A stretch of 64,000 nucleotides of DNA from Gordius albopunctatus (lineage: Eukaryota): positions 14,508,001-14,572,000 of the forward strand of contig OZ193909.1 in assembly GCA_964276515.1 (NCBI GenBank), read 5' to 3'. The position numbers were made by a program, and so were the translations under genes. This document shows, piece after piece, positions 1 through 64,000 of this stretch. Position 1 is the stretch's first letter; every line of letters begins with the position of its first letter. The notes beneath the pieces were generated by a model, which was not told where the DNA came from, did not search any database, and was given only the letters and a program-made list of their open reading frames with translations.

Positions 1-991
1 TCAACATTTTTATTCTTACCCTTTGATTTAACTTAGCTAAACCTAACTTACTCATGCACAGTTAGTAATTAGTATGATGTGAAAATGGATCTCTATCCAA
101 AATTAGGGTTTATTAATATATTTATATGGATTGTATTAAAGGTTTGGACATTTTTTATGCAATAAAATATTCCTTTTAAGAATTATAGTAACTAAATTAA
201 AAAAGTTTTACTTTTAAACATAGCTATTTAAAAATTATAAATTTGTTATGTGCTTTTAATTGTTTTGATTAAATTGCTTTTTAAAGACAAAGGTGAGAAA
301 CCAGAGGCGTAGCCACCCCCCTATAGGCATTCTCGCCCCTTCCCACCTTTATCGCCCATAAATTGCATAGCAAATATGCTACTTTTATACGGAGTATGGA
401 TGAGTTTCGTTCCCCCTTCCCTTCCCCTCCTCCCCTTCCCACGAGGGTTCTTTTCCTTTTTGACATTCATTGAAAAACTACAAACTACCTTACAATTAAA
501 TAGACTCTTTGTATATTAAAATAAGATATACTACTTTTGGAAACCTCAATTTGTGTCTAGGAAAAAACATTCGATTGAATTATGAAAAGAAGAAACGTTA
601 GATTTAAAAGTTTTTGATATATGGTTTTGCTCTATGTCCGCATATAAAATCTTTAATTAATAAAATAATTAAACAACTTTACTATTTTAATAATTATACA
701 AATAACACTTACAAGTGTTTGCCTGGGAATTAGTCATATATATTAGATTTCCCAAAATTTGCAAGAACAAATTAAGTTGGAATAAAAGACATGCCATATT
801 ATTAGTAAAAGGTAAAAGTGTTGAATAAGTTTTAAAACCTGATAACTTTGAACTGCCAAAATGAACTGCCTTAGCTTGTTTATGTTAACAGTTTGTTATT
901 AACATTTCTTAATTTTATATAATTTATAACTGTAAACAATGCGCCGATAAAAAGGATCTTATGTTTATAGGCCCATTTTGTCGTTAAGGTA

Positions 992-1163
992 CATGAACGT
1001 AGCCAGGAGGATGGCAGGAGGGGTGGCTGCCCCCCCCCCCCCTAAAAAAACTACGGGAAAAATATTTTCAATGCAAAAACTTTGAAAAATTAAAAAAAAT
1101 TATGTTTTGCACTTTTAAACGTTTTGCCCCCCCCCCCTAATCTAAAACCTGGCTGCGCCCATG
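992..1163. mobile_element. Short MITE with ~16-bp imperfect TIRs (copies near 23461, 46828, 54260; partial at 18182, 37738; inverted at 61711-61874)
   Basis: catgaacgtagccagg ... cctggctgcgcccatg are imperfect inverted repeats around G/C runs; non-coding. Confidence 0.6.
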
Positions 1164-1173
1164 ATAAAGTATA

Positions 1174-1612
1174 TCTTCTACGTATATAAAATTCTCGTGT
1201 CACAGTCTTTGGTCCTCAACTCCTCCGAAACAGCTGGGCTGATTTAGATGGAAATTTCTGCGAATATTTGGTAGGTCTGAGCCTAGGTTTTTAACTATAT
1301 TTCAAATCTCTAAGTCATAAGACGGTCAAGTTATTTAGTTTTATACGTCTTGACGTTTATTAAAATATCACTCAAACGCAACCTCATGACGTACTGCGTA
1401 TCTATCGTGTAGGTAGTGTGATAAATGCAGTAGGCATGAGTTGCGGAAAATGGAAACTTTTTACGATTTAAAACATTAAATATCAAAGTCATTTTTTTGC
1501 TTATTTTTCACGTCAATTATTATTATTATAGGACGGTCGTGTCCCCTCCTGCGTGGCTAAATAAATTAAAAAATCTAATTTTGGCATTTTTTGCGCGTTA
1601 AATAAGGAGAAA
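1174..1612 (+). mobile_element. Non-autonomous Helitron-like element, 5' part only (3' end deleted)
   Basis: A|TC start and tatataaaattctcgtgtcac leader; the complete version with CTAG end is at 54436-55262. Confidence 0.55.
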
Positions 1613-3410
1613 GTTTGTGCGACCAGTGGGTGTGGTTTTTGATTATTGGTTATGAAGTGGCTCATGATGATTATCGCTGCGTCAATTTTTCTAAGGAACT
1701 TGGCGTTGATAGAAAGTTAATGCTGGGCTAGGTTGAGAGCATTCGTTGTGATGTGGTTTCAGATTTCTGGGTATTAATAGATAGATTCCATTTGTTTGCT
1801 AGTTTTAGGAAATTCCTCGTGTTTTGTTGTACCAGGGCAGCTATCTTGCCATATATTAGGATGTCATCCAGATATACATTGTATCGACAGGTAGTGATGG
1901 ATTTAATGCACAAGTCCAACATAATTTGTTGCAGTACAAATGGGGAAAAAGATGCTCCCATAGGCAGCACCCTGTATGAGTATTTCGTTCGTCCTGATTT
2001 AAAACCGAACAGGTCTGAAATTGATGTGTCTAATTGGATATCGAAGAAAGCGCTCTTCATGTCAATCTTTCATGCGTAGTTGGCCTCCGCTAAAGGTTTA
2101 GCAATTAATGGGATAGATTTTAGCAAAAAGGGGTATGACGCGAAGTTTTTTGAAATGATGGATAGGTCTGCGATCATTCTGGGGGACCCATCAGATTTGG
2201 GTATAAAATACATGGGGGATGCGATCGCGAGACGATTCCTTCGTACAATGTAGGTATCGATGATTTGGAGTACTAGGTGCCGATGGACTCTAGGAATAGG
2301 TCGAACGTACCGGGGGACAAGGTACTGCCAGTTGTTGTTCGCAAGGTTCCTACTATTGAACCGAGGTTCAAAGCCCCGTCTAGCTACATTATAAGTAAAC
2401 TTGGATTGTGTATGATGTGGCCTGAGCAATGTGGTATTGAGGTCCAATGGTGATAAAAATGGAGTCTTGTTTCCATTGCTTATGTCCCGAAAGGCCGGGA
2501 AATTGGGGATGTTAGAAGGTTCATGGATGGTGGGGATCGATTCACTATCGAGTCCGATATCATGTAGGGGGGTATTAATATATTCCGCCATATCTGAGTG
2601 GGTCGGTAGCGGCGTGAAAGGGGTCTTTAGTGGAGGGGCCCCTTCGTCCGGACCATCATCGAGTGAAACAGAATTGATAGCGATGCTCCGGGCTATACGA
2701 ATGTAATTGTCTAGCCATATTCGAGCAGTCCGTCCCCAAAAATGCTCGGCGGATTATCACCACAGCCGAGGGCCGCCCCTGCCGCCCTTACGTCTTTCTG
2801 TTGAAAGGCGCCTTCCTTGGCATAGGCTTTTCATAGTTCGGCCGAAAAGAGCTAATCTGTTCACTCATCTGTCCGAACCCATTTTTCACAGCCCAGTCTT
2901 TGGTACGTCCGGTGACTACCTGCCATCCGTAATATGTTGCCATTGCGATGGTTTTAACCCGTTCGGCGAACACCTCGGTAGCTTTGACCTGATCGTTCCA
3001 TACTTCACCTAATTCCAGAAGGAAATCGATTTCATGTTTTGGATATAAGGGTACTGCTTTGTTCTTTTTATCAGCCTCCTTCAAACCTTTAAGTCGTTGC
3101 TTTAGTAGTTCAGGTCCTATTTGTTACACGCCGAGACTCTTTTCTTAACCTCACGGGCTATCATTTGGTTTAGCTCTTCAGGAGTGAAGGACATCGTGTG
3201 GGGTTAATACTTGTGGAGATTATCCGGTTTTGTCGAGGCGGGTGTAAATTAACCTTTATTTTTGTCTTTAGCGTTGTTTTACGTGTCGTAACGCCCAACT
3301 TACCCATAATTTTCATTTATTATATTTCCGCGTTTATAATTACGTTTCTAAAATAAAATAAAGTGGAGATGGCGAAATATTTTGCGTAACCATCCCCAGG
3401 GAGGACCTCT
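1613..3410 (-). mobile_element. Decayed hepadna-like/DIRS-related RT element, lineage C, copy 1 (frameshifted ORF1 + RT; RNase H and 3' end missing)
   Basis: MYFIPKSDGSPRMIADLS, KSAFF, VLPMGASFSPFVLQ, YNVYLDDILI in broken frames; ORF1 ATG at 3194; 5' boundary approximate. Confidence 0.85.
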
Positions 3411-5807
3411 TTATTTTGCTCTCACTTTTTTAATTAAATCCAAAACATGTGGATCTAGTAACATTTTTGAGATCCAATGTTTGTAGAGGTTGAGAAACCT
3501 GAGCATTATCAATAGATCGGATATATTTTAAAATTAGCTTACTAGTAACATTGTTGATGTCCAAAAAAATATTCATAGACATTCATAGACATTTTGTCAG
3601 TTAAATTTTTGTCGAATGAACGGTTACCAAATAGACTGCTCATTGAGCATGCATACATATGAAAATGTGACCCCTGTTTTACCACCATATTGAACTTATG
3701 CAGGTAAGTTTACATTTTATTCTTTGATATGTTATAAATTTGATAGATGGAGTCATTAATGCAAAATGTTACCTTAGAAAATGACATATGTAGTGACATC
3801 AACATACGTAACGTCAATCAAGTACGATGTCAATTCCGAGAAATAAGTTAATCACAGATTTGAATTTATTTTCCTAGAAGATCGCACGCTATGACGTCGA
3901 TTGACAGATCTTCCTTGAAACTTATCGGTATATTTAGATCTTCTCAGAAGATCATAGATATATTTAAGTCTTCCCAGAAAATAATCGATCTTCATGGAAA
4001 CTCATCGATTAATTTAGATCTTCCAAGAATATTATCGATTTTCCAATAATAATGATTATGTATTTTATAATAACTATATAAACTCAATTTTTACGCAAAT
4101 ATAACCAGTCGAATAATTCTAACAAGATGAATTGTATTCTTTGTTCCAAAATTATCCTCGTATAAGAGAGGAAAAGATAACAACGAGTTATAAAACTTAC
4201 ATGGGAAAGCCGCCTTTTTTACATGTTTTCTTCAAAAAAAATAACCATTTTGTTAAGGAATTTTCAAATGAAATAAACAAAAAGGTTTTCACCACGTTAT
4301 ACAAGCAAGAAACGTATTCTATCAAAAGACAATTTTTTCTTTCCAATGATATTCTAATAAATGTGAGATTATTTTTTATTTGATATTTAAGTTATCCCCA
4401 CAAAGATATTTTTACTTCAATCATAGAAATAGACTATGTTGATTTTAGTGTTTGGATCTCGTCTCGTCTCGGGAGCGATTATAAAAATCTCGATCTCGTC
4501 TCGACGAGAATTCTCGCCTCGTCTCGACTTTTAAAAACAAATATATACTGAAAATATTTAAAATATTTAAAAAATGTTTAAAATACAAATGACAATTTTT
4601 TTATATTTTTTAAGAAACTTTAATACACAAACTTTTCAAAGATTTAGCGGGACACGACATCTCATTGACAATATAAAGATATAAATTAATTCATAAAGAT
4701 AACATTTTCTATGGAAAGTGCAGAATAAAAGACTATAAATAAATTTGAGGTATATAAAATTAAATGTGAATGTTCTAGCAAATTATAACATTTGTATCAA
4801 ATTCACTTTTTTGTCAACTATAAATAGATTTAATAATACGTTTGCTTATAGTTGACTTAGTTGCATAATTCAGCAAATTGAGACCCTTTGTTAACCCTGG
4901 GTAAAGCTTATTAATTGAATAAGTCTATTGTTATCATCATCAATTATATGCCATAGTGTTTATTGCATGTTTACTATAGCGTTATAAACCATAGAGTGCG
5001 AGTGACTTTTAATGATAATATTATTATTTACAGAATTGATAACTAGATGCACATATCAAAACGTTGTAAAAACAACAATAAAAGCAGCATTATTATAGGA
5101 TTAAGATAAGGTTTTAAACTGTAAATTGCACGTATTTAAATTTATGACAGAAATCATTATAATCAAATTTATATTCCAAATAATTACCTTCCAATTCCAA
5201 CTAACTTTGCCATTAAATATTTATTGATCGAATATAGTATAGGTTCGTGTATTTATTTTATATTTCACAATTATGGAAATATAATAAATGCACCTGCCAA
5301 CCCAGCGTATAATGTGAAAAGTAATGCATATGACAAAAATATGTATTCACATAATGTCTTATTAAAATTCAAAAATTTGGGAGGTATACTATTAGTTGAA
5401 GCATAAAAACTTTAAAAAAATCCATGATTTAGATTTAATATATTACGGTATCATTAAATACTCTATTGAACTTTTGAAATCGTTAGGCGGGTGCTAAAAA
5501 ATCTAGACCTACTTATTCAAACTGATTCACTACCAATTTATAATTAACGCATTATGCAGGATGAGTAACTGGAAAATATAAATATGCTTTAGTAATGTTT
5601 ACTAGTCCATCAGAACTCATTCTAAGCCTAAAATTTCTTTAATATTTAATAGTGCTATGGATACAAATAGGTGATAAAGATATTATAAAATTATTACCAT
5701 ACCCTATGGATCAACCTTACTTAGGTAAATGATTGCCGAATTTTAAATTTTTTGCAAAATATATGATATTTACTACACTTAGTAATTTTTTAAGGATGTT
5801 ATATAAA

Positions 5808-6230
5808 TGCACAGTAAGAAATTAAAAAATGCGGAAGTAAAATATGCACAGTAATATATTTAAGTGCGCAGTAAATTATTAAAAATTGCACAGTTAATTA
5901 ATATTAAATTGCTCAATAATTAAACAAAATTGCACAGTCAATTTACAATAAATTGCTCAGTAATTTAATAAAATTGCTCAATAATTTAGTAAAATTGCCC
6001 AGTAATTATATAGCCTTGCAGAGTAATTTTATAATATTTCTCAGTAATTTTGTAGAATTGAGCATTGCTCAGTAATTTAATAATATAGCTTATTGCTTAA
6101 TACTTTGAATTGATAAGTAATTTTTGAGCATTGCTCAGTAATTTAATAACATTGCTCAGTACCTCAATAATTTAATAAAATTGCTTAATGATTTGAATTG
6201 ATAAGTCGTTTTTGAGCATTGCTCAGTAAT
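5808..6230. repeat. Imperfect ~20-bp tandem repeat array (aaattgctcagtaattt), probably MULE subterminal repeats; also at ~28255-28675 and ~51545-51967
   Basis: Many ttgctcagtaat/ttgcacagt units directly visible, downstream of the MULE ORF. Confidence 0.7.
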
Positions 6231-6736
6231 CAGAACACAACTTAGTTTTCAATAGAATGAATTGGTTGAAAAAATATATTATTTTAAAAAATGCCTAATA
6301 ATCTTTACAAATTGTTCAATAATATTTAGATGCTAAATTAAAAAAATATTCAGTTTATAATTCAATAACTAATAATTAAATTATCATTGATTTTATGTTT
6401 TTATATAAAAAATTTAGTTTGTTGATAAAATTGAGCACTTATTTATTTTAGCTAAAATAAATAGTTTGGAGGCTTGATAATATACATTGCCCTTCCTCTT
6501 AATGTTACTATGCATATGTCATAAATTTAAATCGAATAAATTTTTGCAATTTTTATTAGAGTATAAACATAAATAGTTTCAAATACAAATGCATAATGAA
6601 CATATTTTGCTGACAATATAAACATAAATAATTTTAAATAGATATACATAGTGAACACATTTTGCTGGAGCAACCTTTAATTCAAGCCTAAAATTTGTTA
6701 TAGTCAAGCACATAATTTAAACTTATGAACTTACCA

Positions 6737-7861
6737 TTATTGAACAATGAAGGCTGATTTGGCTTTTGAGGGTCTGCCCCTTTTTCTTTTTTGCCCTAAA
6801 TGCACAAACTTAGCTTCTTTAGGTGTTATGCAAAGTTTAAATTTAATTGCCAAACCCACTATATGTTTGCAAATGTAGTATTTGAAAAACACTGGACAAT
6901 TACATTTACTCTCAAACCATTTTGTGGAATCATCGGGTAATTGACAGAGCCATAGCTTAAAATTCCGCGTCTTGAATTCATCAAATGTTTTGAAGTTTAG
7001 ATTTTTGACATTGCTAATATCTTTTTCATTTATAATCCCGGTACCTGATGGCACACAATATTCGGTAAAATCAAGTTGTTTTTTTGATAGGCAGTGGCCA
7101 TTAAAATTAGCAAATTGGTAGCTCTGAGTCCATAGCTTTAAATTGATAGCTGGTGATTTAATGAATTTTTTTGAATGTTTATACTCGCGTGACCATGTTT
7201 GGATCATATCAATTGGTACCACTTTGAACCTATTGATTGGCATCCATTCCCTCAACGTAAATTCATCTTTTATTAAATGATTAGATGATTCCAGGGCATT
7301 ATTGGTACTAGGGGTATAATGGCTATATCCTTCATGCCATGTATCATTTTTATAAACCCATTCTTTATAAAAATATTCGCAAAACTTTGAGGCTTTAAAT
7401 GACCATTTTTCCAAGAATAAATTGGAGGCTTTTTCAAAGACCTTAGTGCTTTGAGACAATTGTATTGTATTCATATCCTCTAAAATTTCTTTATGGTATA
7501 ATTTATCAGCTAGTATAACATAATCATAAAATATATACAATAATATATTTACCTTTTTTTCTATATTTCTACGGACGTGAGCCCAACAAATGACAATTGT
7601 GTCTTTTCCAATGACAGATTTAAATGCATTATGTATGGAAATTGCCCCATCTGTAATTAATACATCCCACTTGGGAGTTGTATTATTAATAAATTTAAAT
7701 CCATTGATTAAAGTGTTAAATAAAAAAATATATTCTTTTTCTTTTTCATTAACACATAGAGACTTTCCCAAAATATGGAAATGCCTATCATAGTCAGTTG
7801 TTCCAATTATTAATAATGGATAACACTGCCAGGTTATTTTGTATGTTGCATCGGCATGCAA
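6737..7861 (-). CDS. Mutator (MULE) transposase with SWIM zinc finger and AT-hook; 5'-truncated, probably intron-containing
   Basis: HADATYK, TDG, CWAH, STNNALES (DDE core); CNCPVFFKYYICKH SWIM; KRKRGRPSK AT-hook; upstream coding cut at ~8050 by the hAT end. Confidence 0.85.
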   Translation of the reverse strand: MHADATYKITWQCYPLLIIGTTDYDRHFHILGKSLCVNEKEKEYIFLFNTLINGFKFINNTTPKWDVLITDGAISIHNAFKSVIGKDTIVICWAHVRRNIEKKVNILLYIFYDYVILADKLYHKEILEDMNTIQLSQSTKVFEKASNLFLEKWSFKASKFCEYFYKEWVYKNDTWHEGYSHYTPSTNNALESSNHLIKDEFTLREWMPINRFKVVPIDMIQTWSREYKHSKKFIKSPAINLKLWTQSYQFANFNGHCLSKKQLDFTEYCVPSGTGIINEKDISNVKNLNFKTFDEFKTRNFKLWLCQLPDDSTKWFESKCNCPVFFKYYICKHIVGLAIKFKLCITPKEAKFVHLGQKRKRGRPSKAKSAFIVQ

Positions 7862-8328
7862 TATATCTGAAAACTGACTGTTTAATAAAAGCCTAAAACT
7901 AACAGATTATAAATAACTAAATACCTTTTTGTTGACATGAAAAATTTGAAATTGGAATCTTCGTATGACACCATGTAAGATACAATATAGAATTCATCAT
8001 CATCAAAGGGTATTTGAGAATGAGCAATCAGCCACTGCTCCATTTTTCAAATTCTCGTCTCCTCTCGGTTTTTCGAGACGAGACGAGAGGAGACCGAGAT
8101 TTTTCTCGGTTTTTCCGCATCACTTGTTGATTTAAACACAAATTTATATTTATGGTTTGTCTCTAATTAAACACTATTTATATGATTGAATAATTAAATG
8201 CTAAATTTAATATGGAAAAATAATTCTTTAATATTCTATTCCTTCTTGCATAACTTTGCACTTTTTCATTGCACAAGTACCCTTATTGAAACTTACCCAA
8301 TATGGCCTAAGATATTTAATTTTTTTTC

Positions 8329-10738
8329 CTATAGCTGTTTATCACATTTAGTGGTCAGCTCCTTCAAGGAGGTTCTCCATGTATTTCTGCACTTACACCA
8401 GCTTCGCTTAAGCTCGTACATTTTTAAGTCCTTATCAATTTTATGCTTCCATGTCACTTTAGGTCTCCCTCTCTTTCGCTTATCTTCGACTTGCACTTTC
8501 TTGATACGATTCGCCAAGTGACTTTCCTCCCGCCAGTCCAAATGGCCATACCATCTCAATCTTCTTACCACCAACTTTCTCCGAATCTGAACTACATTTA
8601 GTTTGTCCCTTATGTCTTGATTCCTTATATGGTCCTTTTTGCTTATTCCCAAGATCCATCTCAACATTCGCATTTTTATTGTAGCCAAGCTTTGCTCCTC
8701 TTTTGCCTTAATTGCCCAGTTTTCCGCTCCATACAATACCGTGGGTACAATAACGGTGTTATATAACCGTCCTTTTGATTTGAGTGGTAACTTCCTGAAT
8801 TTTAGCCAGCCTGCGTTTATTCTTGCCTTAATTTTGTTTTCCACACCCCTATCACATTGTACCCTAAAACTTTATATTCATTCCCCGACTCCAAGGATAC
8901 ATATTCAGTTTTATCTCGGTTGACCCTAAGGCCGTTGCTTTCGATTCGTTCCATCCACACTTTTACCTGCTCTGCTAATTCCACGTTTGAGCCTGCGCAC
9001 AGGATGATATCATACAAGGTGATTCGCGTTTCAGATCCTTCGTTATCGAATCCATTATTGTTATGAAGAGCAATGGACTTAGGGCCCATTCTTAATGCAC
9101 ACCGACATTTAGACTGAATCCTTTTGATGTACCACTAGATGTCCGTACTTTGGTTTTTGCGTTATAAACATATCATTTATTAACATTATATAAGCCTCGG
9201 GTACACCATTGGAACTCAGGCTATCCCATATCAACTGCCTTGGCACTTTATCGAAAGCTTTCTCAAGATCGATGAAACACATATAAAGATCCTTTTGTTT
9301 TTCCTTATATACTTCCATAAGTCTCCTAAAACCATGTATTGCATCTGAAGTCGACTTTCCTGGCATGAACCCAAATTTTATTTTTCGGAGTCTATCTTCT
9401 ATAAGCTTTTCCCACACCTTCATTACGTGACTCGTTAACTTTATCCCTCGATAGTTGTTGCATTGTTGTACATCTCCCTTCAATTTATAAATAGGTATAA
9501 AATAGCTTTCCCTCCACTCATCAGCCATCATACCACTTGCAAGTATTTTGTTAAACAGCCTTGCAAGTAGATGTACACCTAAGGGTCCTAGCATTTTGAA
9601 AGCTTCCATAGGTCTATTATCAGGTCCCAACGCTCTACCCATGGTCATCTTTTTAAGCACCTGATCAACCTCTTCTTATGTCACTTCTAACTCTGGATCA
9701 TATTCATAGTTCATGCTATCGCACTTGTCCGAAAACCCATTTTCACTGTTTAATAATTCTTTATAGTATTTTTCCCAACCATCTATGATTTGATGATCCA
9801 GAGATAGAGTGATGCTATCTTTGCTCTTTATGGTTTTCACGTTTACCACATCCTTTGAATTCCTTTCCCTGGTCTTTGCGATTTTGTAGATCATTCTTTC
9901 TCCTTCTTTACTGGTTAACTTGGCATTTAAATTCTCGTAGACCTCTATTTTAGCCTTAGCTACACAACGCTTTGCCTCATTTATAGCTTTCACATATGCC
10001 AAGCCAATCGTGTTTCCTCATTTCTGTCGCATGACCATAATTTGTAAAGGTTTCTTTTCCACTTGACCAGGCGTTGCACGTCTTCGTTCCACCACCATGT
10101 CTCCTTATCTTTTTGTATACCTGGTTTACCTTCTCGCAGAACATATCTCGCTACGCATCTTACCGTGTTAGCTATTTAATTCCACATATCGCTAGCATTC
10201 TGCTGATCATCTATTTGCAGCCGTTCAACTATTTGATCATTGTAAATATCTTTCAATTTTGGTAGCTAGAACCATTTGATTTTCCCATTTAATCTCTTCG
10301 GCTATTGTGTTTTCACCTTGGAGATGGTATAGTCCATCACAAAAAATCTATGCTGGACTGCAATAGCCTCACCTGGTATCACCTTATAATCTCCTACATT
10401 CTTTCATTCCTTTCTTGATATTAGGAGAAAGTCAATCTGCGAAGATCGATTTCCACTTTTGTACGTTATTAGGTGATTTATATTGTTTTTGAAGAAGTTA
10501 TTTGTGATGGCCAAATCAAATGCAACTGCTATTTTCAATATTTCGTCACCTTCATCGTTTCTCGCTCCGAAGCCATTTCCACCATGGTACCGTTCAAATC
10601 CTTCTCTTGTTTTGCCTACGTGACCATTCATATCTGCTCCAATTATAACTATCTCGGCTCTGGGTATCATTCGCAGCATTTTGTCTAATTCTCCCCGAAA
10701 TTCCTCATTTTCTTTATCTGTGCATTCTGTTTGCGGAG
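8329..10738 (-). mobile_element. Degenerate RTE-clade non-LTR retrotransposon (APE + RT), multiple frameshifts
   Basis: GADMNGHVG, SQIDFLL (APE); ALGPD, NYRGIKLTS, FGFMPGKST, FIDLEKAFDKV (RT); RRLRWYGH, RKRGRPK C-terminus. Confidence 0.9.
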
Positions 10739-11183
10739 TGTCATATATGACACATATTAATTCTTTGAAGACGAGCAACGAGAGGCGCGGCATATGTGGA
10801 GTCGTGAAAGACGAGCAACCAGAGGCGCAGGGTAATTACCAGGTGCGGGACGATAGCAAGCGAGAGACAAAAGGAAATCTAAGAAGAGTAACATGAAGGA
10901 CGCAAAGGAGAATAACAACTGGCGCGGGACACACAAAGAGAGTATTATCAGAGGCAATAATAACTGGTGGAGGGAATAACAACTGGTGCAAGACCCGAGA
11001 AGAAAAGATTAGTATCCGGAAAAAAGGGACATCGGTGAATATACATAAAAACGAATCAATAAATTTTCCTAAAAGATAAACCGTTTTTGGCATAATTTTG
11101 TACTTGGAATAAAATATTTATCGGACATACGAATTATTCTCGGACCTAATATTGGACTTACGAGTTATTTGCGGACATAATAT
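10739..11183 (+). repeat. Probable LTR inserted into the RTE endonuclease
   Basis: Begins TGTCATATATGACA where the RTE frame breaks; AATAAA at ~11108; immediately followed by a PBS. Confidence 0.55.
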
Positions 11184-11197
11184 TGGCGCCCAACGTG
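11184..11197 (+). promoter_or_regulatory. Primer-binding site, tRNA-Lys type
   Basis: TGGCGCCCAACGTG matches the classical tRNA-Lys PBS. Confidence 0.75.
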
Positions 11198-11474
11198 AAA
11201 AAACCATTATTCGGGAAATCATAAACTGGGAAAAAAGTAAAGTGCGATACGAAGTCGGATACAGATAGGTAAGTTTATGATAAAAATTTTGGGGTATTTA
11301 ATAATAATAATTTGTATATTCTTAAATTGGGCGGAAATTAAGAGGAAATTGTGTAGGATTGTGTTAAGCATCATTATTAGATTTCTAATCAACAATGTAT
11401 ATTAAACGAGAAATGTATGGGAGTATTATGTATATGTAATTGTTTTTTGTGTAGGTTTTCTATTAAATGTTTGC

Positions 11475-11681
11475 ATGTCATGTATTATGGCTGCTTTAAA
11501 AAAATGTGAGGCCTGTGAGGGGCGGAAGCTGAGTATTAGCAATAATGTAAAGTGTTACAAATGCGGAGAGTTAGGCCATGGAATGAGGTCATGTCCGAGA
11601 GATAACCAGGGCCTTATATGTTTTATCTGTCGAGGGGAGGGGCACAGGTCGAGAGAGTGCCCTAGGCGAGTGGTGAAATGA
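11475..11681 (+). pseudogene. LTR retrotransposon Gag remnant with two CCHC zinc knuckles
   Basis: CYKCGELGHGMRSC and CFICRGEGHRSREC. Confidence 0.8.
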
Positions 11682-11909
11682 CTAATAGGGTGTAGAACTG
11701 TGTTTTGGCATGCTTTTAATTGTATTTTGTATATAAAAATATTTAATTTTGTTCTTGTTATGATTGTAAAAAGGATATATCTTTATATTTCATATATGTT
11801 TTACATATTACGTTGGATAAGGCAAAAGTATTTAGACCTAATTAGCTTAGAATTAAAATTGTATCGTTGTGTAGGGAGAGGCAGCTATAAATTTTAGCGA
11901 AGGACGGTA

Positions 11910-12311
11910 ATGGCGAGGTGTGTGTTTAAAATGGGGTTGGGATGGATGAGAAGGGAATGGGGAAAAAGATTAGTAAGAACATATAACTATGTAAAAGTTG
12001 GGGCATTTGCGAATAAACAACCGTGTATCAAGGTCAAGTTGAATGGGGAAACACATCTAATGTTGGTAGATACCGGGTCCGCAATTACGATTATAAATAA
12101 AGAGGCATGGGTTACTTTAGGCAAGCCGAAATTAGACATGAAGTGTACGGTTAACGTCCGCTTGTTAACGGGGCAAGAATGGAAAGTCTTAGGTAAATGC
12201 ATGGTAACAGTTAGGCACGATAAGAATATAAAAAGGGCAGAGGTGTATGTCATGGACTGGAAAGCCATTAATATCGTGGGGTGGGAATGGATTGATGCAT
12301 GTTCGAAGTAG
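11910..12311 (+). pseudogene. Retropepsin (aspartic protease) of the LTR element
   Basis: MLVDTGSAITII and NIVGWEWI motifs; purine tract gaagaaaagggaggg follows at ~12365. Confidence 0.8.
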
Positions 12312-12729
12312 TAGAGTAGATAAACAACAACACAAACAACAACACACACTTAATTCCTAGTGTTGAAGAAAAGGGAGGGCGCCCTCAAGTCTGGTGTAAT
12401 TTGTCAATGTAAAAGATAGGGATAATCAATTTTGTATATAATTTAAAAAGTAAATGTGCTAGGATAAAGAAAAATTGTGAATACATTCCTCTCCCATATA
12501 TCTACGAATTAAATCTATAAAACAATATTTTTACGAATTAATTTGCAAGTTATTGACGTTTGAAAAACGCTATAATCGCGTTTTTGGCGACTTTGACAGC
12601 GAATATTTAAAAAACTTGACGTATAGGGATAAAACTAAAAACATATTTGTCTTCACAGTAAAAAACTCTACCAGAATCTGCAAATAGTTTGCAGGTTAAT
12701 TTCACAAGTCCATTATTTGTTGACCATTA

Positions 12730-13505
12730 GTGACTTTACTTAAATCTTTATTAGAACCAAAAATTCGTTCTAAAGGATGATGATGTGTGACTAATGTAAA
12801 TTTCCTCCCAAAAATATATTCGTGAAATTTCTGTATGGCGAACATTATAGCAGCGGCTTCGCGGTCAATTACAGAATAATTCCGTTCTGCTGGACTTAGA
12901 GTACGAGAGGCAAAAACTATCGGTGTTTCTTGACCACTAATGAATTTATGTGCAATTACAGCTCCTAAACCTTTGTCTGATGCGTCGCATGAAATTATAA
13001 TGGGTAAATTAATTTGATAAAGTTATTGTTTTATCCGTTAAAATTAAGTTTTTTTATTTCGTTAAAGGCCTGTGTTCCTATCATACCCCAATTCCATTTC
13101 ACTTTTGTAGATGTTAATTTTTATAAAATGGAACTTTTGGATTGTAATTGCGGAATATAACTTCCAAGGTAATTAACTAAGCCTAGGAATCATCTCAATT
13201 CTTTACGATTAATTGGTACTTTGAAATTTTTAATTGCCTCAACCTTGTCTTTATTAGGATGAATACCATTTTCATCTATAGTATGACCCAATTAATGATT
13301 TTTTGAACAATTGTAGTTTATAAAGTGCTGTCGTTAATCCTGCATTTTTGATTAATTTTAATGTTTCTATTAGATTTTTATCATGTTCCTTGTTGTTTTT
13401 CCCGCTTATTATGACATCTTCCATAAAAACGCTTACGCCTTTTAAACCTTTGAACAAGTTTTTCATATAACGATGAAATATTTTAGGCGCCGTAGTTAAC
13501 CCAAA
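12730..13505 (-). mobile_element. Ty3/gypsy RT C-terminus + RNase H remnant, truncated by the hexokinase/element A insertion
   Basis: VFMEDVII (degenerate YxDD); minus strand reads CDASDKGLGAV and PIVFASRTLSPAERNYSVIDREA. Confidence 0.85.
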
Positions 13506-14536
13506 TCCAAAAGCGCCTGGATTGCGGTCTGTTGTGGACGTGGACCAAAGATTTTCGTTGCAGCGGGGTCGAAGGGAATGACGTGGTTGCCATGCTCAGC
13601 GAAGCCATTAAACACGAGGGCCTCGAGATCAAAATAGTGGCCATCTTGAACGATTCAACCGGAACCCTGGTTGCTGGCACCCACAAAGATCCCGATTGTT
13701 GCTTGTCTGTAATCATAGGTCCGGGTAGCAACGCGGCCTACTTTGAGAAGATTGAAAATATCGGAATCTGGGAAGGATCTCGGCACCAGCACGAACATTA
13801 CTCGATCATCGATACGGAATGGGGCGCGTTTGGGGATAACGGAGTCATTGAATTTTTGAAAACGCCATTTGACAAAGAAATTGACGCCAACTCCAAGCAC
13901 CCCGGATCCTTTTCGTTTGAAAAATTGTTTAGCGGCTTGTACCTGGGTGAACTAACTCGGGTCATTTTGTGTCACGCGCATCTGGAAGGCCTTTTTCTCC
14001 ACAAGTTGGACGACTGCCCCAAGCAGGGTGACCGCGTTAAGGCTAAACCGGTGTTGATCATCGCCAAAGACGCGTTTCCCACCAAATTCGTTTCAGCCAT
14101 CGAAGAAGAGTATGCCGTGGGGCGCGATGCAAAATTGATGGAAATATTGAAGCAATTGGGACTGGCGGAATACGCGGAAACCGAGGATCGACGCTTTATC
14201 CAAGATTTGTGCGCCGTGCTAATATCGCGGGCGGCTAAATTGGTTGCCGCTTCAATTGCCACAATCCTCAAACGAATGAGTGATAGGCCTCGCTGCGCCG
14301 TAGCCATTGATGGTTCGATGTATAAATTAGTTCCGCGCATCGATCAGCAAATTAAGCATTGGATCGCGGTCCTCTTGCAAGCTAAAACCGAGGTGAAAAT
14401 ATTCCTGTCTGAAGATGGTAGCGGAACGGGGGCGGCCCTTGTAGCAGCGATAGCCGAGCGCATGGCTAGATGCAAGAATGGAGCGGCAGAGCAGAGGATA
14501 GCCATGACTGGATCAACTTCATCATCATCGCCCTAA
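13506..14536 (+). pseudogene. HK: Hexokinase retrocopy (intronless, 5'-truncated; open frame of ~340 codons)
   Basis: WTKDF, VAILNDSTGTL, IIGPGSNAAY, DTEWGAFGD, FEKLFSGLYLGE, AIDGSMY, SEDGSGTGAA; the N-terminal DLGGT phosphate-1 motif is missing; fused to gypsy sequence at 13505. Confidence 0.92.
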
Positions 14537-15038
14537 CAGCTCTCTCTCCGTATTACTACTACTTTATGTACCCATTGTACCCAAATAACAACAATCCACA
14601 AACCCTTTTTTATACCCATCATTTACATGAGTTGGGAAGTCTGTACATAATTGTTTTGACAATTGAGGCGTGTCGACAGACAGACACTATATATTTTTTT
14701 ATGTACACATTTACATCTATTATAAATATATTATGGATACTAGTCAGTTAAGTTGAATACTTACATTGGTATCATCGCTCTAAGTGTAGGGCATATTTAA
14801 TGTTTTGTTTTGGGGCGAAATGAAGATATAATTGATTTTCGGCGTATACTTGATGTGGCAGGACCATACATGTTACACACAATTACACACACACACAAAC
14901 CCTTTTTTGGATTCTCGACATTAATTTTCCACTTGTTAATGTGGTACGTTTATTCGCACAACATGATTCGTAATTTGTGAAACGTTAAATTACCATTCTT
15001 CAATAAAGTCTCACAATTAACGATAAAAAAAAAAAAAA
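14537..15038 (+). other. Hexokinase 3' UTR with poly(A) signal and genomically encoded poly(A) tail
   Basis: AATAAA 15002-15007 followed after 17 nt by A14 at 15025-15038. Confidence 0.85.
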
Positions 15039-15181
15039 TCCGAAGGGTTGGTTATGCCATTCCCTTCGGATCCCCTGGCTACGCTTTTACGTTTCACCAG
15101 GGGGTGTTTTATTAACGCGTTATCATCCTTATGTAAAAAATTATAATCGTCGTTGCGCGTAAATGTGTATGTGTGAACGAA
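15039..15181 (-). ncRNA. Structured 3' tail of element A (three stems, AATAAA)
   Basis: Stems 15038-15047/15062-15071, 15072-15078/15097-15103, 15115-15119/15156-15160; minus-strand AATAAA 15108-15113. Confidence 0.7.
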
Positions 15182-15258
15182 AAATTTTGGGGAGAATAAG
15201 GGAAAATATAAAGTGGCAGAGAGGGCAATAGCGTATAACACGTGGAACAGAAAAAATG
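15182..15258 (-). repeat. 3' copy of element A direct repeat (identical to 17982-18058)
   Basis: 77-bp exact match at offset 2800. Confidence 0.95.
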
Positions 15259-15262
15259 GAGC

Positions 15263-15296
15263 GAATGACGGTGTGTTTTTCTTTCTTGTTTATATA
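15263..15296 (-). promoter_or_regulatory. TATA box + Inr of element A
   Basis: TATATAAA 15296-15289; TCATTC 15268-15263 with the A 30 nt downstream of the TATA start. Confidence 0.7.
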
Positions 15297-15311
15297 GTCT
15301 TGGTCACGTGT

Positions 15312-17204
15312 TTACCGAGGGATTTCGCATCTGTTTTCCTCGCTGCTTTCCTCGAAATTTTCGTTCTCCCAAAACCCTAAGTCGATCTGTTCGTCTAGTT
15401 CGTCCGGTTGAATCTCTGGTATCTCGAAGCCTTGTGGCGGGATGTTGGAGGTGCTGTTGGGTACCGAGTATCTTTCTGGTGGCATCCAAGTTCTAGATGG
15501 TAGGTCGGCCGGATTGTTGTTTGTCGAGGTCCACCTTATGTTATAATGGAGTTTGAGGAGGTGAGATACGTCGTATGTGGCTACGAAGTTTGCAATGATC
15601 GATTCCAGGATAGGTGAGTTTGACCCTCCTTTGAGTAAGACGAAATAGGCTGTGGTGGAGTCAGTAACAATCTTTGGATAGTTTGCCCCATTGTGGATGG
15701 CGTGGAGGTATGCGTAAATGGCAGCGATCGTTTCTGTGGCTGTGATGTGACCACCAATCGTCCATTCCAATCCTATTGCTCGTGCCGCATCTTTAAACGT
15801 GATGGAAAAGTTTTGTCCTTCCCAGGAGATACCTATGTGTTCGTCGGAGGCATCGGCATATATCGTGGTGTCATGTTCCCTGTGTAGAGGTATGATTTGT
15901 TTGAGGATCTCTAGACATCCCTGTAATTTGGCTTGGGCTGCCGGCCTGTCATGGCTTGTGACGTTGTTGTTAGCGGCCATTGCGTAGAAGGTGCTGAACA
16001 ATCTCGGCATTCCGGTGAGATTGTAGTAGAAGTAATTCAGCACCCCTAGGGCTTCCATTAACGTGTAATCCGTTATTGGTGTCGGCGTTGATAAGAAGAG
16101 GTGAAGTATGTCCGCTGCGTACTTCAATCGTGTTTGTGTGCTCGTGGATACTTTGATCGAGTGTGTGCGAAAGTCGAGTATTAACCCCAGGTATTCGATG
16201 GTGTTTGTTGCCCATACTGACGATTTGCTGGTGTTGATGGTGAGGCCCCAGTCTTTGGCCATTTCTGCGATGTTTCCTAGGTCCTCTGTGACGTGATCTT
16301 CGTCCTCTGCAAAGATCAGGATGTCATCAAGGTATACATTGTAGTTGCAATGTTTTACTGCCTTTTTAACCAGATCTGCGACTACTGTTTGGAGTACGAA
16401 GGGCGATAAAGAGGCCTCCATTGGCAGGACCTCATAGTGATATAGTTTTTCTCGCCACTTGTAGCCGCAGTATCGCTTGGCGTTTTTATGTAAGGGTATG
16501 CTGAAGAAAGCGGCTTTCAAGTCTATTTTTGCCGCGTAATTGGCTTTTGCCAACTTTTTTGCTGTGAGGGGGATGGTAGCCAACTTGACTGGTAGATGCT
16601 TAAAATTCTTTGAAGCCTCTGACAAGTCGGTGATCACGCGGGCATCCCTATTTTGTTTAGCTATAAAGAAGGTTGCGGAGGTGATGGCGAGCGACTGAGT
16701 CTCGGATACAACCCCCGCTTCTTTCATAGTGGTGAAATAGACTGGGCTTCCCTTTGAGATGCCTTTACGCCTTTCTGGTCTGAACAGACCGTTATTCCTC
16801 CTAATTTTAGGGAGGTCAAGTGGCGGTTTGAAGCCTTCAAATGCTACTTTCAGCGTGAAGGGCGACATTAGAGGATGCGGCTTTAGCCTTGAAGTTTTAA
16901 TGTCGAGAGGCCCTTTGGGCTTGTTAGCTATGCTTTGTTTTCCCCATAAGAAGACGGCTTTATGCCTGTCCACAAGTTCCGGGATGTGTCCCGAACCGGC
17001 GTCCCCGCCGAGGGATTCGTCATCGGGGTTAGTGCGATTGCTAACGTCGGTGGGTATCTTTGGATACTCTCTTGGCGGTAATGGAGGGGGCTGCGCTGGC
17101 CCGTCGGAATTATCATCATCTGCCGGATGCGCTGGGGAAAAGATTTGGCGGCGGGTCTCCTTTAAGAAGTTTTTAATTTGTTGCCACCACCTAGGAAAGC
17201 CCAA
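15312..17204 (-). CDS. Element A polymerase: RT + RNase H (frame open upstream to 17387; likely reached by +1 frameshift)
   Basis: FFIAK..ARVITDLS, AAKIDLKAAFFSIPLH, VLPMEASLSPFVLQ (G>E change), YLDD, IEYLG; RNase H YADAS..E..TDS..NPADLPSR; track start is TTG. Confidence 0.93.
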   Translation of the reverse strand: MGFPRWWQQIKNFLKETRRQIFSPAHPADDDNSDGPAQPPPLPPREYPKIPTDVSNRTNPDDESLGGDAGSGHIPELVDRHKAVFLWGKQSIANKPKGPLDIKTSRLKPHPLMSPFTLKVAFEGFKPPLDLPKIRRNNGLFRPERRKGISKGSPVYFTTMKEAGVVSETQSLAITSATFFIAKQNRDARVITDLSEASKNFKHLPVKLATIPLTAKKLAKANYAAKIDLKAAFFSIPLHKNAKRYCGYKWREKLYHYEVLPMEASLSPFVLQTVVADLVKKAVKHCNYNVYLDDILIFAEDEDHVTEDLGNIAEMAKDWGLTINTSKSSVWATNTIEYLGLILDFRTHSIKVSTSTQTRLKYAADILHLFLSTPTPITDYTLMEALGVLNYFYYNLTGMPRLFSTFYAMAANNNVTSHDRPAAQAKLQGCLEILKQIIPLHREHDTTIYADASDEHIGISWEGQNFSITFKDAARAIGLEWTIGGHITATETIAAIYAYLHAIHNGANYPKIVTDSTTAYFVLLKGGSNSPILESIIANFVATYDVSHLLKLHYNIRWTSTNNNPADLPSRTWMPPERYSVPNSTSNIPPQGFEIPEIQPDELDEQIDLGFWENENFEESSEENRCEIPR

Positions 17205-17277
17205 GTCTTTATCCCCGTTGAGAGTCGGTTCGCCCGAGGGCCCGTACTCCCACCGGCTGACGGTGTTGCGTATTAAT

Positions 17278-17958
17278 TTACGAACGCGGGGCAGGGGCCG
17301 CGTTCTTCTGGAAGTGTCGGCTCGGCTTTTTGCCTCTGCCCCTGCCAGCTCCTGGAAAAAACGACTTTCGTGGCGACTTGGGTATCGTTATTTCTACATC
17401 CTTGAATCCCATGTCCGTAAGCCATGTCGTGTCGTGCTTGGCTGCGGTTGCCCAATTGAATTTTATGGCCAGGCACAATGTTTTTAATTGCTTATCGTGT
17501 GCCACCAATATTTCCAGGGGGGATGTTGGTAGACACACTTGAGACATCATTATGGCGTATTTTGCTTCGTGTCTGTCTCTTTTTTGAACACGCTGGTCTG
17601 GGTCTCTAAGTAGTTCCTCAAGGCCTTGTGTGTGTTTTGCGATCTCCTCGCATAAGAACGCCGGGGTCTTAGGTGGGTCTGGCGCTGGTATGATTTGGAC
17701 CGTGGATGGCATTTGAATCGGCGCTATATTTGCTGGCTCTAGCTGCCTGTGACTAGGGCCCACCACAGACATCGATGCCGCTAGCATTTCCCTTAGGCTA
17801 TCGATCTGGCGTTGATTCGCTCTGTTCTGTTCCCTCTGCATCTCCACCAGTTTAGATCTTAGGTCCGCCGAGCCCGCACCGGGAACCCCCGGTCTAACAG
17901 GGCTCGGGGGATTGCTAATATCCTCTTGGCCGTCCTCCGTGCTTCTTGTTCTAGGCAT
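17278..17958 (-). CDS. Element A ORF1, Gag/core-like, 226 aa
   Basis: ATG start, intact; clear homology with B ORF1 (PAP.PP.T, GLEEL..DPD, HEAK.AI, QLK..CLAIKFNW.TAA, FFP.AGRG); basic/Gly-rich tail. Confidence 0.85.
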   Translation of the reverse strand: MPRTRSTEDGQEDISNPPSPVRPGVPGAGSADLRSKLVEMQREQNRANQRQIDSLREMLAASMSVVGPSHRQLEPANIAPIQMPSTVQIIPAPDPPKTPAFLCEEIAKHTQGLEELLRDPDQRVQKRDRHEAKYAIMMSQVCLPTSPLEILVAHDKQLKTLCLAIKFNWATAAKHDTTWLTDMGFKDVEITIPKSPRKSFFPGAGRGRGKKPSRHFQKNAAPAPRS

Positions 17959-17981
17959 GTACGGGGGGAAAAAGGCGAAGG

Positions 17982-18058
17982 AAATTTTGGGGAGAATAAG
18001 GGAAAATATAAAGTGGCAGAGAGGGCAATAGCGTATAACACGTGGAACAGAAAAAATG
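17982..18058 (-). repeat. 5' copy of element A direct repeat
   Basis: Exact match to 15182-15258; starts 8 nt downstream of the predicted TSS equivalent. Confidence 0.95.
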
Positions 18059-20530
18059 CGTTAGCTTTTTTATGTTAACAGTTTGTTATTAACGATTCTT
18101 AATTTTATATAATTTATAATTGTAAACAATACGCCGATAAAAAGTATCTTATGTTTATATGCCCATTTTGTCATTAAAGTACATGAGCGTAGCCAGGAAG
18201 ATGGCAGAAGGGGCGAGAATGCCTATGGGGGGGGGTAATGGTTAAGCAGGGAGTCAGATAATACTCGTACAACGTTATAGTTTATTTTAAATATACTATT
18301 TGAATATTAATAATTTAAGTATTAATAAATGTTTTATAGCAATTTTTACAAAAATTTAGCCTTTTTAATATTTGTATTGAAAAAACTAAGTCATCTGTTT
18401 GCATTTTACACTTGATTTTGAGGAATAGGCGAAATGGCCAATGGAACGCAAATAAAGAGTATGACCTTGAAAAAACTAATAGTCATCCTTCCAAAACGTA
18501 CAACTTTTAATTAAGAGTTTATTTGATACTCTATAAATTTAAACAATTTGGTGTAAGGGACATAATTTAAGTTATGAATATAGACTCTATTCAAAATCAT
18601 ACGCGTATGTACAGTATAAAAAACAACAAAGCAAAAATGAAATAGTAACATTTTATCTAATCTAGCGAGTAAATAAATGGATTATGGTGTGAATTTTAGT
18701 TGCGACAGTGAAATGAAGGTAAAAAATTTGCACTATATTCAGGGTTAGGTTGGTGGATAGCGGTTTTATTATCAAAAAGGGACGGGGCAAACCAATCTGT
18801 GAAACGATAAATATAAAGAACCTTTTAAGGGGTGTGGGGTGCGGTGAGACGTCGGAAAGAAATTATATAAGGTCAAAAAATAGAATAAAAAATTTCGATA
18901 TACACTTTGGCCAGTGATTTTTTCCATTGGTCAGCAGGTCAAAAAGCGTGTAAATACATAAGGATCAATTATTAACAAAACTGAAAAAATTTCCAATTCT
19001 TGGCTTCTGTTACGTTTGTTGTTTGGTTTGGGGCTATATTTCCAAAGGGTTTTAGCTGCTAGCTCGAGTCTTTAGTCGTAAACGCTCGTTCTTGTGATTA
19101 AGTTTGCGGGATTTATTAGTCTGCTGTTAGGTTGACAATAGGCTTACTCAAGGATTTATTTAATTTATATCTGAATTGACAATAAGCACATTCAAGAATT
19201 TTTTTGGTGTTATATCAGTCGACAATAGGCAAATTCTAGGATTTTATTCAATCTTTATAGTCAATATATGTCACGAAATGTTTCAGCGGGAAAAGTCTTT
19301 CCGGTAATTCAAGGTGCTTGAGTGGCGGTTCAAAAGGTTATAGGGGATACAGTGATACAGCTCCACGGATAAAAGTTTTGGGGTAATCAGATTATTAAGA
19401 CGGCGCGGGAAAAATAGCAAGGAAAAATAATTAGTGAATTTTAACGGGATACATGGGTTTTTTAATGACAGGGTTCCTTAACCTCCTGAGGTCGTTGCTC
19501 TATTTGCTTATTTTCTATTATCCCTACCTATCCTAAAAAGGAATAGCTATTAAACTAACCCCGGCCTTATTTTCAACTCATCCAAACTTACTTCCTAGCC
19601 CATTAATCTTAATGTTAATAAACTTACGCATTCCCATCTTACATACCGCTATACTAAACTATTCATCCAACTTATTTTCAAGTACGTTGATCTTAATGGT
19701 CAACACAAGTGGAAAATTTCAAACCTTAACTATGCCCATTAATCTTAATAGTTACCTCAACTAGAACATTCCCATCTTTTAATCTTGACAGCTACCCCAC
19801 CTAGAACATTCCCCTCTTTAAATACATTGGTAATAAATAATTAAAGGATGCCTTATTCAATCCTTTGTATACGAACATTCCCAACTTTTAATACACCTGT
19901 GATAACTTATTAGGGTGGGCCCCCTTAACTCCTGAGGATACAACAGGCCAGTGGTTATTTCTTCCATTGGTCAGCAGACGGCCAAATAGATAGCCTATAC
20001 TTATAATATAGAAAAAAAATCGATTTTAATCTCACTTTGGCCAGTGGTCATATTTTCAAATGGTCAACAGACGGCTAAATAGCTAGCCAATATAACATGA
20101 TTTATGATTAGTGTAAAAATAGTTTACCATGTTTTTAATATAACGCTTTTATGAGTATTAAACAAAAAAATAAAATATGTTTAAAATATTTTTATCCTAG
20201 CTGATTTATGCTCAATATCTATTCGTTAATATTAAATTGAATCCTGTTTCCATGCTAAGAGGTTTTATAGTGATTAATATTATGTTACCTGAACATGTTT
20301 TAACCAGCCTCTTAGTTATTGCTGGAGTAGTTGAAGTTCCCAAAATCTTTTGTTCGTTAAATAATTGTATAATGAATTATAACTATTTATTAATGATAAA
20401 ACAACTAAGATATAATTTTACAGAAGTACAATGATGGGGTTTTATTACATTTTGATCAAAAATAATTAATAAAATAAATGAAGAAAGAGATATGTTAAAA
20501 ATCCTATATCGTAAATATCCTAAATTGAAA

Positions 20531-21667
20531 TTATTCGTTATTACAATAACTAACAAAACTTTGTGTGTCATTAAATGAAGGCTTTCTTAAAGAAAGACTG
20601 TTAAAAGCTGCCAAACTTAAAGAACTTCTCGCTTCGTATTCTGGATGGTCATAATTAGGCTTAAAATAAAATTTGATTTCACTTTCATCTTTGGACGCAT
20701 TAGATCGACTTTTCCACAATTCTAATATTAATGCGGAAGACACATTTGGTGTATCATCCAGCGTTATATTATAAAAATTTAGTAGATGAATAATTTGATA
20801 ATCGTGAGCAACGTAAATAACTAAATTTTTAGTCCTTCGGTTAAAACTGTTATTAAATTTTAATTTAATATCTTCAACTAAATTATATAATAAGTCATCA
20901 AGCATGCGACTCTTGTTTGAGATGTAATTGTAGTAAGACAACATTAAGTGAGCCAAATTCGTGTAAATAGTTTTATTGGCCCACGCAGGCAAACCCATTC
21001 CATTTTCGTTCAAGGTTTTTAGCACTTCAAATATCCTGGCAGGCAATCGATCGTCTATGATACCTTCGCTCGTATAATTTTTTAGCGAAAGTAAGAAAGC
21101 CGTTTGGTTTATCAATAAATTATTGTATTCACTATTATTCGATCGAGAAATATGTTGCATACCTTGACTCAGCTTTTTACAATTTTTAAGGCTGCCCATT
21201 AAAAAGCAGGACTCTAACAAAGTTGTCATATTATTAGGAATTTTGACTGACCACTCATAAGGTAGAGTTTTGTTTATAGCCAAAATATCCATATTCTCCT
21301 GAGTTAAAGAATATTTAGGATCATTGTTGCTGATTCCTATTAAGATGGCCAACATGCTCGTAATAGTTCTATCTGAGTTTGTGGATAACAAATGAGTATT
21401 GAAATTAGATGGTGCCGGAGCCAAGTGAAGGTCATGGTTTCCAAAATATTTAGACCTTATAATAGTACCTAGCTGATAGCTCTGATTAATTCCGACATTT
21501 GTGATTCCTCCATATCCATAGGGCCACCTTTGTTCCGATTTATTATACGATGCATATGCATACTTCGGAAAGATAGCTCTAGCCCCGTGCCTCGTCACGC
21601 ATATAACTGCGAGAAGTTCGGCTAAAATAAATATAGTGAAAATAATATTTAGGATTGGACAGTATGC
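20531..21667 (-). CDS. Histidine acid phosphatase (branch 2, secreted/lysosomal-like); the only full copy in the window; 5' exon structure uncertain
   Basis: RHGAR catalytic motif, G.GGIT..G..Q.Y.LG, RTITS, YVAHD; many NxS/T sequons; hydrophobic stretch upstream of the GTG at 21598. Confidence 0.88.
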   Translation of the reverse strand, partial: AYCPILNIIFTIFILAELLAVICVTRHGARAIFPKYAYASYNKSEQRWPYGYGGITNVGINQSYQLGTIIRSKYFGNHDLHLAPAPSNFNTHLLSTNSDRTITSMLAILIGISNNDPKYSLTQENMDILAINKTLPYEWSVKIPNNMTTLLESCFLMGSLKNCKKLSQGMQHISRSNNSEYNNLLINQTAFLLSLKNYTSEGIIDDRLPARIFEVLKTLNENGMGLPAWANKTIYTNLAHLMLSYYNYISNKSRMLDDLLYNLVEDIKLKFNNSFNRRTKNLVIYVAHDYQIIHLLNFYNITLDDTPNVSSALILELWKSRSNASKDESEIKFYFKPNYDHPEYEARSSLSLAAFNSLSLRKPSFNDTQSFVSYCNNE

Positions 21668-24065
21668 CTAAAAGCAATTACTTATATACATTCAATTTTA
21701 TTTATAATACCTTTTCATGTATCCGATTATTAATTTTAATTTAATTGTATAAGATAAATTGTAATACTTTTTAATGAACAAATGATTATTAAATAGTTAT
21801 ATTAAATAAAATTAAAGATATGATTTTATTTATTTATTTTTTTATTAATATGTCAAATTAAGATCAGGAATTTTCATTTATTTTTAGTAAAATTGGATTG
21901 GAATCAAAAAGACCTTTTATTAATTTAAATCTTCGGGTCGAGTCTAAGAATATTACTACTTTTGCAATATCATCAAGCTTATCAAAATTAAAATTCAAAA
22001 ACTTTACTGGATATTTGATTTAAAAATGAAATGTAAATATAAACTTCATGTTGTTCATATATAAGATAAACTGTTTTATTCATAGGTAACTAATTGCAGG
22101 CAATATGATTATGGCATAAGTAACTTATAATATTCTAAAATTAAAATCTATATATATGAATCATTTATTTAATTTCTTGTTAAACGCAATTTGGGAGCCA
22201 CTCAAATTTTCAATCGGAAAATTCTTTTAAATAATATATGCTTTTAAATATTAATTTTGTTTTTAATATTTTCCTCAACTTATTTTAATCTCAGTATATA
22301 ATTTTCACTTCCTGGAAATATTAATTTCGAATATTTGGCCTTTTAAAACATTAAAAAACTATTTTTGGAAGATTTTAAAATTTTTATACACCTCGATTGA
22401 GCTGGAACTACACGTACAGTAAGTTTTAAATTAACATTTAGCCTTACTGTTCGCTTTTTGAGGCACTAGTCAACATTTTTATTCTTACCCTTTGATTTAA
22501 CTTAGCTAAACCTAACTTACTCATGCACAGTTAGTAATTAGTATGATGTGAAAATGGATCTCTATCCAAAATTAGGGTTTATTAATATATTTATATGGAT
22601 TGTATTAAAGGTTTGGACATTTTTTATGCAATAAAATATTCCTTTTAAGAATTATAGTAACTAAATTAAAAAAGTTTTACTTTTAAACATAGCTATTTAA
22701 AAATTATAAATTTGTTATGTGCTTTTAATTGTTTTGATTAAATTGCTTTTTAAAGACAAAGGTGAGAAACCAGAGACGTAGCCACCCCCCTATAGGCATT
22801 CTCGCCCCTTCCCACCTTTATCGCCCATAAATTGCATAGCAAATATGCTACTTTTATACGGAGTATGGATGAGTTTCGTTCCCCCTTCCCTTCCCCTCCT
22901 TCCCTTCCCACGAGGGTTCTTTTCCTTTTTGACATTCATTGAAAAACTACAAACTACCTTACAATTAAATAGACTCTTTGTATATTAAAATAAGATATAC
23001 TACTTTTGGAAACCTCAATTTGTGTCTAGGAAAAAACATTCGATTGAATTATGAAAAGAAGAAACGTTAGATTTAAAAGTTTTTGATATATGGTTTTGCT
23101 CTATGTCCGCATATAAAATCTTTAATTAATAAAATAATTAAACAACTTTACTATTTTAATAATTATACAAATAACACTTACAAGTGTTTGCCTGGGAATT
23201 AGTCATATATATTAGATTTCCCAAAATTTGCAAGAACAAATTAAGTTGGAATAAAAGACATGCCATATTATTAGTAAAAGGTAAAAGTGTTGAATAAGTT
23301 TTAAAACCTGATAACTTTGAACTGCCAAAATGAACTGCCTTAGCTTGTTTATGTTAACAGTTTGTTATTAACATTTCTTAATTTTATATAATTTATAACT
23401 GTAAACAATGCGCCGATAAAAAGGATCTTATGTTTATAGGCCCATTTTGTCGTTAAGGTACATGAGCGTAGCCATGAGGATGGCAGGAGGGGTGGCTGCC
23501 CCCCCCCCCTAAAAAAACTACGGGAAAAATATTTTCAATGCAAAAACTTTGAAAAATTAAAAAAAATTATAACGTTTTGCCCCCCCCCCCTAATCTAAAA
23601 CCTGGCTGCGCCCATGATAAAGTATATCTTCTACGTATATAAAATTCTCGTGTCACAGTCTTTGGTCCTCAACTCCTCCGAAACAGCTGGGCTGATTTAG
23701 ATGGAAATTTCTGCGAATATTTGGTAGGTCTGAGCCTAGGTTTTTAACTATATTCCAAATCTCTAAGTCATAAGACGGTCAAGTTATTTAGTTTTATACG
23801 TCTTGACGTTTATTAAAATATCACTCAAACGCAACCTCATGACGTACTGCGTATCTATCGTGTAGGTAGTGTGATAAATGCAGTAGGCATGTGTTGCGGA
23901 AAATGGAAACTTTTTACGATTTAAAACATTAAATATCAAAGTCATTTTTTTGCTTATTTTTCACGTCAATTATTATTATTATAGGACGGTCGTGTCCCCT
24001 CCTGCGTGGCTAAATAAATTAAAAAATCTAATTTTGGCATTTTTTGCGCGTTAAATAAGGAGAAA

Positions 24066-25863
24066 GTTTGTGCGACCAGTGGGTGTGGTTTTTGATTATT
24101 GGTTATGAAGTGGCTCATGATGATTATCGCTGCGTCAATTTTTCTAAGGAACTTGGCGTTGATAGAAAGTTAATGCTGGGCTAGGTTGAGAGCATTCGTT
24201 GTGGTGTGGTTTCAGATTTCTGGGTATTAATAGATAGATTCCATTTGTTTGCTAGTTTTAGGAAATTCCTCGTGTTTTGTTGTACCAGGGCAGCTATCTT
24301 GCCATATATTAGGATGTCATCCAGATATACATTGTATCGACAGGTAGGGATGGATTTAATGCACAAGTCCAACATAATTTGTTGCAGTACAAATGGGGAA
24401 AAAGATGCTCCCATAGGCAGCACCCTGTATGAGTATTTCGTTCGTCCTGATTTAAAACCGAACAGGTCTGAAATTGATGGGTCTAATTGGATATCGAAGA
24501 AAGCGCTCTTCATGTCAATCTTTCATGCGTAGTTGGCCTCCGCTAAAGGTTTAGCAATTAATGGGATAGATTTTAGCAAAAAGGGGTATGACGCGAAGTT
24601 TTTTGAAATGATGGATAGGTCTGCGATCATTCTGGGGGACCCATCAGATTTGGGTATAAAATACATGGGGGATGCGATCGCGAGACGATTCCTTCGTACA
24701 ATGTAGGTATCGATGATTTGGAGTACTAGGTGCCGATGGACTCTAGGAATAGGTCGAACGTACCGGGGGACAAGGTACTGCCAGTTGTTGTTCGCAAGGG
24801 TCCTACTATTGAACCGAGGTTCAAAGCCCCGTCTAGCAACATTATAAGTAAACTTGGATTGTGTATGATGTGGCCTGAGCAATGTGGTATTGAGGTCCAA
24901 TGGTGATAAAAATGGAGTCTTGTTTCCATTGCTTATGTCCCGAAAGGCCGGGAAATTGGGGATGTTAGAAGGTTCATGGATGGTGGGGATCGATTCACTA
25001 TCGAGTCCGATATCATGTAGGGGGGTATTAATATATTCCGCCATATCTGGGTGGGTCGGTAGCGGCGTGAAAGGGGTCTTTAGTGGAGGGGCCCCTTCGT
25101 CCGGACCATCATCGAGTGAAACAGAATTGATAGCGATGCTCCGGGCTATACGAATGTGATTGTCTAGCCATATTGGAGCAGTCCGTCCCCAAAAATGCTC
25201 GGCGGATTATCACCACAGCCGAGGGCCGCCCCTGCCGCCCTTACGTCTTTCTGTTGAAAGGCGCCTTCCTTGGCATAGGCTTTTCATAGTTCGGCCGAAA
25301 AGAGCTAATCTGTTCACTCATCTGTCGGAACCCATTTTTCACAGCCCAGTCTTTGGTACGTCCGGTGACTACCTGCCATCCGTAATATGTTGCCATTGCG
25401 ATGGTTTTAACCCGTTCGGCGAACACTTCGGTAGCTTTGACCTGATCATTCCATACTTCACCTAATTCCAGAAGGAAATCGATTTCATGTTTTGGATATA
25501 AGGGTACTGCTTTGTTCTTTTTATCAGCCTCCTTCAAACCTTTAAGTCGTTGCTTTAGTAGTTCAGGTCCTATTTGTTCCACGCCGAGACTCTTTTCTTA
25601 ACCTCACGGGCTATCATTTGGTTTAGCTCTTCAGGAGTGAAGGACATCGTGTGGGGTTAATACTTGTGGAGATTATCCGGTTTTGTCGAGGCGGGTGTAA
25701 ATTAACCTTTATTTTTGTCTTTAGCGTTGTTTTACGTGTCGTAACGCCCAACTTACCCATAATTTTCATTTATTATATTTCCGCGTTTATAATTACGTTT
25801 CTAAAATAAAATAAAGTGGAGATGGCGAAATATTTTGCGTAACCATCCCCAGGGAGGACCTCT
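24066..25863 (-). mobile_element. Lineage C RT element, copy 2 (decayed)
   Basis: Near-identical to 1613-3410. Confidence 0.85.
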
Positions 25864-26897
25864 TTATTTTGCTCTCACTTTTTTAATTAAATCCAAAACA
25901 TGTGGATCTAGTAACATTTTTGAGATCCAATGTTTGTAGAGGTTGAGAAACCTGAGCATTATCAATAGATCGGATATATTTTAAAATTAGCTTACTAGTA
26001 ACATTGTTGATGTCCAAAAAAATATTCATAGACATTCATAGACATTTTGTCAGTTAAATTTTTGTCGAATGAACGGTTACCAAATAGACTGCTCATTGAG
26101 CATGCATACATATGAAAATGTGACCCCTGTTTTACCACCATATTGAACTTATGCAGGTAAGTTTACATTTTATTCTTTGATATGTTATAAATTTGATAGA
26201 TGGAGTCATTAATGCAAAATGTTACCTTAGAAAATGACATATGTAGTGACATCAACATACGTAACGTCAATCAAGTACGATGTCAATTCCGAGAAATAAG
26301 TTAATCACAGATTTGAATTTATTTTCCTAGAAGATCGCACGCTATGACGTCGATTGACAGATCTTCCTTGAAACTTATCGGTATATTTAGATCTTCTCAG
26401 AAGATCATAGATATATTTAAGTCTTCCCAGAAAATAATCGATCTTCATGGAAACTCATCGATTAATTTAGATCTTCCAAGAATATTATCGATTTTCCAAT
26501 AATAATGATTATGTATTTTATAATAACTATATAAACTCAATTTTTACGCAAATATAACCAGTCGAATAATTCTAACAAGATGAATTGTATTCTTTTTCCA
26601 AAATTATCCTCGTATAAGAGAGGAAAAGATAACAACGAGTTATAAAACTTACATGGGAAAGCCGCCTTTTTTACATGTTTTCTTCAAAAAAAATAACCAT
26701 TTTGTTAAGGAATTTTCAAATGAAATAAACAAAAAGGTTTTCACCACGTTATACAAGCAAGAAACGTATTCTATCAAAAGACATTTTTTTCTTTCCAATG
26801 ATATTCTAATAAATGTGAGATTATTTTTTATTTGATATTTAAGTTATCCCCACAAAGATATTTTTACTTCAATCATAGAAATAGACTATGTTGATTT

Positions 26898-29800
26898 TAG
26901 TGTTTGGATCTCGTCTCGGGAGCGATTATAAAAATCTCGATCTCGTCTCGACGAGAATTCTCGCCTCGTCTCGACTTTTAAAAACAAATATATACTGAAA
27001 ATATTTAAAATATTTAAAAAATGTTTAAAATACAAATGACAATTTTTTTTATATTTTTTAAGAAACTTTAATACACAAACTTTTCAAAGATTTAGCGGGA
27101 CACGACATCTCATTGACAATATAAAGATATAAATTAATTCATAAAGATAACATTTTCTATGGAAAGTGCAGAATAAAAGACTATAAATAAATTTGAAGTA
27201 TATAAAATTAAATGTGAATGTTCTAGCAAATTATAACATTTGTATCAAATTCACTTTTTTGTCAACTATAAATAGACTTAATAATACGTTTGCTTATAGT
27301 TGACTTAGTTGCATAATTGAGCAAATTGAGACCCTTTGTTAACCCTGGGTAAAGCTTCTTAATCGACTAAGTCTATTGTTATCATCATCAATTATATGCC
27401 ATAGTGTTTATTGCATGTTTACTATAGCGTTATAAACCATAGAGTGCGAGTGACTTTTAATGATAATATTATTATTTACAGAATTGATAACTAGATGCAC
27501 ATATCAAAACGTTGTAAAAACAACAATAAAAGCAGCATTATTATAGGATTAAGATAAGGTTTTAAACTGTAAATTGCACGTATTTAAATTTATGACAGAA
27601 ATCATTATAATCAAATTTATATTCCAAATAATTACCTTCCAATTCCAACTAACTTTGCCATTAAATATTTATTGATCGAATACAGTATAGGTTCGTGTAT
27701 TTATTTTATATTTCACAATTATGGAAATATAATAAATGCACCTGCCAACCCAGCGTATAATGTGAAGAGTAATGCATATGACAAAACTATGTATTCACAT
27801 AATGTCTTATTAAAATTCAAAAATTTGGGAGGTATACTATTAGTTGAAGCATAAAAACTTTAAAAAAATCCATGATTTAGATTTAATATATTAGGTATCA
27901 TTAAATACTCTATTGAACTTTTGAAATCGTTAGGCGGATGCTAAAAAATCTAGACCTACTTATTCAAACTGATTCACTACCAATTTATAATTAACGCATT
28001 ATGCAGGATGAGTAACTGGAAAATATAAATATGCTTTAGTAATGTTTACTAGTCCATCAGAACTCATTCTAAGCCTAAAATTTGTTTAATATTTAATAGT
28101 GCTATGGATACAAATAGGTGATAAAGATATTATAAAATTATTAACATACCCTATGGATCAACCTTACTTAGGTAAATGATTGCCGAATTTTAAATTTTTT
28201 GCAAAATATATGATATTTACTACACTTAGTAATTTTTTAAGGATGTTATATAAATGCACAGTAAGAAATTAAAAAATGCGCAGTAAAATATGCACAGTAA
28301 TATATTTAAGTGCGCAGTAAATTATTAAAAATTGCACAGTTAATTAATAATAAATTGCTCAATAATTAAACAAAATTGCACAGTTAATTAACAATAAATT
28401 GCTCAGTAATTTAATAAAATTGCTCAATAATTTAGTAAAATTGCTCAGTAATTATATAGCCTTGCAGAGTAATTTTATAATATTTCTCAGTAATTTTGTA
28501 GCATTGAGCATTGCTCAGTAATTTAATAACATAGCTTATTGCTTAATACTTTGAATTGATAAGTAATTTTTGAGCATTGCTCAGTAATTTAATAACATTA
28601 CTCAGTACCTCAATAATTTAATAAAATTGCTTAATGATTTGAATTGATAAGTCGTTTTTGAGCATTGCTCAGTAATCAGAACACAAGTTAGTTTTCAATA
28701 GAATGAATTGGTTGAAAAAATATATTATTTTAAAAAATGCCTAATAATCTTTACAAATTGTTCAATAATATTTAGATGCTAAATTAAAAAAATATTCAGT
28801 TTATAATTCAATAACTAATAATTAAATTATCATTGATTTTATGTTTTTATATAAAAAATTTAGTTTGTTGATAAAATTGAGCACTTATTTATTTTAGCTA
28901 AAATAAATAGTTTGGAGGCTTGATAATATACATTGCCCTTCCTCTTAATGTTACTATGCATATGTCATAAATTTAAATCGAATAAATTTTTGAAATTTTT
29001 ATTAGAGTATAAACATAAATAGTTTCAAATACAAATGCATAATGAACATATTTTGCTGACAATATAAACATAAATAATTTTAAATAGATATACATAGTGA
29101 ACACATTTTGCTGGAGCAACCTTTAATTCAAGCCTAAAATTTGTTATAGTCAAGCACATCATTTAAACTTATGAACTTACCATTATTGAACAATGAAGGC
29201 TGATTTGGCTTTTGAGGGTCTGCCCCTTTTTCTTTTTTGCCCTAAAGGCACAAACTTATCTTCTTTAGGTGTTATGCAAAGTTTTAATTTAATTGCCAAA
29301 CCCACTATATGTTTGCAAATGTAGTATTTGAAAAACACTGGACAATTACATTTACTCTCAAACCATTTTGTGGAATCATCGGGTAATTGACAGAGCCATA
29401 GCTTAAAATTCCGCGTCTTGAATTCATCAAATGTTTTGAAGTTTAGATTTTTGACATTGCTAATATCTTTTTCATTTATAATCCCGGTACCTGATGGCAC
29501 ACAATATTCGGTAAAATCAAGTTGTTTTTTTGATAGGCAGTGGCCATTTAAATTAGCAAATTGGTAGCTCTGAGTCCATAGCTTTAAATTGATAGCTGGT
29601 GATTTAATGAATTTTTTTGAATGTTTATACTCGCATGACCATGTTTGGATCATGTCAATTGCTACCACTTTGAACCTATTGATTGACATCCATTCCCTCA
29701 ACCTAAATTCATCTTTTATTAAATGATTAGATGATTCCAGGGCATTATTGGTACTAAGGGTATAATGGCTATATCCTTCATGCCATGTATCATTTTTATA

Positions 29801-30570
29801 AACCCATTCTTTATAAAAATATTCGCAAAACTTTGAGGCTTTAGATGACCATTTTTCCAAGAATAAATTGGAGGCTTTTTCAAAGACCTTAGTGCTTTGA
29901 GACAATTGTATTGTATTCATATCCTCTAAAATTTCTTTATGGTATAATTTATCAGCTAGTATAACATAATCATAAAATATATACAATAATATATTTACCT
30001 TTTTTTCTATATTTCTACGGACGTGAGCCCAACAAATGACAATTGTGTCTTTTCCAATGACAGATTTAAATGCATTATGTATGGAAATTGCCCCATCTGT
30101 AATTAATACATCCCACTTGGGAGTTGTATTATTAATAAATTTAAATCCATTGATAAAGTGTTAAATAAAAAAATATATTCTTTTTCTTTTTCATTAACAC
30201 ATAGAGACTTTCCCATAATATGGAAATGCCTATCATAGTCAGTTGTTCCAATTATTAATAATGGATAACACTGCCAGGTTATTTTGTATGTTGCATCGGC
30301 ATGCAATATATCTGAAAACTGACTGTTTAATAAAAGCCTAAAACTAACAGATTATAAATAACTAAATACCTTTTTGTTGACATGGAAAATTTGAAATTGG
30401 AATCTTCGTATGACACCATGTAAGATACAATATAGAATTCATCATCATCAAAGGGTATTTGAGAATGAGCAATCAGCCACTGCTCCATTTTTCAAATTTT
30501 CGTCTCCTCTCGGTTTTTCGAGACGAGACGAGAGGAGACCGAGATTTTTCTCGGTTTTTCCGCATCACTT
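26898..30570. mobile_element. hAT-type composite element, copy 2
   Basis: TSD GTTGATTT at 26890-26897 and 30571-30578. Confidence 0.7.
29183..30306 (-). pseudogene. MULE transposase copy 2 (frameshifted)
   Basis: Split into ORFs 29183-29986 and 30103-30306; same motifs as 6737-7861. Confidence 0.85.
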
Positions 30571-30773
30571 GTTGATTTAAACACAAATTTATATTTATGG
30601 TGTGTCTCTAATTAAACACTATTTATATGATTGAATAATTAAATGCTAAATTTAATATGGAAAAATAATTCTTTAATATTCTATTCCTTCTTGCATAACT
30701 TTGCACTTTTTCATTGCACAAGTACCCTTATTGAAACTTACCCAATATGGCCTAAGATATTTAATTTTTTTTC

Positions 30774-33202
30774 CTATAGCTGTTTATCACATTTAGTGGT
30801 CAGCTCCTTCAAGGAGGTTCTCCATGTATTTCTGCACTTACACCAGCTTCGCTTAAGCTCGTACATTTTTAAGTCCTTATCAATTTTATGCTTCCATGTC
30901 ACTTTAGGTCTCCCTCTCTTTCGCTTATCTTCGACTTGCACTTTCTTGATACGATTCGCCAAGTGACTTTCCTCCCGCCAGTCCAAATGGCCATACCATC
31001 TCAATCTTCTTACCACCAACTTTCTCTGAATCTGAACTACATTTAGTTTGTCCCTTATGTCTTGATTCCTTATATGGTCCTTTTTGCTTATTCCCAAGAT
31101 CCATCTCAACATTCGCATTTTTATTGTAGCCAAGCTTTGCTCCTCTTTTGCCTTAATTGCCCAGTTTTCCGCTCCATACAATACCGTGGGTACAATGACG
31201 GTGTTATATAACCGTCCTTTTGATTTGAGTGGTAACTTCCTGAATTTTAGCCAGCCTGCGTTTATTCTTGCCTTAATTTTGTTTTCCACACCCCTATCAC
31301 ATTGTACCCTAAAACTTTATATTCATTCCCCGACTCCAAGGATACATATTCAGTTTTATCTCGGTTGACCCTAAGGCCTTTGTTTTCGATTCGTTCCATC
31401 CACACTTTTACCTGCTCTGCTAATTCCACGTTTGAGCCTGCGCACAGGATGATATCATGCAAGGTGATTCGCGTTTCAGATCCTTCGTTATCGAATCCAT
31501 TATTGTTATGAAGAGCAATGGACTTAGGGCCGATTCTTAATGCACACCGACATTTAGACTGAATCCTTTTGATGTACCACTAGATGTCCGTACTTTGGTT
31601 TTTGCGTTATAAACATATCATTTATTAACATTATATAAGCCTCGGGTACACCATTGGAACTCAGGCTATCCCATATCAACTGCCTTGGCACTTTATCGAA
31701 AGCTTTCTCAAGATCGATGAAACAAATATAAAGATCCTTTTTGTTTTTTCTTATATACTTCCATAAGTCTCCTAAAACCATGTATTGCATCTGAAGTCGA
31801 CTTTCCTGGCATGAACCCAAATTGTCGTTCATCTATTGATATTATTTTTCGGAGTCTATCTTCTATAAGCTTTTCCCACACCTTCATTACGTGACTCGTT
31901 AAATTTATCCCTCGATAGTTGTTGCATTGTTGTACATCTCCCTTCAATTTATAAATAGGTATAAAATAGCTTTCCCTCCACTCATCAGCCATCATACCAC
32001 TTGCAAGTATTTTTTTAAACAGCCTTGCAAGTAGATGTACACCTAAGGGTCCTAGCATTTTGAAAGCTTCCATAGGTCTATTATCAGGTCCCAACGCTCT
32101 ACCCATGGTCATCTTTTTAAGCACCTGATCAACCTCTTCTTATGTCACTTCTAACTCTGGGTCATATTCATAGTTCATGCTATCGCACTTGTCCGAAAAC
32201 CCATTTTCACTGTTTAATAATTCTTTATAGTATTTTTCCCAACCATCTATGATTTGATGGTCCAGAGATAGAGTGATGCTATCTTTGCTCTTTATGGTTT
32301 TCACGTTTACCACATCCTTTGAATTCCTTTCTCGGGTCTTTGCGATTTTGTAGATCATTCTTTCTCCTTCTTTACTGGTTAACTTGGCATTTAAATTCTC
32401 GTAGACCTCTATTTTACCCCTTAGCTACACAACGCTTTGCCTCATTTATAGCTTTCACATATGCCAAGCCAATCGTGTTTCCTCATTTCTGTCGCATGAC
32501 CATAATTTGTAAAGGTTTATTTTCCACTTGACCAGGCGTTGCACGTCTTCGTTCCACCACCATGTCTCCTTATCTTTTTGTATACCTGGTTTACCTTCTC
32601 GTAGAACATATCTCGCTACTCATCTTACCGTGTTAGCTATTTTATTCCACATATCGCTAGCATTCTGCTGATCATCTATTTGCAGCCGTTCAACTATTTG
32701 ATCATTGTAAATATCTTTCAATTTTGGTAGCTAGAACCATTTGATTTTCCCATTTAATCTCTTCGGCTATTGTGTTTCACCTTGGAGATGGTATAGTCCA
32801 TCACAAAAAATCTATGCTGGACTGCAATAGCCTCACCTGGTATCACCTTATAATCTCCTACATTCTTTCATTCCTTTCTTGATATTAGGAGAAAGTCAAT
32901 CTGCGAAGATCGATTTCCACTTTTGTACGTTATTAGGTGATTTATATTGTTTTTGAAGAAGTTATTTGTGATGGCCAAATCAAATGCAACTGCTATTTTC
33001 AATATTTCGTCACCTTCATCGTTTCTCGCTCCGAAGCCATTTCCACCATGGTACCGTTCAAATCCTTCTCTTGTTTTGCCTACGTGACCATTCATATCTG
33101 CTCCAATTATAACTATCTCGGCTCTGGGTATCATTCGCAGCATTTTGTCTAATTCTCCCCGAAATTCCTCATTTTTTTTATCTGTGCATTCTGTTTGCAG
33201 AG
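30774..33202 (-). mobile_element. RTE LINE copy 2 (degenerate)
   Basis: Same ORF fragments as unit 1; retains IISIDERQFGF where unit 1 has a short deletion. Confidence 0.9.
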
Positions 33203-34880
33203 TGTCATATATGACACATATTAATTCTTTGAAGACGAGCAACGAGAGGCGCGGCATATGTGGAGTCGTGAAAGACGAGCAACCAGAGGCGCAGGGTAAT
33301 TACCAGGTGCGGGACGATAGCAAGCGAGAGACAAAAGGAAATCTAAGAAGAGTAACATGAAGGACGCAAAGGAGAATAACAACTGGCGCGGGACACACAA
33401 AGAGAGTATTATCAGAGGCAATAATAACTGGTGGAGGGAATAACAACTGGTGCAAGACCCGAGAAGAAAAGATTAGTATCCGGAAAAAAGGGACATCGGC
33501 GAATATACATAAAAACGAATCAATAAATTTTCCTAAAAGATAAACCGTTTTTGGCATAATTTTGTACTTGGAATAAAATATTTATCGGACATACGAATTA
33601 TTCTCGGACCTAATATTGGACGTACGATTTATTCGTGGACATAATATTCTCGGACCTAATATTGGACTTACGAGTTATTTGCGGACATAATATCGGCGCC
33701 CAACGTGAAAAAACCATTATTCGGGAAATCATAAACTGGGAAAAAAGTAAAGTGCGATACGAAGTCGGATACAGATAGGTAAGTTTATGATAAAAATTTT
33801 GGGGTATTTAATAATAATAATTTGTATATTCTTAAATTGGGCGGAAATTAAGAGGAAATTGTGTAGGATTGTGTTAAGCATCATTATTAGATTTCTAATC
33901 AACAATGTATATTAAACGAGAAATGTATGGGAGTATTATGTATATGTAATTGTTTTTTGTGTAGGTTTTCTATTAAATGTTTGCATGTCATGTATTATGG
34001 CTGCTTTAAAAAAATGTGAGGCCTGTGAGGGGCGGAAGCTGAGTATTAGCAATAATGTAAAGTGTTACAAATGCGGAGAGTTAGGCCATGGAATGAGGTC
34101 ATGTCCGAGAGATAACCAGGGCCTTATATGTTTTATCTGTCGAGGGGAGGGGCACAGGTCGAGAGAGTGCCCTAGGCGAGTGGTGAAATGACTAATAGGG
34201 TGTAGAACTGTGTTTTGGCATGCTTTTAATTGTATTTTGTATATAAAAATATTTAATTTTGTTCTTGTTATGATTGTAAAAAGGATATATCTTTATATTT
34301 CATATATGTTTTACATATTACGTTGGATAAGGCAAAAGTATTTAGACCTAATTAGCTTAGAATTAAAATTGTATCGTTGTGTAGGGAGAGGCAGCTATAA
34401 ATTTTAGCGAAGGACGGTAATGGCGAGGTGTGTGTTTAAAATGGGGTTGGGATGGATGAGAAGGGAATGGGGAAAAAGATTAGTAAGAACATATAACTAT
34501 GTAAAAGTTGGGGCATTTGCGAATAAACAACCGTGTATCAAGGTCAAGTTGAATGGGGAAACACATCTAATGTTGGTAGATACCGGGTCCGCAATTACGA
34601 TTATAAATAAAGAGGCATGGGTTACTTTAGGCAAGCCGAAATTAGACATGAAGTGTACGGTTAACGTCCGCTTGTTAACGGGGCAAGAATGGAAAGTCTT
34701 AGGTAAATGCATGGTAACAGTTAGGCACGATAAGAATATAAAAAGGGCAGAGGTGTATGTCATGGACTGGAAAGCCATTAATATCGTGGGGTGGGAATGG
34801 ATTGATGCATGTTCGAAGTAGTAGAGTAGATAAACAACAACACAAACAACAACACACACTTAATTCCTAGTGTTGAAGAA
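33203..34880 (+). mobile_element. LTR + PBS + Gag knuckles + protease remnant, copy 2
   Basis: Duplicate of 10739-12380; ORFs 33985-34191 and 34420-34821. Confidence 0.75.
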
Positions 34881-35239
34881 AAGGGAGGGCGCCCTCAAGT
34901 CTGGTGTAATTTGTCAATGTAAAAGATAGGGATAATCAATTTTGTATATAATTTAAAAAGTAAATGTGCTAGGATAAAGAAAAATTGTGAATACATTCCT
35001 CTCCCATATATCTACGAATTAAATCTATAAAAAAATTTTTACGAATTAATTTGCAAGTTATTGACGTTTGAAAAACGCTATAATCGCGTTTTTGGCGACT
35101 TTGACAGCGAATATTTAAAAAACTTGACGTATAGGGATAAAACTAAAAACATATTTGTCTTCACAGTAAAAAACTCTACCAGAATCTGCAAATAGTTTGC
35201 AGGTTAATTTCACAAGTCCATTATTTGTTGACCATTAGT

Positions 35240-37470
35240 GACTTTACTTAAATCTTTATTAGAACCAAAAATTCGTTCTAAAGGATGATGATGTGTGACT
35301 AATGTAAATTTCCTCCCAAAAATATATTCGTGAAATTTCTGTATGGCGAACATTATAGCAGCGGCTTCGCGGTCAATTACAGAATAATTCCGTTCTGCTG
35401 GACTTAGAGTACGAGAGGCAAAAACTATCGGTGTTTCTTGACCACTAATGAATTTATGTGCAATTACAGCTCCTAAACCTTTGTCTGATGCGTCGAATGA
35501 AATTATAATGGGTAAATTAATTTGATAAAGTTATTGTTTTATCCGTTGAAATTAAGTTTTTTTATTTCGTTAAAGGCCTGTGTTCCTATCATACCCCAAA
35601 TCCATTTCACTTTTGTAGATGTTAATTTTTATAAAATGGAACTTTTGGATTGTAATTGCGGAATATAACTTCCAATGTAATTAACTAAGCCTAGGAATCA
35701 TCTCAATTCTTTACGATTAATTGGTACTTTGAAATTTTTAATTGCCTCAACCTTGTCTTTATTAGGATGAATACCATTTTCATCTATAGTATGACCCAAT
35801 TAATGATTTTTTGAACAATTGTAGTTTATAGAGTGCTGTCGTTAATCCTGCATTTTTGATTAATTTTAATGTTTCTATTAGATTTTTATCATGTTCCTTG
35901 TTGTTTTTCCCGCTTATTATGACATCTTCCATAAAAACGCTTACGCCTTTTAAACCTTTGAACAAGTTTTTCATATAACGATGAAATATTTTAGGCGCCG
36001 TAGTTAACCCAAAAGGTAACCGGAAATATTCAAAATACCCAATATGAGTAGATATGTTAAACAATTTAGAACTCTCCTCAGAAATTGCTAATTGTAGGAA
36101 AGCATCTTTTAAATCAATGATAGAGAATAATTTACCGCCTGCTCTTTCACTTGCAACATCTTTGAACGTTGGTAGAAGATCGTTGTCTTATGATAGGAAT
36201 TTGTTTAAAGTCAATCAGAAATCCCCACATATTCTGACGTCACCAGATTTCTTCCTAATGTTTACAGCAGGCGGCGGTCGGGTCGATCTTTCTAATAACC
36301 ACTTCACCTTTTAAACGTTTCAACTCTGTTTTGACAGCATGACGTAGCGGAAATGGTACGCGTCTTGCGGTAAAACTTATCGGACTTCTGTTTTTCTACC
36401 TCAATAACAACTTTAAGATCTTTTACTTTACCCAATTTTTGACTAAAAACAGTTGGAAATTGTTTGAAAATATCTTCTTCAGTTAAAAAATTTTTCTCAT
36501 CGGAAATAACGTTCAATTTAATGATTGATGGAAGTGATATAAAATTTTATGATGTGAGGTATAGCAAAAATCAAATTTCTTTCTCCAAAGTTTGTATTTT
36601 TGTTTTGCCATAACCGTAAATATTTGAACTTGGCGATAATGGTGGCTTCCCGTTGCTAAGCCACATCGGTTCATCAATGACTGTGCAGGCTGCACCAGTG
36701 TCGAATTGAAAAGTGAACGGTCACTGATTGATTAAAACGTCGATCTCAGCTTTCGTTACCGCCTCATCGTATTTCAGGTCAGATATAGTTCTTGACGGCG
36801 GATTTGACCAGAAATCGCGAGCCACGTGGTTTGGTCTATCGCACCTATAACATACTATTTTCTTGTTGTTCCTAAAGATTCTAAGATTAGGATCATTTCT
36901 TGGAAAAGTATTATAGTTATTAGTCAAATTCCTAGTTGGATATTTCCCGATGTAATTTATTTATGTCCAAATCGTTAGACTTTTCGCCTTCAATTGATGA
37001 AAGAGCAAGAGCCAAAGTTTTTCTCTTCGTCCAATGTCATTTTGCCCATGGGACATTTAGTCCTTAATTCAACCTATCTAGGTAATTTTACTCCTAGGAT
37101 ATAAATATCTCTTTAAATTTTATCAGTGGGTAATTTATATTGGCAGCGATTGATAATATTTTTTAGCTTAATTGAATAATCAATTATATTTTCATTAATT
37201 CTCTCTGATCGAAATAACATTATCCTTGTAATAATTAATCGAATCTTTATCAGAATATATCCGTATTAAAGATTCCTTACCCTCCTCGTAAGTTACACTA
37301 TCAACATCCTTCGGATAAATATGACTTTTTATTTTACTTAGAAATAAAACAATTTTCCTCAAATCTCCGTTAATATTTCTAATACGAAAGTTTAATTCCA
37401 AATATTATTATAAATAATCATCAATATTTTTAGTTGAATCATATGGTGTAATATCTCTAGCCCTATCAAG
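35240..37470 (-). mobile_element. Degenerate Ty3/gypsy element (gag, protease, RT, RNase H)
   Basis: CYRCDRPNHVARD knuckle, FDTGA protease, YFRLPFGLTTAPKIF RT, RNase H; longer than the unit 1 copy. Confidence 0.85.
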
Positions 37471-40089
37471 AGAATTCAGTCATATATACTAGGTTTCCCA
37501 AAATTTGCAAGAACAAATTAAGATGGAATGAAAGATATGCCATATTATTAGTAAAAGGTAAAAGTGTTTGGTAAGTTTTAAAACCTGATAACTTTGAACT
37601 GTCAAAATGAACTGCGTTAGCTTTTTTATGTTAACAGTTTGTTATTAACAATTCTTAATTTTATATAATTTATAATTGTAAACAATACGCCGATAAAAAG
37701 TATCTTATGTTTATATGCCCATTTTGTCATTAAAGTACATGAGCGTAGCCAGGAAGATGGCAGAAGGGGCGAGAATGCCTATGGGGGGGGGGGTAATGGT
37801 TAAGCAGGGAGTCAGATAATACTCGTACAACGTTATAGTTTATTTTAAATATACTATTTGAATATTAATAATTTAAGTATTAATAAATGTTTTATAGCAA
37901 TTTTTACAAAAATTTAGCCTTTTTAATATTTGTATTGAAAAAACTAAGTCATCTGTTTGCATTTTACACTTGATTTTGAGGAATAGGCGAAATGGCGAAT
38001 GGAACGCAAATAAAGAGTATGACCTTGAAAAAACCAATAGTCATCCTTCCAAAACGTACAACTTTTAATTAAGAGTTTATTTGATACTCTATAAATTTAA
38101 ACAATTTGGTGTAAGGGACATAATTTAAATTATGAATATAGACTCTATTCAAAATCATACGCGTATGTACAGTATAAAAAACAACAAAGGAAAAATGAAA
38201 TAGTAACATTTTATCTAATCTAGCGAGTAAATGAATGGATTATGGTGCGAATTTTAGTTACGACAGTGAAATGAAGGTAAAAAATTTGCACTATATTCAG
38301 GGTTAGGTTGGTGGATAGCGGTTTTATTATCAAAAAGGGACGGGGCAAACCAATCTGGGAAACGATAAATATAAAGAACCTTTTAAGGGGTGTGGGGTGC
38401 GGTGAGACGTCGGAAAGAAATTATATAAGGTCAAAAAATAGAATAAAAAATTTCGATATACACTTTGGCCAGTGATTTTTTCCATTGGTCAGCAGGTCAA
38501 AAAGCGTGTAAATACATAAGGATCAATTATTAACAAAACTGAAAAAATTTCCAATTCTTGGCTTCTGTTACGTTTGTTGTTTGGTTTGGGGCTATATTTC
38601 CAAAGGGTTTTAGCTGCTAGCTCGAGTCTTTAGTCGTAAAGGCTCGTTCTTGTGATTAGGTTTGCGGGATTTATTAGTCTGCTGTTAGGTTGACAATAGG
38701 CTTACTCAAGGATTTATTTCATTTATATCTGAATTGACAATAAGCACATTCAAGAATTTTTTTGGTGTTATATCAGTCGACAATAGGCAAATTCTAGGAT
38801 TTTATTCAATCTTTATAGTCAATATATGTCACGAAATGTTTCAGCGGGAAAAGTCTTTCCGGTAATTCAAGGTGCTTGAGTGGCGGTTCAAAAGGTTATA
38901 GGGGATACAGTGATACAGCTCCACGGATAAAAGTTTTGGGGTAATCAGATTATTAAGACGGCGCGGGAAAAATAGCAAGGAAAAATAATTAATGAATTTT
39001 AACGGGATACATGGGTTTTTTAATGACAGGGTTCCTTAACCTCCTGAGGTCGTTGCTCTATTTGCTTATTTTCTATTATCCCTACCTATCCTAAAAAGGA
39101 ATAGCTATTAAATTAACCCCGGCCTTATTTTCAACTCATCCAAACTTACTTCCTAGCCCATTAATCTTAATGTTAATAAACTTACGCATTCCCATCTTAC
39201 ATACCGCTATACTAAACTATTCATCCAACTTATTTTCAAGTACGTTGATCTTAATGGTCAACACAAGTGGAAAATTTCCAACCTTAACTTAGCCCATTAA
39301 TCTTAATAGTTACCCCAACTAGAACATTCCCATCTTTTAATCTTGACAGCTACCCCACCTAGAACATTCCCCTCTTTAAATACATTGGTAATAAATAATT
39401 AAAGGATGCCTTATTCAATCCTTTGTATACGAACATTCCCAACTTTTAATACACCTGTGATAACTTATTAGGGTGGGCCCCCTTAACTCCTGAGGATACA
39501 ACAGGCCAGTGCTTATTTCTTCCATTGATCAGCAGACGGCCAAATAGATAGCCTATACTTATAATATAGAAAAAAAATCGATTTTAATCTCACTTTGGCC
39601 AGTGGTCATATTTTCAAATGGTCAACAGACGGCTAAATAGCTAGCCAATATAACATGATTTATGATTAGTGTAAAAATAGTTTACCATGTTTTTAATATA
39701 ACGCTTTTATGAGTATTAAACAAAAAAATGAAATATGTTTAAAATATTTTTATCCTAGCTGATTTATGCTCAATATATATTCGTTAATATTAAATTGAAT
39801 CCTGTTTCCATGCTAAGAGGTTTTATAGTGATTAATATTATGTTACCTGAACATGTTTTAACCAGCCTCTTAGTTATTGCTGGAGTAGTTGAAGTTCCCA
39901 AAATCTTTTGTTCGTTAAATAATTGTATAATGAATTATAACTATTTATTAATGATAAAACAACTAAGACATAATTTTACATAAGTACAATGATGGGGTTT
40001 TATTACATTTTGATCAAAAATTATTAATAAAATAAATGAAGAAAGGCATATGTTAAAAAATCGTATATTGTAAATATCCCAAATTGAAA

Positions 40090-40963
40090 TTATTCGTTAT
40101 TACAATAACTAACAAAACTTTGTGTGTCATTAAATGAAGGCTTTCTTAAAGAAAGACTGTTAAAAGCTGCCAAACTTAAAGAACTTCTCGCTTCGTATTC
40201 TGGATGGTCATAATTAGGCTTAAAATAAAATTTGATTTCACTTTCATCTTTGGACGCATTAGATCGACTTTTCCACAATTCTAATATTAATGCGGAAGAC
40301 ACATTTGGTGTATCATCCAGCGTTATATTATAAAAATTTAGTAGATGAATAATTTGATAATCGTGAGCAACGTAAATAACTAAATTTTTAGTCCTTCGGT
40401 TAAAACTGTTATTAAATTTTAATTTAATATCTTCAACTAAATTATATAATAAGTCATCAAGCATGCGACTCTTGTTTGAGAAGTAATTGTAGTAAGACAA
40501 CATTAAGTGAGCCAAATTCGTGTAAATAGTTTTATTGGCCTACGCAGGCAAACCCATTCCATTTTCGTTCAAGGTTTTTAGCACTTCAAATATCCTGGCA
40601 GGCAATCGATCGTCTATGATACCTTCGCTCGTATAATTTTTTAGCGAAAGTAAGAAAGCCGTTTGGTTTATCAATAAATTATTGTATTCACTATTATTCG
40701 ATCGAGAAATATGTTGCATACCTTGACTCAGCTTTTTACAATTTTTAAGGCTGCCCATTAAAAAGCAGGACTCTAACAAAGTTGTCCTATTATTAGGAAT
40801 TTTGACTGACCACTCATAAGGTAGAGTTTTGTTTATAGCCAAAATATCCATATTCTCCTGAGTTAAAGAATATTTAGGATCATTGTTGCTGATTCCTATT
40901 AAGATGGCCAACATGCTCGTAATAGTTCTATCTGAGTTTGTGGATAACAAATGAGTATTAAAA
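40090..40963 (-). pseudogene. Acid phosphatase partial copy (lacks RHG exon region, internal stop)
   Basis: TGG>TAG at 40540; 5' end replaced at the tandem junction. Confidence 0.85.
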
Positions 40964-41304
40964 TTTATCCTAGCTGATTTATGCTCAATATCTATTCGTT
41001 AATATTAAATTGAATCCTGTTTCCATGCTAAGAGGTTTTATAGTGATTAATATTATGTTACCTGAACATGTTTTAACCAGCCTCTTAGTTATTGCTGGAG
41101 TAGTTGAAGTTCCCAAAATCTTTTGTTCGTTAAATAATTGTATAATGAATTATAACTATTTATTAATGATAAAACAACTAAGACATAATTTTACATAAGT
41201 ACAATGATGGGGTTTTATTACATTTTGATCAAAAATAATTAATAAAATAAATGAAGAAAGGCATATGTTAAAAAATCATATATCGTAAATATCCCAAATC
41301 GAAA

Positions 41305-42178
41305 TTATTCGTTATTACAATAACTAACAAAACTTTGTGTGTCATTAAATGAAGGCTTTCTTAAAGAAAGACAGTTAAAAGCTGCCAAACTTAAAGAACT
41401 TCTCGCTTCGTATTCTGGATGGTCATAATTAGGCTTAAAATAAAATTTGATTTCACTTTCATCTTTGGACGCATTAGATCGACTTTTCCACAATTCTAAT
41501 ATTAATGCGGAAGACACATTTGGTGTATCATCCAGCGTTATATTATAAAAATTTAGTAGATGAATAATTTGATAATCGTGAGCAACGTAAATAACTAAAT
41601 TTTTAGTCCTTCGGTTAAAACTGTTATTAAATTTTAATTTAATATCTTCAACTAAATTATATAATAAGTCATCAAGCATGCGACTCTTGTTTGAGATGTA
41701 ATTGTAGTAAGACAACATTAAGTGAGCCAAATTCGTGTAAATAGTTTTATTGGCCCACGCAGGCAAACCCATTCCATTTTCGTTCAAGGTTTTTAGCACT
41801 TCAAATATCCTGGCAGGCAATCGATCGTCTATGATACCTTCGCTCGTATAATTTTTTAGCGAAAGTAAGAAAGCCGTTTGGTTTATCAATAAATTATTGT
41901 ATTCACTATTATTCGATCGAGAAATATGTTGCATACCTTGACTCAGCTTTTTACAATTTTTAAGGCTGCCCATTAAAAAGCAGGACTCTAACAAAGTTGT
42001 CATATTATTAGGAATTTTGACTGACCACTCATAAGGTAGAGTTTTGTTTATAGCCAAAATATCCATATTCTCCTGAGTTAAAGAATATTTAGGATCATTG
42101 TTGCTGATTCCTATTAAGATGGCCAACATGCTCGTAATAGTTCTATCTGAGTTTGTGGATAACAAATGAGTATTAAAA
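41305..42178 (-). pseudogene. Acid phosphatase partial copy (lacks catalytic N-terminus)
   Basis: 1215-bp tandem duplicate of the preceding copy; open for 286 aa but without RHGxR. Confidence 0.85.
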
Positions 42179-42231
42179 TTTATCCTAGCTGATTTATGCT
42201 CAATATCTATTCGTTAATATTAAATTGAATC

Positions 42232-42402
42232 TCCAGGACCGGGTTAGGCCCGATCCCGGATTCCCCTAGGTACGGTCTCGTAAGAGGCTTTCGCTAGGGG
42301 CCTTTTATTCACGCGAATCGACGCATTAAATTATCGTAATATGAGCCGGCGGTAACAATTCGCGTACATGAATAATCAAGAAAAAGTTGTGTTTAGAAAA
42401 CG
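42232..42402 (-). ncRNA. Structured 3' tail of element B
   Basis: Hairpin 42232-42260 (two G-U pairs on the minus strand), stems 42263-42269/42294-42300 and 42311-42318/42358-42365; minus-strand AATAAA 42304-42309. Confidence 0.72.
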
Positions 42403-42511
42403 AAATTTTGGAGAATAGGCTTGGGGACAAAGCGGGCGAAACAGGTGAGGAGGGTGTCACGTAGGAAAAACAAGCGAGTGATACCCGGAGGGCAGACGGG
42501 GGTATTTATAC
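42403..42511 (-). repeat. 3' copy of element B direct repeat, containing TATA + Inr
   Basis: TATAAATA 42510-42503; TCACTC 42481-42476 (A 31 nt downstream of the TATA start); exact match to 45195-45303. Confidence 0.93.
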
Positions 42512-42530
42512 CTGGATGCATAGGGTTTAG

Positions 42531-44378
42531 TTAGGGTTCTAAATCGACTATTTCGACCCCTATTTCGTTTTCCCAAAAGTCTAGATCGATGTCGTTTGCC
42601 TCGGGAAGACCTTGTTTGAGAACGTAATCGATATCGGTGTTGGTTTGTTCCTTATCTGGTGCGTCGGGGGCCCATACCCGGGATGGGTAGTCGGCCGGGT
42701 TTAAATGGGTTGGGATCCAAGAGAGGTTAAAGTGGATGTTTAGTAGGTGTTTAATCCCCCAGGTTTTTACGAAGGTAGCTATGACTTCCTCGATCACTGG
42801 GGAGTTGGACCCCCCTTTTTTCAGTACGTAGTATGCCGTGGCGGAGTCCGTATACAATTTCGGGTGATCATGCCCACTAAGGTAAGATCGAACGTACCCA
42901 TACAGGACCGCTACGGTTTCCGACAGTGTTATATGGTATGGCTCTCTCCATTGCCAACCCAAGAAGGCTGCTGCATTCTGAAAGCTGTTTGAGTGCTGGC
43001 CGTAATCGTCGGAGACCCCGATATGCGTGCCGGATGCGTCGACGTAGACGACGTTGGTAGGCCTTACCCAGAGTGGTATGGTTTCGTGTGTGAGCTTTAA
43101 GATACCCATGAGCTTGTGCGCGGCGAGGCTTCTATCGAACCACGGGGGGGTTCCTTGCGTGAGGCTGTAAAAGCTAGAGAAAAGTTTGGACATGCCCGTA
43201 AGGTTATAAAAGAAATAATTAAGGATGCCCAATGCTTCGAGTAGCGTGTTTGTGGGGACATCTCGTGAGAGGGCTAGGAAGAGGATGTCGGCCGCGATTT
43301 GAAGCCGGTCAGCTGTTCCTGGTTTGCATTTAATTGCCGAAACATCGAGTTTGAGTTCCATGCCGAGGTACTCGATGTGTTGTGAAGGCATGATGGAGGA
43401 TTTGCTGACGTTGATCGTAAGGCCCCATGCTTTGGCTAGGTCGGCTAGGTCTTCGAGGTCATTCTGGACGTTGTCGTAATCGGGAGAGTAAATTAGGAGG
43501 TCGTCCAGGTATACGTTGTATTTAGACCGTTTTACTGCCTTTTTAGCGAGGTCGCTAACCACCATTTGTAACACGAACGGGGAGAAGGATGCTCCCATGG
43601 GCAACACATTGTATTCGAAGGGCTTTCTCTTCCAGACGTACCCCAGGTATTTCTTGGTGCTGGGGTGGATGGGAATCGAGAAGAATGCGGCCTTGAAATC
43701 TATTTTGGCCGCCCATCTGGCGTCTGCTATGTGTTTGGCGGTAAGTGGGATGTTCGCTAGCTTCAGGGGTTTCGGCAGAAAGTTTCTAGAAGCAAAAGAC
43801 AAATCGGTTATTACCCTTGCATCCCCGTTCGGTTTGGCGATGAAGAAAGTGGCGGATCGGATGAGGAGTTTCGCAGTCCTTGATACAATCCCTGCGTTAA
43901 GCATTTCCGCGAAGTAGGCCGGAGGTCCTTTTGAGTACCTCTTCGATTTGGGGGGCTGTATCAATCCCCCGTTCAACCGGATGTTGTATGCATCCAGGAT
44001 GGCCTTGTAGCCAAAGGTGGCTACCTTCCTGCTAAATGGCGACATTAGGTCGTGCGGTGTGAGGCGTGAAGTTCGGATGTCGAGCTTTCCGCTTGGCTTA
44101 GCAGTAGTTGACGCCCTGCTCCAGCCGAAAAGCACTTTGTGTGCTTGTATCAGCGATCGGATTTGACCCGATCCTGTGTCCCGGACGAGGGACGGTTCGG
44201 CGTCCTTGAGTCGTTGTTCCGACTCAGCGGGAGATGGCGGAGCGTCGTTTGGTGGCGGTGGTGTCGACGGCGGAGTGTCCGGCAGCTTCGGATCGTCGTC
44301 ATTAGGTGGCGAGAAGATGATGCGTCGCGTTTCCCTAAGAAAATGAAAAACATTTTTAAGCCACGTGGGGGAAACCAT
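42531..44378 (-). CDS. Element B polymerase: RT + RNase H (frame open upstream to 44579)
   Basis: WAAKIDFKAAFFSIPIHP, VLPMGASFSPFVLQ, YLDD, IEYLG; YVDAS..SE..YTDS..WIPTHLNPADYPSR. Confidence 0.95.
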   Translation of the reverse strand: MVSPTWLKNVFHFLRETRRIIFSPPNDDDPKLPDTPPSTPPPPNDAPPSPAESEQRLKDAEPSLVRDTGSGQIRSLIQAHKVLFGWSRASTTAKPSGKLDIRTSRLTPHDLMSPFSRKVATFGYKAILDAYNIRLNGGLIQPPKSKRYSKGPPAYFAEMLNAGIVSRTAKLLIRSATFFIAKPNGDARVITDLSFASRNFLPKPLKLANIPLTAKHIADARWAAKIDFKAAFFSIPIHPSTKKYLGYVWKRKPFEYNVLPMGASFSPFVLQMVVSDLAKKAVKRSKYNVYLDDLLIYSPDYDNVQNDLEDLADLAKAWGLTINVSKSSIMPSQHIEYLGMELKLDVSAIKCKPGTADRLQIAADILFLALSRDVPTNTLLEALGILNYFFYNLTGMSKLFSSFYSLTQGTPPWFDRSLAAHKLMGILKLTHETIPLWVRPTNVVYVDASGTHIGVSDDYGQHSNSFQNAAAFLGWQWREPYHITLSETVAVLYGYVRSYLSGHDHPKLYTDSATAYYVLKKGGSNSPVIEEVIATFVKTWGIKHLLNIHFNLSWIPTHLNPADYPSRVWAPDAPDKEQTNTDIDYVLKQGLPEANDIDLDFWENEIGVEIVDLEP

Positions 44379-44454
44379 ATCTTTATCGCCATTGGGAGTC
44401 GGTAAGCCATCGGGCCCGAGTTCCCAGTTCGTTGCTGCTTTCTGAAGGCGCTTT

Positions 44455-45183
44455 CTAATTCCTGGCAGGGGCCGCGCCCTTTTTGACGTTGCGGCCCTTA
44501 GGTGCGCCTCCGCCCCTGCCAGCTCTCGGAAAAAACTGCCTTCTCTGGGCGTCTTTTTTGACGTCGACGTCGGGCATTCTCATCTCCTTGAGCCAGGCCG
44601 AGTCTTGGGAGGCGGCGGTCTGCCAGTTAAATTTTATAGCCAGACACATCTTTTTAAGTTGGTCGTCTATAGGAATTAGTTCCTCCAGGGTCATCGGGAT
44701 CCTGGTGAGTTTAGCGCAGTGTATTGCGAATTTAGCCTCGTGCTTATCTCTTTTTGCTGCTTTATTATCCGGGTCCAGGATTAGTTCCTCCAGACCGCGT
44801 CGGTGTAGATTGATATCGTCCAATACCGATTCGACGGTGCGCGGAGGTTCGGGCGCCGGCATTATTTGAAGCGTTGAAGGTGCCCCTTGCTGCACGTTGG
44901 GCGGCATGGTGGGGGTAGAAGCCACGGGTATCGGGCCCAGTGTTGTTCGCTGGAGGAGCTGCTGCAGCGCCTCCGTCTGGACCCTTTGCGCCTCCGCTTG
45001 TCTTGTTAGGGCGTTCACGGCCGTTTCCTGCATGGCGGCTATTCTAGCCAATAACCCCTCAACCGCGTTGTCAGAGCCCATTCCGGACCTTAAGGTCGTG
45101 TTAGTAGGTGGCGAAGTCATAGACGTTTCCGGCGTAATCAAGAAAAAACTATTATGCTGGTCTTGAGACCTCGTGTTAACCAT
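44455..45183 (-). CDS. Element B ORF1, Gag/core-like, 242 aa
   Basis: ATG 12 nt after the 5' repeat; homologous to A ORF1. Confidence 0.85.
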   Translation of the reverse strand: MVNTRSQDQHNSFFLITPETSMTSPPTNTTLRSGMGSDNAVEGLLARIAAMQETAVNALTRQAEAQRVQTEALQQLLQRTTLGPIPVASTPTMPPNVQQGAPSTLQIMPAPEPPRTVESVLDDINLHRRGLEELILDPDNKAAKRDKHEAKFAIHCAKLTRIPMTLEELIPIDDQLKKMCLAIKFNWQTAASQDSAWLKEMRMPDVDVKKDAQRRQFFPRAGRGGGAPKGRNVKKGAAPARN

Positions 45184-45194
45184 TCACTACTAAA

Positions 45195-45303
45195 AAATTT
45201 TGGAGAATAGGCTTGGGGACAAAGCGGGCGAAACAGGTGAGGAGGGTGTCACGTAGGAAAAACAAGCGAGTGATACCCGGAGGGCAGACGGGGGTATTTA
45301 TAC
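45195..45303 (-). repeat. 5' copy of element B direct repeat; element begins at the TATA box
   Basis: Minus strand begins GTATAAATA at 45303; host sequence resumes at 45304 (equivalent to 21937). Confidence 0.93.
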
Positions 45304-47444
45304 GTCGAGTCTAAGAATATGACTACTTTTGCAATATCATCAAGCTTATCAAAATTAAAATTCAAAAACTTTACTGGATATTTGATTTAAAAATGAAATG
45401 TAAATATAAACTTCATGTTGTTCATATATAAGATAAACTGTTTTATTCATAGGTAACTAATTGCAGGCAATATGATTATGGCATAAGTAACTTATAATAT
45501 TCTAAAATTAAAATCTATATATATGAATCATTTATTTAATTTCTTGTTAAACGCAATTTGGGAGCCACTCAAATTTTCAATCGGAAAATTCTTTTAAATA
45601 ATATATGCTTTTAAATATTAATTTTGTTTTTAATATTTTCCTCAACTTATTTTAATCTCAGTATATAATTTTTACTTCCTGGAAATATTAATTTCGAATA
45701 TTTGGCCTTTTAAAACATTAAAAAACTATTTTTGGAAGATTTTAAAATTTTTATACACCTCGATTGAGCTGGAACTACACATACAGTAAGTTTTAAATTA
45801 ACATTTAGCCTTACTGTTCGCTTTTTGAGGCACTAGTCAACATTTTTATTCTTACCCTTTGATTTAACTTAGCTAAACCTAACTTATTCATGCACAGTTA
45901 GTAATTAGTTTGATGTGAAAATGGATCTCTATCCAAAATTAGGGTTTATTAATATATTTATATGGATTGTATTAAAGGTTTGGACATTTTTTATGCAATA
46001 AAATATTCCTTTTAAGAATTATAGTAACTAAATTAAAAAAGTTTTACTTTTAAACATAGCTATTTAAAAATTATAAATTTGTTATGTGCTTTTAATTGTT
46101 TTGATTAAATTGCTTTTTAAAGACAAAGGTGAGAAACCAGAGGCGTAGCCACCCCCCTATAGGCATTCTCGCCCCTTCCCACCTTTATCGCCCATAAATT
46201 GCATAGCAAATATGCTACTTTTATACGGAGTATGGATGAGTTTCGTTCCCCCTTCCCTTCCCCTCCTCCCCTTCCCACGAGGGTTCTTTTCCTTTTTGAC
46301 ATTCATTGAAAAACTACAAACTACCTTACAATTAAATAGACTCTTTGTATATTAAAATAAGATATACTACTTTTGGAAACCTCAATTTGTGTCTAGGAAA
46401 AAACATTCGATTGAATTATGAAAAGAAGAAACGTTAGATTTAAAAGTTTTTGATATATGGTTTTGCTCTATGTCCGCATATAAAATCTTTAATTAATAAA
46501 ATAAATAAACAACTTTACTATTTTAATAATTATACAAATAACACTTACAAGTGTTTGCCTGGGAATTAGTCATATATATTAGATTTCCCAAAATTTGCAA
46601 GAACAAATTAAGTTGGAATAAAAGACATGCCATATTATTAGTAAAAGGTAAAAGTGTTGAATAAGTTTTAAAACCTGATAACTTTGAACTGCCAAAATGA
46701 ACTGCCTTAGCTTGTTTATGTTAACAGTTTGTTATTAACATTTCTTAATTTTATATAATTTATAACTGTAAACAATGCGCCGATAAAAAGGATCTTATGT
46801 TTATAGGCCCATTTTGTCGTTAAGGTACATGAGCGTAGCCATGAGGATGGCAGGAGGGGTGGCTGCCCCCCCCCCCTAAAAAAACTACGGGAAAAATATT
46901 TTCAATGCAAAAACTTTGAAAAATTAAAAAAAATTATGTTTTGCACTTTTAAACGTTTTGCCCCCCCCCTAATCTAAAACCTGGCTGCGCCCATGATAAA
47001 GTATATCTTCTACGTATATAAAATTCTCGTGTCACAGTCTTTGGTCCTCAACTCCTCCGAAACAGCTGGGCTGATTTAGATGGAAATTTCTGCGAATATT
47101 TGGTAGGTCTGAGCCTAGGTTTTTAACTATATTCCAAATCTCTAAGTCATAAGACGGTCAAGTTATTTAGTTTTATACGTCTTGACGTTTATTAAAATAT
47201 CACTCAAACGCAACCTCATGACGTACTGCGTATCTATCGTGTAGGTAGTGTGATAAATGCAGTAGGCATGTGTTGCGGAAAATGGAAACTTTTTACGATT
47301 TAAAACATTAAATATCAAAGTCATTTTTTTGCTTATTTTTCACGTCAATTATTATTATTATAGGACGGTCGTGTCCCCTCCTGCGTGGCTAAATAAATTA
47401 AAAAATCTAATTTTGGCATTTTTTGCGCGTTAAATAAGGAGAAA

Positions 47445-49221
47445 GTTTGTGCGACCAGTGGGTGTGGTTTTTGATTATTGGTTATGAAGTGGCTCATGAT
47501 GATTATCGCTGCGTCAATTTTTCTAAGGAACTTGGCGTTGATAGAAAGTTAATGCTGGGCTAGGTTGAGAGCATTCGTTGTGGTGTGGTTTCAGATTTCT
47601 GGGTATTAATAGATAGATTCCATTTGTTTGCTAGTTTTAGGAAATTCCTCGTGTTTTGTTGTACCAGGGCAGCTATTTTGGCATATATTAGGATGTCATC
47701 CAGATATACATTGTATCGACAGGTAGTGATGGATTTAATGCACAAGTCCAACATAATTTGTTGTTGTACAAATGGGGAAAAAGATGCTCCCATAGGCAGC
47801 ACCCTGTATGAGTATTTCGTTCGTCCTGATTTAAAACCGAACAGGTGTGAAATTGATAGGTCTAATTGGATAGAGAAGAAAGCGCTCTTCATGTCAATAT
47901 TTCATGCGTAGTTGGCCTCCGCTAAAGGTTTAGCAATTAATGGGATAGATTTTAGCAAAAAGGGGTATGACGCGAAGTTTTTTGAAATGATGGATAGGTC
48001 TGCGATCATTCTGGGGGACCCATCAGATGGATGCGATCGCGAGACGCTTCCTTCGTACAATGTAGGAATCGATGATTTGGAGTACTAGGTGCCGATTGAC
48101 TCTAGGAATAGGTCGAACATACCGGGGGACAAGGTACTGCCAGTTGTTGTTCGCAAGGGTTCTACTATTGAACCGAGGTTCAAAGCCCCGTCTAGCAACA
48201 TTATAAGTAAACTTGGATTGTGTATGATGTGGCCTGAGCAATGTGGTATTGAGGTCCAATGGTGATGAAAATGGAGTCTTGTTCCCATTGCTTATGTCCC
48301 GAAAGACCGGGAAATAGGGGATGTTAGAAGGTTCATGGATGGTGGGGATCGATTCACTATCGAGTCCGATATCATGTAGGGGTTATTAATATATTCCGCC
48401 ATATCTTAGTGGGTCGGTAGCAGCGTGAAAGGGGTCTTTAGTGGAGGGGCCCCTTCGTCCGGACCATCATCGAGTGAAACAGAATTGATAGCGATGCTCC
48501 GGGCTATACGAATTTAATTGTCTAGCCATATTGGAGCAGTCCGTCTCCAACAATGCTCGGCGGATTATCACCACAGCCGAGGGCCGCCCCTGCCGCCCTT
48601 ACGTATTTCTGTTAAAAGGCGCCTTCCTTGGCATAGGCTTTTCATAGTTCGGCCGAAAAGAGCTAATCTGTTCACTCATCTGTCCGAACCCATTTTTCAC
48701 AGCCCAGTCTTTGGTACGTCCGGTGACTACCTGCCATCCGTAATATGTTGCCATTGCGATGGTTTTAACCCGTTCGGCGAACATTTCGGTAGCTTTGACC
48801 GGATCGTTCCATACTTCACCTAATTCCAGAAGGAAATCGATTTCATGTTTCGGATATAAGGGTACTGCTTTGTTCTTTTTATCAGCCTCCTTCAAACCTT
48901 TAAGTCGTTGCTTTAGTAGTTCAGGTCCTATTTGTACCACGCCGAGACTCTTTTCTTAACCTCACGGGCTATGATTTGGTTTAGCTCTTCAGGAGTGAAG
49001 GACATCGTGTGGGGTTAATAATTGTGGAGATTATCCGGTTTTGTCGAGGCGGGTGTAAATTAACCTTTATTTTTGTCTTTAGCGTTGTCTTACGTGTCTG
49101 AACGCCCAACTTACCCATAATTTTCATTTATTATATTTCCGCGTTTATAATTTGCGTTTCTAAAATAAAATAAAGTGGAGATGGCGAAATATTTTGCGTA
49201 ACCATCCCCAGGGAGCACCTC
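47445..49221 (-). mobile_element. Lineage C RT element, copy 3 (decayed)
   Basis: Same RT motifs with additional deletions. Confidence 0.85.
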
Positions 49222-52200
49222 TTTATTTTGCTCTCACTTTTTTAATTAAATCCAAAACATGTGTATCTAGTAACATTTTTGAGATCCAATGTTTGTAGAG
49301 GTTGAGAAACGTGAGCATTATCAATACATCGGATATATTTTAAAATTAGCTTACTAGTAACATTGTTGATGTCCAAAAAAATATTCATAGAAATTCATAG
49401 ACATTTTGTCAGTTAAATTTTTGTCGAATGAACGGTTACCAAATAGACTGCTCATTGAGCATGCATACATATGAAAAAGTGATGCCTGTTTTACCACCAT
49501 CTTCAACTTATGTAGGTAAGTTTCCATTTTATTCTTTGATATGTTATAAATTTGATAGATGGAGTCATTAATGCAAAATGTTACCTTAGAAAATGACATA
49601 TGTAGGGACATCAACATACGTAACGTCAATCAAGTACGATGTCAATTCCGAGAAATAAGTTAATCACAGATTTGAATTTATTTTCCTAGAAGATCGCACG
49701 CTATGACGTCGATTGACAGATCTTCCTTGAAACTTATCGGTATATTTAGATCTTCTCAGAAGATCATAGATATATTTAAGTCTTCCCAGAAAATAATCGA
49801 TCTTCATGGAAACTCATCGATTAATTTAGATCTTCCAAGAATATTATCGATTTTCCAATAATAATGATTATGTATTTTATAATAACTATATAAACTCAAT
49901 TTTTACGCAAATATAACCAGTCGAATAATTCTAGCAAGATGAATTGTATTCTTTGTTCCAAAATTATCCTTGTATAAGAGTATACAAGCAAGAAACGTAT
50001 TATATCAAAAGACATTTTTTTCTTTCCAATGATATTCTAATAAATGTGAGATTATTTTTTATTTGATATTTAAGTTATCCCAACAAAGATATTTTTACTT
50101 CAATCATAGAAATAGACTATGTTGATTTTAGTGAATTCATCATCATCAAAGGGTATTTGAGAATGAGCAATCAGCCACTGCTCCATTTTTCAAATTCTCG
50201 TCTCGTCTCGGGAGCGATTATAAAAATCTCGATCTCGTCTTGACGAGAATTCTCGCCTCGTCTCGACTTTTAAAAACAAATATATACTGAAAATATTTAA
50301 AATATTTAAAAAATGTTTAAAATACAAATGACAATTTTTTATATTTTTTAAGAAACTTTAATACACAAACTTTTCAAAGATTTAGCGGGACACGACATCT
50401 CATTGACAATATAAAGATATAAATTAATTCATAAAGATAACATTTTCTATGGAAAGTGCAGAATAAAAGACTATAAATAAATTTGAAGTATATAAAATTA
50501 AATGTGAATGTTCTAGCAAATTATAACATTTGTATCAAATTCACTTTTTTGTCAACTATAAATAGACTTAATAATACGTTTGCTTATAGTTGACTTAGTT
50601 GCATAATTGAGCAAATTGAGACCCTTTGTTAACCCTGGGTAAAGCTTCTTAATTGACTAAGTCTATTGTTATCATCATCAATTATATACCATAGTGTTTA
50701 TTGCATGTTTACTATATCGTTATAAACCATAGAGTGCGAGTGACTTTTAATGATAATATTATTATTTACAGAATTAATAACTAGATGCACATATCAAAAC
50801 GTTGTAAAAACAACAATAAAAGCAGCATTATTATAGGATTAAGATAAGGTTTTAAACTGTAAATTGCACGTATTTAAATTTATGACAGAAATCATTATAA
50901 TCAAATTTATATTCCAAATAATTACCTTCCAATTCCAACTAACTTTGCCATTAAATATTTATTGATGGAAAACAGTATAGGTTCGTGTATTTATTTTATA
51001 TTTCACAATTATGGAAATATAATAAATGCACCTGCCAACCCAGCGTATAATGTGAAAAGTAATGCATATGACAAATCTATGTATTCACATAATGTCTTAT
51101 TAAAATTCAAAAATTTGGGAGGTATACTATTAGTTGAAGCATAAAAACTTTAAAAAAATCCATGATTTAGATTTAATCTATTACGGCATCATTAAATACT
51201 CTATTGTACTTTTGAAATCGTTAGGCGGGTGCTAAAAAATCTAGACCTACTTATTCAAACTGATTCACTACCAATTTATAATTAACGCATTATGCAGGAT
51301 GAGTAACTGGAAAATATAAATATGCTTTAGTAATGTTTACTAGTCCATCAGAACTCATTCTAAGCCTAAAATTTGTTTAATATTTAATAGTGCTATGGAT
51401 ACAAATAGGTGATAAAGATATTATAAAATTATTAACATACCCTATGGATCAACCTTACTTAGGTAAATGATTGCCGAATTTTAAATTTTTTGCAAAATAT
51501 ATGATATTTACTACACTTAGTAATTTTTTAAGGATGTTATATAAATGCACAGTAAGAAATTAAAAAATGCGCAGTAAAATATGCACAGTAATATATTTAA
51601 GTGCGCAGTAAATTATTAAAAATTGCACAGTTAATTAATAATAAATTGCTCAATAATTAAACAAAATTGCACAGTTAATTAACAATAAATTGCTCAGTAA
51701 TTTAATAAAATTGCTCAATAATTTAGTAAAATTGCTCAGTAATTATATAGCCTTGCAGAGTAATTTTATAATATTTCTCAGTAATTTTGTAGCATTGAGC
51801 ATTGCTCAGTAATTTAATAACATAGCTTATTGCTTAATACTTTGAATTGATAAGTAATTTTTGAGCATTGCTCAGTAATTTAATAATATTTCTCAGTACC
51901 TCAATAATTTAATAAAATTGCTTAATGATTTGAATTGATAAGTCGTTTTTGAGCATTGCTCAGTAATCAGAACACAACTTAGTTTTCAATAGAATGAATT
52001 GGTTGAAAAAATCTATTATTTTAAAAAATGCCTAATAATCTTTACAAATTGTTCAATAATATTTAGATGCTAAATTAAAAAAATATTCAGTTTATAATTC
52101 AATAACTAATAATTAAATTATCATTGATTTTATGTTTTTATATAAAAAATTTAGTTTGTTGATAAAATTGAGCACTTATTTATTTTAGCTAAAATAAATA

Positions 52201-52473
52201 GTTTGGAGGCTTGATAATATACATTGCCCTTCCTCTTAATGTTATTATGCATATGTCATAAATTTAAATCGAATAAATTTTTGAAATTTTTATTAGAGTA
52301 TAAACATAAATAGTTTCAAATACAAATGCATAATGAACATATTTTGCTGACAATATAAACATAAATAATTTTAAATAGATATACATAGTGAACACATTTT
52401 GCTGGAGCAACCTTTAATTCAAGCCTAAAATTTGTTATAGTCAAGCACATAATTTAAACTTATGAACTTACCA

Positions 52474-53596
52474 TTATTGAACAATGAAGGCTGATTTGGC
52501 TTTTGAGGGTCTGCCCCTTTTTCTTTTTTGCCCTAAAGGCACAAACTTAGCTTCTTTAGGTGTTATGCAAAGTTTAAATTTAATTGCCAAACCCACTATA
52601 TGTTTGCAAATGTAGTATTTGAAAAACACTGGACAATTACATTTACTCTCAAACCATTTTGTGGAATCATCGGGTAATTGACAGAGCCATAGCTTAAAAT
52701 TCCGCGTCTTGAATTCATCAAATGTTTTGAAGTTTAGATTTTTGACATTGCTAATATCTTTTTCATTTATAATCCCGGTACCTGATGGCACACAATATTC
52801 GGTAAAATCAAGTTGTTTTTTTGATAGGCAGTGGCCATTAAAATTAGCAAATTGGTAGCTCTGAGTCCATAGCTTTAAATTGATAGCTGGTGATTTAATG
52901 AATTTTTTTGAATGTTTATACTCGCATGACCATGTTTGGATCATGTCAATTGCTACCACTTTGAACCTATTGATTGGCATCCATTCCCTCAACGTAAATT
53001 CATCTTTTATTAAATGATTAGATGATTCCAGGGCATTATTGGTACTAGGGGTATAATGGCTATATCCTTCATGCCATGTATCATTTTTATAAACCCATTC
53101 TTTATAAAAATATTCGCAAAACTTTGAGGCTTTAGATGACCATTTTTCCAAGAATAAATTGGAGGCTTTTTCAAAGACCTTAGTGCTACGAGACAATTGT
53201 ATTGTATTCATATCCTCTAAAATTTCTTTATGGTATAATTTATCAGCTAGTATAACATAATCATAAAATATATACAATAATATATTTACCTTTTTTTCTA
53301 TATTTCTACGGACGTGAGCCCAACAAATGACAATTGTGTCTTTTCCAATGACAGATTTAAATGCATTATGTATGGAAATTGCCCCATCTGTAATTAATAC
53401 ATCCCACTTGGGAGTTGTATTATTAATAAATTTAAATCCTATAATAAAGTGTTAAATAAAAAAATATATTCTTTTTCTTTTTCATTAACACATAGAGACT
53501 TTCCCATAATATGGAAATGCCTATCATAGTCAGTTGTTCCAATTATTAATAATGGATAACACTGCCAGGTTATTTTGTATGTTGCATCGGCATGCA
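52474..53596 (-). pseudogene. MULE transposase copy 3
   Basis: ORF 52474-53277 plus a frameshifted upstream part. Confidence 0.83.
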
Positions 53597-54435
53597 ATAT
53601 ATCTGAAAACTGACTGTTTAATAAAAGCCTAAAACTAACAGATTATAAATAACTAAATACCTTTTTGTTGACATGGAAAATTTGAAACGAAGGCCTGAGT
53701 TTTATTTATTATCAGATCTTTTCCTTTTTGACATTCATTGAAAAACTACAAACTACCTTAGAATTAAATAGACTCTTTGCATATTAAAATAGGATATACT
53801 ACTTTTGGAAACCTCAATTTGTTGCTAGACAAAAACATTCGATTGAATTATGAAAAGAATAAACGTTAGATTTAAAAGTTTTTGATATATGGTTTTGCTC
53901 TATGTCCGCATATAAAATCTTTAATTAATAAAATAATTAAACAGCTTTACTATTTTAATAATTATACAAATAACACTTACAAGTGTTTGCCTGGGAATTA
54001 GTCATATATATTAGATTTCCCAAAATTTGCAATAACAAATTAAGTTGGAATAAAAGACATGCCATATTATTAGTAAAAGGTAAAAGTGTTGGGTAAGTTT
54101 TAAAACCTGATAACTTTGAACTGCCAAAATGAAGTGCGTTAGCTTGTTTATGTTAACAGTTTGTTATTAACATTTCTTAATTTTATATAATTTATAATTG
54201 TAAACAATGCGCCGATAAAAAGGATCTTATGTTTATAGGCCCATTTTGTCATTAAAGTACATGAGCGTAGCCAAGAGAATGGCAGGAGGGGCGGCTGCCC
54301 CCCCCCCTAAAAAAAATTACGAAAAATAAATTTTCAATGCATAAACTTTAAAAAATTAAAAAAATTTATGTTTTGCACTTTTAAATGTTTTGCCACCCCT
54401 AATCTAAAACCTGGCTGCGCTCATGATAAAGTATA

Positions 54436-55262
54436 TCTTCTACATATATAAAATTCTCGTGTCACGGTCTTTGGTCGTCAACTCCTCCGAAACAGCTGGA
54501 CCGATTTAGATGGAAATTTCTGCGAATATTTGGTAGGTCTGAGCCTAGGTTGTTAACTATATTCCAAATCTCTAAGTCATAAGACAGTCAATTAATTTAG
54601 TTTTATACGTCTTGACGTTTAATAAAATGTAACTCAAACGCAACCTCATGACGTACTGCGTATCTATAGTGTAGGTAGTGTGATAAATGCAGTAGGCATG
54701 TGTTGCGGAAAATGGAAACTTTTTACAATTTAAAACATTAAATATTAATAATCATTTTTTTGCTTATTTTTCACGTCAATTATTATTATTATAGGATGGT
54801 CGTGTCCCCTCCTGCGTGGCTAAATAAATTTAAAAATCTAATTTTGTCATTTTTTGCGCGTTAAATAAGGAGAAAAATGTACTTTTAACAAAGTGCCAAT
54901 AAATGTTGATATATCTCAGTTCTTCGGATATTATTAAGTTCAGAATTAAAAGTTTTATTCAGAAACAAAAAATTATAATTATGATATTGTTTCTTAGTTA
55001 CAAAAAATTTAAAAAAAAATAGCTTGAAGGTCCAGGGGCCAAAGATTTTTCTCTTTGGGGGGCATGGGGCCAGGTTTTCTCTCTTAGGTGGGCCTGGGCT
55101 TAGGACCCTCTTTAACTGTTTGTTTAAAAAATTTTGCATAATAAATACTTATCAATTATATTTGATATATTCTTAATCTATTGAAATTTATCTATAAGAT
55201 GATATATATTCTGCTAATACACCCGTGTAAATGGCAAAACAACGTTTGCCGGGTTCATCTAG
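54436..55262 (+). mobile_element. Complete non-autonomous Helitron-like element
   Basis: A|TC 5' end; 3' hairpin ggcaaa/tttgcc (55233-55250) then CTAG|T at 55259-55262. Confidence 0.7.
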
Positions 55263-55548
55263 TTATTATATATTTCTACATGACTGCTATTTGAATCTCA
55301 TATTTATTTAATTAAAAAAGTACATATATTGGAATTAAATATATCTAAACGATAAAATACCTTTTAAGATAATCCTTGACTTAAAAAAAATCAAGTCTTC
55401 ACAAAGCTACAGGATGATTAAAAGTGAAAACCAAATATTATGAGTAAATGCAACTATTTTTTTAATATTTAATTTTTACTATAAATATTAACAAGCGGCT
55501 TCGCCCCTGGTGGGGGGTGCAAGAGGGAAAGAGGAGAGGCCTTGGGGG

Positions 55549-57096
55549 AGGCACGTTTGTGCGACAAGTGGGTGTGGTTTTTGATGATTGGTTATGAAGT
55601 GGCTCATGATGATTATAGCTGGGTCAATTTTTCTAACGAACTTGGCGTTGATAGAAAGTTAATGCTGGGCTAGGTTGATGTAGATACCCAAGTAATTGAG
55701 CATTAGTTGTTGTGTGGTTTCACATTTCTGGGTATTAATAGATAGATTCCATTTGTTTGCTAGTTTTAGGAAATTCCTCGTGTTTTGTTGTACCAGGGCA
55801 GCTATTTTGGCATATATTAGGATGTCATCCAGATATACATTGTATCGACAGGTAGTGATGGATTTAATACACAAGTCCAACATAATTTGTTGTAGTACAA
55901 ATGGGGAAAAAGATGCTCCCATAGGCAGCACCCTGTATGAGTATTTCGTTCGTCCTGATTTAAAACCTAACAGGTGTGAAATTGATGGGTCTAATTGGAT
56001 AGCGAAGAAAGCGCTCTTCATGTCAATCTTTCATGCGTAGTTGGCCTCCGCTAAAGGTTTAGCGATTAATGGGATAGATTTTAGCGAAAAGGGGTATGAC
56101 GCGAAGTTTTTTGAAATGATGGATAGGTCTGCGATCATTCTAGGGGACCCATCAGATTTGGGTATAAAATACATGGGGGATGCGATCGCTAGACGATTCC
56201 TTCGTACAATGTAGGAATCGATGATTTGGAGTACTAGGTGCCGATAGACTCTAGGAATAGGTCGAACATACCTGGTGACAAGGTATTGCCAGTTGTTGTT
56301 CGCAAGGGTCCTACTATTGAACTGAGGTTCAAAGCCCTGTCTAGCGACATTATAAGTAAATTTGGATTGTGTATGATGTGGCCTTAGCAATGTGGTATTG
56401 AGGTCCAATGGTGATGAAAATAGAGTCTTGTTCCCATTGCTTATGTCCCAAAAGGCCGGGAAATAGGCGATGTTAGAGGGTTCATGGATGGTGGGGATCG
56501 GTTCACTATCGAGTCCGATATCATGTAGGGAGGTATTAATATATTCCGCCATATCTGTGTGCGTCTGTAGCGGCGTGAAAGGGGTTTTTAGTGGAGGGGC
56601 CCCTTCGTCCGGACCATCATCGAGTGAAACAGAATTGATAGCGATGCTTCGGGCTATACGAATGTTATTGTCTAGCCATATTGGAGCAGTCCGTCCCCCA
56701 TCGATGCTCGGCGGGTTATCACCTAGCCGAGGGCCGCCCCTGCCGCCCTTACGTCTTTCTGTTGAAAGGCGCCTTCCTTGGCATAGGCTTTTCATAATTC
56801 GGCCGAAAAGTGCTAATCTGTTCACTCACCTGTCCGAACCCATTTTTCACAGCCCAGTCTTTGGTACGTCCGGTGACTACTTGCCATCCGTAATATGTTG
56901 CCATTGCGATGATTTTAATTTTAACCCGTTCGGCGAACACTTCGGTAGCTTTGACCTGATCGTCCAATACTTCAACTAATTCCAGAAGGAAATCGATTTC
57001 ATGTTTCGGATATAAGGGTACTGCTTTGTTCTTTTTATCAGCCTCCTTCAAACCTTTAAGTCGTTGCTTTAGTAGTTCAGGTCCTATTTGTTCCAT
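55549..57096 (-). mobile_element. Lineage C RT element, copy 4 (least decayed ORF1/pol overlap)
   Basis: ORFs 55659-56021, 56031-56825, 56749-57096; retains NYLG (RT motif E). Confidence 0.87.
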
Positions 57097-57711
57097 GTGG
57101 AACTAGTAACATTTTTGATGTCCAATGTTTGTAGAGGTTGAGAAACCTGAGCATTATCAATAGATCCATAGTTTGGATAAGCTATTATGAAGATAAGATA
57201 TAATTGTTTATGAATAAATGAACTTACAGTTGGTGGTTGTTGGGATGGAGGAATATGATTTTGCACTTTGATTATTGATTGCTCTCACTTTTTTAATTAA
57301 ATCTAAAACATGTGGATATATTTTAAAATTAGCTTACTAGTACATTGTTGATGTCCAAAAAAATATTCATAGACATTAATAGACATTTTGTCAGTTAAAT
57401 TTTTGTCGAATGAACGGTTACCAAATAGGCTCCTCATTGAGCATGCATACATATGAAAAAAGTGATGCCTGTTTTACCACCATCTTGAAATTATGTAGGT
57501 AAGTTTACATTTTATTCTTTGATATGTTATAAATTTGATAGATGGAGTCATTAATGCAAAATGTTACCTTAGAAAATGACATATGTAGTGACATCAATAT
57601 ACGTAATATCAATCAAGTACGATGTCAATTCCGAGAAATAAGTTAATCACACATTTGAATTTCTTTTCCTAGAAGATCGCACGCTATGACGTCAATTTAC
57701 AGATCTTCCTT

Positions 57712-58866
57712 AGCGCAACTAACGAAGATGCGGAAAGGGAAAGCGCTAGGTCCCGATGATTTACCGATCGAAGCTTGGCTTGGGTGCAAAGGAGAAGGAA
57801 TCGACATGATGACAGGCGTATTTAACGCTATGCTGTATGAGAGTCGTATCCCTGACCAATGGAGGGAAAGTACGATCATACCCATATACAAAGGCAAAGG
57901 AGATGCGCAGGAATGTGACAACTTTAGAGGTATTAAGTTGACCTGCCACTCACTAAAACTACTAGAAAGGGTGCTAGTGAAAAGGCTCAATGACGAAGTT
58001 TGTCTCTCGCCCAATCAGTTTGGATTCGTGGCCGGTAAATCAACGATGGATACAATCTTTGCGTTGAAGCAGACGATGGAAAAATATGACGACATAAGAA
58101 AGAACTTACACATGGTCTTCTTCGATTTAGAAAAGGCCTACGATACGGTTCCGAGAGACTTAATATGGTGGTCCCTTAGAGCCAGAAATATACCCGAAGG
58201 ATATGTTCGACTTATCAAGGAAATGTATAATGGCGCGGTTGCATCTGTTAGGACTACCGTAGGAGAAACGAAACCCTTCCGAGTAATGATTGGACTACAT
58301 CAAGGGTCAGCGTTAAGCCCATTCATGTTTAATCTAATTATGGATACAATAACAAAGGACTTGCACAAGTCAGCCCCTTGGACTATGCTATATGCCGATG
58401 ATATTGTCCTATGCGATGAAACAAGAGAAGGGGTTTTTTATCAGGCGAAAAATGGTCAGAACGTTTTTCGGAATTCGGGTTAAATGTCAGCGAGAAGAAA
58501 ACGGTTTACATGCAAACGATGGGCGGTAGTCCGCAAATGCACAAAAATGACGGTCCAATGTACACGGAGGTTGATAAGTTCACATATCTTGGCTCGCTAT
58601 TACATCAAGAGAGAGGATGTACCGCCGAAGTCCATTCTCGGATCAAGAAAGCGTGGCTCAAGTGGCGCAGCATCTCCGGTGTCATGTGTGACAAAAAGAT
58701 ACCAATTTGGTTGAAAAGCAAGGCGTACAAAACCATTGTGCGACCGGTCTTGCTTTACGGGAGCGAAACATGGGCTTTAACCACCGCGGAGGAGAAACTC
58801 TTGAAAGTCACAGAAATGAGAATGGTGCGATGGAGCTTAGGCTACACCAAGCTGGATCGCATACCT
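57712..58866 (+). mobile_element. Second RTE-clade LINE fragment (RT), different family
   Basis: KALGPD, NFRGIKL, QFGF, FFDLEKAYD, GLHQGSALSP, LYADD, FTYLGS; frameshift near 58480. Confidence 0.9.
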
Positions 58867-58990
58867 GTATTTCGCTTTTTTGCCATTCAACTTGGTCTGG
58901 TATACAAGCGATATCAATTTTTCCTCTCCTTAAAACGTCAACCAATTCTCTGCCCTTGCTTGTCATTGTACATTTCATGACTCAAATTGG
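58867..58990 (-). mobile_element. N-terminal fragment of an RTE endonuclease
   Basis: Minus strand reads TMTSKGRELVDVLRRGKIDIACI. Confidence 0.6.
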
Positions 58991-59599
58991 ATCATACGCA
59001 AACTAATGTCTTTAATCGCTTCTGTTTGTGGACAGAGCGAGAGCCTTCATTTATTTCCCACACATTCCAAATGAAGAAAGCACGCGTCACTTAAAGGGAA
59101 CGCCCTAGCTTTGTTTTCACGCTGTTTTGTTGTTGCAAAATATATTATGTTTATATTGAATGACAAAGTATGGATATCCCACCTTTCCAAGCCTGACAAA
59201 ATTGTGTTAGATTTTAACGCTTGATTACTTACTATTCCATATGATGCCAGTATCATGGTGAAATAAACTCTTTAGACCTACTCGTATTGTTAGGTAAATA
59301 GAGAAGTTCCGTTTTACCAACACTCCCTCAAAGATCAGAAACTTAAGCCTTACCCTTCATCAAGAACCAAGCCAATAGGAGGCCCCATAAGTAACAAATT
59401 TAAAATTGTATTTAGATACCAAAGGTATAGCTACTTGGATCGATAGTATACAAGCTCAATCACCAATTCAATGTTTTCTGGCTCGGTTTAGAAATAGAGA
59501 ATTTAATGTTGATGGAAGGAATGGTAAAGATCGGCAGGAATGTTTTATTTTAGAGGAGCCATCGCAACTAACAATTTATTTGGAACAAGGGACTACAGC

Positions 59600-60886
59600 T
59601 AGCGTTGCGATCTCGTCTCGTCTCGGGTGCAATTATTATATATTTGACATTAAAAAAATTCCTGTAAATATTATATTTTTTGCAAAATTTACCTGAGTAT
59701 GGTTGACCCTTAGGGTATGTGAATAATTTTATAATATCTTTATCACATATTTAAATTTATAGCATTATTAAATATTAGAAAAATATAGGCTTAAAGTGAG
59801 TTCTGATTGAATGGTAAATATAAAAAAGCATATTCATATTTCGCAGTTACTCATCCTGCATAATGCGGTAATTATAAATTGGTGGTCAATCAGTTTGAAT
59901 AATTAAACTAGTTAAGCTAAGGTGGCTCGAGATTTTTGAGCACCGGCCTGACGATTTCAAAAGTACAATGGATTATTTAATGACACCGCAATAGATTAAA
60001 TCTAAATCATGAGTTTTCTATAAGTTTTATGCTTCAACTATATTCGATAAATAACAATTAAATGGCAAAGTTAGTTGCAATTGGAAGTTAATTATTTGGA
60101 ATATTAATTTTATTATAATGATTTTTGTCATATATTTAAATACGTGCAATTTAAAGTTTAAAACCTTATATTCTTATTCCTATAATAATGCTGCTTTTAT
60201 TGTTGTTTCTACCCGTTTTTATATGTGCATCTAGTTATCAATTCTATTAAAAGTCACTGGCACATTGTGGTTTATAACGCTATAGTAATAATGCAATAAA
60301 CACTATGGGCTATAATTAATGATGGTACTAATGGACTTAAATTTGCCTTAAATATGTTAAGGTGTATTTTGAAGCTTTAGCCAGGGTTAATAAAGGGTCT
60401 CAATTTTCTAAATTGTGCAACTAAGTCAACAATAACCGAACTTATTATTTTCTAAGTCTATATAGTTGACAAACACAGTGATTTGATACAAAAGTTATAA
60501 TTTGCTAGAAAAATAAAATTTAATTTTCTATACTTCAAATTTATTTATAGTTTTTTAGTCTGCACTTTCCATAGAAAATGTTATTTTTTTGAATGAATTC
60601 ATATCGTTATATTGACAATGAGATGTCGTGTCCCGCTAAATCATTAAAAAGTTTGTGTATTAAAGTTTATCAAAAAATATAAAAATTTGCCATTTAAATT
60701 TTTTAAAACTTATTTAATATTTTTGATAAAACATGAGAAATTTTTATTCCGTATATATTTTTTTTAAAAGTCGAGACGAGACGAGATCGAGATTTTCCTA
60801 CACCGAGACGAGATCGAAATTTTCAAAATCGCTCCCGAGACGAGACGAGATTTTGTTTTCGAGACCGAGACGAGATCGAAACACTA
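59600..60886. mobile_element. ~1.3-kb hAT-type MITE with TIRs; diverged inverted relative of 4446-~5700
   Basis: TAGCGTTGCGATCTCGTCTCG ... CGAGACGAGATCGAAACACTA; no TSD seen. Confidence 0.65.
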
Positions 60887-61710
60887 CGTGTCATACCCCT
60901 TTTCGCTAAAATCTATCCCATTAATATCTAAACCCTTAGCGGAGGCCAACTACGCATGTAAGATTGACATGAAGAGCGCTTTCTTCGCTATCCAATTAGA
61001 CCCATCAATTTCACACCTGTTAGGTTTTGAATCAGGACGAACGAAATACTCATACAGAGTGCTGCCTATGGGAGCAACTTTTTCCCCATTTGTACTACAA
61101 CAAATTATGTTGGACTTGTGCATTAAATCCATCACTACCTGTCGATACAATGTATATCTGGATGACATCCTAATATATGCCAAGATGGCTGCCCTGGTAC
61201 AACAAAACACGAGGAATTTCCTAAAACTAGCAAACAAATGGAATCTATCTATTATACCCAGAAATCTGAAACCACACCACAACGAATGCTCAATTACTTG
61301 GGTATCTACATCAACCTAACCTAGCATTAACTTTCTATCAACGCCAAGTTCCTTAGGAAAATTGACGCAACGATAATCATCATGAGCCACTTCATAACCA
61401 ATCATCAAAAACCACACCCATTGGTCGCACAAACGTGCCTTGGAATTCTCACATATTATTCCTACATGATTACGGACTGGACTAAATTCTTTTCACCCCC
61501 ATACAACATGTGTCTAAGCGACAATCCCTTCAACGGGCAACTGTTCATACAAAAGATTATAGCACTCAAATCCTTGATGAAACACCCTCTACCCATGGTC
61601 ACCACATACGATGGAGATGCCTATGGTGGTGCATCAACGAGCCATATCGGCATACACTTCATGGCAGAATACATGTCGGTAAAAATTGCCGACGCTTGGC
61701 AATGTTCAAC
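60887..61710 (+). mobile_element. Lineage C RT element, copy 5 (RT core to start of RNase H)
   Basis: YACKIDMKSAFF, VLPMGATFSPF, YLDD; CLGILTYY and AYGGASTSHIG align with the A/B connection and RNase H start. Confidence 0.85.
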
Positions 61711-64000
61711 CAGGTTTTAGATTAATGGGGGGGGGGGGGGCAAAACGTTATAAAGTGCAAAACATAATTTTTTTTAATTTTTCAAAGTTTTTGCATTGAA
61801 AATATTTTTATGGTAATTTTTTTAGGGGGGGGGGAGCAGCCGCCCCTCGTGCCATCCTCCTGGCTACGCTCATGTACTTTAATGACAAAATGGGCCTATA
61901 AACATAAGATCCTTTTTATAGGCGCATTGTTTACAATTATAAATTATATAAAATTAAGAAATGTTAATAACAAACTGTTAACATAAAAAAGCTAACGCAG
62001 TTCATTTTGGCAGTTCAAAGTTATCAGGTTTTAAAACTTACCCAACACTTTTACCTTTTACTAATAATATGGCATGTCTTTTATTCCAACTTAATTTGTT
62101 ATTGCAAATTTTGGGAAATCTAATATATATGACTAATTCCCAGGCAAACACTTGTAAGTGTTATTTGTATAATTATTAAAATAGTAAAGCTGTTTAATTA
62201 TTTTATTAATTAAAGATTTTATATGCGGACATAGAGCAAAACCATATATCAAAAACTTTTTAATCTAACGTTTCTACTTTTCATAATTCAATCGAATGTT
62301 TTTTGCTAGCAACAAATTGAGATTTCCAAAAGTAGTATATCCTATTTTAATATGGAAAGAGTCTATTTAATTGTAAGGTAGTTTGTAGTTTTTCAATGAA
62401 TGTCAAAAAGGAAAAGAACCCTCGTGGGAAGGGGAGGAGGGGAAGGGAAGGGGGAACGAAACTCATCCATACTCCGTATAAAAGTAGCATATTTGCTATG
62501 CAATTTATGGGCGATAAAGGTGGGAAGGGGCGAGAATGCCTATAGGGGGGTGGCTACGCCTCTGGTTTCTCACCTTTGTCTTTAAAAAGCAATTTAATCA
62601 AAACAATTAGAAGCACATAACAAATTATAATTTTTAAATAGCTATGTTTAAAAGTAAAACTTTTTTAATTTAGTTACTATAATTCTTAAAAGGAATATTT
62701 TATTGCATAAAAAATGTCCAAACCTTTAATACAATCCATATAAATATATTAATAAACCCTAATTTTGGATAGAGATCCATTTTCACATCATACTAATTAC
62801 CAACTGTGCATGAGTAAGTTAGGTTTAGCTAAGTTAAATCAAAGGGTAAGAATAAAAATGTTGACTAGTGCCTCAAAAAGCGAACAGTAAGGCTAAATCT
62901 TAATTTAAAACTTACTCTATGTGTAGTTCAAAAATTTTAAAATCTTCCAAAAATAGTTTTTTAAGGTTTTAAAAGGCCAAATATTCGAAATTAATATTTC
63001 CAGGAAGTAAAAATTATATACTGAGATTAAAATAAGTTGAGGAAAATATTAAAAACAAAATTAATATTTAAAAGCATATATTATTTAAAAGAATTTTCCG
63101 ATTGAAAATTTGAGTGGCTCCCAAATTGCGTTTAACAAGAAATTAAATAAATGATTCATATATATAGATTTTAATTTTAGAATATTATAAGTATAAATAA
63201 AATTGAATGTATATAATTAATTACTTTTAGGCATACTGTCCAATCCTAAATATTATTTTCACTATATTTATTTTAGCCGAACTTTTCGCAGTTATATGCG
63301 TGACGAGGCACGGGGCTAGAGCTATCATTCCGAAGTATGCATATGCATCGTATAATAAATCGGAACAAAGGTGGCCCTATGGATATGGAGGAATCACAAA
63401 TGTCGGAATTAATCAAAGCTATCAGCTAGGTACTATTATAAGGTCTAAATATTTTGGAAACCATGACCTTCACTTGGCTCCGGCACCATCTAATTTCAAT
63501 AGTCATTTGTTATCCACAAACTCAGATAGAACTATTACGAGCATGTTGGCCATCTTAATAGGAATCAGCAACAATGATCCTAAATATTCTTTAACTCAGG
63601 AGAATATGGATATTTTGGCTATAAACAAAACTCTACCTTATGAGTGGTCAGTCAAAATTCCTAATAATATGACAACTTTGTTAGAGTCCTGCTTTTTAAT
63701 GGGCAGCCTTAAAAATTGTAAAAAGCTGAGTCAAGGTATGCAACATATTTCTCGATCGAATAATAGTGAATACAATAATTTATTGATAAACCAAACAACT
63801 TTCTTACTTTCGCTAAAAAATTATACGAGCGAAGGTATCATAGACGATCGATTGCCTGCCAGGATATTTGAAGTGCTAAAAACCTTGAACGAAAATGGAA
63901 TGGGTTTGCCTGCGTGGGCCAATAAAACTATTTACACGAATTTGGCTCACTTAATGTTGTCTTACTACAATTACATCTCAAACAAGAGTCGCATGCTTGA
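61711..64000 (-). repeat. Inverted partial copy of the duplication unit
   Basis: Reverse complement of ~1-1150 joined to ~22130-22469 and ~20900-21705; the 61-aa ORF appears on + at 62400. Confidence 0.9.
63231..64000 (+). CDS. Acid phosphatase, inverted copy running off the window end
   Basis: GTG ACG AGG CAC GGG GCT AGA (VTRHGAR) at 63300; frame appears open to the window end; upstream region partly deleted. Confidence 0.8.

Follow-up and report, generated by a model that had tools for sequence, protein, structure and literature searches.

Element A, a 3020-bp retroelement on the minus strand (15039-18058) of a 64,000-nucleotide stretch of Gordius albopunctatus DNA (the window), is probably a recently inserted and likely inactive member of a repeated 3-kb family in which no protein is encoded besides ORF1 and a polymerase consisting of reverse transcriptase (RT) plus RNase H. 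Virus-like retroelements are defined largely by their mode of integration, which proceeds through a DDE integrase or a tyrosine recombinase and, in the pararetroviruses, does not take place at all. Neither A nor its sister lineage in the window, element B, encodes a protease, integrase, tyrosine recombinase or endonuclease, as judged from the ORFs, Pfam searches and the pol model, and both lineages are under purifying selection.

In sense order, A consists of a 77-nt repeat copy at its 5' terminus (R1, 17982-18058), ORF1 (17278-17958), the RT-RNase H gene pol (15312-17204), an internal copy of the direct repeat (R2, 15182-15258) and a single-copy 3' tail of 143 nt (15039-15181), all on the minus strand. 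The 5' limit of the inserted unit was set by comparison with a paralog at 37614/37615, and the 3' limit by a step in contig depth at 15038/15039 together with a second, different flank. Element B (42232-45303, minus strand, 3072 bp) carries its repeats at 42403-42511 and 45195-45303, ORF1 at 44455-45183, pol at 42531-44378 and a tail with AATAAA and two hairpins at 42232-42402, all on the minus strand; its start at 42232 gives it the same ...GGA end as in A. An earlier note on this DNA had put A at 3020 bp, with repeats spaced 2800 nt apart (2792 in B) and 100% identical, and the sequence bears this out, the identity extending over 77 nt in A and 109 nt in B. The same note described the architecture of the two elements as identical; this holds for gene order and for the places of the repeats, but not for the TATA/Inr motifs, which are absent from the 5' repeat of A, nor for the start of pol, where A has TTG at the place of the ATG in B.

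ORF1 of A (226 aa) has a helical core and a basic, Arg/Gly-rich C-terminal tail, and falls in no known family; no homologue was found among 7,999 scored candidates, and a model of the protein (mean pLDDT 59.4) retrieved nothing from the PDB at E<=0.001 with Foldseek. Its position, helical core and basic tail make it a putative capsid or core protein. Pol of A, 630 codons from TTG, combines an RT (YLDD) with an RNase H (D, E, D; NPAD..PSR), and was matched by the Pfam family RVT_1 (E = 7.7e-24), the only family matched in A and B even at E<=10. In the AlphaFold model of pol only residues 102-575 are folded, as RT, connection and RNase H, and residues 1-101 are predicted to be disordered except for one short helix at 5-22. 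The best Foldseek matches of the model were the RT/RNase H structures of CaMV, MMLV, XMRV and Ty3 (E = 1e-15 to 1e-17), and a PDB profile search likewise placed a Ty3 RT first (4ol8, 44.5 bits). Over some 60 codons upstream of the annotated start, the pol frame, which is +1 relative to ORF1, is open and conserved in A and B, and in A it remains open up to 17387; this overlap with ORF1 and the conserved upstream stretch (17205-17387, minus strand) constitute a candidate +1 frameshift site. Between the stop of ORF1 and the ATG/TTG lie 24 codons, across which identity between A and B by codon position is 17/15/11.

Codon 263 of A (16416-16418, minus strand), in RT motif B, encodes Glu at a position that is Gly in all relatives in the alignment; A reads LPMEAS, while B, two Gordionus proteins and one metagenome relative read LPMG. 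In two public runs that hold the A locus, X1 and X2, the base at 16417 differed from that of the window in all contigs (7/7 and 9/9, respectively). The substitution that had been pointed out as possibly inactivating is thus genuine and peculiar to this copy. A itself is probably dead, to judge from its sequence, because it combines this private Glu with an R1 that lacks the TATA/Inr promoter motifs.

The proteins of A and B are homologous with many differences, as had been proposed: ORF1 is 41% identical (tblastn) and pol 50% (tblastn) or 51% (alignment). When dN/dS was calculated between the two, the values were well below 1; for pol, dN was 0.48-0.49 with saturated dS (LWL85 2.16), a ratio of at most ~0.23, and for ORF1 the ratio was 0.36-0.43. 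Identity between the pol genes by codon position was 0.61/0.68/0.36. Between the window and other copies, 26 of 34 listed pol differences fell in third codon positions, the 34 being drawn from the 40 best-supported of 668.

A more distantly related third lineage was also detected by tblastn, as a fragment that retains the N-terminal half of the RT only (1613-2700, minus strand), with further copies near 24066-25150, 47445-48300 and 55548-56711 and at 60876-61253 (plus strand). These fragments share 33-51% identity with pol of A and B, and tblastn with A and B returned no RNase H or ORF1 match in them. The window itself is a tandem array of units of ~22-23 kb with numerous rearrangements.

The two elements end in structured tails. 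Self-BLAST revealed no second copy of the A tail in the element or in the window. The tail contains an AATAAA hexamer resembling a poly(A) signal (15108-15113, minus strand), which is its putative function, and B has an AATAAA at 42304-42309 (minus strand). Hairpin 2 of A (CCCCTGG...CCAGGGG; 15072-15103, minus strand) was recognized by RNA folding and a pattern scan; its stem pattern matches only A and B in the window, with 0 matches expected, and one stem pair is changed on both sides between A and B (G-C versus A-U). The terminal hairpin 3 (15039-15070, minus strand) has a 9-bp stem whose 3' arm finishes on the last base of the element (...CCCTTCGGA). The last 77 nt of A fold at -37.4 kcal/mol (z = -6.4), and 0 of 200 shuffles folded as well. 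B possesses a counterpart of the terminal hairpin with a different stem sequence; in the tail hairpins of A and B, then, shape is conserved and sequence is not. None of the best-supported differences listed lies within 15039-15070, and so none represents a flip/flop inversion of the terminal hairpin loop, as self-priming would be expected to produce. A T14 run beside the 3' end of A was considered in relation to priming and rejected, as B and the second A-family flank are without such a run. The 5' leaders of A and B, with z = 0.0 and 0.4, are no more stably folded than shuffles. Rfam gave no match at gathering scores in the whole window and none at E<=1 in A and B, a result that rules out any ribozyme, tRNA-like element or hepadnaviral epsilon that could be recognised.

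Core-promoter-like motifs occur in A just upstream of R2, namely TATATAAA at 15289-15296 and an Inr-like TCATTC at 15263-15268 (both minus strand); both are absent from R1. They align with TATAAATA and TCACTC, which lie inside the repeat of B, so that TATA and Inr are conserved between the two elements while their position relative to the repeat boundary differs. The TATA is also retained in a contig of a diverged subfamily (loose end at 15267), and the repeat itself contains blocks conserved between A and B. The TATA and Inr motifs may act as a core promoter.

To describe the family beyond the window we used the contigs of X1 and X2, assembled pieces at 85-100% identity, of which 1832 and 815, respectively, matched the stretch. 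Summed contig depth, which is not equal to copy number, was far above that of the flank over the A family in both runs, and between bins 15025-15037 and 15038-50 it stepped from 461 to 16,554 in X1 and from 13 to 585 in X2. A contig with the other flank ends at the identical base in both X1 and X2. The family thus comprises many diverged copies with a fixed 3' end; nothing past the GGA end is conserved, the repeated part halting exactly there, and the extra ORFs in other copies that would have spoken against the earlier note did not turn up. In X1, depth was highest over the hairpins, at 58,000-103,000 versus 6,000-11,000 at the pol 3' end, an excess that could reflect stronger conservation of the hairpins instead of 5'-truncated copies. 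None of the joints listed for X1 and X2 (15 of 25 in one listing) was head-to-tail or go-back, a result that is uninformative in contigs this short. No RNA run holding the A locus was among the public runs listed.

The insertions can be dated relative to their surroundings; both are missing from a paralogous unit that is 99% identical, and A and B inserted after the local segmental duplication. The sequences on either side of B are, in the paralogous unit without B, contiguous or arranged differently, and the inserted unit therefore holds ORF1 and pol only. No target-site duplication was present at the four junctions of A and B, in a comparison of these two insertions. The 5' junction of A shows microhomology of 2 nt. 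At least 300 nt kept in both Unit 1 and an inverted copy at the end of the window are replaced by B; measured by Unit 1 the loss at the target is 530 nt, and a partial tandem duplication adjoins it. On the 3' side of A, 13506-15038 and 36014-37614 are unrelated and there is no paralogous empty site, so that a rearrangement independent of the insertion is possible there. Because a target-site duplication is lacking and DNA was lost at the B target, we infer that A and B were integrated by host end-joining.

The suggestion that the lack of an integrase is the native state of these elements, and not decay, is supported by the finding of the same gene content in two lineages with ~50% identical pol and dN/dS below 1. 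The family likely depends on host DNA repair to insert, and it is possible that an integrase or recombinase acts in trans from elsewhere in the genome. In the mechanism that we propose, transcription would start from the TATA/Inr core promoter, located inside the 5' repeat in master copies such as B, and would run through the AATAAA and the hairpins of the tail before ending. A +1 frameshift, at the stop of ORF1 or close to it, would yield pol in the form of an ORF1-pol fusion; promoter use, poly(A) site and frameshift are alike predictions from the sequences of A and B. The RT, by recognising the flush 3' hairpins or priming at them, would then copy the RNA, and the promoter portion of the 5' repeat would be regained in a transfer via repeat homology. 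Such a transfer would have been successful in B but not in A, where R1 starts 8 nt past the Inr A. Host end-joining would finally attach the linear DNA to the ends of a chromosomal break, which would account for the absence of a duplication, for the microhomology of 2 nt and for the loss of target DNA.

Three other readings bear on these data. A and B could be non-autonomous, stripped relatives of tyrosine-recombinase (DIRS/Ngaro/PAT-like) or LTR elements whose recombinase or integrase is supplied in trans. Many of the best non-nematomorph matches do have a Dam-like methyltransferase domain, typical of DIRS-type pol, and one has a tyrosine recombinase; the lack of a target-site duplication and the partial repeats are likewise DIRS-like traits. 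Yet two lineages that are ~50% identical in pol have kept their gene content under purifying selection, no recombinase or integrase is found in A, B or the ten other window ORFs scanned, and the loss of target at B is unlike conservative site-specific recombination. The split-repeat scheme is not matched either, the tail being uncopied upstream of R2, and in a 60-row RT-RNase H tree, where the Dam-like domain served as the only DIRS label, the rows so labelled are scattered and none is joined with support by the nematomorph clade. We therefore regard supply in trans to a stripped element as unlikely. The idea that the two-repeat layout is an accident of local duplication or mis-assembly, rather than a feature of replication, draws on the heavily rearranged tandem ~22-23 kb units of the window; it is highly improbable, given that two differing elements carry the repeat, conserved blocks included, in the same two positions, that X1 and X2 contigs cover the repeat, tail and pol end with the same boundaries, and that the repeats sit within single elements and not between duplicated units.

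The copies could instead be an endogenised episomal pararetrovirus of the hepadnavirus, nackednavirus or proto-nackednavirus kind, whose linear DNA was integrated by host repair, and not a transposon multiplying in the genome. Much of the layout would suit such an origin: 3.0-3.1 kb with two main ORFs, a basic-tailed first protein that overlaps the polymerase frame, an RT-RNase H without integrase, a TATA and poly(A) signal adjoining the direct repeat, and integration without duplication and with loss of target DNA. Several near neighbours, moreover, lie on contigs of 2.6-3.6 kb and have weak matches to PF00336 (hepadnaviral polymerase C-terminal), and an Atlas cluster of hepadnaviral protein P ranked 8th by features with a score of 0.94, which is a lead only. 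We nevertheless give this origin little credence, as no terminal-protein domain (Pfam, E<=10) and no epsilon-like element was found, ORF1 has no detectable core homology, and closing the integrated form into a simple unit circle is impossible without losing the tail. In the host runs, moreover, the family occurs at high repetition and shows many diverged variants, most of them synonymous, a pattern consistent with a long history of proliferation inside the genome.

Insertion by host repair, if true, would make the family a rare case of an element without integrase that is related to those near the root of the hepatitis-B-type viruses. The window supplies two lineages with intact reading frames (that of pol in A is open, yet has TTG at the ATG of B and Glu in motif B), together with exactly placed ends, candidates for the promoter and for cis-acting 3' hairpins, and insertions dated by their absence from the paralogous unit; with these, the mobility of an element with RT and RNase H only becomes a testable question. 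Should the clade sit beside the Blubervirales, it would bear on the origin of pararetroviruses from retrotransposons, or the reverse. Tentatively, A, B and their Gordionus relatives may form an undescribed superfamily of autonomous, integrase-free virus-like retroelements. Besides ORF1 and RT/RNase H, its members would carry a split repeat bearing the promoter, with flush hairpins at the termini, and would deliver a linear cDNA to host end-joining; on the same tentative footing, they might be chromosomal cousins of HEART and Blubervirales, the hepadnavirus-like replicon and the transposon being two states of one design.

Close relatives of A and B were found only in the horsehair worm Gordionus. 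A scan of IMG/VR with the A and B pol profile returned no relative, and a metagenome scan yielded 36 loci, the best at 28-36% identity; the four checked for direct repeats (L001, L003, L004 and L005) are degraded or partial, and therefore uninformative on architecture, and have no element-spanning repeat. A search with a single hepadnavirus-labelled neighbour protein returned no named relative.

HEART, for which kinship with the hepatitis-B-type viruses has been proposed, are reportedly hepadnavirus-like retroelements of invertebrate genomes. They have been called enigmatic, with an unresolved mechanism of mobilisation (PMC12440569). They resemble A and B in being chromosomal, in occurring in invertebrates, in an RT akin to that of virus-like retroelements and in unresolved means of integration. 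In an alignment inspected by eye, the HEART rows seen come from Ixodes ticks and have LPFG as motif B and, as motif C, YIDN or HLDN (PMC12691608), instead of the LPMG/LPME and YLDD of A and B, a comparison by motif strings only. The published genomes of Blubervirales measure 2.7-3.5 kb with C and P ORFs and direct repeats (PMC11551314; PMC12691608), and a hepadnavirus row of that alignment has motif strings patterned as in A and B (PMG..LSPF, AAF.HIP) (PMC12691608). Blubervirales are further like A and B in their size of ~3 kb, in a small basic-tailed first ORF that overlaps an RT-RNase H polymerase, in the lack of an integrase, and in a TATA and poly(A) signal beside direct repeats. Of the other Blubervirales traits, the terminal-protein domain gave no PF00242 match in A or B at E<=10, nor did any hepadnaviral polymerase Pfam family at that threshold; alignment showed no Tyr conserved between A and B in pol residues 1-101, and an epsilon stem-loop is absent, Rfam being empty at E<=1 and the leaders folding like shuffles. 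A and B also differ in being highly repeated in the chromosome and in having a repeat of 77-109 nt whose 3' copy is followed by a hairpin tail.

DIRS-like elements end in inverted repeats with an internal complementary region, or in split direct repeats of the form A1...B1-A2-B2; they typically lack a target-site duplication and have unusual partial repeats. A and B resemble this group (DIRS, Ngaro, PAT, VIPER/TATE) in having no target-site duplication and terminal repeats that are not true LTRs, and sequence searches with them land among DIRS-type pol proteins. Unlike DIRS, they have no tyrosine recombinase, methyltransferase domain, inverted repeats or complete split direct repeats, and target DNA was lost at the B insertion; when the split-repeat layout was looked for by self-BLAST, A1 and A2 were present as R1 and R2, but the tail (B2) was not duplicated upstream of R2, and the A1...B1-A2-B2 scheme does not apply. 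With LTR elements (Ty3/Gypsy and kin) A and B share the structural class of RT-RNase H, a gag-like ORF upstream in another frame and a promoter-bearing repeated segment, as in U3-R. They differ from them in the absence of a protease, an integrase, a full 5' LTR, TG..CA ends and a 4-6 bp duplication, in having no recognised primer-binding site or polypurine tract, and in a 3' repeat that is internal and followed by a unique tail of 143-171 nt; the sequence directly upstream of R2 in B is not purine-rich, which leaves the usual polypurine-tract route to the left end without support. Unlike LINEs, whose RT comes with an APE or RLE endonuclease and whose 3' end is poly(A) or a simple repeat, A and B have a virus-like RT with RNase H and no endonuclease, and they end in a hairpin closing in GGA with no A-run, the sense strand of the A flank having a run of T. 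Chromosomal breaks are the sites at which double-stranded linear DNA of hepadnaviruses integrates and at which LINE-1 inserts independently of its endonuclease. Such insertions are like those of A and B in the lack of an integrase of their own and of a target-site duplication, in microhomology and in target deletions; for hepadnaviruses and LINE-1 this is a side reaction, whereas in the A/B family it would be the regular route.

A single minus-strand element, A, fills window positions 15039-18058 (3020 bp). Its 5'-terminal copy of a 77-nt direct repeat (R1, 18058-17982) is followed by ORF1 (226 aa; 17958-17278), by pol (630 codons from a TTG at 17204 to 15312, in a frame open stop-to-stop from 17387), by a 53-nt spacer and by an internal repeat copy (R2, 15258-15182) that is 100% identical to R1; a single-copy tail of 143 nt (15181-15039) completes the element, and R1 and R2 are spaced 2800 apart. 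The figures given in an earlier note, made from the sequence alone, were all correct on re-measurement. When the proteins of A were used as tblastn queries, the sole full-length relative in the window was B, a 3072-bp minus-strand element at 42232-45303 with 109-nt repeats at a spacing of 2792, an ORF1 of 242 aa and a pol of 615 aa starting from ATG. Identity between the two was 50% for pol and 41% for ORF1 (51% for pol by alignment), and the order R1-ORF1-pol-R2-tail is found in both, confirming the observation of a second lineage with B-like architecture.

The locus of element A was found in two public sequencing runs of one organism, X1 and X2, whose contigs match the unique left flank plus part of A with zero differences. 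Contig pieces placed on 14539-18558 at 85-100% identity numbered 1832 (X1) and 815 (X2), and the summed depth in X1, which is not a copy number, was 3,200-77,000 on A versus about 970-1,150 on the left flank; the A family is repeated and diverse. Depth was highest in X1 over two hairpins in the tail (58,000-103,000), with 10,800-27,000 over the repeat and 6,000-11,000 over the 3' end of pol; many 5'-truncated copies or stronger conservation would fit this excess over the hairpins. Across the second hairpin (15064-15102), summed contig depth was five- to tenfold above that of the pol 3' end in both runs. Loose ends in X1 and X2 also revealed subfamilies with the hairpins of A followed by a B-like AATAAA context, which hints at mosaic or non-autonomous relatives with a common 3' end.

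At 13-nt resolution, depth rose between bins 15025-15037 and 15038-15050 from 461 to 16,554 in X1 and from 13 to 585 in X2, and X1 and X2 each have one contig, differently flanked, that ends at 15038. Nothing conserved lies past the GGA at the end of the element, where the earlier note had asked about further ORFs. Among the 40 best-supported of 668 differences between the window and other copies, 26 of the 34 listed for pol fell at third codon positions. Between A and B, pol identity per codon position was 0.61/0.68/0.36 and dN was 0.48-0.49; dS was saturated (undefined by NG86, 2.16 by LWL85), so that dN/dS is at most about 0.23. With a dN/dS of 0.36-0.43 for ORF1, both ORFs evolved under purifying selection, and neither ratio is near 1, the value by which, according to that note, its reading would be refuted. 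Together, the two lineages, the purifying selection and the fixed GGA end support its interpretation that the lack of an integrase is the native state rather than decay.

Pfam searches of the A and B pol proteins, down to E<=10, returned RVT_1 alone, to which B adds a sub-threshold RT_RNaseH match. The alignment of the two retains the RT aspartates (KID.., YLDD) and the RNase H residues (DAS, E, TDS, NPAD.PSR). In the AlphaFold model of A pol (mean pLDDT 63.3), only residues 102-575 are folded, as fingers and palm, helical thumb and connection, and RNase H, while residues 1-101 (save a short helix at 5-22) and 576-630 are predicted to be disordered; the top PDB matches by Foldseek were the RTs of cauliflower mosaic virus, MMLV, XMRV and Ty3 (E 1e-15 to 1e-17). 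As modelled, pol has no room for a protease, integrase, recombinase, endonuclease or terminal-protein domain. For ORF1, no homologue was detectable and nothing exceeded the Pfam cut-off (the sole listing was Milton for ORF1 of A, E 0.13, 12.8 bits). In its model (mean pLDDT 59.4), for which Foldseek found nothing, a long helix is joined by a Pro-rich linker to a small helical bundle, and the tail, rich in Arg and Gly, is disordered; the protein may bind nucleic acid, in the manner of a Gag or core protein. Antisense to the ORF1/pol junction of A lies a 242-aa ORF (16759-17487, plus strand), for which Pfam gave no match; in B the ORFs at this position are all shorter (128 aa), and the ORF in A is probably a by-product of GC-rich, stop-poor sequence.

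Relative to ORF1, pol lies in the +1 frame in A and B alike, and this frame is open across an overlap of 107 nt (A) or 122 nt (B). The pol-frame peptide upstream of the ATG of B is conserved between A and B, and the conserved stretch includes 24 codons past the ORF1 stop, free of second-frame constraint, in which identity at codon positions 1, 2 and 3 was 17/24, 15/24 and 11/24. The ORF1 stop stands in the context TCG-TAA-A in A and AAT-TAG-A in B. From these sequences we infer that a +1 frameshift, at the ORF1 stop or close to it, would produce an ORF1-pol fusion, in which case the TTG of A in place of the ATG of B would not itself be a defect.

Alignment of the A and B tails is possible in patches only, although they fold similarly: each has two hairpins downstream of an AATAAA, and the 3' arm of the final hairpin ends on the last base of the element, in a common ...GGA. 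The last 77 nt of A fold at -37.4 kcal/mol (z = -6.4) and the last 79 nt of B at -36.1 kcal/mol (z = -3.7), with 0 of 200 shuffles as good in either case. The hairpin stems differ in sequence between A and B but retain their pairing, and the stem pattern of hairpin 2 occurs in the window only in A and B, versus 0 expected. The direct repeat is pyrimidine-rich and unstructured; its blocks conserved between A and B are a C[CT]ACGTG box and a 3' end of the form ..TTCTCC..AAAATTT. In both elements a TATA box lies 54-57 nt, and an Inr-like TCAYTCGCT about 20-25 nt, upstream of the C[CT]ACGTG box; judged by sequence, the two motifs may be used as a promoter. In B they fall within the repeat (positions 2-9 and 31-36), hence at both element ends. 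In A the TATA (15289-15296) and Inr-like (15263-15268) motifs lie just outside R2 and are missing from R1, which starts 8 nt past the A nucleotide of the Inr. A contig of a diverged A-type subfamily retains the TATA with a different spacer (loose end at 15267).

Codon 263 of A pol encodes Glu within RT motif B (LPMEAS), a G>E change pointed out in the earlier note and found to be real: the aligned position is Gly in B, in both Gordionus proteins and in a metagenome relative. At 16417, 7 of 7 X1 contigs and 9 of 9 X2 contigs differ from the window and none carries its letter, so Glu263 is private to copy A. Given Glu263 together with the promoter-less 5' repeat, copy A was probably already dead when it inserted, or became so soon afterwards.

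The window is made up of tandem units that start near 1, 22470 and 45837; they are about 22.4-23.4 kb long and 98-99% identical, with several unit-specific indels, and an inverted partial copy (61700-64000) lies at the right end. A is confined to unit 1 and B to unit 2, and both therefore inserted after the duplication. The 5' flank of A (18059 onward) resumes in unit 2 from 37615 at 98.9% identity. Ahead of this flank, unit 2 has the left half, intact, of a 300-nt repeat (copies at 727-1023, 23196-23492, 37472-37771, 46563-46859, 53995-54293 and 62139-61841), which at A is cut precisely; next to the 5' end of A stands no more of a copy than its right-hand 157 nt (18059-18215), indicating that A sits within, or truncated, one such copy. 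The 5' junction of A has 2 nt in common with the uninterrupted paralogue, and no paralogous counterpart of its 3' side was found in the window. B is placed between the equivalents of 20243 and 21937, where unit 1 has 530 nt; the first 300 of these (21407-21706) are kept in the inverted copy at the window end and missing from unit 2. A 1.2-kb tandem duplication (39749-42231 in unit 2, 2.04 copies) adjoins the 3' end of B, which is abutted by a third, 53-nt partial copy; the duplicated stretch contains an ORF resembling histidine phosphatases (20531-21355 in unit 1), with a weak match to His_Phos_2. Target-site duplications were absent at all four junctions of A and B. The route of replication and integration proposed for the two elements is one we infer from their anatomy and these two insertion sites.

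Homology between units 1 and 2 ends at 13505, just ahead of an uninterrupted plus-strand ORF (13532-14536) for the C-terminal two thirds of a hexokinase (Hexokinase_2, E = 8.5e-62), and this part is therefore missing from unit 2. Each segmental unit carries one array of a 21-nt AT-rich tandem unit (ATTGCTCAGTAATTTAATAAA-like; 5908-6230, 28354-28676 and 51645-51967) and one copy of a 245-aa ORF with a SWIM zinc-finger match (6737-7474, minus strand; paralogs 29183-29920 and 52474-53211).

A third lineage of the A/B RT type, more distant, is represented by fragments at 1613-2700, 24066-25150, 47445-48300 and 55548-56711 (minus) and 60876-61253 (plus). These are 33-51% identical to A and B pol and cover the N-terminal half of the RT only, with no RNase H and no ORF1. 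Three other RT fragments, 9109-9648 (minus), 57686-58483 (plus) and 35798-36259 (minus), appear unrelated to the A/B family; two have RVT_1 matches (E = 3e-13 and 5e-29) and one is a weak tblastn match, 27% identical to B pol.

A profile of A and B pol, searched against 1.84 billion representative proteins, gave only four matches at E<=1e-30: three from the horsehair worm Gordionus sp. (374, 285 and 180 bits) and one from a metagenome (125 bits), the rest scoring about 110 bits or less. An RT-RH tree was built from 60 rows, each spanning both RT and RNase H; the duplicate P0211, the shorter cluster member P0063 and matches not covering RT plus RNase H were left out. In it, A and B group together (SH-aLRT 99) with the two Gordionus rows (99) as their sister group, on a long stem. 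Closest outside this nematomorph clade, joining at 94 (not starred), are proteins from contigs of 2.0-4.1 kb. Rows with a weak hepadnaviral polymerase C-terminal match and rows with a methyltransferase of the type found in DIRS (tyrosine-recombinase retrotransposons) are both scattered in the tree, and integrase-bearing LTR rows are separated by a long branch with full support.

In the open-access papers and bioRxiv texts searched, we came across no account of a 3-kb element that consists of ORF1 and RT/RH and has its repeats and hairpins arranged as here, nor of such elements in Nematomorpha. The hepadnavirus-like retroelements (HEART) are cited as the invertebrate retroelements closest to the Blubervirales, which comprise hepadna-, nackedna- and proto-nackednaviruses (PMC12691608; PMC11551314); HEART are termed "enigmatic", their mobilisation mechanism unresolved, their sequences few and their conserved RT residues often mutated (Kojima 2025, PMC12440569); and how DIRS-like, VIPER and hepadnaviral RT/RH relate to one another is described as poorly resolved (PMC6681497). 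A and B represent a new form within the integrase-less, virus-like retroelements, with a possible kinship to HEART or Blubervirales.

Follow-up and report, generated by a model that had tools for sequence, protein, structure and literature searches.

What kind of mobile element is the segment of about 3 kb that lies on the minus strand of this Gordius albopunctatus DNA, and by what means could it have entered the chromosome? A preliminary description of the window (the whole 64-kb stretch analysed) had taken this segment, here element B, to be an intact, young hepadnavirus-like retroelement without an integration enzyme, and its borders proved exact: the host flanks match paralogous copies within the window right up to one border and again from the other (Table 1). 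Element B has a GC content of 0.519, compared with 0.303 and 0.276 in its 1-kb flanks, and consists in order of a 109-nt repeat, ORF1, ORF2, the same 109 nt again, and a tail bearing two hairpins. The two repeats are identical, which argues that the element is young, and a repeat finder extends the pair to 114 nt at 98% identity. They had been described as bounding both ORFs; the identity stands, but the second copy is not a terminus, being internal and followed by the 171-nt tail. This tail is unique, with no counterpart at the 5' end, and LTRs are thus absent.

The coding span of the two ORFs (42531-45183) takes up 2,653 of the 3,072 nt, the remainder being repeats and tail, and therefore leaves no room for a further enzyme gene. 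Pfam searches of element B detected RVT_1 and a weak RT_RNaseH match only, with no integrase, tyrosine recombinase (YR), protease or endonuclease. With both frames open, the earlier picture of an intact, young element having neither such an enzyme nor space for one is borne out, as is its unfamiliar terminal architecture, which is matched by none of the described families that could be tested. Of DIRS-type repeats, only A1 and A2 were found, with no tail-end copy upstream of A2 in element B or in its relative, element A; repeat searches of both elements gave no terminal inverted repeats (ITR/ICR), and DR1/DR2 were not detected in the family of B. Moreover, the linear copy is not a circular permutation, as its tail differs from the sequence following A1.

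Table 1. Coordinates of element B, its relatives and the adjoining retrocopy in the window.
Feature	Position	Strand	Remarks
Element B	42232-45303	-	3,072 nt; host-flank homology to paralogous window copies stops at 42231 and restarts at 45304
B, 5' direct repeat A1	45195-45303	-	109 nt; 100% identical to 42403-42511
B, TATA-like start of A1	45295-45303		GTATAAATA; + strand coordinates
B, ORF1	44455-45183	-	242 aa
B, TTTTTTC	44529-44535	-	start of ORF1/ORF2 overlap; predicted +1 frameshift site
B, ORF2 open frame	42531-44579	-	682 aa; 615 aa from ATG at 44378 (42531-44378)
B, internal 3' direct repeat A2	42403-42511	-	109 nt; CCTATGCATCCAG just ahead of A2
B, 3' tail	42232-42402	-	171 nt
B, AATAAA in tail	42304-42309	-	
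B, hairpin 1	42263-42300	-	in tail
B, hairpin 2	42232-42260	-	terminal, perfect 12-bp stem
Element A	15039-18058	-	3,020 nt; layout as in B; ~50% identical relative
A, repeats	A1 17982-18058; A2 15182-15258	-	77 nt, 100% identical
A, ORF1	17278-17958	-	
A, ORF2 frame	15312-17387	-	
A, tail	15039-15181	-	
Hexokinase retrocopy	13506-15038	+	5'-truncated, intronless; Hexokinase_2 9.5e-62
Retrocopy AATAAA; A14	15002; 15025-15038	+	
Lineage C, degenerate	55659-57102	-	ORF1-like fragment and RT fragment
Further RT fragments	1761-2447, 24187-24900, 47566-48024	-	
Further RT fragment	60768-61717	+	

ORF1 comprises a disordered N-terminus, a long helix (residues 38-79), a helical domain (117-200) and a basic Gly/Arg/Lys-rich C-terminal tail, and is predicted to be a nucleic-acid-binding structural (Gag-like) protein, although no family in Pfam or PHROGs matches it. 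Structure prediction, suggested in the preliminary description, yielded a helical protein with a basic tail at a mean pLDDT of 57.7 (helices 70-85) but no core match: Foldseek against the PDB returned nothing at E<=0.001 (best E-value 0.81), and the HBV core aligned to this model of mean pLDDT 57.7 at E 1.2 and rmsd 11.6. ORF2 lies in frame +1 relative to ORF1 with a 125-nt overlap that begins with GTTTTTTCC; this sequence and a downstream GAGCTGGCAGGGGC are kept in both B and A. Upstream of the ORF2 ATG of B there is protein-level conservation in both frames, and such conservation of ORF2 within the frame overlapping ORF1 points to a gag-pol-type fusion.

ORF2 itself is composed of a conserved N-terminal segment, a Pro-rich linker, an RT (YLDD) and an RNase H ending in WIPTHLNPADYPSR, with Pfam matches to RVT_1 (1.9e-24) and, weakly, RT_RNaseH (0.089). 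Across an alignment of 19 sequences the catalytic residues do not vary (RT D227 and D292-D293; RNase H D447/E487/D511/D563); the RT motif is YLDD in both B and A, and YMDD is absent from all 19 aligned relatives. The peptide motifs on which the preliminary description had relied are all found in the translation, and the HBV motifs that it set beside them agree with the orthohepadnavirus rows in the supplement of PMC12691608 and with the P ORFs that we retrieved. When the 682-aa ORF2 was compared by BLASTP with a full-length orthohepadnavirus P frame of 919 aa, only RT-core segments aligned (25-27% identity over 66-75 aa) and no terminal-protein similarity was seen; the proteins of elements B and A gave no match to PF00242 (terminal protein) at E<=10 and none to PF00336. 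A Dam-like methyltransferase domain is absent from B, A and the Gordionus proteins described below. The best solved structural relatives of the RT of B are Ty3 RT (4ol8, 3.2e-09) and retroviral RTs, and in the ESM Atlas unnamed Euglenozoa-rich clusters (0.96) outrank the hepadnaviral 'Protein P' cluster (0.94, rank 8).

At the 3' end, the last 94 nt of element B fold at -39.6 kcal/mol (z -2.63), and the tail of element A has the same two-hairpin layout (z -6.47); the consensus of hairpin 1 contains one compensatory pair. For an epsilon stem-loop, Rfam gave no match at E<=10. The AATAAA of the tail sits upstream of the hairpins, an awkward position for the polyadenylation signal of a genomic RNA.

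Element A shows that B does not stand by itself. The two share 49.8% identity over 611 aa in the RT and 50.5% over 107 aa in ORF1 by tblastn (41% between the ORF1 proteins), and since a relative so diverged has the same layout, the design with two genes was inherited from a common ancestor rather than produced by a single deletion; the YR-less layout is older than the A/B split. Lineage C and the further RT fragments are 38-45% identical to the RT of B (tblastn), so that three lineages of the family occur inside the window. The window is otherwise full of rearranged transposon fragments, and its LINE RTs, unlike that of B, adjoin Exo_endo_phos_2 ORFs and have no match to the RT of B at tblastn E<=0.01. 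From the 53 window ORFs with at least 110 aa we chose 28 to scan (of the rest, the ORFs of B and A were scanned separately and the others were opposite-strand overlaps and duplicate units), and found no YR, integrase or protease family in them, in 11 ORFs of related loci L013-L016 or in 148 related proteins, 12 of which carry a Dam domain.

The family is also abundant in public data, with 786 contig pieces in one run, X1 (356 at >=99%, 248 at 95-99% and 182 at 90-95% identity), and 134 in another, X2. Among the ORF2 variant sites listed, 34 of 37 fall at third codon positions (101 further sites lie beyond these), and the family shows a signature of purifying selection. Both 5'-truncated and head-to-tail copies are present among the public contigs. 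The head-to-tail junctions consist of the tail, a short A/T-rich linker, 8-15 nt of the sequence upstream of the repeat, and the repeat, which is preceded by CCTATGCATCCAG in these copies as well; at one joint, the tail end is connected by AATAATAATAAA to a copy truncated at 45149. These contigs may derive from chromosomal tandems or from circles, as they fit both.

The insertion sites bear on how such copies arise. The flanks of element B correspond to non-adjacent paralog positions (41016/20243 and 21937), with 530 bp (21407-21936) gone, and neither window insertion, B or A, has a target duplication. A poly(A) tract links element A to a retrocopied host mRNA, that of a hexokinase. The A14 of this retrocopy begins 17 nt past its only AATAAA and abuts the terminal hairpin of A, tail to tail. 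Together, element A and the retrocopy substitute for 1,596 bp of host DNA (breakpoints 13505/13506 and 18053/18054, compared with paralog positions 36013 and 37610), and AAAATG microhomology is present at the 5' junction of A. Our reading of integration rests on these two window insertions and on short contigs, and later rearrangement in a heavily duplicated region could mimic insertion-linked deletions.

The closest proteins are three uncharacterized ones of another nematomorph, Gordionus sp. m RMFG-2023 (XP_065317776.1, XP_065315139.1 and CAK9296138.1; 2e-77, 2e-60 and 2e-35), which were the only matches at E<=1e-30 among 1.84 billion representatives. Each spans the RT and the RNase H and stops shortly past the NPAD..SR motif, as does ORF2 of B; at 34-39% identity they belong to a family distinct from that of B, and they are known here as predicted proteins alone. 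In a rooted maximum-likelihood (ML) tree of RT-RNase H, made alongside quick trees and without named HEART, proto-nackednavirus, nackednavirus, avihepadnavirus, Ngaro, VIPER or PAT sequences, A and B group with Gordionus P0002/P0003 (UFBoot/SH-aLRT 100/100). A split between Ty3, P0022/P0054 and the DIRS-like rows on one side and 26 rows on the other, comprising the window clade and six orthohepadnaviruses among others, receives moderate support (70/87), and nodes inside the 26-row group are weak (18-82 UFBoot), so that the hepadnavirus-side placement is not secure. The P0005 group is sister to the window family in the quick trees, not in the careful one; its relatives are degraded genomic copies beside an ORF that lacks a Pfam match and that we read from its sequence as transposase-like. 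Six integrase-bearing Ty3-type rows form a clade of their own (100/100). Membership among LTR retrotransposons or retroviruses was rejected given this separation and the lack of LTRs, RVP, rve and target duplication, and that among LINE or Penelope elements given the lack of APE, REL or GIY-YIG endonuclease families and the Ty3/retroviral RTs as best solved relatives.

HEART, reportedly a group of hepadnavirus-like retroelements due to Gong and Han in 2018, was the lineage to which the preliminary description had related element B. Both are chromosomal invertebrate retroelements with an RT on the hepadnavirus side (reported for HEART, found here for B) and no known integration enzyme, and PMC12440569 describes HEART as enigmatic, with its mode of mobilization still unsettled. 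However, seven HEART RT rows from Ixodes ticks (supplement of PMC12691608) carry LPFG(I/L)RPAPF and (Y/H)(I/L)DNFLLAH, in which the second catalytic Asp has given way to another residue, whereas in a by-eye comparison with these seven rows the window family has LPMGASFSPF, YNVYLDD and intact catalytic residues. The tick motifs are clearly different and lend the proposed relationship no support.

On balance we lean, with moderate confidence, toward the following reading: element B is an intact member of a multi-copy retrotransposon family without an integrase, which is predicted to make an ORF1-ORF2 fusion by +1 frameshifting and likely integrates by way of host break repair or of reverse transcription primed at breaks. 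The alternative that survives best, which we regard as unlikely, is a derivative of the DIRS order (Ngaro/VIPER/PAT-like) that has lost its YR and relies on relatives encoding one to integrate it in trans; A1/A2 would then be the remnant of split direct repeats. The DIRS order (DIRS1, PAT, Ngaro, VIPER) shares with the family of B a broad RT-RNase H class, a Gag-like ORF1 and the lack of a DDE integrase or protease, and the direct repeat of B, whose 3' copy is internal, is reminiscent of the A1...B1-A2-B2 arrangement set out in PMC4157794. The Euglenozoa-rich ESM clusters point the same way, as do the phmmer results, in which Dam-bearing DIRS-like proteins score level with PF00336-bearing ones among the top 150 matches. 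An AU test likewise does not reject a single clade of the window family and the DIRS-like rows (p 0.139, lnL difference 12.18). Of the hepadnavirus affinity put forward at the outset, the placement on the hepadnavirus side is borne out in the ML tree with moderate support, and a DIRS link is not rejected. Against such a derivation, the ML tree sets the window family outside a DIRS-like clade with all 12 Dam-bearing rows (86/99), although DIRS rows were recognised by the methyltransferase (Dam) label, which Ngaro and VIPER lack. Neither B nor A has a Dam domain, ITR/ICR or the B1/B2 pair; the YR-less layout recurs in two families 50% apart, no YR is present in the degenerate third lineage, and none was found in the scanned window ORFs or related loci. 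Moreover, the junctions, with their deletions, microhomology, variable 5' ends and fused mRNA retrocopy, are not those of precise recombination. We consider it likely from the ML tree that the RT-RNase H has a hepadnavirus-side affinity, apart from the methyltransferase-bearing DIRS.

Hepadnaviral integration proceeds without target duplication and with host deletion, as at element B, and the preliminary description had also raised an endogenized virus. On this reading, which we judge improbable, an exogenous non-enveloped reverse-transcribing DNA virus of ~3 kb, proto-nackednavirus-like, was integrated by chance as hepadnaviral linear DNA is. A length of 3.07 kb with two genes, a structural and an RT-RNase H gene, is shared with Blubervirales, as are the PMG..SPF motif of hepadnaviruses and the RNase H C-terminal motif [WY][IV]P[ST]xxNPADxxSR, for which, in the form taken from our own alignment, 10 of 11 IMG/VR matches are hepadnavirus-sized genomes. 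The terminal redundancy, the GC content (0.52 compared with 0.28-0.30 in host flanks), an ORF1 modelled as all-helical with a basic C-terminus, and the origin of the tree neighbours, which apart from Gordionus and the P0005 group are found on environmental contigs of 1.4-3.6 kb, would also fit. However, the family is high-copy and chromosomal, with hundreds of diverged, third-codon-biased contig pieces, 5'-truncated and tandem copies, and three lineages within 64 kb; its ORF2 is conserved upstream of the ATG in a fusion-type overlap with ORF1; and its linear form is no circle permutation. Its motif is YLDD, whereas PMC11551314 calls YMDD fully conserved in Blubervirales, and TP similarity, a core homologue, DR1/DR2 and epsilon were undetected. 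Even the P0005 relatives are degraded genomic copies. That B is an internally deleted LTR retrotransposon or a chimeric rearrangement product without mobility of its own is very improbable, as its RVT_1-type RT, the Ty3 and retroviral RTs nearest to it among solved structures, and the many rearranged transposon fragments nearby are outweighed by the lack of LTRs and of protease or integrase remnants, a 171-nt unique tail absent from the 5' end, intact ORFs, identical repeats, the signature of purifying selection, the layout kept in element A, and the separate clade of integrase-bearing Ty3-type rows.

Endonuclease-independent non-LTR insertion and hepadnaviral DNA integration both occur at double-strand breaks. 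Like the family of B, these insertions show no target duplication, host deletions, 5' truncation, microhomology and a second cDNA co-inserted; the likeness is one of mechanism only, and the RT of the family is not of LINE or Penelope type. We hypothesize that transcription of the integrase-less family of B begins ~30 nt past the TATA motif within or immediately ahead of the repeat; the resulting RNA would open with a ~77-nt repeat and carry it a second time 145-170 nt short of its 3' end. A +1 frameshift would then yield the ORF1-ORF2 fusion protein, whose RT may recognise the 3' hairpins and begin cDNA at the RNA 3' end, using either an A-rich 3'-OH that happens to be accessible or a different primer. 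In some copies, part of the promoter could be restored by a jump from one repeat to the other, and the linear product would join broken chromosomal DNA with microhomology, so that integration, as cDNA by host break repair or through break-primed reverse transcription, would need no enzyme of the element's own.

We conclude that element B represents a new lineage of integrase-less retrotransposons, likely with an affinity on the hepadnavirus side, and is probably not an endogenized virus. More tentatively, and as a possibility that we hold with low confidence, the family might represent a superfamily, undescribed so far, of autonomous retrotransposons that do without an integrase in ecdysozoan worms, with a repeated-leader RNA bearing 3' hairpins, opportunistic 3'-end priming and break-dependent integration, and might stand closer to hepatitis-B-type viruses than any other intact cellular relative. 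If true, it would be a surviving instance of the retroelement stage out of which the ancestors of hepadnaviruses are proposed to have escaped. Entry by host break repair, combined with a hepadnavirus-like polymerase, would make the element a rare cellular cousin of hepatitis-B-type viruses.

Element B, the two-gene retroelement of the window, is an intact member of an integrase-less retrotransposon lineage also represented in nematomorph worms. Its GC content is 0.519, as against 0.303 and 0.276 in the flanking kilobases, and its ORF2 frame lies at +1 relative to ORF1, overlapping the end of that gene by 125 nt. Pfam identified RVT_1 (1.9e-24) and a below-threshold RT_RNaseH and nothing else; integrase, tyrosine recombinase, protease, endonuclease, methyltransferase and hepadnaviral polymerase domains were all absent from B in these searches, even at E<=10. 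When B is aligned with 18 relatives, the catalytic residues of both the RT and the RNase H do not vary. The second hairpin of the tail is a perfect 12-bp stem whose final base is also the final base of the element, and the tail end as a whole folds at -39.6 kcal/mol (z -2.63, with 3 of 200 shuffles equally good). The preliminary description, in which two genes lie between identical 109-nt direct repeats with no integration enzyme, was correct as to content but not as to layout, as the 3' repeat is internal and the tail extends beyond it.

Features of elements A and B and of their surroundings (window coordinates)
Feature	Position	Strand	Description
Element B	42232-45303	-	Discrete insertion; host match to paralogous window copies ends at 42231 and resumes at 45304
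Repeat A1 of element B	45303-45195	-	109 nt, first part in 5'->3' order
ORF1 of element B	between A1 and ORF2	-	242 aa
ORF2 of element B	between ORF1 and A2	-	RT + RNase H; 615 aa from ATG, frame open for 682 aa
Repeat A2 of element B	42511-42403	-	109/109 identical to A1
Tail of element B	3' of A2	-	171 nt; AATAAA, then two hairpins
Element A	15039-18058	-	77-nt repeat, ORF1, overlapping ORF2 frame (691 aa), repeat again, 143-nt tail
Hexokinase retrocopy	13506-15038	+	5'-truncated, intronless, GC 0.447; Hexokinase_2 9.5e-62
MULE transposase ORFs with SWIM zinc fingers	6740-7906, 29186-30160, 52477-53451	-	One per duplicated unit
Fragmented non-LTR retrotransposons	8332-10835, 30777-33299	-	RVT_1 with Exo_endo_phos_2
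Fragmented non-LTR retrotransposon	57659-58977	+	RVT_1 with Exo_endo_phos_2
LTR-element fragments	11898-12308, 34408-34818		Aspartyl protease
RT fragment	35783-36187		
~21-nt repeat arrays (AATTGCTCAGTAATTT...)	5951-6259, 28397-28705, 51688-51996		Nine overlapping 64-nt matches per duplicated unit

A HMMER search of 1.84 billion representatives for relatives of the RT-RNase H returned 11,894 matches at E<=1e-3 and only three at E<=1e-30. These three, all uncharacterized, come from the horsehair worm Gordionus sp. m RMFG-2023 (34-39% identity); beneath them, E-values form a plateau from 1e-27 to 1e-17; a word-index protein search with the RT of B gave a single match. Pfam was run on 147 of the 150 listed matches, omitting the three longest (P0033, P0111 and P0129), and on P0001. 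No integrase or recombinase domain was identified in these 148 relatives; modest matches to the hepadnaviral PF00336 occur in eight, and in 12 the RNase H is followed by a Dam-type methyltransferase domain. The latter arrangement is a hallmark of DIRS1/PAT elements and is lacking in Ngaro and VIPER. In the ESM Atlas, unnamed Euglenozoa-rich clusters (0.96) rank ahead of the hepadnaviral 'Protein P' cluster (0.94). A profile built from a five-sequence alignment confirmed no relatives in IMG/VR (0 of 22 pattern matches), while a search of metagenomes with the same alignment found 35 loci. The five of these that were looked at (L012-L016, 27-34% identity to the window RT, all from one sample) are degraded genomic copies that show no repeats of the A1/A2 kind, and one of them, L014, encodes the search match P0005. 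L014 also bears a 183-nt inverted repeat (98%) spanning the end of its RT-RNase H frame, and an ORF directly after the element in L015 reads by eye like a Tc1/mariner transposase, with no Pfam match. A motif from the C-terminal part of the RNase H in our own alignment, [WY][IV]P[ST]xxNPADxxSR, had 11 IMG/VR matches among 2.9 million viral contigs, ten of which (L002-L011) are genomes of 3,149-3,377 nt with polymerase frames that terminate in the motif. At the level of sequence, it is a compact signature common to the window family and hepadnavirus polymerases.

A quick tree of 101 sequences, comprising all matches that span RT and RNase H and all labelled ones (P0033, P0111, P0129 and P0087 dropped), placed the window and Gordionus clade inside a group of 23 without any Dam-bearing member, the remainder of which derive from 1.4-3.6 kb contigs in metagenome or run assemblies. 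For a more careful, rooted tree (IQ-TREE, LG+C20+F+G4 PMSF, 440 columns, 64 sequences), the references were integrase-bearing Ty3-type proteins from a profile search and hepadnaviruses from the IMG/VR motif scan. It included the two window sequences, 17 of the group of 23 (two Gordionus proteins among them), 12 Dam-bearing sequences, 21 other matches, six Ty3-type proteins and six of the ten hepadnaviruses, and left out the remaining matches, near-identical cluster members, the long-branched P0020, and also L005, L008, L010 and L011; it includes no named HEART, proto-nackednavirus, nackednavirus, Ngaro, VIPER or PAT sequences. Elements A and B form a clade with Gordionus (support 100/100), as do the hepadnaviruses (100/100), and a DIRS-like clade of 30 sequences contains all 12 Dam-bearing ones (86/99). 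A branch supported at 70/87 separates the Ty3-type proteins, P0022/P0054 and the DIRS-like clade from 26 sequences, namely the window clade, the rest of the group of 23, P0034 and the hepadnaviruses. Nodes inside this group of 26 have UFBoot values of 18-82, and the P0005 relatives, sister to the window clade in quick trees, are not so here. It is likely, but unproven, that the RT of the window family belongs on the hepadnavirus side of the tree, as had been proposed from the motifs; here it falls outside the Dam-bearing clade. The alternative that the window clade groups with the DIRS-like sequences stands, because imposing it costs 12.18 lnL units (AU p = 0.139).

The resemblance to hepadnaviruses noted in the preliminary description holds for the motifs PMG..SPF and NPAD.PSR, both short, which hepadnavirus sequences share with the window family. 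At the catalytic site, B, A and Gordionus read YLDD. The YMDD of Blubervirales, which PMC11551314 describes as fully conserved across hepadna-, nackedna- and proto-nackednaviruses, occurs in none of the 19 aligned relatives. BLASTP of B ORF2 against a complete 919-aa orthohepadnavirus polymerase frame aligned only two stretches of the RT core (75 aa at 25% identity and 66 aa at 27%), with no alignment to the terminal-protein region. Rfam gave nothing near threshold in B or A, and no match to the epsilon of hepadnaviruses. The suggested kinship with HEART fares less well: in a comparison by motif only, the Ixodes tick HEART sequences in the supplement of PMC12691608 read LPFG(I/L)RPAPF and (Y/H)(I/L)DNFLLAH, as against LPMGASFSPF and YNVYLDD in the window family. 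The motif words of the window family, "Gordi-" and "Nematomorpha" are absent from ten supplementary files of that paper.

A second family of the same plan lies within the window. In tblastn of the B proteins, element A is 49.8% identical to B over 611 aa of RT and 50.5% over 107 aa of ORF1; five further degenerate RT fragments, at 38-45% identity to B, represent a third lineage. The two repeat copies of A are 100% identical, the repeats of both families terminate in CTCC(CC)AAAATTT, and in the tail of A, AATAAA again occurs along with a pair of hairpins (z -6.47, a fold that none of 200 shuffles equalled). RNAalifold kept seven pairs of hairpin 1 between A and B, with one compensatory change; MAFFT misaligned hairpin 2, such that this consensus covers hairpin 1 only and the register of hairpin 2, set by hand, is inferred. 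The split direct repeat considered as a further feature was rejected: the tail end weakly resembles the 19 nt before A2 in B and has no counterpart in A. The overlap of ORF1 and ORF2 opens with a conserved GTTTTTTCC in both elements and shows protein-level conservation in both frames, reaching upstream of the ORF2 ATG of B into a region where A has no ATG at all. From this we infer a gag-pol-type fusion through a predicted +1 frameshift. The two-gene plan is common to families 50% apart; it is therefore old and not the product of a recent deletion.

ORF1 of B belongs to no family in Pfam or PHROGs. Its AlphaFold model is weak (mean pLDDT 57.7), with a long helix (38-79), a helical domain (117-200, pLDDT 70-85) and a disordered, Gly/Arg/Lys-rich C-terminal tail, and Foldseek returned no PDB match at E<=0.001. 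HBV core chains appeared only at E 1.2-2.1 with large rmsd and were discounted. Composition and position suggest a nucleic-acid-binding structural protein.

Further copies are present in public sequencing runs. Runs X1 and X2, from one coded organism, contained 54% and 39% of the sampled words of element B, and 786 and 134 contig pieces, respectively, lie on it at 90-100% identity (X1 by identity class: 356 at >=99%, 248 at 95-99% and 182 at 90-95%). Summed word depth, which is not copy number, is several-fold greater over B than over its already repeated flanks. Among the variant sites listed, with 101 further sites beyond these, 34 of 37 in ORF2 and the one in ORF1 fall at third codon positions, a pattern expected from divergence with the proteins under selection. 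Element B is a member of a proliferating genomic retrotransposon family, and the endogenized virus once envisaged is unlikely. None of the runs listed in the search with B words was RNA data. Shares of B words were small in X3 and X4 (0.07 and 0.05). In X4, labelled as a different organism, three contig pieces of 90-138 nt cover window 42792-43027, two of them with at least 99% identity to ORF2 of B; these could reflect a related host, contamination or transfer, and are too little to interpret.

Contigs of X1 and X2 also join a copy cut 5' at 45149 behind the tail of another copy via AATAATAATAAA. In several contigs, two copies stand head to tail. Between the tail of one and the repeat of the next lie a short A/T-rich linker (TTTATTATTATT, TTTATTATT or TTTATTTATTT, or else 3 nt of filler) and then 8-15 nt of the sequence that is found before A2 in an ordinary copy; such contigs are compatible with chromosomal tandems and circles alike. 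Longer 5' ends must exist, since B starts exactly at the repeat while the junction copies carry these 8-15 nt before it. The B repeat opens with GTATAAATA, and A has TATATAAA 31-38 nt upstream of its repeat. If the RNA began ~30 nt past the TATA motif, its R-like leader would be 77-78 nt long in either family. The copy of A would then begin ~8 nt inside the predicted transcript, and B and the longer copies would have 32-47 extra nt. Because these occur only upstream of A2, the growing cDNA would have to switch from the 5' leader to the internal repeat, much as it does in LTR elements. The 3' end of the RNA is predicted to lie at hairpin 2 or a little past it. This reading accounts neither for what sets the outer 5' end nor for the placement of AATAAA ahead of the hairpins.

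Units of 22.4-23.4 kb are repeated in tandem along the window. Three copies are 97-100% identical; a partial one lies at 53.7-58 kb and another, in inverted orientation, at 60.4-64 kb. Fragments of a histidine acid phosphatase (His_Phos_2) gene are carried by a 1,215-bp tandem repeat at 39749-42231 and 20191-21406, and the unit of B has one extra such repeat plus 51 bp relative to the paralogous unit. A and B are each present in one unit only and therefore inserted after the unit duplications.

Neither insertion has a target-site duplication, and host DNA is replaced at both. The left flank of B continues the paralog at 41016 (= 20243) and the right flank resumes at paralog position 21937; host sequence 21407-21936, present in two other copies, is missing. 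The unit of A matches its paralog as far as 13505 (= 36013); the match resumes at 18054 (= 37610), and 1,596 bp of the paralog are replaced by a 4,548-nt block in which a hexokinase retrocopy and element A are fused tail to tail, abutting at 15039. The retrocopy has a single AATAAA and, 17 nt later, an A14 that directly abuts the terminal hairpin of A on the opposite strand. Its best named relatives are arthropod enzymes (43-47% identity), and it thus shows no sign of recent foreign origin. At the 5' junction of A, AAAATG is common to element and target. As read from sequence, these junctions point to insertion at chromosome breaks, with later rearrangement in the duplicated region a possible confounder. 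Linear cDNAs might be captured at a break by end joining, or an exposed A-rich 3' end might prime reverse transcription; given the A-rich linkers and the junction at a poly(A) tract, such priming is the better fit, although the two routes are inseparable here.

To our knowledge, hepadnavirus-related retroelements are represented solely by a few degraded lineages. With A and B, copies that are intact and young and whose ends are known exactly become available, in two diverged families of one plan and together with natural insertion junctions. Several questions are thereby opened to direct test: by what route an element that encodes just a structural protein and an RT/RNase H integrates, what role the terminal repeat and 3' hairpins have, and whether the hepadnavirus polymerase lineage originated from such elements. 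Kojima 2025 (PMC12440569) calls the mobility of HEART unresolved. A preprint (bioRxiv 10.1101/2024.06.11.598342) reports that no DIRS-type elements were detected in genomes of nematomorphs, and automated transposon annotation missed the window family. On the literature searched, including the supplements of PMC12691608 and with Repbase and Dfam outside that scope, the lineage is undescribed. More generally, as the fusion of element A to a retrocopy of a host mRNA suggests, new retrogenes can arise through the element or through the breaks that it exploits.

Follow-up and report, generated by a model that had tools for sequence, protein, structure and literature searches.

A conserved multi-hairpin 3' tail ending at GGA in two copies of an integrase-less retroelement from Gordius albopunctatus

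How could a retroelement with a retrovirus-type reverse transcriptase, but with neither an integrase nor a recombinase, start its cDNA and enter a chromosome? This question is raised by a stretch of 64,000 nt of Gordius albopunctatus (assembly GCA_964276515.1, contig OZ193909.1), the whole of which was analyzed and is called the window below. The window consists of AT-rich animal DNA in which a block of about 22.4-23.4 kb stands three times in tandem, head to tail, at 98-99% identity. It contains two copies of the retroelement, both on the minus strand, copy A at 15039-18058 and copy B at 42232-45303. Both insertions are missing in the sister blocks, and both are therefore younger than the block duplication.

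Each copy measures about 3 kb and is made of ORF1, ORF2, a short direct repeat called R at each end and a 3' tail; the RT-coding DNA of A and B is about 66% identical. A TATA box lies ahead of R and is followed, some 30 nt on, by a conserved TCAYTCGCT; by consensus rules we take the two to be a promoter and its start site. The 5' R is directly followed by the ORF1 leader and the 3' R by the tail. In a repeat search of the element, the R pair were the sole repeats: neither inverted terminal repeats nor a second, internal copy of the tail turned up. The features are listed here one by one, starting with copy B.

42232..42402, minus strand: 3' tail of B, 171 nt, beginning where the 3' R ends and closing with the terminal GGA (from sequence and folding)
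42232..42260, minus strand: terminal hairpin H3 of B, UCCGGGAUCGGG / CCCGGUCCUGGA, which on the sense strand has 12 pairs, two of them G-U, and at whose base the element stops
42263..42300, minus strand: hairpin H2 of B, a CCCCUAG/CUAGGGG stem that encloses a GAAA / CGUA internal loop and, distally, a small hairpin
42303..42309, minus strand: AAUAAAA of B, between H1 and H2; in the predicted extended H1 it pairs with UUAUUC
42310..42366, minus strand: hairpin H1 of B, a long stem of 11 pairs, two of them G-U, with ACGCG/CGCGU at its base
42403..42511, minus strand: 3' R of B, 109 nt, 100% identical to 45195-45303
42503-42510, minus strand: TATAAATA within the 3' R of B, with the conserved TCAYTCGCT (putative start site) about 30 nt downstream
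42531..44579, minus strand: ORF2 of B, RT (YLDD) and RNase H preceded by an N-terminal region that contains a proline-rich stretch and is predicted with low confidence; read in +1 to ORF1
44455..45183, minus strand: ORF1 of B, an orphan helical protein with a basic Gly/Arg-rich tail, gag-like by position only
45195..45303, minus strand: 5' R of B, beginning 1 nt before the TATA box, with the ORF1 leader directly after it and no tail
15039..15181, minus strand: 3' tail of A, 143 nt
15039-15160, minus strand: parts of the A tail, namely H3 at 15039-15070, H2 at 15072-15103, AAUAAAA at 15107-15113 and the base of H1 at 15115-15160
15182..15258, minus strand: 3' R of A, 77 nt, 100% identical to 17982-18058
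15289-15296, minus strand: TATATAAA, upstream of the 3' R of A
15312..17387, minus strand: ORF2 of A (RT/RNase H), 51% amino-acid identity to ORF2 of B
17278..17958, minus strand: ORF1 of A, with its ATG at 17958, 38% identity to ORF1 of B
17354-17362, minus strand: conserved G-UUUUUU-CC at the ORF1/ORF2 overlap of A
17982..18058, minus strand: 5' R of A; here the element's 5' end abuts a truncated host repeat, the two sharing 2 nt of microhomology
13506..15038, plus strand: hexokinase retrocopy, intronless and 5'-truncated, with AATAAA at 15002-15007 and A14 at 15025-15038

Proteins of the element and kinship of the reverse transcriptase

The ORF1 proteins of A and B (227-242 aa) share a basic Gly/Arg-rich C-terminus. 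ORF1 gave no Pfam family, no Atlas match and no homologue at E <= 0.01 in a near-length search, and its predicted model is of low confidence (pLDDT 53.9). ORF2 (about 680 aa) contains an RVT_1 domain, a YLDD motif and RNase H motifs, preceded by residues 1-170 with pLDDT <50 and no confident fold. Its frame is +1 to that of ORF1, and both frames are conserved between A and B around the common G-UUUUUU-CC, which, judging from the sequence, is likely a +1 frameshift site. In a Pfam scan of the ORF2 family, RVT_1 was the sole domain found, with no integrase, tyrosine recombinase, protease or nuclease.

The closest solved structure by sequence is the Ty3 RT (6.4e-11), and the fold of ORF2 matches the RTs of MMLV, foamy virus, CaMV and Ty3, with E down to 7e-14. 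A profile made from both ORF2 proteins, searched against 1.84 billion cluster representatives, found four proteins at E <= 1e-30 and the rest at 5.1e-27 or weaker; of the four, three are annotated in Gordionus sp., a horsehair worm, and the fourth is metagenomic. No relative was found in viral contigs, whether the query was a single protein or the family alignment. Of 51 neighbours scanned with Pfam, some have a Dam-like domain as in DIRS, some RT_RNaseH and a few a weak hepadnaviral RNase H.

A quick tree was built from 55 chosen proteins, which were five family members, 41 profile matches, three matches of a first search and six integrase-bearing outgroups. Most of the matches included span RT and RNase H; several RT-only ones were retained for their DNA_pol_viral_C match, and all others were omitted. 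In this tree, whose branches are long and whose rows include no named references, the element family forms one clade (SH-aLRT 89). It stands beside proteins from 2-4-kb contigs, apart from the large cluster into which all seven Dam-bearing rows fall.

Sequence and folding of the tail

In sense order, both tails read ACGCG...CGCGU, one base, AAUAAAA, two to three bases, CCCCURG...CYAGGGG, one or two A, and UCCG...GGA, and in both the CCCCURG stem of H2 encloses GAAA...CGUA. Copy A ends after GGA at 15039 and T14 follows, while B ends after GGA at 42232, the flanking host DNA matching the paralogous units up to 42231. A first-pass annotation of this DNA had pointed to the hairpin order and the stop at GGA common to A and B, and both are borne out by the sequence and the folding. 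Its further claim that stems are kept with differing sequences is confirmed by H2, which has CCCCUGG/CCAGGGG in A versus CCCCUAG/CUAGGGG in B. It had also placed AAUAAA about 70 nt from the end, in agreement with the 69 nt (A) and 72 nt (B) that we count from its last A to the end of the element, and it had noted that no poly(A) of the element is present; indeed, no A-run follows GGA in either copy.

Three hairpins are predicted by ViennaRNA in both tails. The whole tail of A folds at -44.6 kcal/mol (z -4.92), with none of 200 shuffles as good, and that of B at -52.5 kcal/mol (z -2.55), with two of 200 as good. For H2 and H3 taken together, the values are -37.0 kcal/mol in A versus -17.1+/-3.0 kcal/mol for dinucleotide shuffles (z -6.7, 0/500 as good) and -35.9 kcal/mol in B versus -23.5+/-3.1 kcal/mol (z -4.0, 1/500). 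In a scan of each element by 70-nt windows, the terminal window ranks first of 212 for structure in A and second of 216 in B, and the 5' R has no strongly structured window.

We then compared the paired positions of A and B, a comparison that rests on these two full tails only. The arms were aligned by hand from the outermost pair; MAFFT shifted hairpin arms by one base. Among 21 stem pairs, 14 are invariant, one has changed on one side (G-C to G-U), six are two-sided compensatory changes, five of them in the terminal hairpin, and none is broken, in tails that are identical at 105 of 186 aligned columns (56%). One would wonder whether such a likeness could be due to chance, or belong to a functionless passenger, given that two copies are compared and that AT-rich genomes are rich in hairpins. 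We regard this as extremely improbable: at most one of 500 shuffles equals the H2 and H3 module of either copy, the same hairpin order and motifs are kept at this level of identity with compensatory pairs and no broken ones, and a distant relative likewise has a highly structured 3' UTR (172 nt, -100.9 kcal/mol, z -7.9), in which a terminal hairpin, rich in GC, lies 4 nt from the end. The observation of the tail is thus real and non-random.

Public contigs of the element family also carry variants in the distal H2 stem of B, 42277 C>T and 42286/42287 G>A, which are unphased and would be compensatory if they sit on the same copies. In depth units, which add up contigs of all likeness and cannot rank the parts, the two changes have similar shares in the X2 contigs (1794/3387 and 1994/3587), and 42277 C>T is commoner (9068/29451) than 42286/42287 G>A (5497/25880) in the X1 contigs. 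Some copies may therefore be mismatched on the sense strand and have G-U on the antisense strand. The best-matching run may be the sample behind the window assembly itself; its contigs would then represent other loci and no independent organism. No loop-inversion variants are listed at 42244-42248, and self-priming by H3 with flip-flop loops was rejected.

The strand on which the structure acts is less clear-cut than the first-pass annotation had proposed. Its claim that two mismatches of the terminal hairpin of B become G-U pairs on the sense strand only is right for this hairpin, which has 12 continuous pairs on the sense strand and two A-C mismatches on the antisense strand. It does not extend to the inner stem of H2 of B, which with G-U has 6 pairs on the antisense strand versus 3 on the sense strand. 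Total folding energies are equal for sense and antisense and do not separate the strands. With such mixed pairing and equal energies, what speaks for a structure at the RNA level is its context, not the rules of pairing.

Another hypothesis is that the hairpins act on DNA, as the structured end of a linear intermediate, comparable to a U5-like LTR end, which would be recognized or protected while the second strand is made or the DNA is joined to the chromosome. The antisense strand does fold as well as the sense strand, and the inner stem of H2 of B better. The head-to-tail junctions described below, with their small fillers or microhomology, resemble end-joining of linear DNA, and a TCCAGG upstream of the TATA box of B is the inverted complement of the terminal CCTGGA. 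However, this inverted 6-mer is not terminal and is unmatched in A, and H3 of B has its two A-C mismatches precisely on the antisense strand. The tail is moreover missing from the 5' repeat, and the element has no integrase or recombinase to read such an end. Altogether, a function of the hairpins in DNA seems to us quite improbable.

As to the internal loop of H2, the resemblance of GAAA/CGUA to a loop E motif, which had also been put forward, fits at the level of sequence only, and in A this motif competes with a predicted ACGU/GCGU stem.

Junctions past the tail and the proposed role in priming

Five junctions past the tail were examined, and GGA is the end in four of them. In B, GGA is followed by host DNA, whose uninterrupted paralogous form is also present as the loose end of a contig, and in A by T14. 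In X1 and X2 contigs, GGA is followed by a 12-nt T/A-rich filler and then by a copy truncated at 45149. In an X3 contig, from another study, a 9-nt T/A-rich filler leads to a copy that begins shortly past the ORF2 stop, upstream of the TATA box. At the fifth junction, in an X1 contig, the last three bases are gone and the tail meets roughly the same upstream position, where 3 nt of microhomology are possible.

The 5' ends do vary. Copy A begins inside R, copy B 1 nt before the TATA box and one contig form at 45149, and two contig forms begin 8-11 nt past the ORF2 stop. No target-site duplication was found at A or B. The block 13506-18053, which comprises A and 1.5 kb of other DNA, stands in place of 1597 bp of the paralogous block, and the site of B shows a 1215-bp local tandem duplication, with a stretch of 531 bp missing.

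The DNA adjoining A turned out to be informative. Read on the plus strand, it consists of a 346-codon intronless hexokinase frame, a 3' UTR of about 490 nt, AATAAA, 17 nt and A14, followed by copy A in antisense from its last base. The hexokinase retrocopy has at most 47% identity to any protein among the matches listed, and the host is not closely represented in the protein collection. The block is a processed mRNA copy, the poly(A) 3' end of which is joined to the first base of the first-strand cDNA of the element. Two routes could lead to such a fusion. Either the 3'-OH of the mRNA would prime cDNA synthesis at the last nucleotide of the element RNA, or the polymerase, once the second strand of the element is done, would jump to the 3' end of the mRNA. 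On both routes, a replication intermediate physically ended at GGA. A second case comes from metagenome contigs, in which four loci of one distant relative were found, with the 3' end in L001 only. In this relative (L001/L004), the first base of an antisense copy is linked to the 3' end of a sense fragment of the element, 183 nt in length, which shows that L001 has the same design as the fusion of A with hexokinase.

We propose that the RT binds its RNA at the tail and begins the first cDNA strand there, opposite the last A of GGA. Judged from sequence, this proposal has in our view about the same chance of being right as of being wrong. The genomic RNA would comprise R (from about 30 nt past the TATA box), ORF1, ORF2, the U3 promoter stretch, R again and the tail. 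The RT would recognize the tail and initiate at the terminal nucleotide from any free 3'-OH, be it a broken chromosome end or a different RNA's 3' end, and priming from such foreign 3' ends would give both the poly(A) fusion of A with hexokinase and the L001 fusion. The presence of R at both ends would let the short promoter stretch be copied back to the 5' end; that two copies start at about the same point past the ORF2 stop is consistent with this copy-back via R. Finally, end-joining by the host would insert the resulting linear DNA into the genome or link it to other copies.

The first-pass annotation had already suggested a role in RT recognition or priming. The GGA end of four junctions out of five, the variable 5' ends and the 3'-end fusions in A and L001 argue for it, the mechanism being deduced from junction anatomy only. 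Against a start of cDNA at GGA count the one junction out of five without the final GGA, the T/A-rich fillers past GGA, for which we have no explanation, and the conserved AAUAAA, which points to ordinary 3' processing. A 3' tRNA-like structure was another option in the same annotation; junction anatomy agrees with a function at the 3' end of the RNA, but ARAGORN detected no tRNA genes in the window and no tRNA-like fold, and the tails end in GGA, not CCA.

One could assume, on the basis of the AAUAAA, that the tail is mainly a signal for 3'-end formation or stability. AAUAAA-directed cleavage would occur at GGA, with the hairpins bridging the distance, or H3 would protect a non-adenylated end, and cDNA would stop at GGA merely because the RNA does. 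Supporting this idea, AAUAAAA is invariant and holds the same position in both tails, each copy ends in A, a usual cleavage nucleotide, and once H2 and H3 are folded the way from AAUAAA to the end is short. The HTLV-1 Rex response element is known for a comparable structural bridging. On the other hand, no copy has a sense A-run past GGA, as poly(A)-primed cDNA would have, the AAUAAA of B is predicted to be paired, and the joining of foreign 3' ends exactly at the terminal base is left unaccounted for. We judge it unlikely that 3'-end formation is the main function, and such a signal would in any case be compatible with a start of reverse transcription at the same nucleotide.

By analogy with retroviral psi, or with the encapsidation function of epsilon, the tail could also serve as a packaging or dimerization signal for the ORF1 protein. 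The basic Gly/Arg-rich C-terminus of ORF1, the conserved GAAA/CGUA internal loop and the fact that the tail is unique to the 3' end of the full-length RNA would suit such a role. ORF1 nevertheless has no detectable relatives and a low-confidence model, and packaging accounts neither for the exact terminus nor for the anatomy of the junctions, so that we attribute little probability to it.

Comparison with known systems

No curated RNA family fits the tail. At gathering thresholds, Rfam gave no match in the whole window, and in permissive scans of both tails the scores remained far below gathering, the best being 25.5 bits versus 52.1. In comparing the organization of known elements, we begin with those in which cDNA synthesis starts at an RNA 3' end.

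In excerpts of one study (10.1101/792986), the R2 RT is described as beginning at the 3' end of R2 RNA, and the RTs of R2 and of the Mauriceville retroplasmid as showing end-to-end behaviour that yields multimers and chimeras with cellular transcripts. Retroviral RTs, according to the same excerpts, are devoid of the acceptor-binding pocket for end-to-end switching (10.1101/792986), which counts against a start of cDNA at the terminal nucleotide of our element. With R2 and the 'stringent' non-LTR 3' UTRs, as far as these partial accounts go, the element shares a structured 3' end, no requirement for poly(A), an exact cDNA start, variable 5' ends and chimeras. Unlike R2 and LINEs, its RT is of the retroviral/Ty3/DIRS type with RNase H, and it has no recognizable endonuclease and no site specificity. 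It also differs from R2 by R and a TATA promoter stretch at its 3' end, and there is no similarity to R2 in sequence or in Rfam.

A parallel can also be drawn with the Mauriceville and Varkud retroplasmids. On the same partial accounts, the element would resemble them in the recognition of a 3' structure, in a terminal start from the 3'-OH of an unrelated DNA or RNA, and in head-to-tail multimers and chimeras with cellular transcripts. The corresponding junctions here are the fusion of A with the hexokinase poly(A), L001/L004 and the head-to-tail joints of the contigs. In contrast to Mauriceville, the tail ends in GGA and has no tRNA-like fold, and the element is a nuclear animal element with ORF1, an RNase H and integrated linear copies, not a circular plasmid.

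The comparison with LTR retrotransposons concerns the R-U5 region. The element resembles them in its retrovirus-type RT/RNase H, in a short repeat presumably present at both RNA ends and in a promoter stretch before the 3' repeat. Unlike Ty3/gypsy-like elements, it has no complete LTRs, no integrase (rve), no 4-6-bp target duplication and no recognizable tRNA primer-binding site. Since no tail follows the 5' repeat, the tail belongs to no symmetric LTR, and the element is without complete LTRs. Removal of the tail from the 5' end by canonical splicing was considered and rejected, as there is no GT/AG at the borders of R.

DIRS-type elements are defined, in the portion of PMC4157794 used here, by split direct repeats (A1-B1-A2-B2) or by inverted repeats with an internal complementary region. 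Like DIRS, PAT and Ngaro, our element has unequal terminal repeats and no target duplications, and several of its nearest RT/RNase H relatives with a Pfam domain beyond RVT_1 carry the Dam-like MT domain. Unlike them, it has neither a tyrosine recombinase nor an MT domain, and its sense strand of about 3 kb has only two ORFs. The A1-B1-A2-B2 arrangement is absent, as are inverted repeats with an internal complementary region. Split direct repeats were rejected since the tail has no internal second copy.

The last comparison is with Blubervirales and with HEART elements, the latter reportedly described by Gong and Han in 2018. They share with our element a unit of about 2.8 kb, two ORFs and, ahead of RT-RNase H, an N-terminal region and a proline-rich stretch. 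Further likenesses are a TATA box, terminal redundancy, a hairpin of the stem/internal-loop/stem/loop type and integration without an integrase. HEART and our element were compared by description only. In the parts of PMC12440569 that concern HEART, it is called an enigmatic group with an unresolved mechanism of mobilization. Proto-nackednaviruses have circular genomes of 3.2-3.5 kb, TP-RT-RH polymerases, DR1/DR2 and epsilon, as stated in excerpts of PMC12691608, PMC12440569 and PMC11551314. In contrast to Blubervirales, no TP, hepadnaviral RNase H or core family was detected in the element, and its tail lies only past the 3' R. PF00242 is absent from the family, and PF00336 appears only at E 0.065, in two of six members. 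In both copies, the sequence past R differs at the two ends, being the ORF1 leader at the 5' end versus the tail at the 3' end, and a circular-genome origin was therefore rejected. The analogy with epsilon drawn in the first-pass annotation is not supported: neither a hepadnaviral TP nor such an RNase H was detected, and the 5' R has neither the tail nor a structured window.

The element, which is recently active and has no integrase, apparently has not been described before. It fails the tested defining features of each of the groups covered by these papers, and a literature search, which left supplements aside, found no description of it or of its tail. A bolder hypothesis is that it represents an undescribed class of virus-like retroelements, with a retrovirus-type RT/RNase H but neither integrase nor tRNA priming, which would start at the 3' tail from any free 3'-OH, regain its promoter via the repeat and rely on end-joining of linear DNA by the host. 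We put this forward tentatively and consider it rather unlikely. If true, it may reveal the route by which HEART-like elements are mobilized and provide a living model between retrotransposons and hepadnavirus-like viruses.

Structured 3' ends at which an RT starts are known in non-LTR elements and in fungal retroplasmids; to our knowledge, none has been reported where the RT/RNase H is of retrovirus type, as such elements are normally primed by a tRNA or a protein and have an integrase or a recombinase. If the tail works as we propose, it would represent a third strategy of priming and integration in the retrovirus-type RT lineage and would explain the spread of an element without an integrase. 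The element family is nearly absent from public protein collections, and the system is compact and testable, as it consists of a 65-nt two-hairpin module and one protein.

Segmental blocks and the insertion sites of the two copies

The window is built of a tandem segmental block of about 22.4-23.4 kb. Its repeats are 98-99% identical to one another, and at the end of the window part of the block recurs in inverted orientation. Each of the two diverged retroelement copies, A and B, is found in one block only. The tandem duplication that directly adjoins the 3' end of B is made of a 1215-bp unit containing part of a histidine-phosphatase-like ORF (His_Phos_2). At the counterpart of the B site, the sister block, which lacks the element, carries a single 1215-bp unit together with 531 bp that are missing beside B.

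1-22469, 22470-45836, 45837-64000: segmental blocks
60037-64000: inverted pieces, partial inverted block copy
39749-42231: tandem duplication of the 1215-bp unit (2 units + 52 bp)
6737-7906, 9109-9675, 57659-58483, 60768-61319: mobile-element ORFs of the repeated block
5951-6259, 28397-28705, 51688-51996: 21-bp AT-rich tandem repeat arrays

The mobile-element ORFs of the block correspond to a MULE/SWIM transposase and several more RVT_1 reverse-transcriptase fragments, the latter unrelated to A and B. The 21-bp AT-rich arrays occur once per segmental block.

A tail-to-tail fusion at copy A and the sequence after GGA

Copy A is fused tail to tail with a hexokinase retrocopy, and this pair replaces 1597 bp that are found in the sister block at 36013-37610. 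A joint of identical design was observed at two metagenome contig loci (L001 and L004) of a distant relative, where a 183-nt sense fragment from the end of the element's own ORF2 runs into the first base of an antisense copy.

13506-15038, plus strand: hexokinase retrocopy, 5'-truncated and intronless, with 3' UTR, AATAAA and A14
L001 1576-2139, L004 2141-2447: sense-fragment/antisense-copy joint

Similar T/A-rich fillers of 9-12 nt immediately follow GGA, the end of the terminal hairpin H3, in two distinct head-to-tail junctions (public contigs of runs X1-X3 compared with 42150-42640 and 41900-45600), and a T14 occupies the corresponding place in copy A. These stretches may stem from non-templated addition, from short RNA tails or from A-rich primers.

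Motifs inside the elements

Among the 70-nt windows of copy B, the strongest structure (z -4.9) lies within ORF2 at 44128-44197 (minus strand), and a 20-nt stretch inside it (44155-44174) is 80% identical to H3. No counterpart of this structure or of the H3-like stretch was seen in copy A. The terminal CCTGGA recurs as its inverted complement, TCCAGG, immediately upstream of the 3' TATA box of B (42512-42522, minus strand). The presence of TCCAGG there is probably due to chance, because its counterpart in A is only loose.

44527-44536 (B) and 17354-17362 (A), minus strand: conserved G-UUUUUU-CC at the ORF1/ORF2 overlap

ORF2 is in the +1 frame where it overlaps ORF1, and comparison of A with B indicates that both frames are kept around G-UUUUUU-CC. 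This motif is a candidate +1 programmed frameshift site, at which tRNA-Phe would slip from UUU to UUC.

Follow-up and report, generated by a model that had tools for sequence, protein, structure and literature searches.

Retroelements that are transcribed by RNA polymerase II (Pol II) must recover a promoter that is absent from their own RNA. The established solutions are LTRs, internal downstream promoters, tandem neighbours and the internal complementary regions (ICRs) of DIRS elements. The locus described here raises the question of how the promoter might return to the 5' end in two small elements that show none of these arrangements. The window, i.e., the whole stretch of 64,000 nt that was analyzed (Gordius albopunctatus, assembly GCA_964276515.1, contig OZ193909.1, positions 14,508,001 to 14,572,000 of the forward strand), contains two retroelements on the minus strand, element B (42232-45303) and element A (15039-18058). 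Both are 3.0-3.1 kb in size, and their coding content consists of a gag-like ORF1 and an ORF2 with a reverse transcriptase (RT) plus an RNase H only. A Pfam scan of A and B revealed no encoded integrase, tyrosine recombinase or endonuclease. The layout is the same in both cases, namely 5' repeat, ORF1, ORF2, short spacer, internal repeat, and a unique tail with three hairpins that extends to the last base. The pol proteins of A and B share 50% amino-acid identity, and the anatomy is conserved between both families. The features of element B are the following:

45195-45303, minus strand: 5' repeat (R1), 109 nt, starting with G+TATAAATA; predicted start A at 45271; exactly equal to 42403-42511
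44455-45183, minus strand: ORF1, 242 aa, gag-like, with a long helix, a small helical bundle and a basic Gly/Arg tail
44528-44536, minus strand: GTTTTTTCC, candidate +1 slip site in the ORF1/ORF2 overlap; an identical 9-mer lies at the equivalent place in A
42531-44579, minus strand: ORF2 frame, ATG at 44378, 615 aa, RT (YLDD) and RNase H (..NPADYPSR)
42512-42530, minus strand: spacer between pol stop and repeat, 19 nt; in other copies the 5' end consists of its final 11-14 nt
42403-42511, minus strand: internal repeat (R2), with TATAAATA at 42510-42503, TCACTC at 42481-42476 and the predicted start at 42479, ending in CCTATTCTCCAAAATTT
42232-42402, minus strand: unique tail, 171 nt, with hairpin 0, GCGTGAATAAAA at 42314-42303, hairpin 1 at 42300-42263 and the terminal hairpin 2 at 42260-42232

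The corresponding features of element A are:

17982-18058, minus strand: 5' repeat (R1), 77 nt, lacking the TATA box; exactly equal to 15182-15258
17278-17958, minus strand: ORF1, 226 aa
15312-17387, minus strand: ORF2 frame, RT and RNase H, 50% identical to that of B, with TTG in place of the ATG of B
15182-15311, minus strand: post-stop spacer and internal repeat (R2, 15258-15182), with TATATAAA at 15296-15289, TCATTC at 15268-15263 and the predicted start at 15266
15039-15181, minus strand: unique tail, 143 nt, with hairpin 0, GCGTTAATAAAA at 15118-15107, hairpin 1 at 15103-15072 and the terminal hairpin 2 at 15070-15039
15025-15038, minus strand: 14 consecutive T immediately following the terminal hairpin, a run that may belong to the element tail or to the target

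The direct repeat is exact within each element, with one copy before ORF1 and one after the pol stop. For B, 42511-42403 is identical to 45303-45195 (109/109 nt, blastn and string equality), and for A, 15258-15182 is identical to 18058-17982 (77/77 nt, string equality). The repeats of A can barely be aligned with those of B. The pol stop codons are at 42533-42531 (TAA) in B and at 15314-15312 in A, and in both elements the promoter-bearing segment begins 15-20 nt further downstream. Copies were compared using in-window paralogues and contigs from four public runs of unrecorded kind (X1, X2 and X3 among them), in which the family appears as a dispersed repeat with many diverged contigs. The 5' boundary of B is the true end of the element, because an in-window paralogue at 21937 shares the flank up to this boundary. 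For A, the 5' boundary was derived from paralogues at 37610 and at five further positions.

A TATA box and an initiator-like motif had been proposed just after the pol stop of both elements, and their coordinates were confirmed in A and B. In the internal copy the distance from the first T of the TATA box to the A of the initiator is 31 nt in B and 30 nt in A, and the initiator follows the consensus TCAYTC (TCACTC in B, TCATTC in A). When the 130 nt after the stop were shuffled with their composition preserved, 20000 times for each element, both motifs at the observed spacing were found in 23/20000 (B) and 79/20000 (A) shuffles. From these motifs we infer transcription start sites at 42479/45271 and 15266.

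The two repeats also have a motif in common at their ends, as the sequence-only reading had stated; it is present in all four repeat copies, as CCTTATTCTCCCCAAAATTT in A and as CCTATTCTCCAAAATTT in B. A window search with the 20-nt motif and up to 3 mismatches gave 4 matches versus 0.14 expected, a number that was reached in 0/100 shuffles. Two of these four are the exact copies of A, and the other two are plus-strand matches with 3 mismatches outside of the elements; the 17-nt form of B falls outside of the 20-nt pattern and was located separately. A further claim, that both repeats contain CACGT, is true for A (CACGTG), but B contains ACGTG and thus has CACGT only on the opposite strand.

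That the TATA box and the initiator are not a working promoter appears rather unlikely. Transcription would then begin at the 5' end or further upstream, through read-through or a downstream internal promoter, and the repeat would serve only as a retrovirus-like R region in strand transfer, or as a signal for packaging or translation that both UTRs contain. That the end-of-repeat motif is conserved between the families points to a function that is not transcriptional, and A has uninterrupted ORFs in spite of a 5' copy that lacks the TATA box. In addition, the longest 5' ends are grouped about 45 nt upstream of the predicted start, which is how genuine RNA 5' ends would behave. However, two motifs at canonical spacing and at the same place in two diverged families are unlikely by chance, a start upstream of the TATA box would leave its conservation unexplained, and the 5' end of A is within 10 nt of the predicted start.

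In these elements the 3' end is fixed and the 5' ends are variable. The 5' copy of B had been described as reaching back to the TATA box and that of A as stopping short of the predicted start, and both descriptions held. The 5' copy of A begins 8 nt downstream of the predicted start, or 10 nt, since CA is also found in the paralogous flank; the end thus falls into a window of about 10 nt in a 3-kb element. B ends 1 nt upstream of the TATA box and 32 nt upstream of the predicted start; its 5' copy takes in one G in addition to the TATA box and does not differ from the internal sequence context. Three contigs (runs X1, X2 and X3) begin 11-14 nt upstream of the TATA box, inside the post-stop spacer, and match the sequence after the pol stop exactly. 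Their 5' ends, the longest observed, lie 6-9 nt after the pol stop and all within 3 nt of each other. Among the contigs listed as extending past the TATA box, 4/4 continue with the spacer. One further copy is 5'-truncated inside ORF1; in runs X1 and X2 a tail is joined to it (joint 45149->42232).

The explanation that we favour, to which we give an even chance of being right, is that the post-stop segment of 77-109 nt, which is repeated exactly at the 5' end, is a master copy from which the 5' copy is rebuilt by homology-guided strand transfer during reverse transcription. Pol II would start at the 5' copy, about 30 nt downstream of its TATA box. The RNA would lack the promoter, because it would begin inside the repeat, but it would pass through the internal copy to the end of the tail and would carry the promoter there as ordinary 3' UTR sequence. 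DNA synthesis would run from or beside the terminal hairpin to the RNA 5' end, and A would be the product if synthesis stops there. Over about 77-85 nt of homology the nascent strand would pair with the internal copy, carried either by a second RNA or by a piece of plus-strand DNA. The TATA region and the spacer would be copied after pairing, which would yield B-like and longer 5' ends, and the new copy would bring its own promoter to whatever site it reaches. Insertion would be achieved by host DNA-break repair and not by an element-encoded enzyme.

A, B, the 5' ends of the three contigs and the identity of the repeats are all in agreement with a 5' copy that derives from the internal one, as had been proposed. 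The variable extension into the 3' part of pol that had also been predicted is unsupported, because no observed 5' end enters pol; the longest ones stop 6-9 nt after the stop codon. Their clustering fits better with a defined stop or primer site than with a free-running jump. A purine-rich, primer-like tract adjoining the spacer was not found when the sequence was inspected by eye. The 5' end of B could alternatively be that of a truncated cDNA of a longer read-through RNA and not the product of a transfer, and identical repeats are likewise expected in any young copy of a parent with identical repeats.

The three contigs with the longest 5' ends are all head-to-tail, i.e., a tail is followed by 0-12 T/A-rich bases and then by the spacer. 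They may stem from one ancestral tandem locus and thus represent fewer than three independent events; such junctions would also fit tandem arrays or circles. In HeT-A and Penelope, 3' UTR sequences of an upstream copy drive the downstream copy, according to the available part of PMC2377424. If our elements acted in tandem in the same manner, the promoter after pol would fire outward through the tail into a head-to-tail neighbour, and the 5' repeat would be a by-product of arrays. This precedent, the three contigs that join a tail to the spacer and TATA box of the next copy, and the one that joins a tail to the 5'-truncated copy speak for this possibility. Nevertheless we consider it quite unlikely, because A and B are both solitary copies in the window, with no tandem neighbour, and a TATA box of its own lies at the 5' edge of B. 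Moreover, transcripts that began in an upstream copy would have the tail at their 5' end, but the 5' repeat directly precedes ORF1 in both families and no tail sequence is found before or after it.

The resemblance to Penelope pseudo-LTRs that had been suggested is loose. The elements share with HeT-A and Penelope a promoter in the 3' untranslated part and head-to-tail junctions within the family, but Penelope pseudo-LTRs are partial tandems and are not made by reverse transcription, as far as the available part of PMC2377424 describes them. HeT-A and Penelope need a tandem or partial-tandem neighbour, and their 5' 'LTR' is the 3' terminus of another copy. Here, in contrast, the 5' repeat is an internal segment without the 3' terminus of the element and is carried by solitary copies. 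The RT is also not of the Penelope type, which is telomerase-like, lacks RNase H and is usually accompanied by a GIY-YIG endonuclease; ORF2 has an RNase H, its RT matches are of the LTR type, and Pfam detected no GIY-YIG family.

The insertion sites were characterized as well. Comparison of the junction bases revealed no target-site duplication at either junction of A or of B, the flanks of each copy are contiguous in no paralogue, and host sequence appears to have been lost at the insertion site. The 3' end of B at 42232 was set by three paralogous empty flanks (41016, 20243 and 39801), and run contigs end at 42232-42235. B-family contigs have TTTATTATT(ATT) at the position equivalent to the T run of A.

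The tail has the same architecture in A and B, with altered base pairs. The predicted fold has a free energy of -52.5 kcal/mol (z -2.55) in B and of -42.5 kcal/mol (z -4.89) in A, for which 0/200 shuffles were as stable. Compensatory changes were read from the single folds; in hairpin 1 an A-U pair is replaced by G-C, and in hairpin 2 three pairs are altered on both sides. RNAalifold on a MAFFT alignment of the two tails was also tried and rejected, as the hairpins were misaligned and only 4 pairs remained; the single folds were used instead. The sequence GCGTKAATAAAA occurs in the window only at the two tails (2 matches versus 0.05 expected). The window had 0 Rfam matches at gathering thresholds, and thus the tail hairpins match no curated RNA family.

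Local alignment against shuffles revealed no second copy of the tail, direct or inverted, in either element. The tail-versus-element alignments were in the range of shuffles (289, 111 and 299 of 300 shuffles as good), with the exception of one 13-mer in B, which was equalled by only 4/300 shuffles. Because the tail has no second copy, there is no LTR pair, no ICR and no B1 repeat. The sequence-only reading had rejected an LTR pair, a permuted circle and a split direct repeat as descriptions of the structure, and this is borne out by the single tail of A and B and by the 5' repeat, which runs into ORF1.

The comparison with LTR elements and retroviruses gave a mixed result. The order of a YxDD RT followed by RNase H is that of LTR elements, a gag-pol frameshift is probable, and a promoter located upstream of the predicted start would travel in the 3' part of the RNA and be regained at the 5' end via a shared repeat. 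Unlike LTR elements, A and B lack a target-site duplication, and their 5' repeat is followed by neither a U5 nor a tRNA primer site. The LTR-type integrase (rve) and aspartic protease are also absent, as Pfam detected only RVT_1 in ORF2 and nothing in ORF1. Two terminal repeats that bound the element were not found either, as the 3' repeat is followed, inside the element boundaries, by the tail of 143 nt in A and 171 nt in B, which is absent at the 5' end.

Stringent-type LINEs have a 3' stem-loop and a short simple-repeat tail that are recognised by their RT. The two families resemble them in the fixed 3' end at a conserved terminal hairpin, sometimes with a short T/A-rich run, in the variable 5' ends and in the truncation inside ORF1. 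They differ in having an RT of the LTR/DIRS type with RNase H and in lacking an endonuclease, a target-site duplication and a promoter that is solely internal and downstream; a LINE-type RT with an APE or REL endonuclease was not found in the elements. True LINE fragments in the window are separate (57659-58480, and 9112-9675 with 10407-10835). The window also contains RT fragments of a family C, which are all cut off within the RT and thus are uninformative on a 3' repeat.

The proteins were compared with several collections. For ORF1, which is 41% identical between A and B, no Pfam family was found, the structural model had a low confidence (pLDDT 59), and a fold search against BFVD gave 0 matches at E<=0.001. 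RVT_1 was the sole Pfam family in ORF2, with E values of 1.9e-24 (B) and 7.7e-24 (A), and no protease was detected by Pfam in ORF1 or ORF2. The ORF2 motifs YLDD and DAS..E..D..NPAD..SR align between A and B, the RNase H was modelled at pLDDT 80-94, and the best PDB match was the Ty3 RT (E 3.2e-9). The ORF2 frame of B is open from 44579, and the part upstream of the ATG is conserved with A. The slip-site 9-mer GTTTTTTCC is at 17354-17362 in A, at the same place as in B, and from this arrangement a gag-pol product is probably made by frameshift.

Close relatives of ORF2 are few. Only 3 of 1.8 billion representative proteins matched below 1e-30, and all of them are uncharacterised nematomorph proteins; the farther neighbours are DIRS-like and hepadnavirus-like RTs. 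A word-index protein search gave 1 weak match, and a search of a phage collection gave none. Scans for related loci gave only distant RTs, in 12 metagenome loci and 1 viral locus, with 24-34% identity. The domains of the ORF2 query and 78 of its 79 best HMMER hits were surveyed (P0033 was left out for its length). Eight domain families were found, and integrase was absent from them; a Dam-like methyltransferase was present in 7 of these 79 proteins and a hepadnaviral C-terminal polymerase domain in 6 of 79. Neighbours in the ESM Atlas included Euglenozoa RT/RNase H proteins and the hepadnavirus Protein P, which was also among the BFVD fold neighbours, and the fold search did not discriminate among the polymerases of caulimoviruses, hepadnaviruses and retroviruses.

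DIRS-order elements are characterized by split direct repeats A1-B1-A2-B2 or by ITRs with an ICR (PMC4157794), and the ICR of DIRS-1 is needed to restore ends that are missing from the transcript, according to the available part of PMC7192593. Like DIRS, PAT and Ngaro, A and B have an internal copy of a terminal sequence, from which a full element can be rebuilt from a transcript that lacks the ends (PMC4157794; available part of PMC7192593), and their RT/RNase H appears to belong to the same broad neighbourhood. Unlike the DIRS order (DIRS1, PAT, Ngaro, VIPER), they contain A1/A2 only, with B1, B2, ICR and ITR absent in A and B, they have a unique hairpin tail at the 3' end, and they encode neither a methyltransferase nor a tyrosine recombinase. 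ORF2 has no methyltransferase because it stops about 40-55 aa after the RNase H motif, and no recombinase or integrase was detected among the 28 ORFs that were scanned of the 53 window ORFs of at least 110 aa.

The elements might nevertheless be recombinase-less derivatives of DIRS/PAT/Ngaro elements that retain the A1/A2 half of the split repeats and that were circularised and whose insertion depended on a tyrosine recombinase supplied in trans by a relative. The end-joining of the circle would then have the internal repeat as its template, and promoter restoration would be a side effect. Recombinase elements usually do not produce a target-site duplication, and none was found in either copy; the head-to-tail contigs could be circle junctions. 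The Dam-like methyltransferase in 7 of the best HMMER hits is typical of DIRS/PAT, integrase was missing from the eight families, and Euglenozoa RT/RNase H proteins were among the ESM Atlas neighbours. We regard this derivation as unlikely. Because the tail has no second copy in either family, and no B1 repeat exists, nothing internal could act as the template for a tail-to-head junction. In both families, which are only 50% identical, the ORFs are uninterrupted and a recombinase is missing, and none was found among the 28 scanned ORFs. The missing methyltransferase also argues against it, and the flanks that are contiguous in no paralogue are unlike a clean recombinase insertion.

The last group that was compared is the hepadnaviruses and their relatives, including HEART. 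The size of about 3 kb, a core-like ORF followed by RT-RNase H, the lack of an integrase and a promoter 3' of pol, upstream of a terminally repeated RNA segment, are common to both. The end of the pregenomic RNA has the order start site, repeat, hairpin and AAUAAA, and the order predicted for our elements is similar. The general layout of the pregenomic RNA is given in the available part of PMC12691608. The 7/7 HEART RT rows in its supplement (file 6) are from Ixodes ticks and have (Y/H)(I/L)DNFL versus YLDD here, a comparison that was made by eye only. In contrast to hepadnaviruses, A and B are linear, chromosomal copies, and no terminal-protein family was detected; neither DNA_pol_viral_N nor DNA_pol_viral_C matched at E<=0.01 (Pfam). 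The hepadnavirus resemblance is at the level of features and folds only, and is common to all reverse-transcribing viruses.

That A and B are chromosomal dead ends of an episomal reverse-transcribing DNA element like a hepadnavirus or caulimovirus, with the repeat as the terminal redundancy of an RNA of more than genome length, is highly improbable. The order at the RNA end, Protein P among the ESM Atlas and BFVD neighbours, the hepadnaviral C-terminal domain in 6/79 relatives, the head-to-tail junctions, the lack of a target-site duplication and the apparent loss of host sequence would be in agreement with it. However, a one-unit circular genome with a single repeat allows only one sequence after the repeat, and in both families one copy of the repeat leads into ORF1 and the other into the tail. 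In addition, ORF1 and ORF2 resemble a frameshift-joined gag-pol pair and not overlapping C and P genes, the hepadnaviral polymerase families gave no match at E<=0.01, and the family is repeated at dispersed sites, with numerous diverged contigs among the runs.

A literature search revealed no description of this architecture; the original HEART description, which was outside of that search, may contain something similar. It is conceivable, though improbable, that A and B represent an undescribed lineage between DIRS-like retrotransposons and hepadnavirus-like viruses. Such a lineage would have linear DNA, a 3' end defined by a terminal RNA hairpin through which the polymerase is primed or positioned, a Pol II promoter restored from a 3' UTR master copy, and entry by host break repair, and its layout of start site, repeat, hairpin and AAUAAA would be a linear forerunner of the terminal redundancy of pregenomic RNA.

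Taken together, if promoter restoration by strand transfer from the internal copy is true, it would be an unusual variant of LTR/DIRS-type restoration and a minimal extra solution, made up of a short master copy within the 3' UTR and a single strand transfer, by which a promoter is recovered in an element that encodes only a gag-like protein and an RT-RNase H. It may bear on the persistence of integrase-less elements and on the transition from retroelement to virus that has been proposed for hepadnaviruses.

Element B, a compact retroelement of 3,072 nt on the minus strand (45303 to 42232), and element A share one layout, in which a repeat in front of ORF1 (R1) recurs as an internal copy (R2) between the pol stop codon and a unique tail. 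The features are the following.

B 5' repeat: 45303-45195 (-), 109 nt
B ORF1, gag-like: 45183-44455 (-), 242 aa, without Pfam family
B ORF2: ATG at 44378, stop codon at 42533-42531 (-), 615 aa, sole Pfam family RVT_1 (E 1.9e-24)
B spacer: between ORF2 stop codon and internal repeat (-), 19 nt
B internal repeat: 42511-42403 (-), 109 nt, same segment as 45303-45195
B tail: 42402-42232 (-), 171 nt
A, whole element: 18058-15039 (-), layout as in B
A repeats: 18058-17982 and 15258-15182 (-), 77 nt
A tail: ending at 15039 (-), 143 nt

In ORF2 of B the RNase H follows the reverse transcriptase (RT) and terminates in ..NPADYPSR. Identity between A and B is 50% in ORF2 and 41% in ORF1; thus, they are two families, not copies of one. 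Within each element the repeats are exact (109/109 nt in B, 77/77 nt in A). A Pfam scan revealed no integrase, protease, recombinase or endonuclease encoded by A or B. A recombinase or integrase was also found in none of the 28 ORFs scanned among the window's 53 of at least 110 aa, a set chosen outside A and B and free of antisense frames and of duplicates from segmental copies. That this anatomy is real and conserved is held with much higher confidence than the strand-transfer mechanism proposed below.

The window consists of segmental duplications, and therefore the element ends could be defined to a single base. The 5' flank of B matches a paralogue at 21937 as far as the base preceding G-TATAAATA, and its 3' flank matches 41016, 20243 and 39801 as far as the base following ..GGTCCTGGA. 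The 5' flank of A is common to 37610 and five further places. As the sequence-only reading had proposed, a TATA box and an initiator-like motif follow shortly after the pol stop codon in both families: TATAAATA at 42510-42503 lies 31 nt before TCACTC in B (A at 42479), and TATATAAA at 15296-15289 lies 30 nt before TCATTC in A (A at 15266). The A of this motif is the predicted start. Such a pair occurred in shuffles of the 130 nt after the stop codon in 23 of 20000 cases for B and 79 of 20000 for A; that the motifs are not a promoter, and the repeat solely an R-like transfer or packaging signal, is improbable. The paralogue flanks also agree with the positions proposed for the 5' copies: that of B therefore reaches back to the TATA box plus one base, and that of A has its first base 8 nt past the predicted start (10 nt if an ambiguous CA belongs to the flank). 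A common motif was likewise correctly seen to close the repeats of both families (CCTTATTCTCCCCAAAATTT in A, CCTATTCTCCAAAATTT in B), and ACGTG is present in the repeats of both.

Each tail was predicted to fold into three hairpins, in the same order in both families: hairpin 0, GCGTKAATAAAA, hairpin 1, two bases, hairpin 2. GCGTKAATAAAA had 2 matches versus 0.05 expected, solely at the two tails. The fold had -52.5 kcal/mol for B (z -2.55) and -42.5 kcal/mol for A (z -4.89; 0 of 200 shuffles were equally stable), and the final base of the element is the final paired base of hairpin 2. Between A and B the stems are changed on both sides: an A-U pair of hairpin 1 is exchanged for G-C and three pairs differ in hairpin 2, as taken from two single folds (the automatic two-sequence consensus misaligned the hairpins). 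Rfam had no match for the tails. With its shape conserved without conservation of sequence, at the exact element end, the tail would be the site that sets up DNA synthesis.

Local alignment revealed no second copy of the tail, direct or inverted, elsewhere in A or B (289, 111 and 299 of 300 shuffles aligned equally well). Therefore, the structure is no LTR pair, B1 repeat, ICR, permuted circle or Penelope pseudo-LTR, and the earlier exclusion of an LTR pair, a permuted circle and split direct repeats was upheld by the single-copy tail and the two different post-repeat sequences. The LTR pair was rejected, the tail being absent from the 5' repeat. The split direct repeats of PAT and Ngaro, given as A1-B1-A2-B2 in the relevant passage of PMC4157794, contain a B1 repeat, which is present in neither A nor B, and the DIRS-1 layout was rejected in the absence of an ICR and of an inverted repeat. 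A Penelope-type pseudo-LTR is described in a passage of PMC2377424 as a partial tandem with the 3' terminus of the upstream copy, and the 5' repeats of A and B lack a 3' terminus. What excludes a permuted circle is that the repeat runs into ORF1 once and into the tail once. An episomal pararetrovirus with dead-end integrations is highly improbable for a like reason, i.e., a one-repeat circle cannot yield two different post-repeat sequences. A 13-mer, TTTTTCTTGATTA, was seen in B at 45136-45148 (-), 47 nt past the 5' repeat within ORF1, and at 42374-42386 (-), 17 nt past the internal repeat in the tail; an equal score was reached in 4 of 300 shuffles.

When 1.84 billion representatives were searched exhaustively with HMMER, 11,894 matches at E<=0.001 were obtained. 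The three below 1e-30 were uncharacterised proteins of the nematomorph Gordionus sp., with 34-39% identity and the motifs of the A/B family. The query and 78 of the best 79 matches were scanned for domains (P0033 was left out for its length). Of these 79 proteins, all had RVT_1, 19 RT_RNaseH, seven the Dam-like methyltransferase that DIRS and PAT elements typically have, and six a hepadnaviral polymerase C domain; eight families were found in all, with no integrase among them. ESM Atlas neighbours were Euglenozoa RT/RNase H proteins (0.96) and hepadnavirus Protein P (0.94), the best solved-structure match was Ty3 RT, and a BFVD fold search did not tell the reverse-transcribing viruses apart. 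HEART retroelements are described as hepadnavirus relatives in passages of PMC12691608 and PMC11551314; all seven HEART sequences in the supplement of PMC12691608 are from Ixodes, and their motif C, compared by eye only, is (Y/H)(I/L)DNFL, in contrast to YLDD in the A/B family. Because of the mixed relatives and this by-eye comparison, we place the A/B family in a DIRS/hepadnavirus-like RT neighbourhood and assign no named group. A third, older family, C, has 33-45% RT identity to A and B and kept NVYLDDILIY; its copies (55555-57102, 1613-3125, 24066-25581 and 47445-48939, all (-), and 60876-61440 (+)) are all interrupted by stops and cut off within the RT, and most lie inside segmental duplications.

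No target-site duplication was found at A or B (junctions 42231/42232 and 45303/45304 for B, 15038/15039 and 18058/18059 for A), and no in-window paralogue has the flanks of either element contiguous. In the 20-kb paralogue 1,693 nt separate the points matching the B junctions (20243, 21937). The insertion seems to have been accompanied by loss or rearrangement of target DNA, and, because no insertion enzyme is encoded, the simplest reading is that host repair captures element DNA at chromosome breaks, as judged for two loci against paralogues, not orthologous empty sites. Descent from a split-repeat DIRS-type element, with loss of the recombinase and mobilisation in trans, would fit both the RT neighbourhood and the absence of a target-site duplication, but the B1 repeat is missing and two divergent families with uninterrupted ORFs both lack a recombinase; this origin has a small but appreciable probability.

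Several further features of the window were observed. The segmental duplications have 98-99% identity (1-11184 / 22470-33648 / 45304-49980; 18054-21406 / 37610-40965; 39749-41016 / 40964-42231), a 1.2-kb tandem unit adjoins B, A lies at the edge of a repeat found at six other window places, and several duplication boundaries fall at ends of A and B (18054 and 45304). The unique DNA making up the 3' flank of A holds a single intronless frame of 346 aa (13496-14533 (+)) with hexokinase domains 1 (partial) and 2 (E 9.5e-62), which may be a processed copy. Remains of a MULE/SWIM transposase (6740-7906, 29186-30160 and 52477-53451, all (-)), of two LINE-type RTs (9112-10835 (-) and 57659-58977 (+)), one accompanied by part of an endonuclease, and of an LTR-type aspartic protease (a fragment at 11898-12308 (+)) lie amid histidine acid phosphatase paralogues arranged in tandem (20534-21667, 41308-42213, 63231-63998). 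In the ORF1/ORF2 overlap GTTTTTTCC is conserved at 44528-44536 (-) in B and 17354-17362 (-) in A. ORF2 is read in the +1 frame with respect to ORF1; this frame is open for about 200 nt upstream of the ATG of B, where A has TTG, and this stretch is conserved as protein (..PTPNGDKDM versus ..PTLNGDKDL), which suggests a putative Gag-Pol fusion through a +1 slip on U6C.

Parts of B were present in contigs of four coded public runs, none recorded as RNA, with 788, 138, 12 and 3 contigs at >=90% likeness. In run X1, 357 were at >=99%, 248 at 95-99% and 183 at 90-95%, and this spread marks B as a repeat family with diverged copies. The 3' end recurred at 42232-42235, and beyond it the contigs continued, in element sense, as follows.

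X2 contig: tail, TTTATTATTATT, ATGCATCCAATGTATAAA
X3 contig: tail, TTTATTATT, CCTACGCATCCAGGTATAAA
X1 contig: tail to 42235, TAC, GCATCCAGG
X1 and X2 contigs: tail, TTTATTATTATT, copy beginning at 45149 within ORF1

In three junction contigs (X1, X2, X3) the next 5' end lay 11-14 nt upstream of G-TATAAATA, i.e., within the post-stop spacer, 6-9 nt past the pol stop. In a narrower search the spacer sequence continued in all four listed contigs that extend past the TATA box. A single tandem locus may be the origin of all three junctions, and in run contigs chromosomal tandems and extrachromosomal circles look alike. A tandem promoter in the manner of HeT-A or Penelope would fit such head-to-tail contigs, but the copies are solitary and the 5' repeat lacks tail sequence, so that this is quite improbable. 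In B-family copies TTTATTATT(ATT) often follows the terminal hairpin, whether the next spacer or the 45149-truncated copy comes after it; A has T14 there and the window copy of B nothing. This T/A run could be an RNA tail, untemplated or uridylated, or a preferred target, or a tail of simple repeats. The truncated copy of X1 and X2 starts exactly at TTTTTCTTGATTA. The pol stop of B lies within AACCCTAACTAAACCCTA (42512-42536 (-)), which consists of two telomere-like units, CCCTAA / ACCCTA, and the longest 5' ends of other copies start in its second unit.

Relative to the predicted start, the 5' end of the copy in the window lies at +8 to +10 in A and at -32 in B. The three junction contigs of the runs have theirs at about -42 to -45, and the one truncated copy at about +122.

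The ends upstream of the predicted start cannot derive from the 5' end of an RNA starting there, and in sequence they match the surroundings of the internal copy exactly. The 5' end of A is what cDNA simply reaching the RNA 5' end would give; random truncation would fall within 10 nt of the predicted start in about 10 of 3,000 cases. Because of these positions and the exact repeats in two divergent families, a strand-transfer model that rebuilds the 5' copy from the internal copy is favoured, and we give it about an even chance. The anatomy and the end positions are observed directly, and we infer four steps. The RNA would start in the 5' copy, about 30 nt past its TATA box. It would then carry the promoter in the internal copy only. 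DNA synthesis would proceed from the tail to the 5' end of the RNA. Through the 77-85 nt of homology, the new strand would pair with the internal copy and gain the TATA region and the spacer. A variable 5' extension into pol had been predicted, and this was not seen: the longest ends cluster within 3 nt, and none lies inside pol among the contigs listed. This clustering argues for a defined stop or plus-strand piece, not for free-running extension into pol.

The model follows the same logic as U3 regeneration in LTR elements and as the ICR of DIRS-1, which proved essential to rebuild the full element from an incomplete transcript (PMC7192593). In the literature searched, which did not extend to the original, possibly relevant HEART description, no account of the A/B architecture was found. 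Taken together, the principle is known, i.e., a master copy kept inside the element makes good what is missing from the transcript. The embodiment has no known counterpart: a single short repeat with its internal copy between the pol stop codon and a unique hairpin terminus, in an element whose coding capacity is limited to a gag-like protein and an RT-RNase H and that resembles LINEs in its signature of a fixed 3' end and a variable 5' end.
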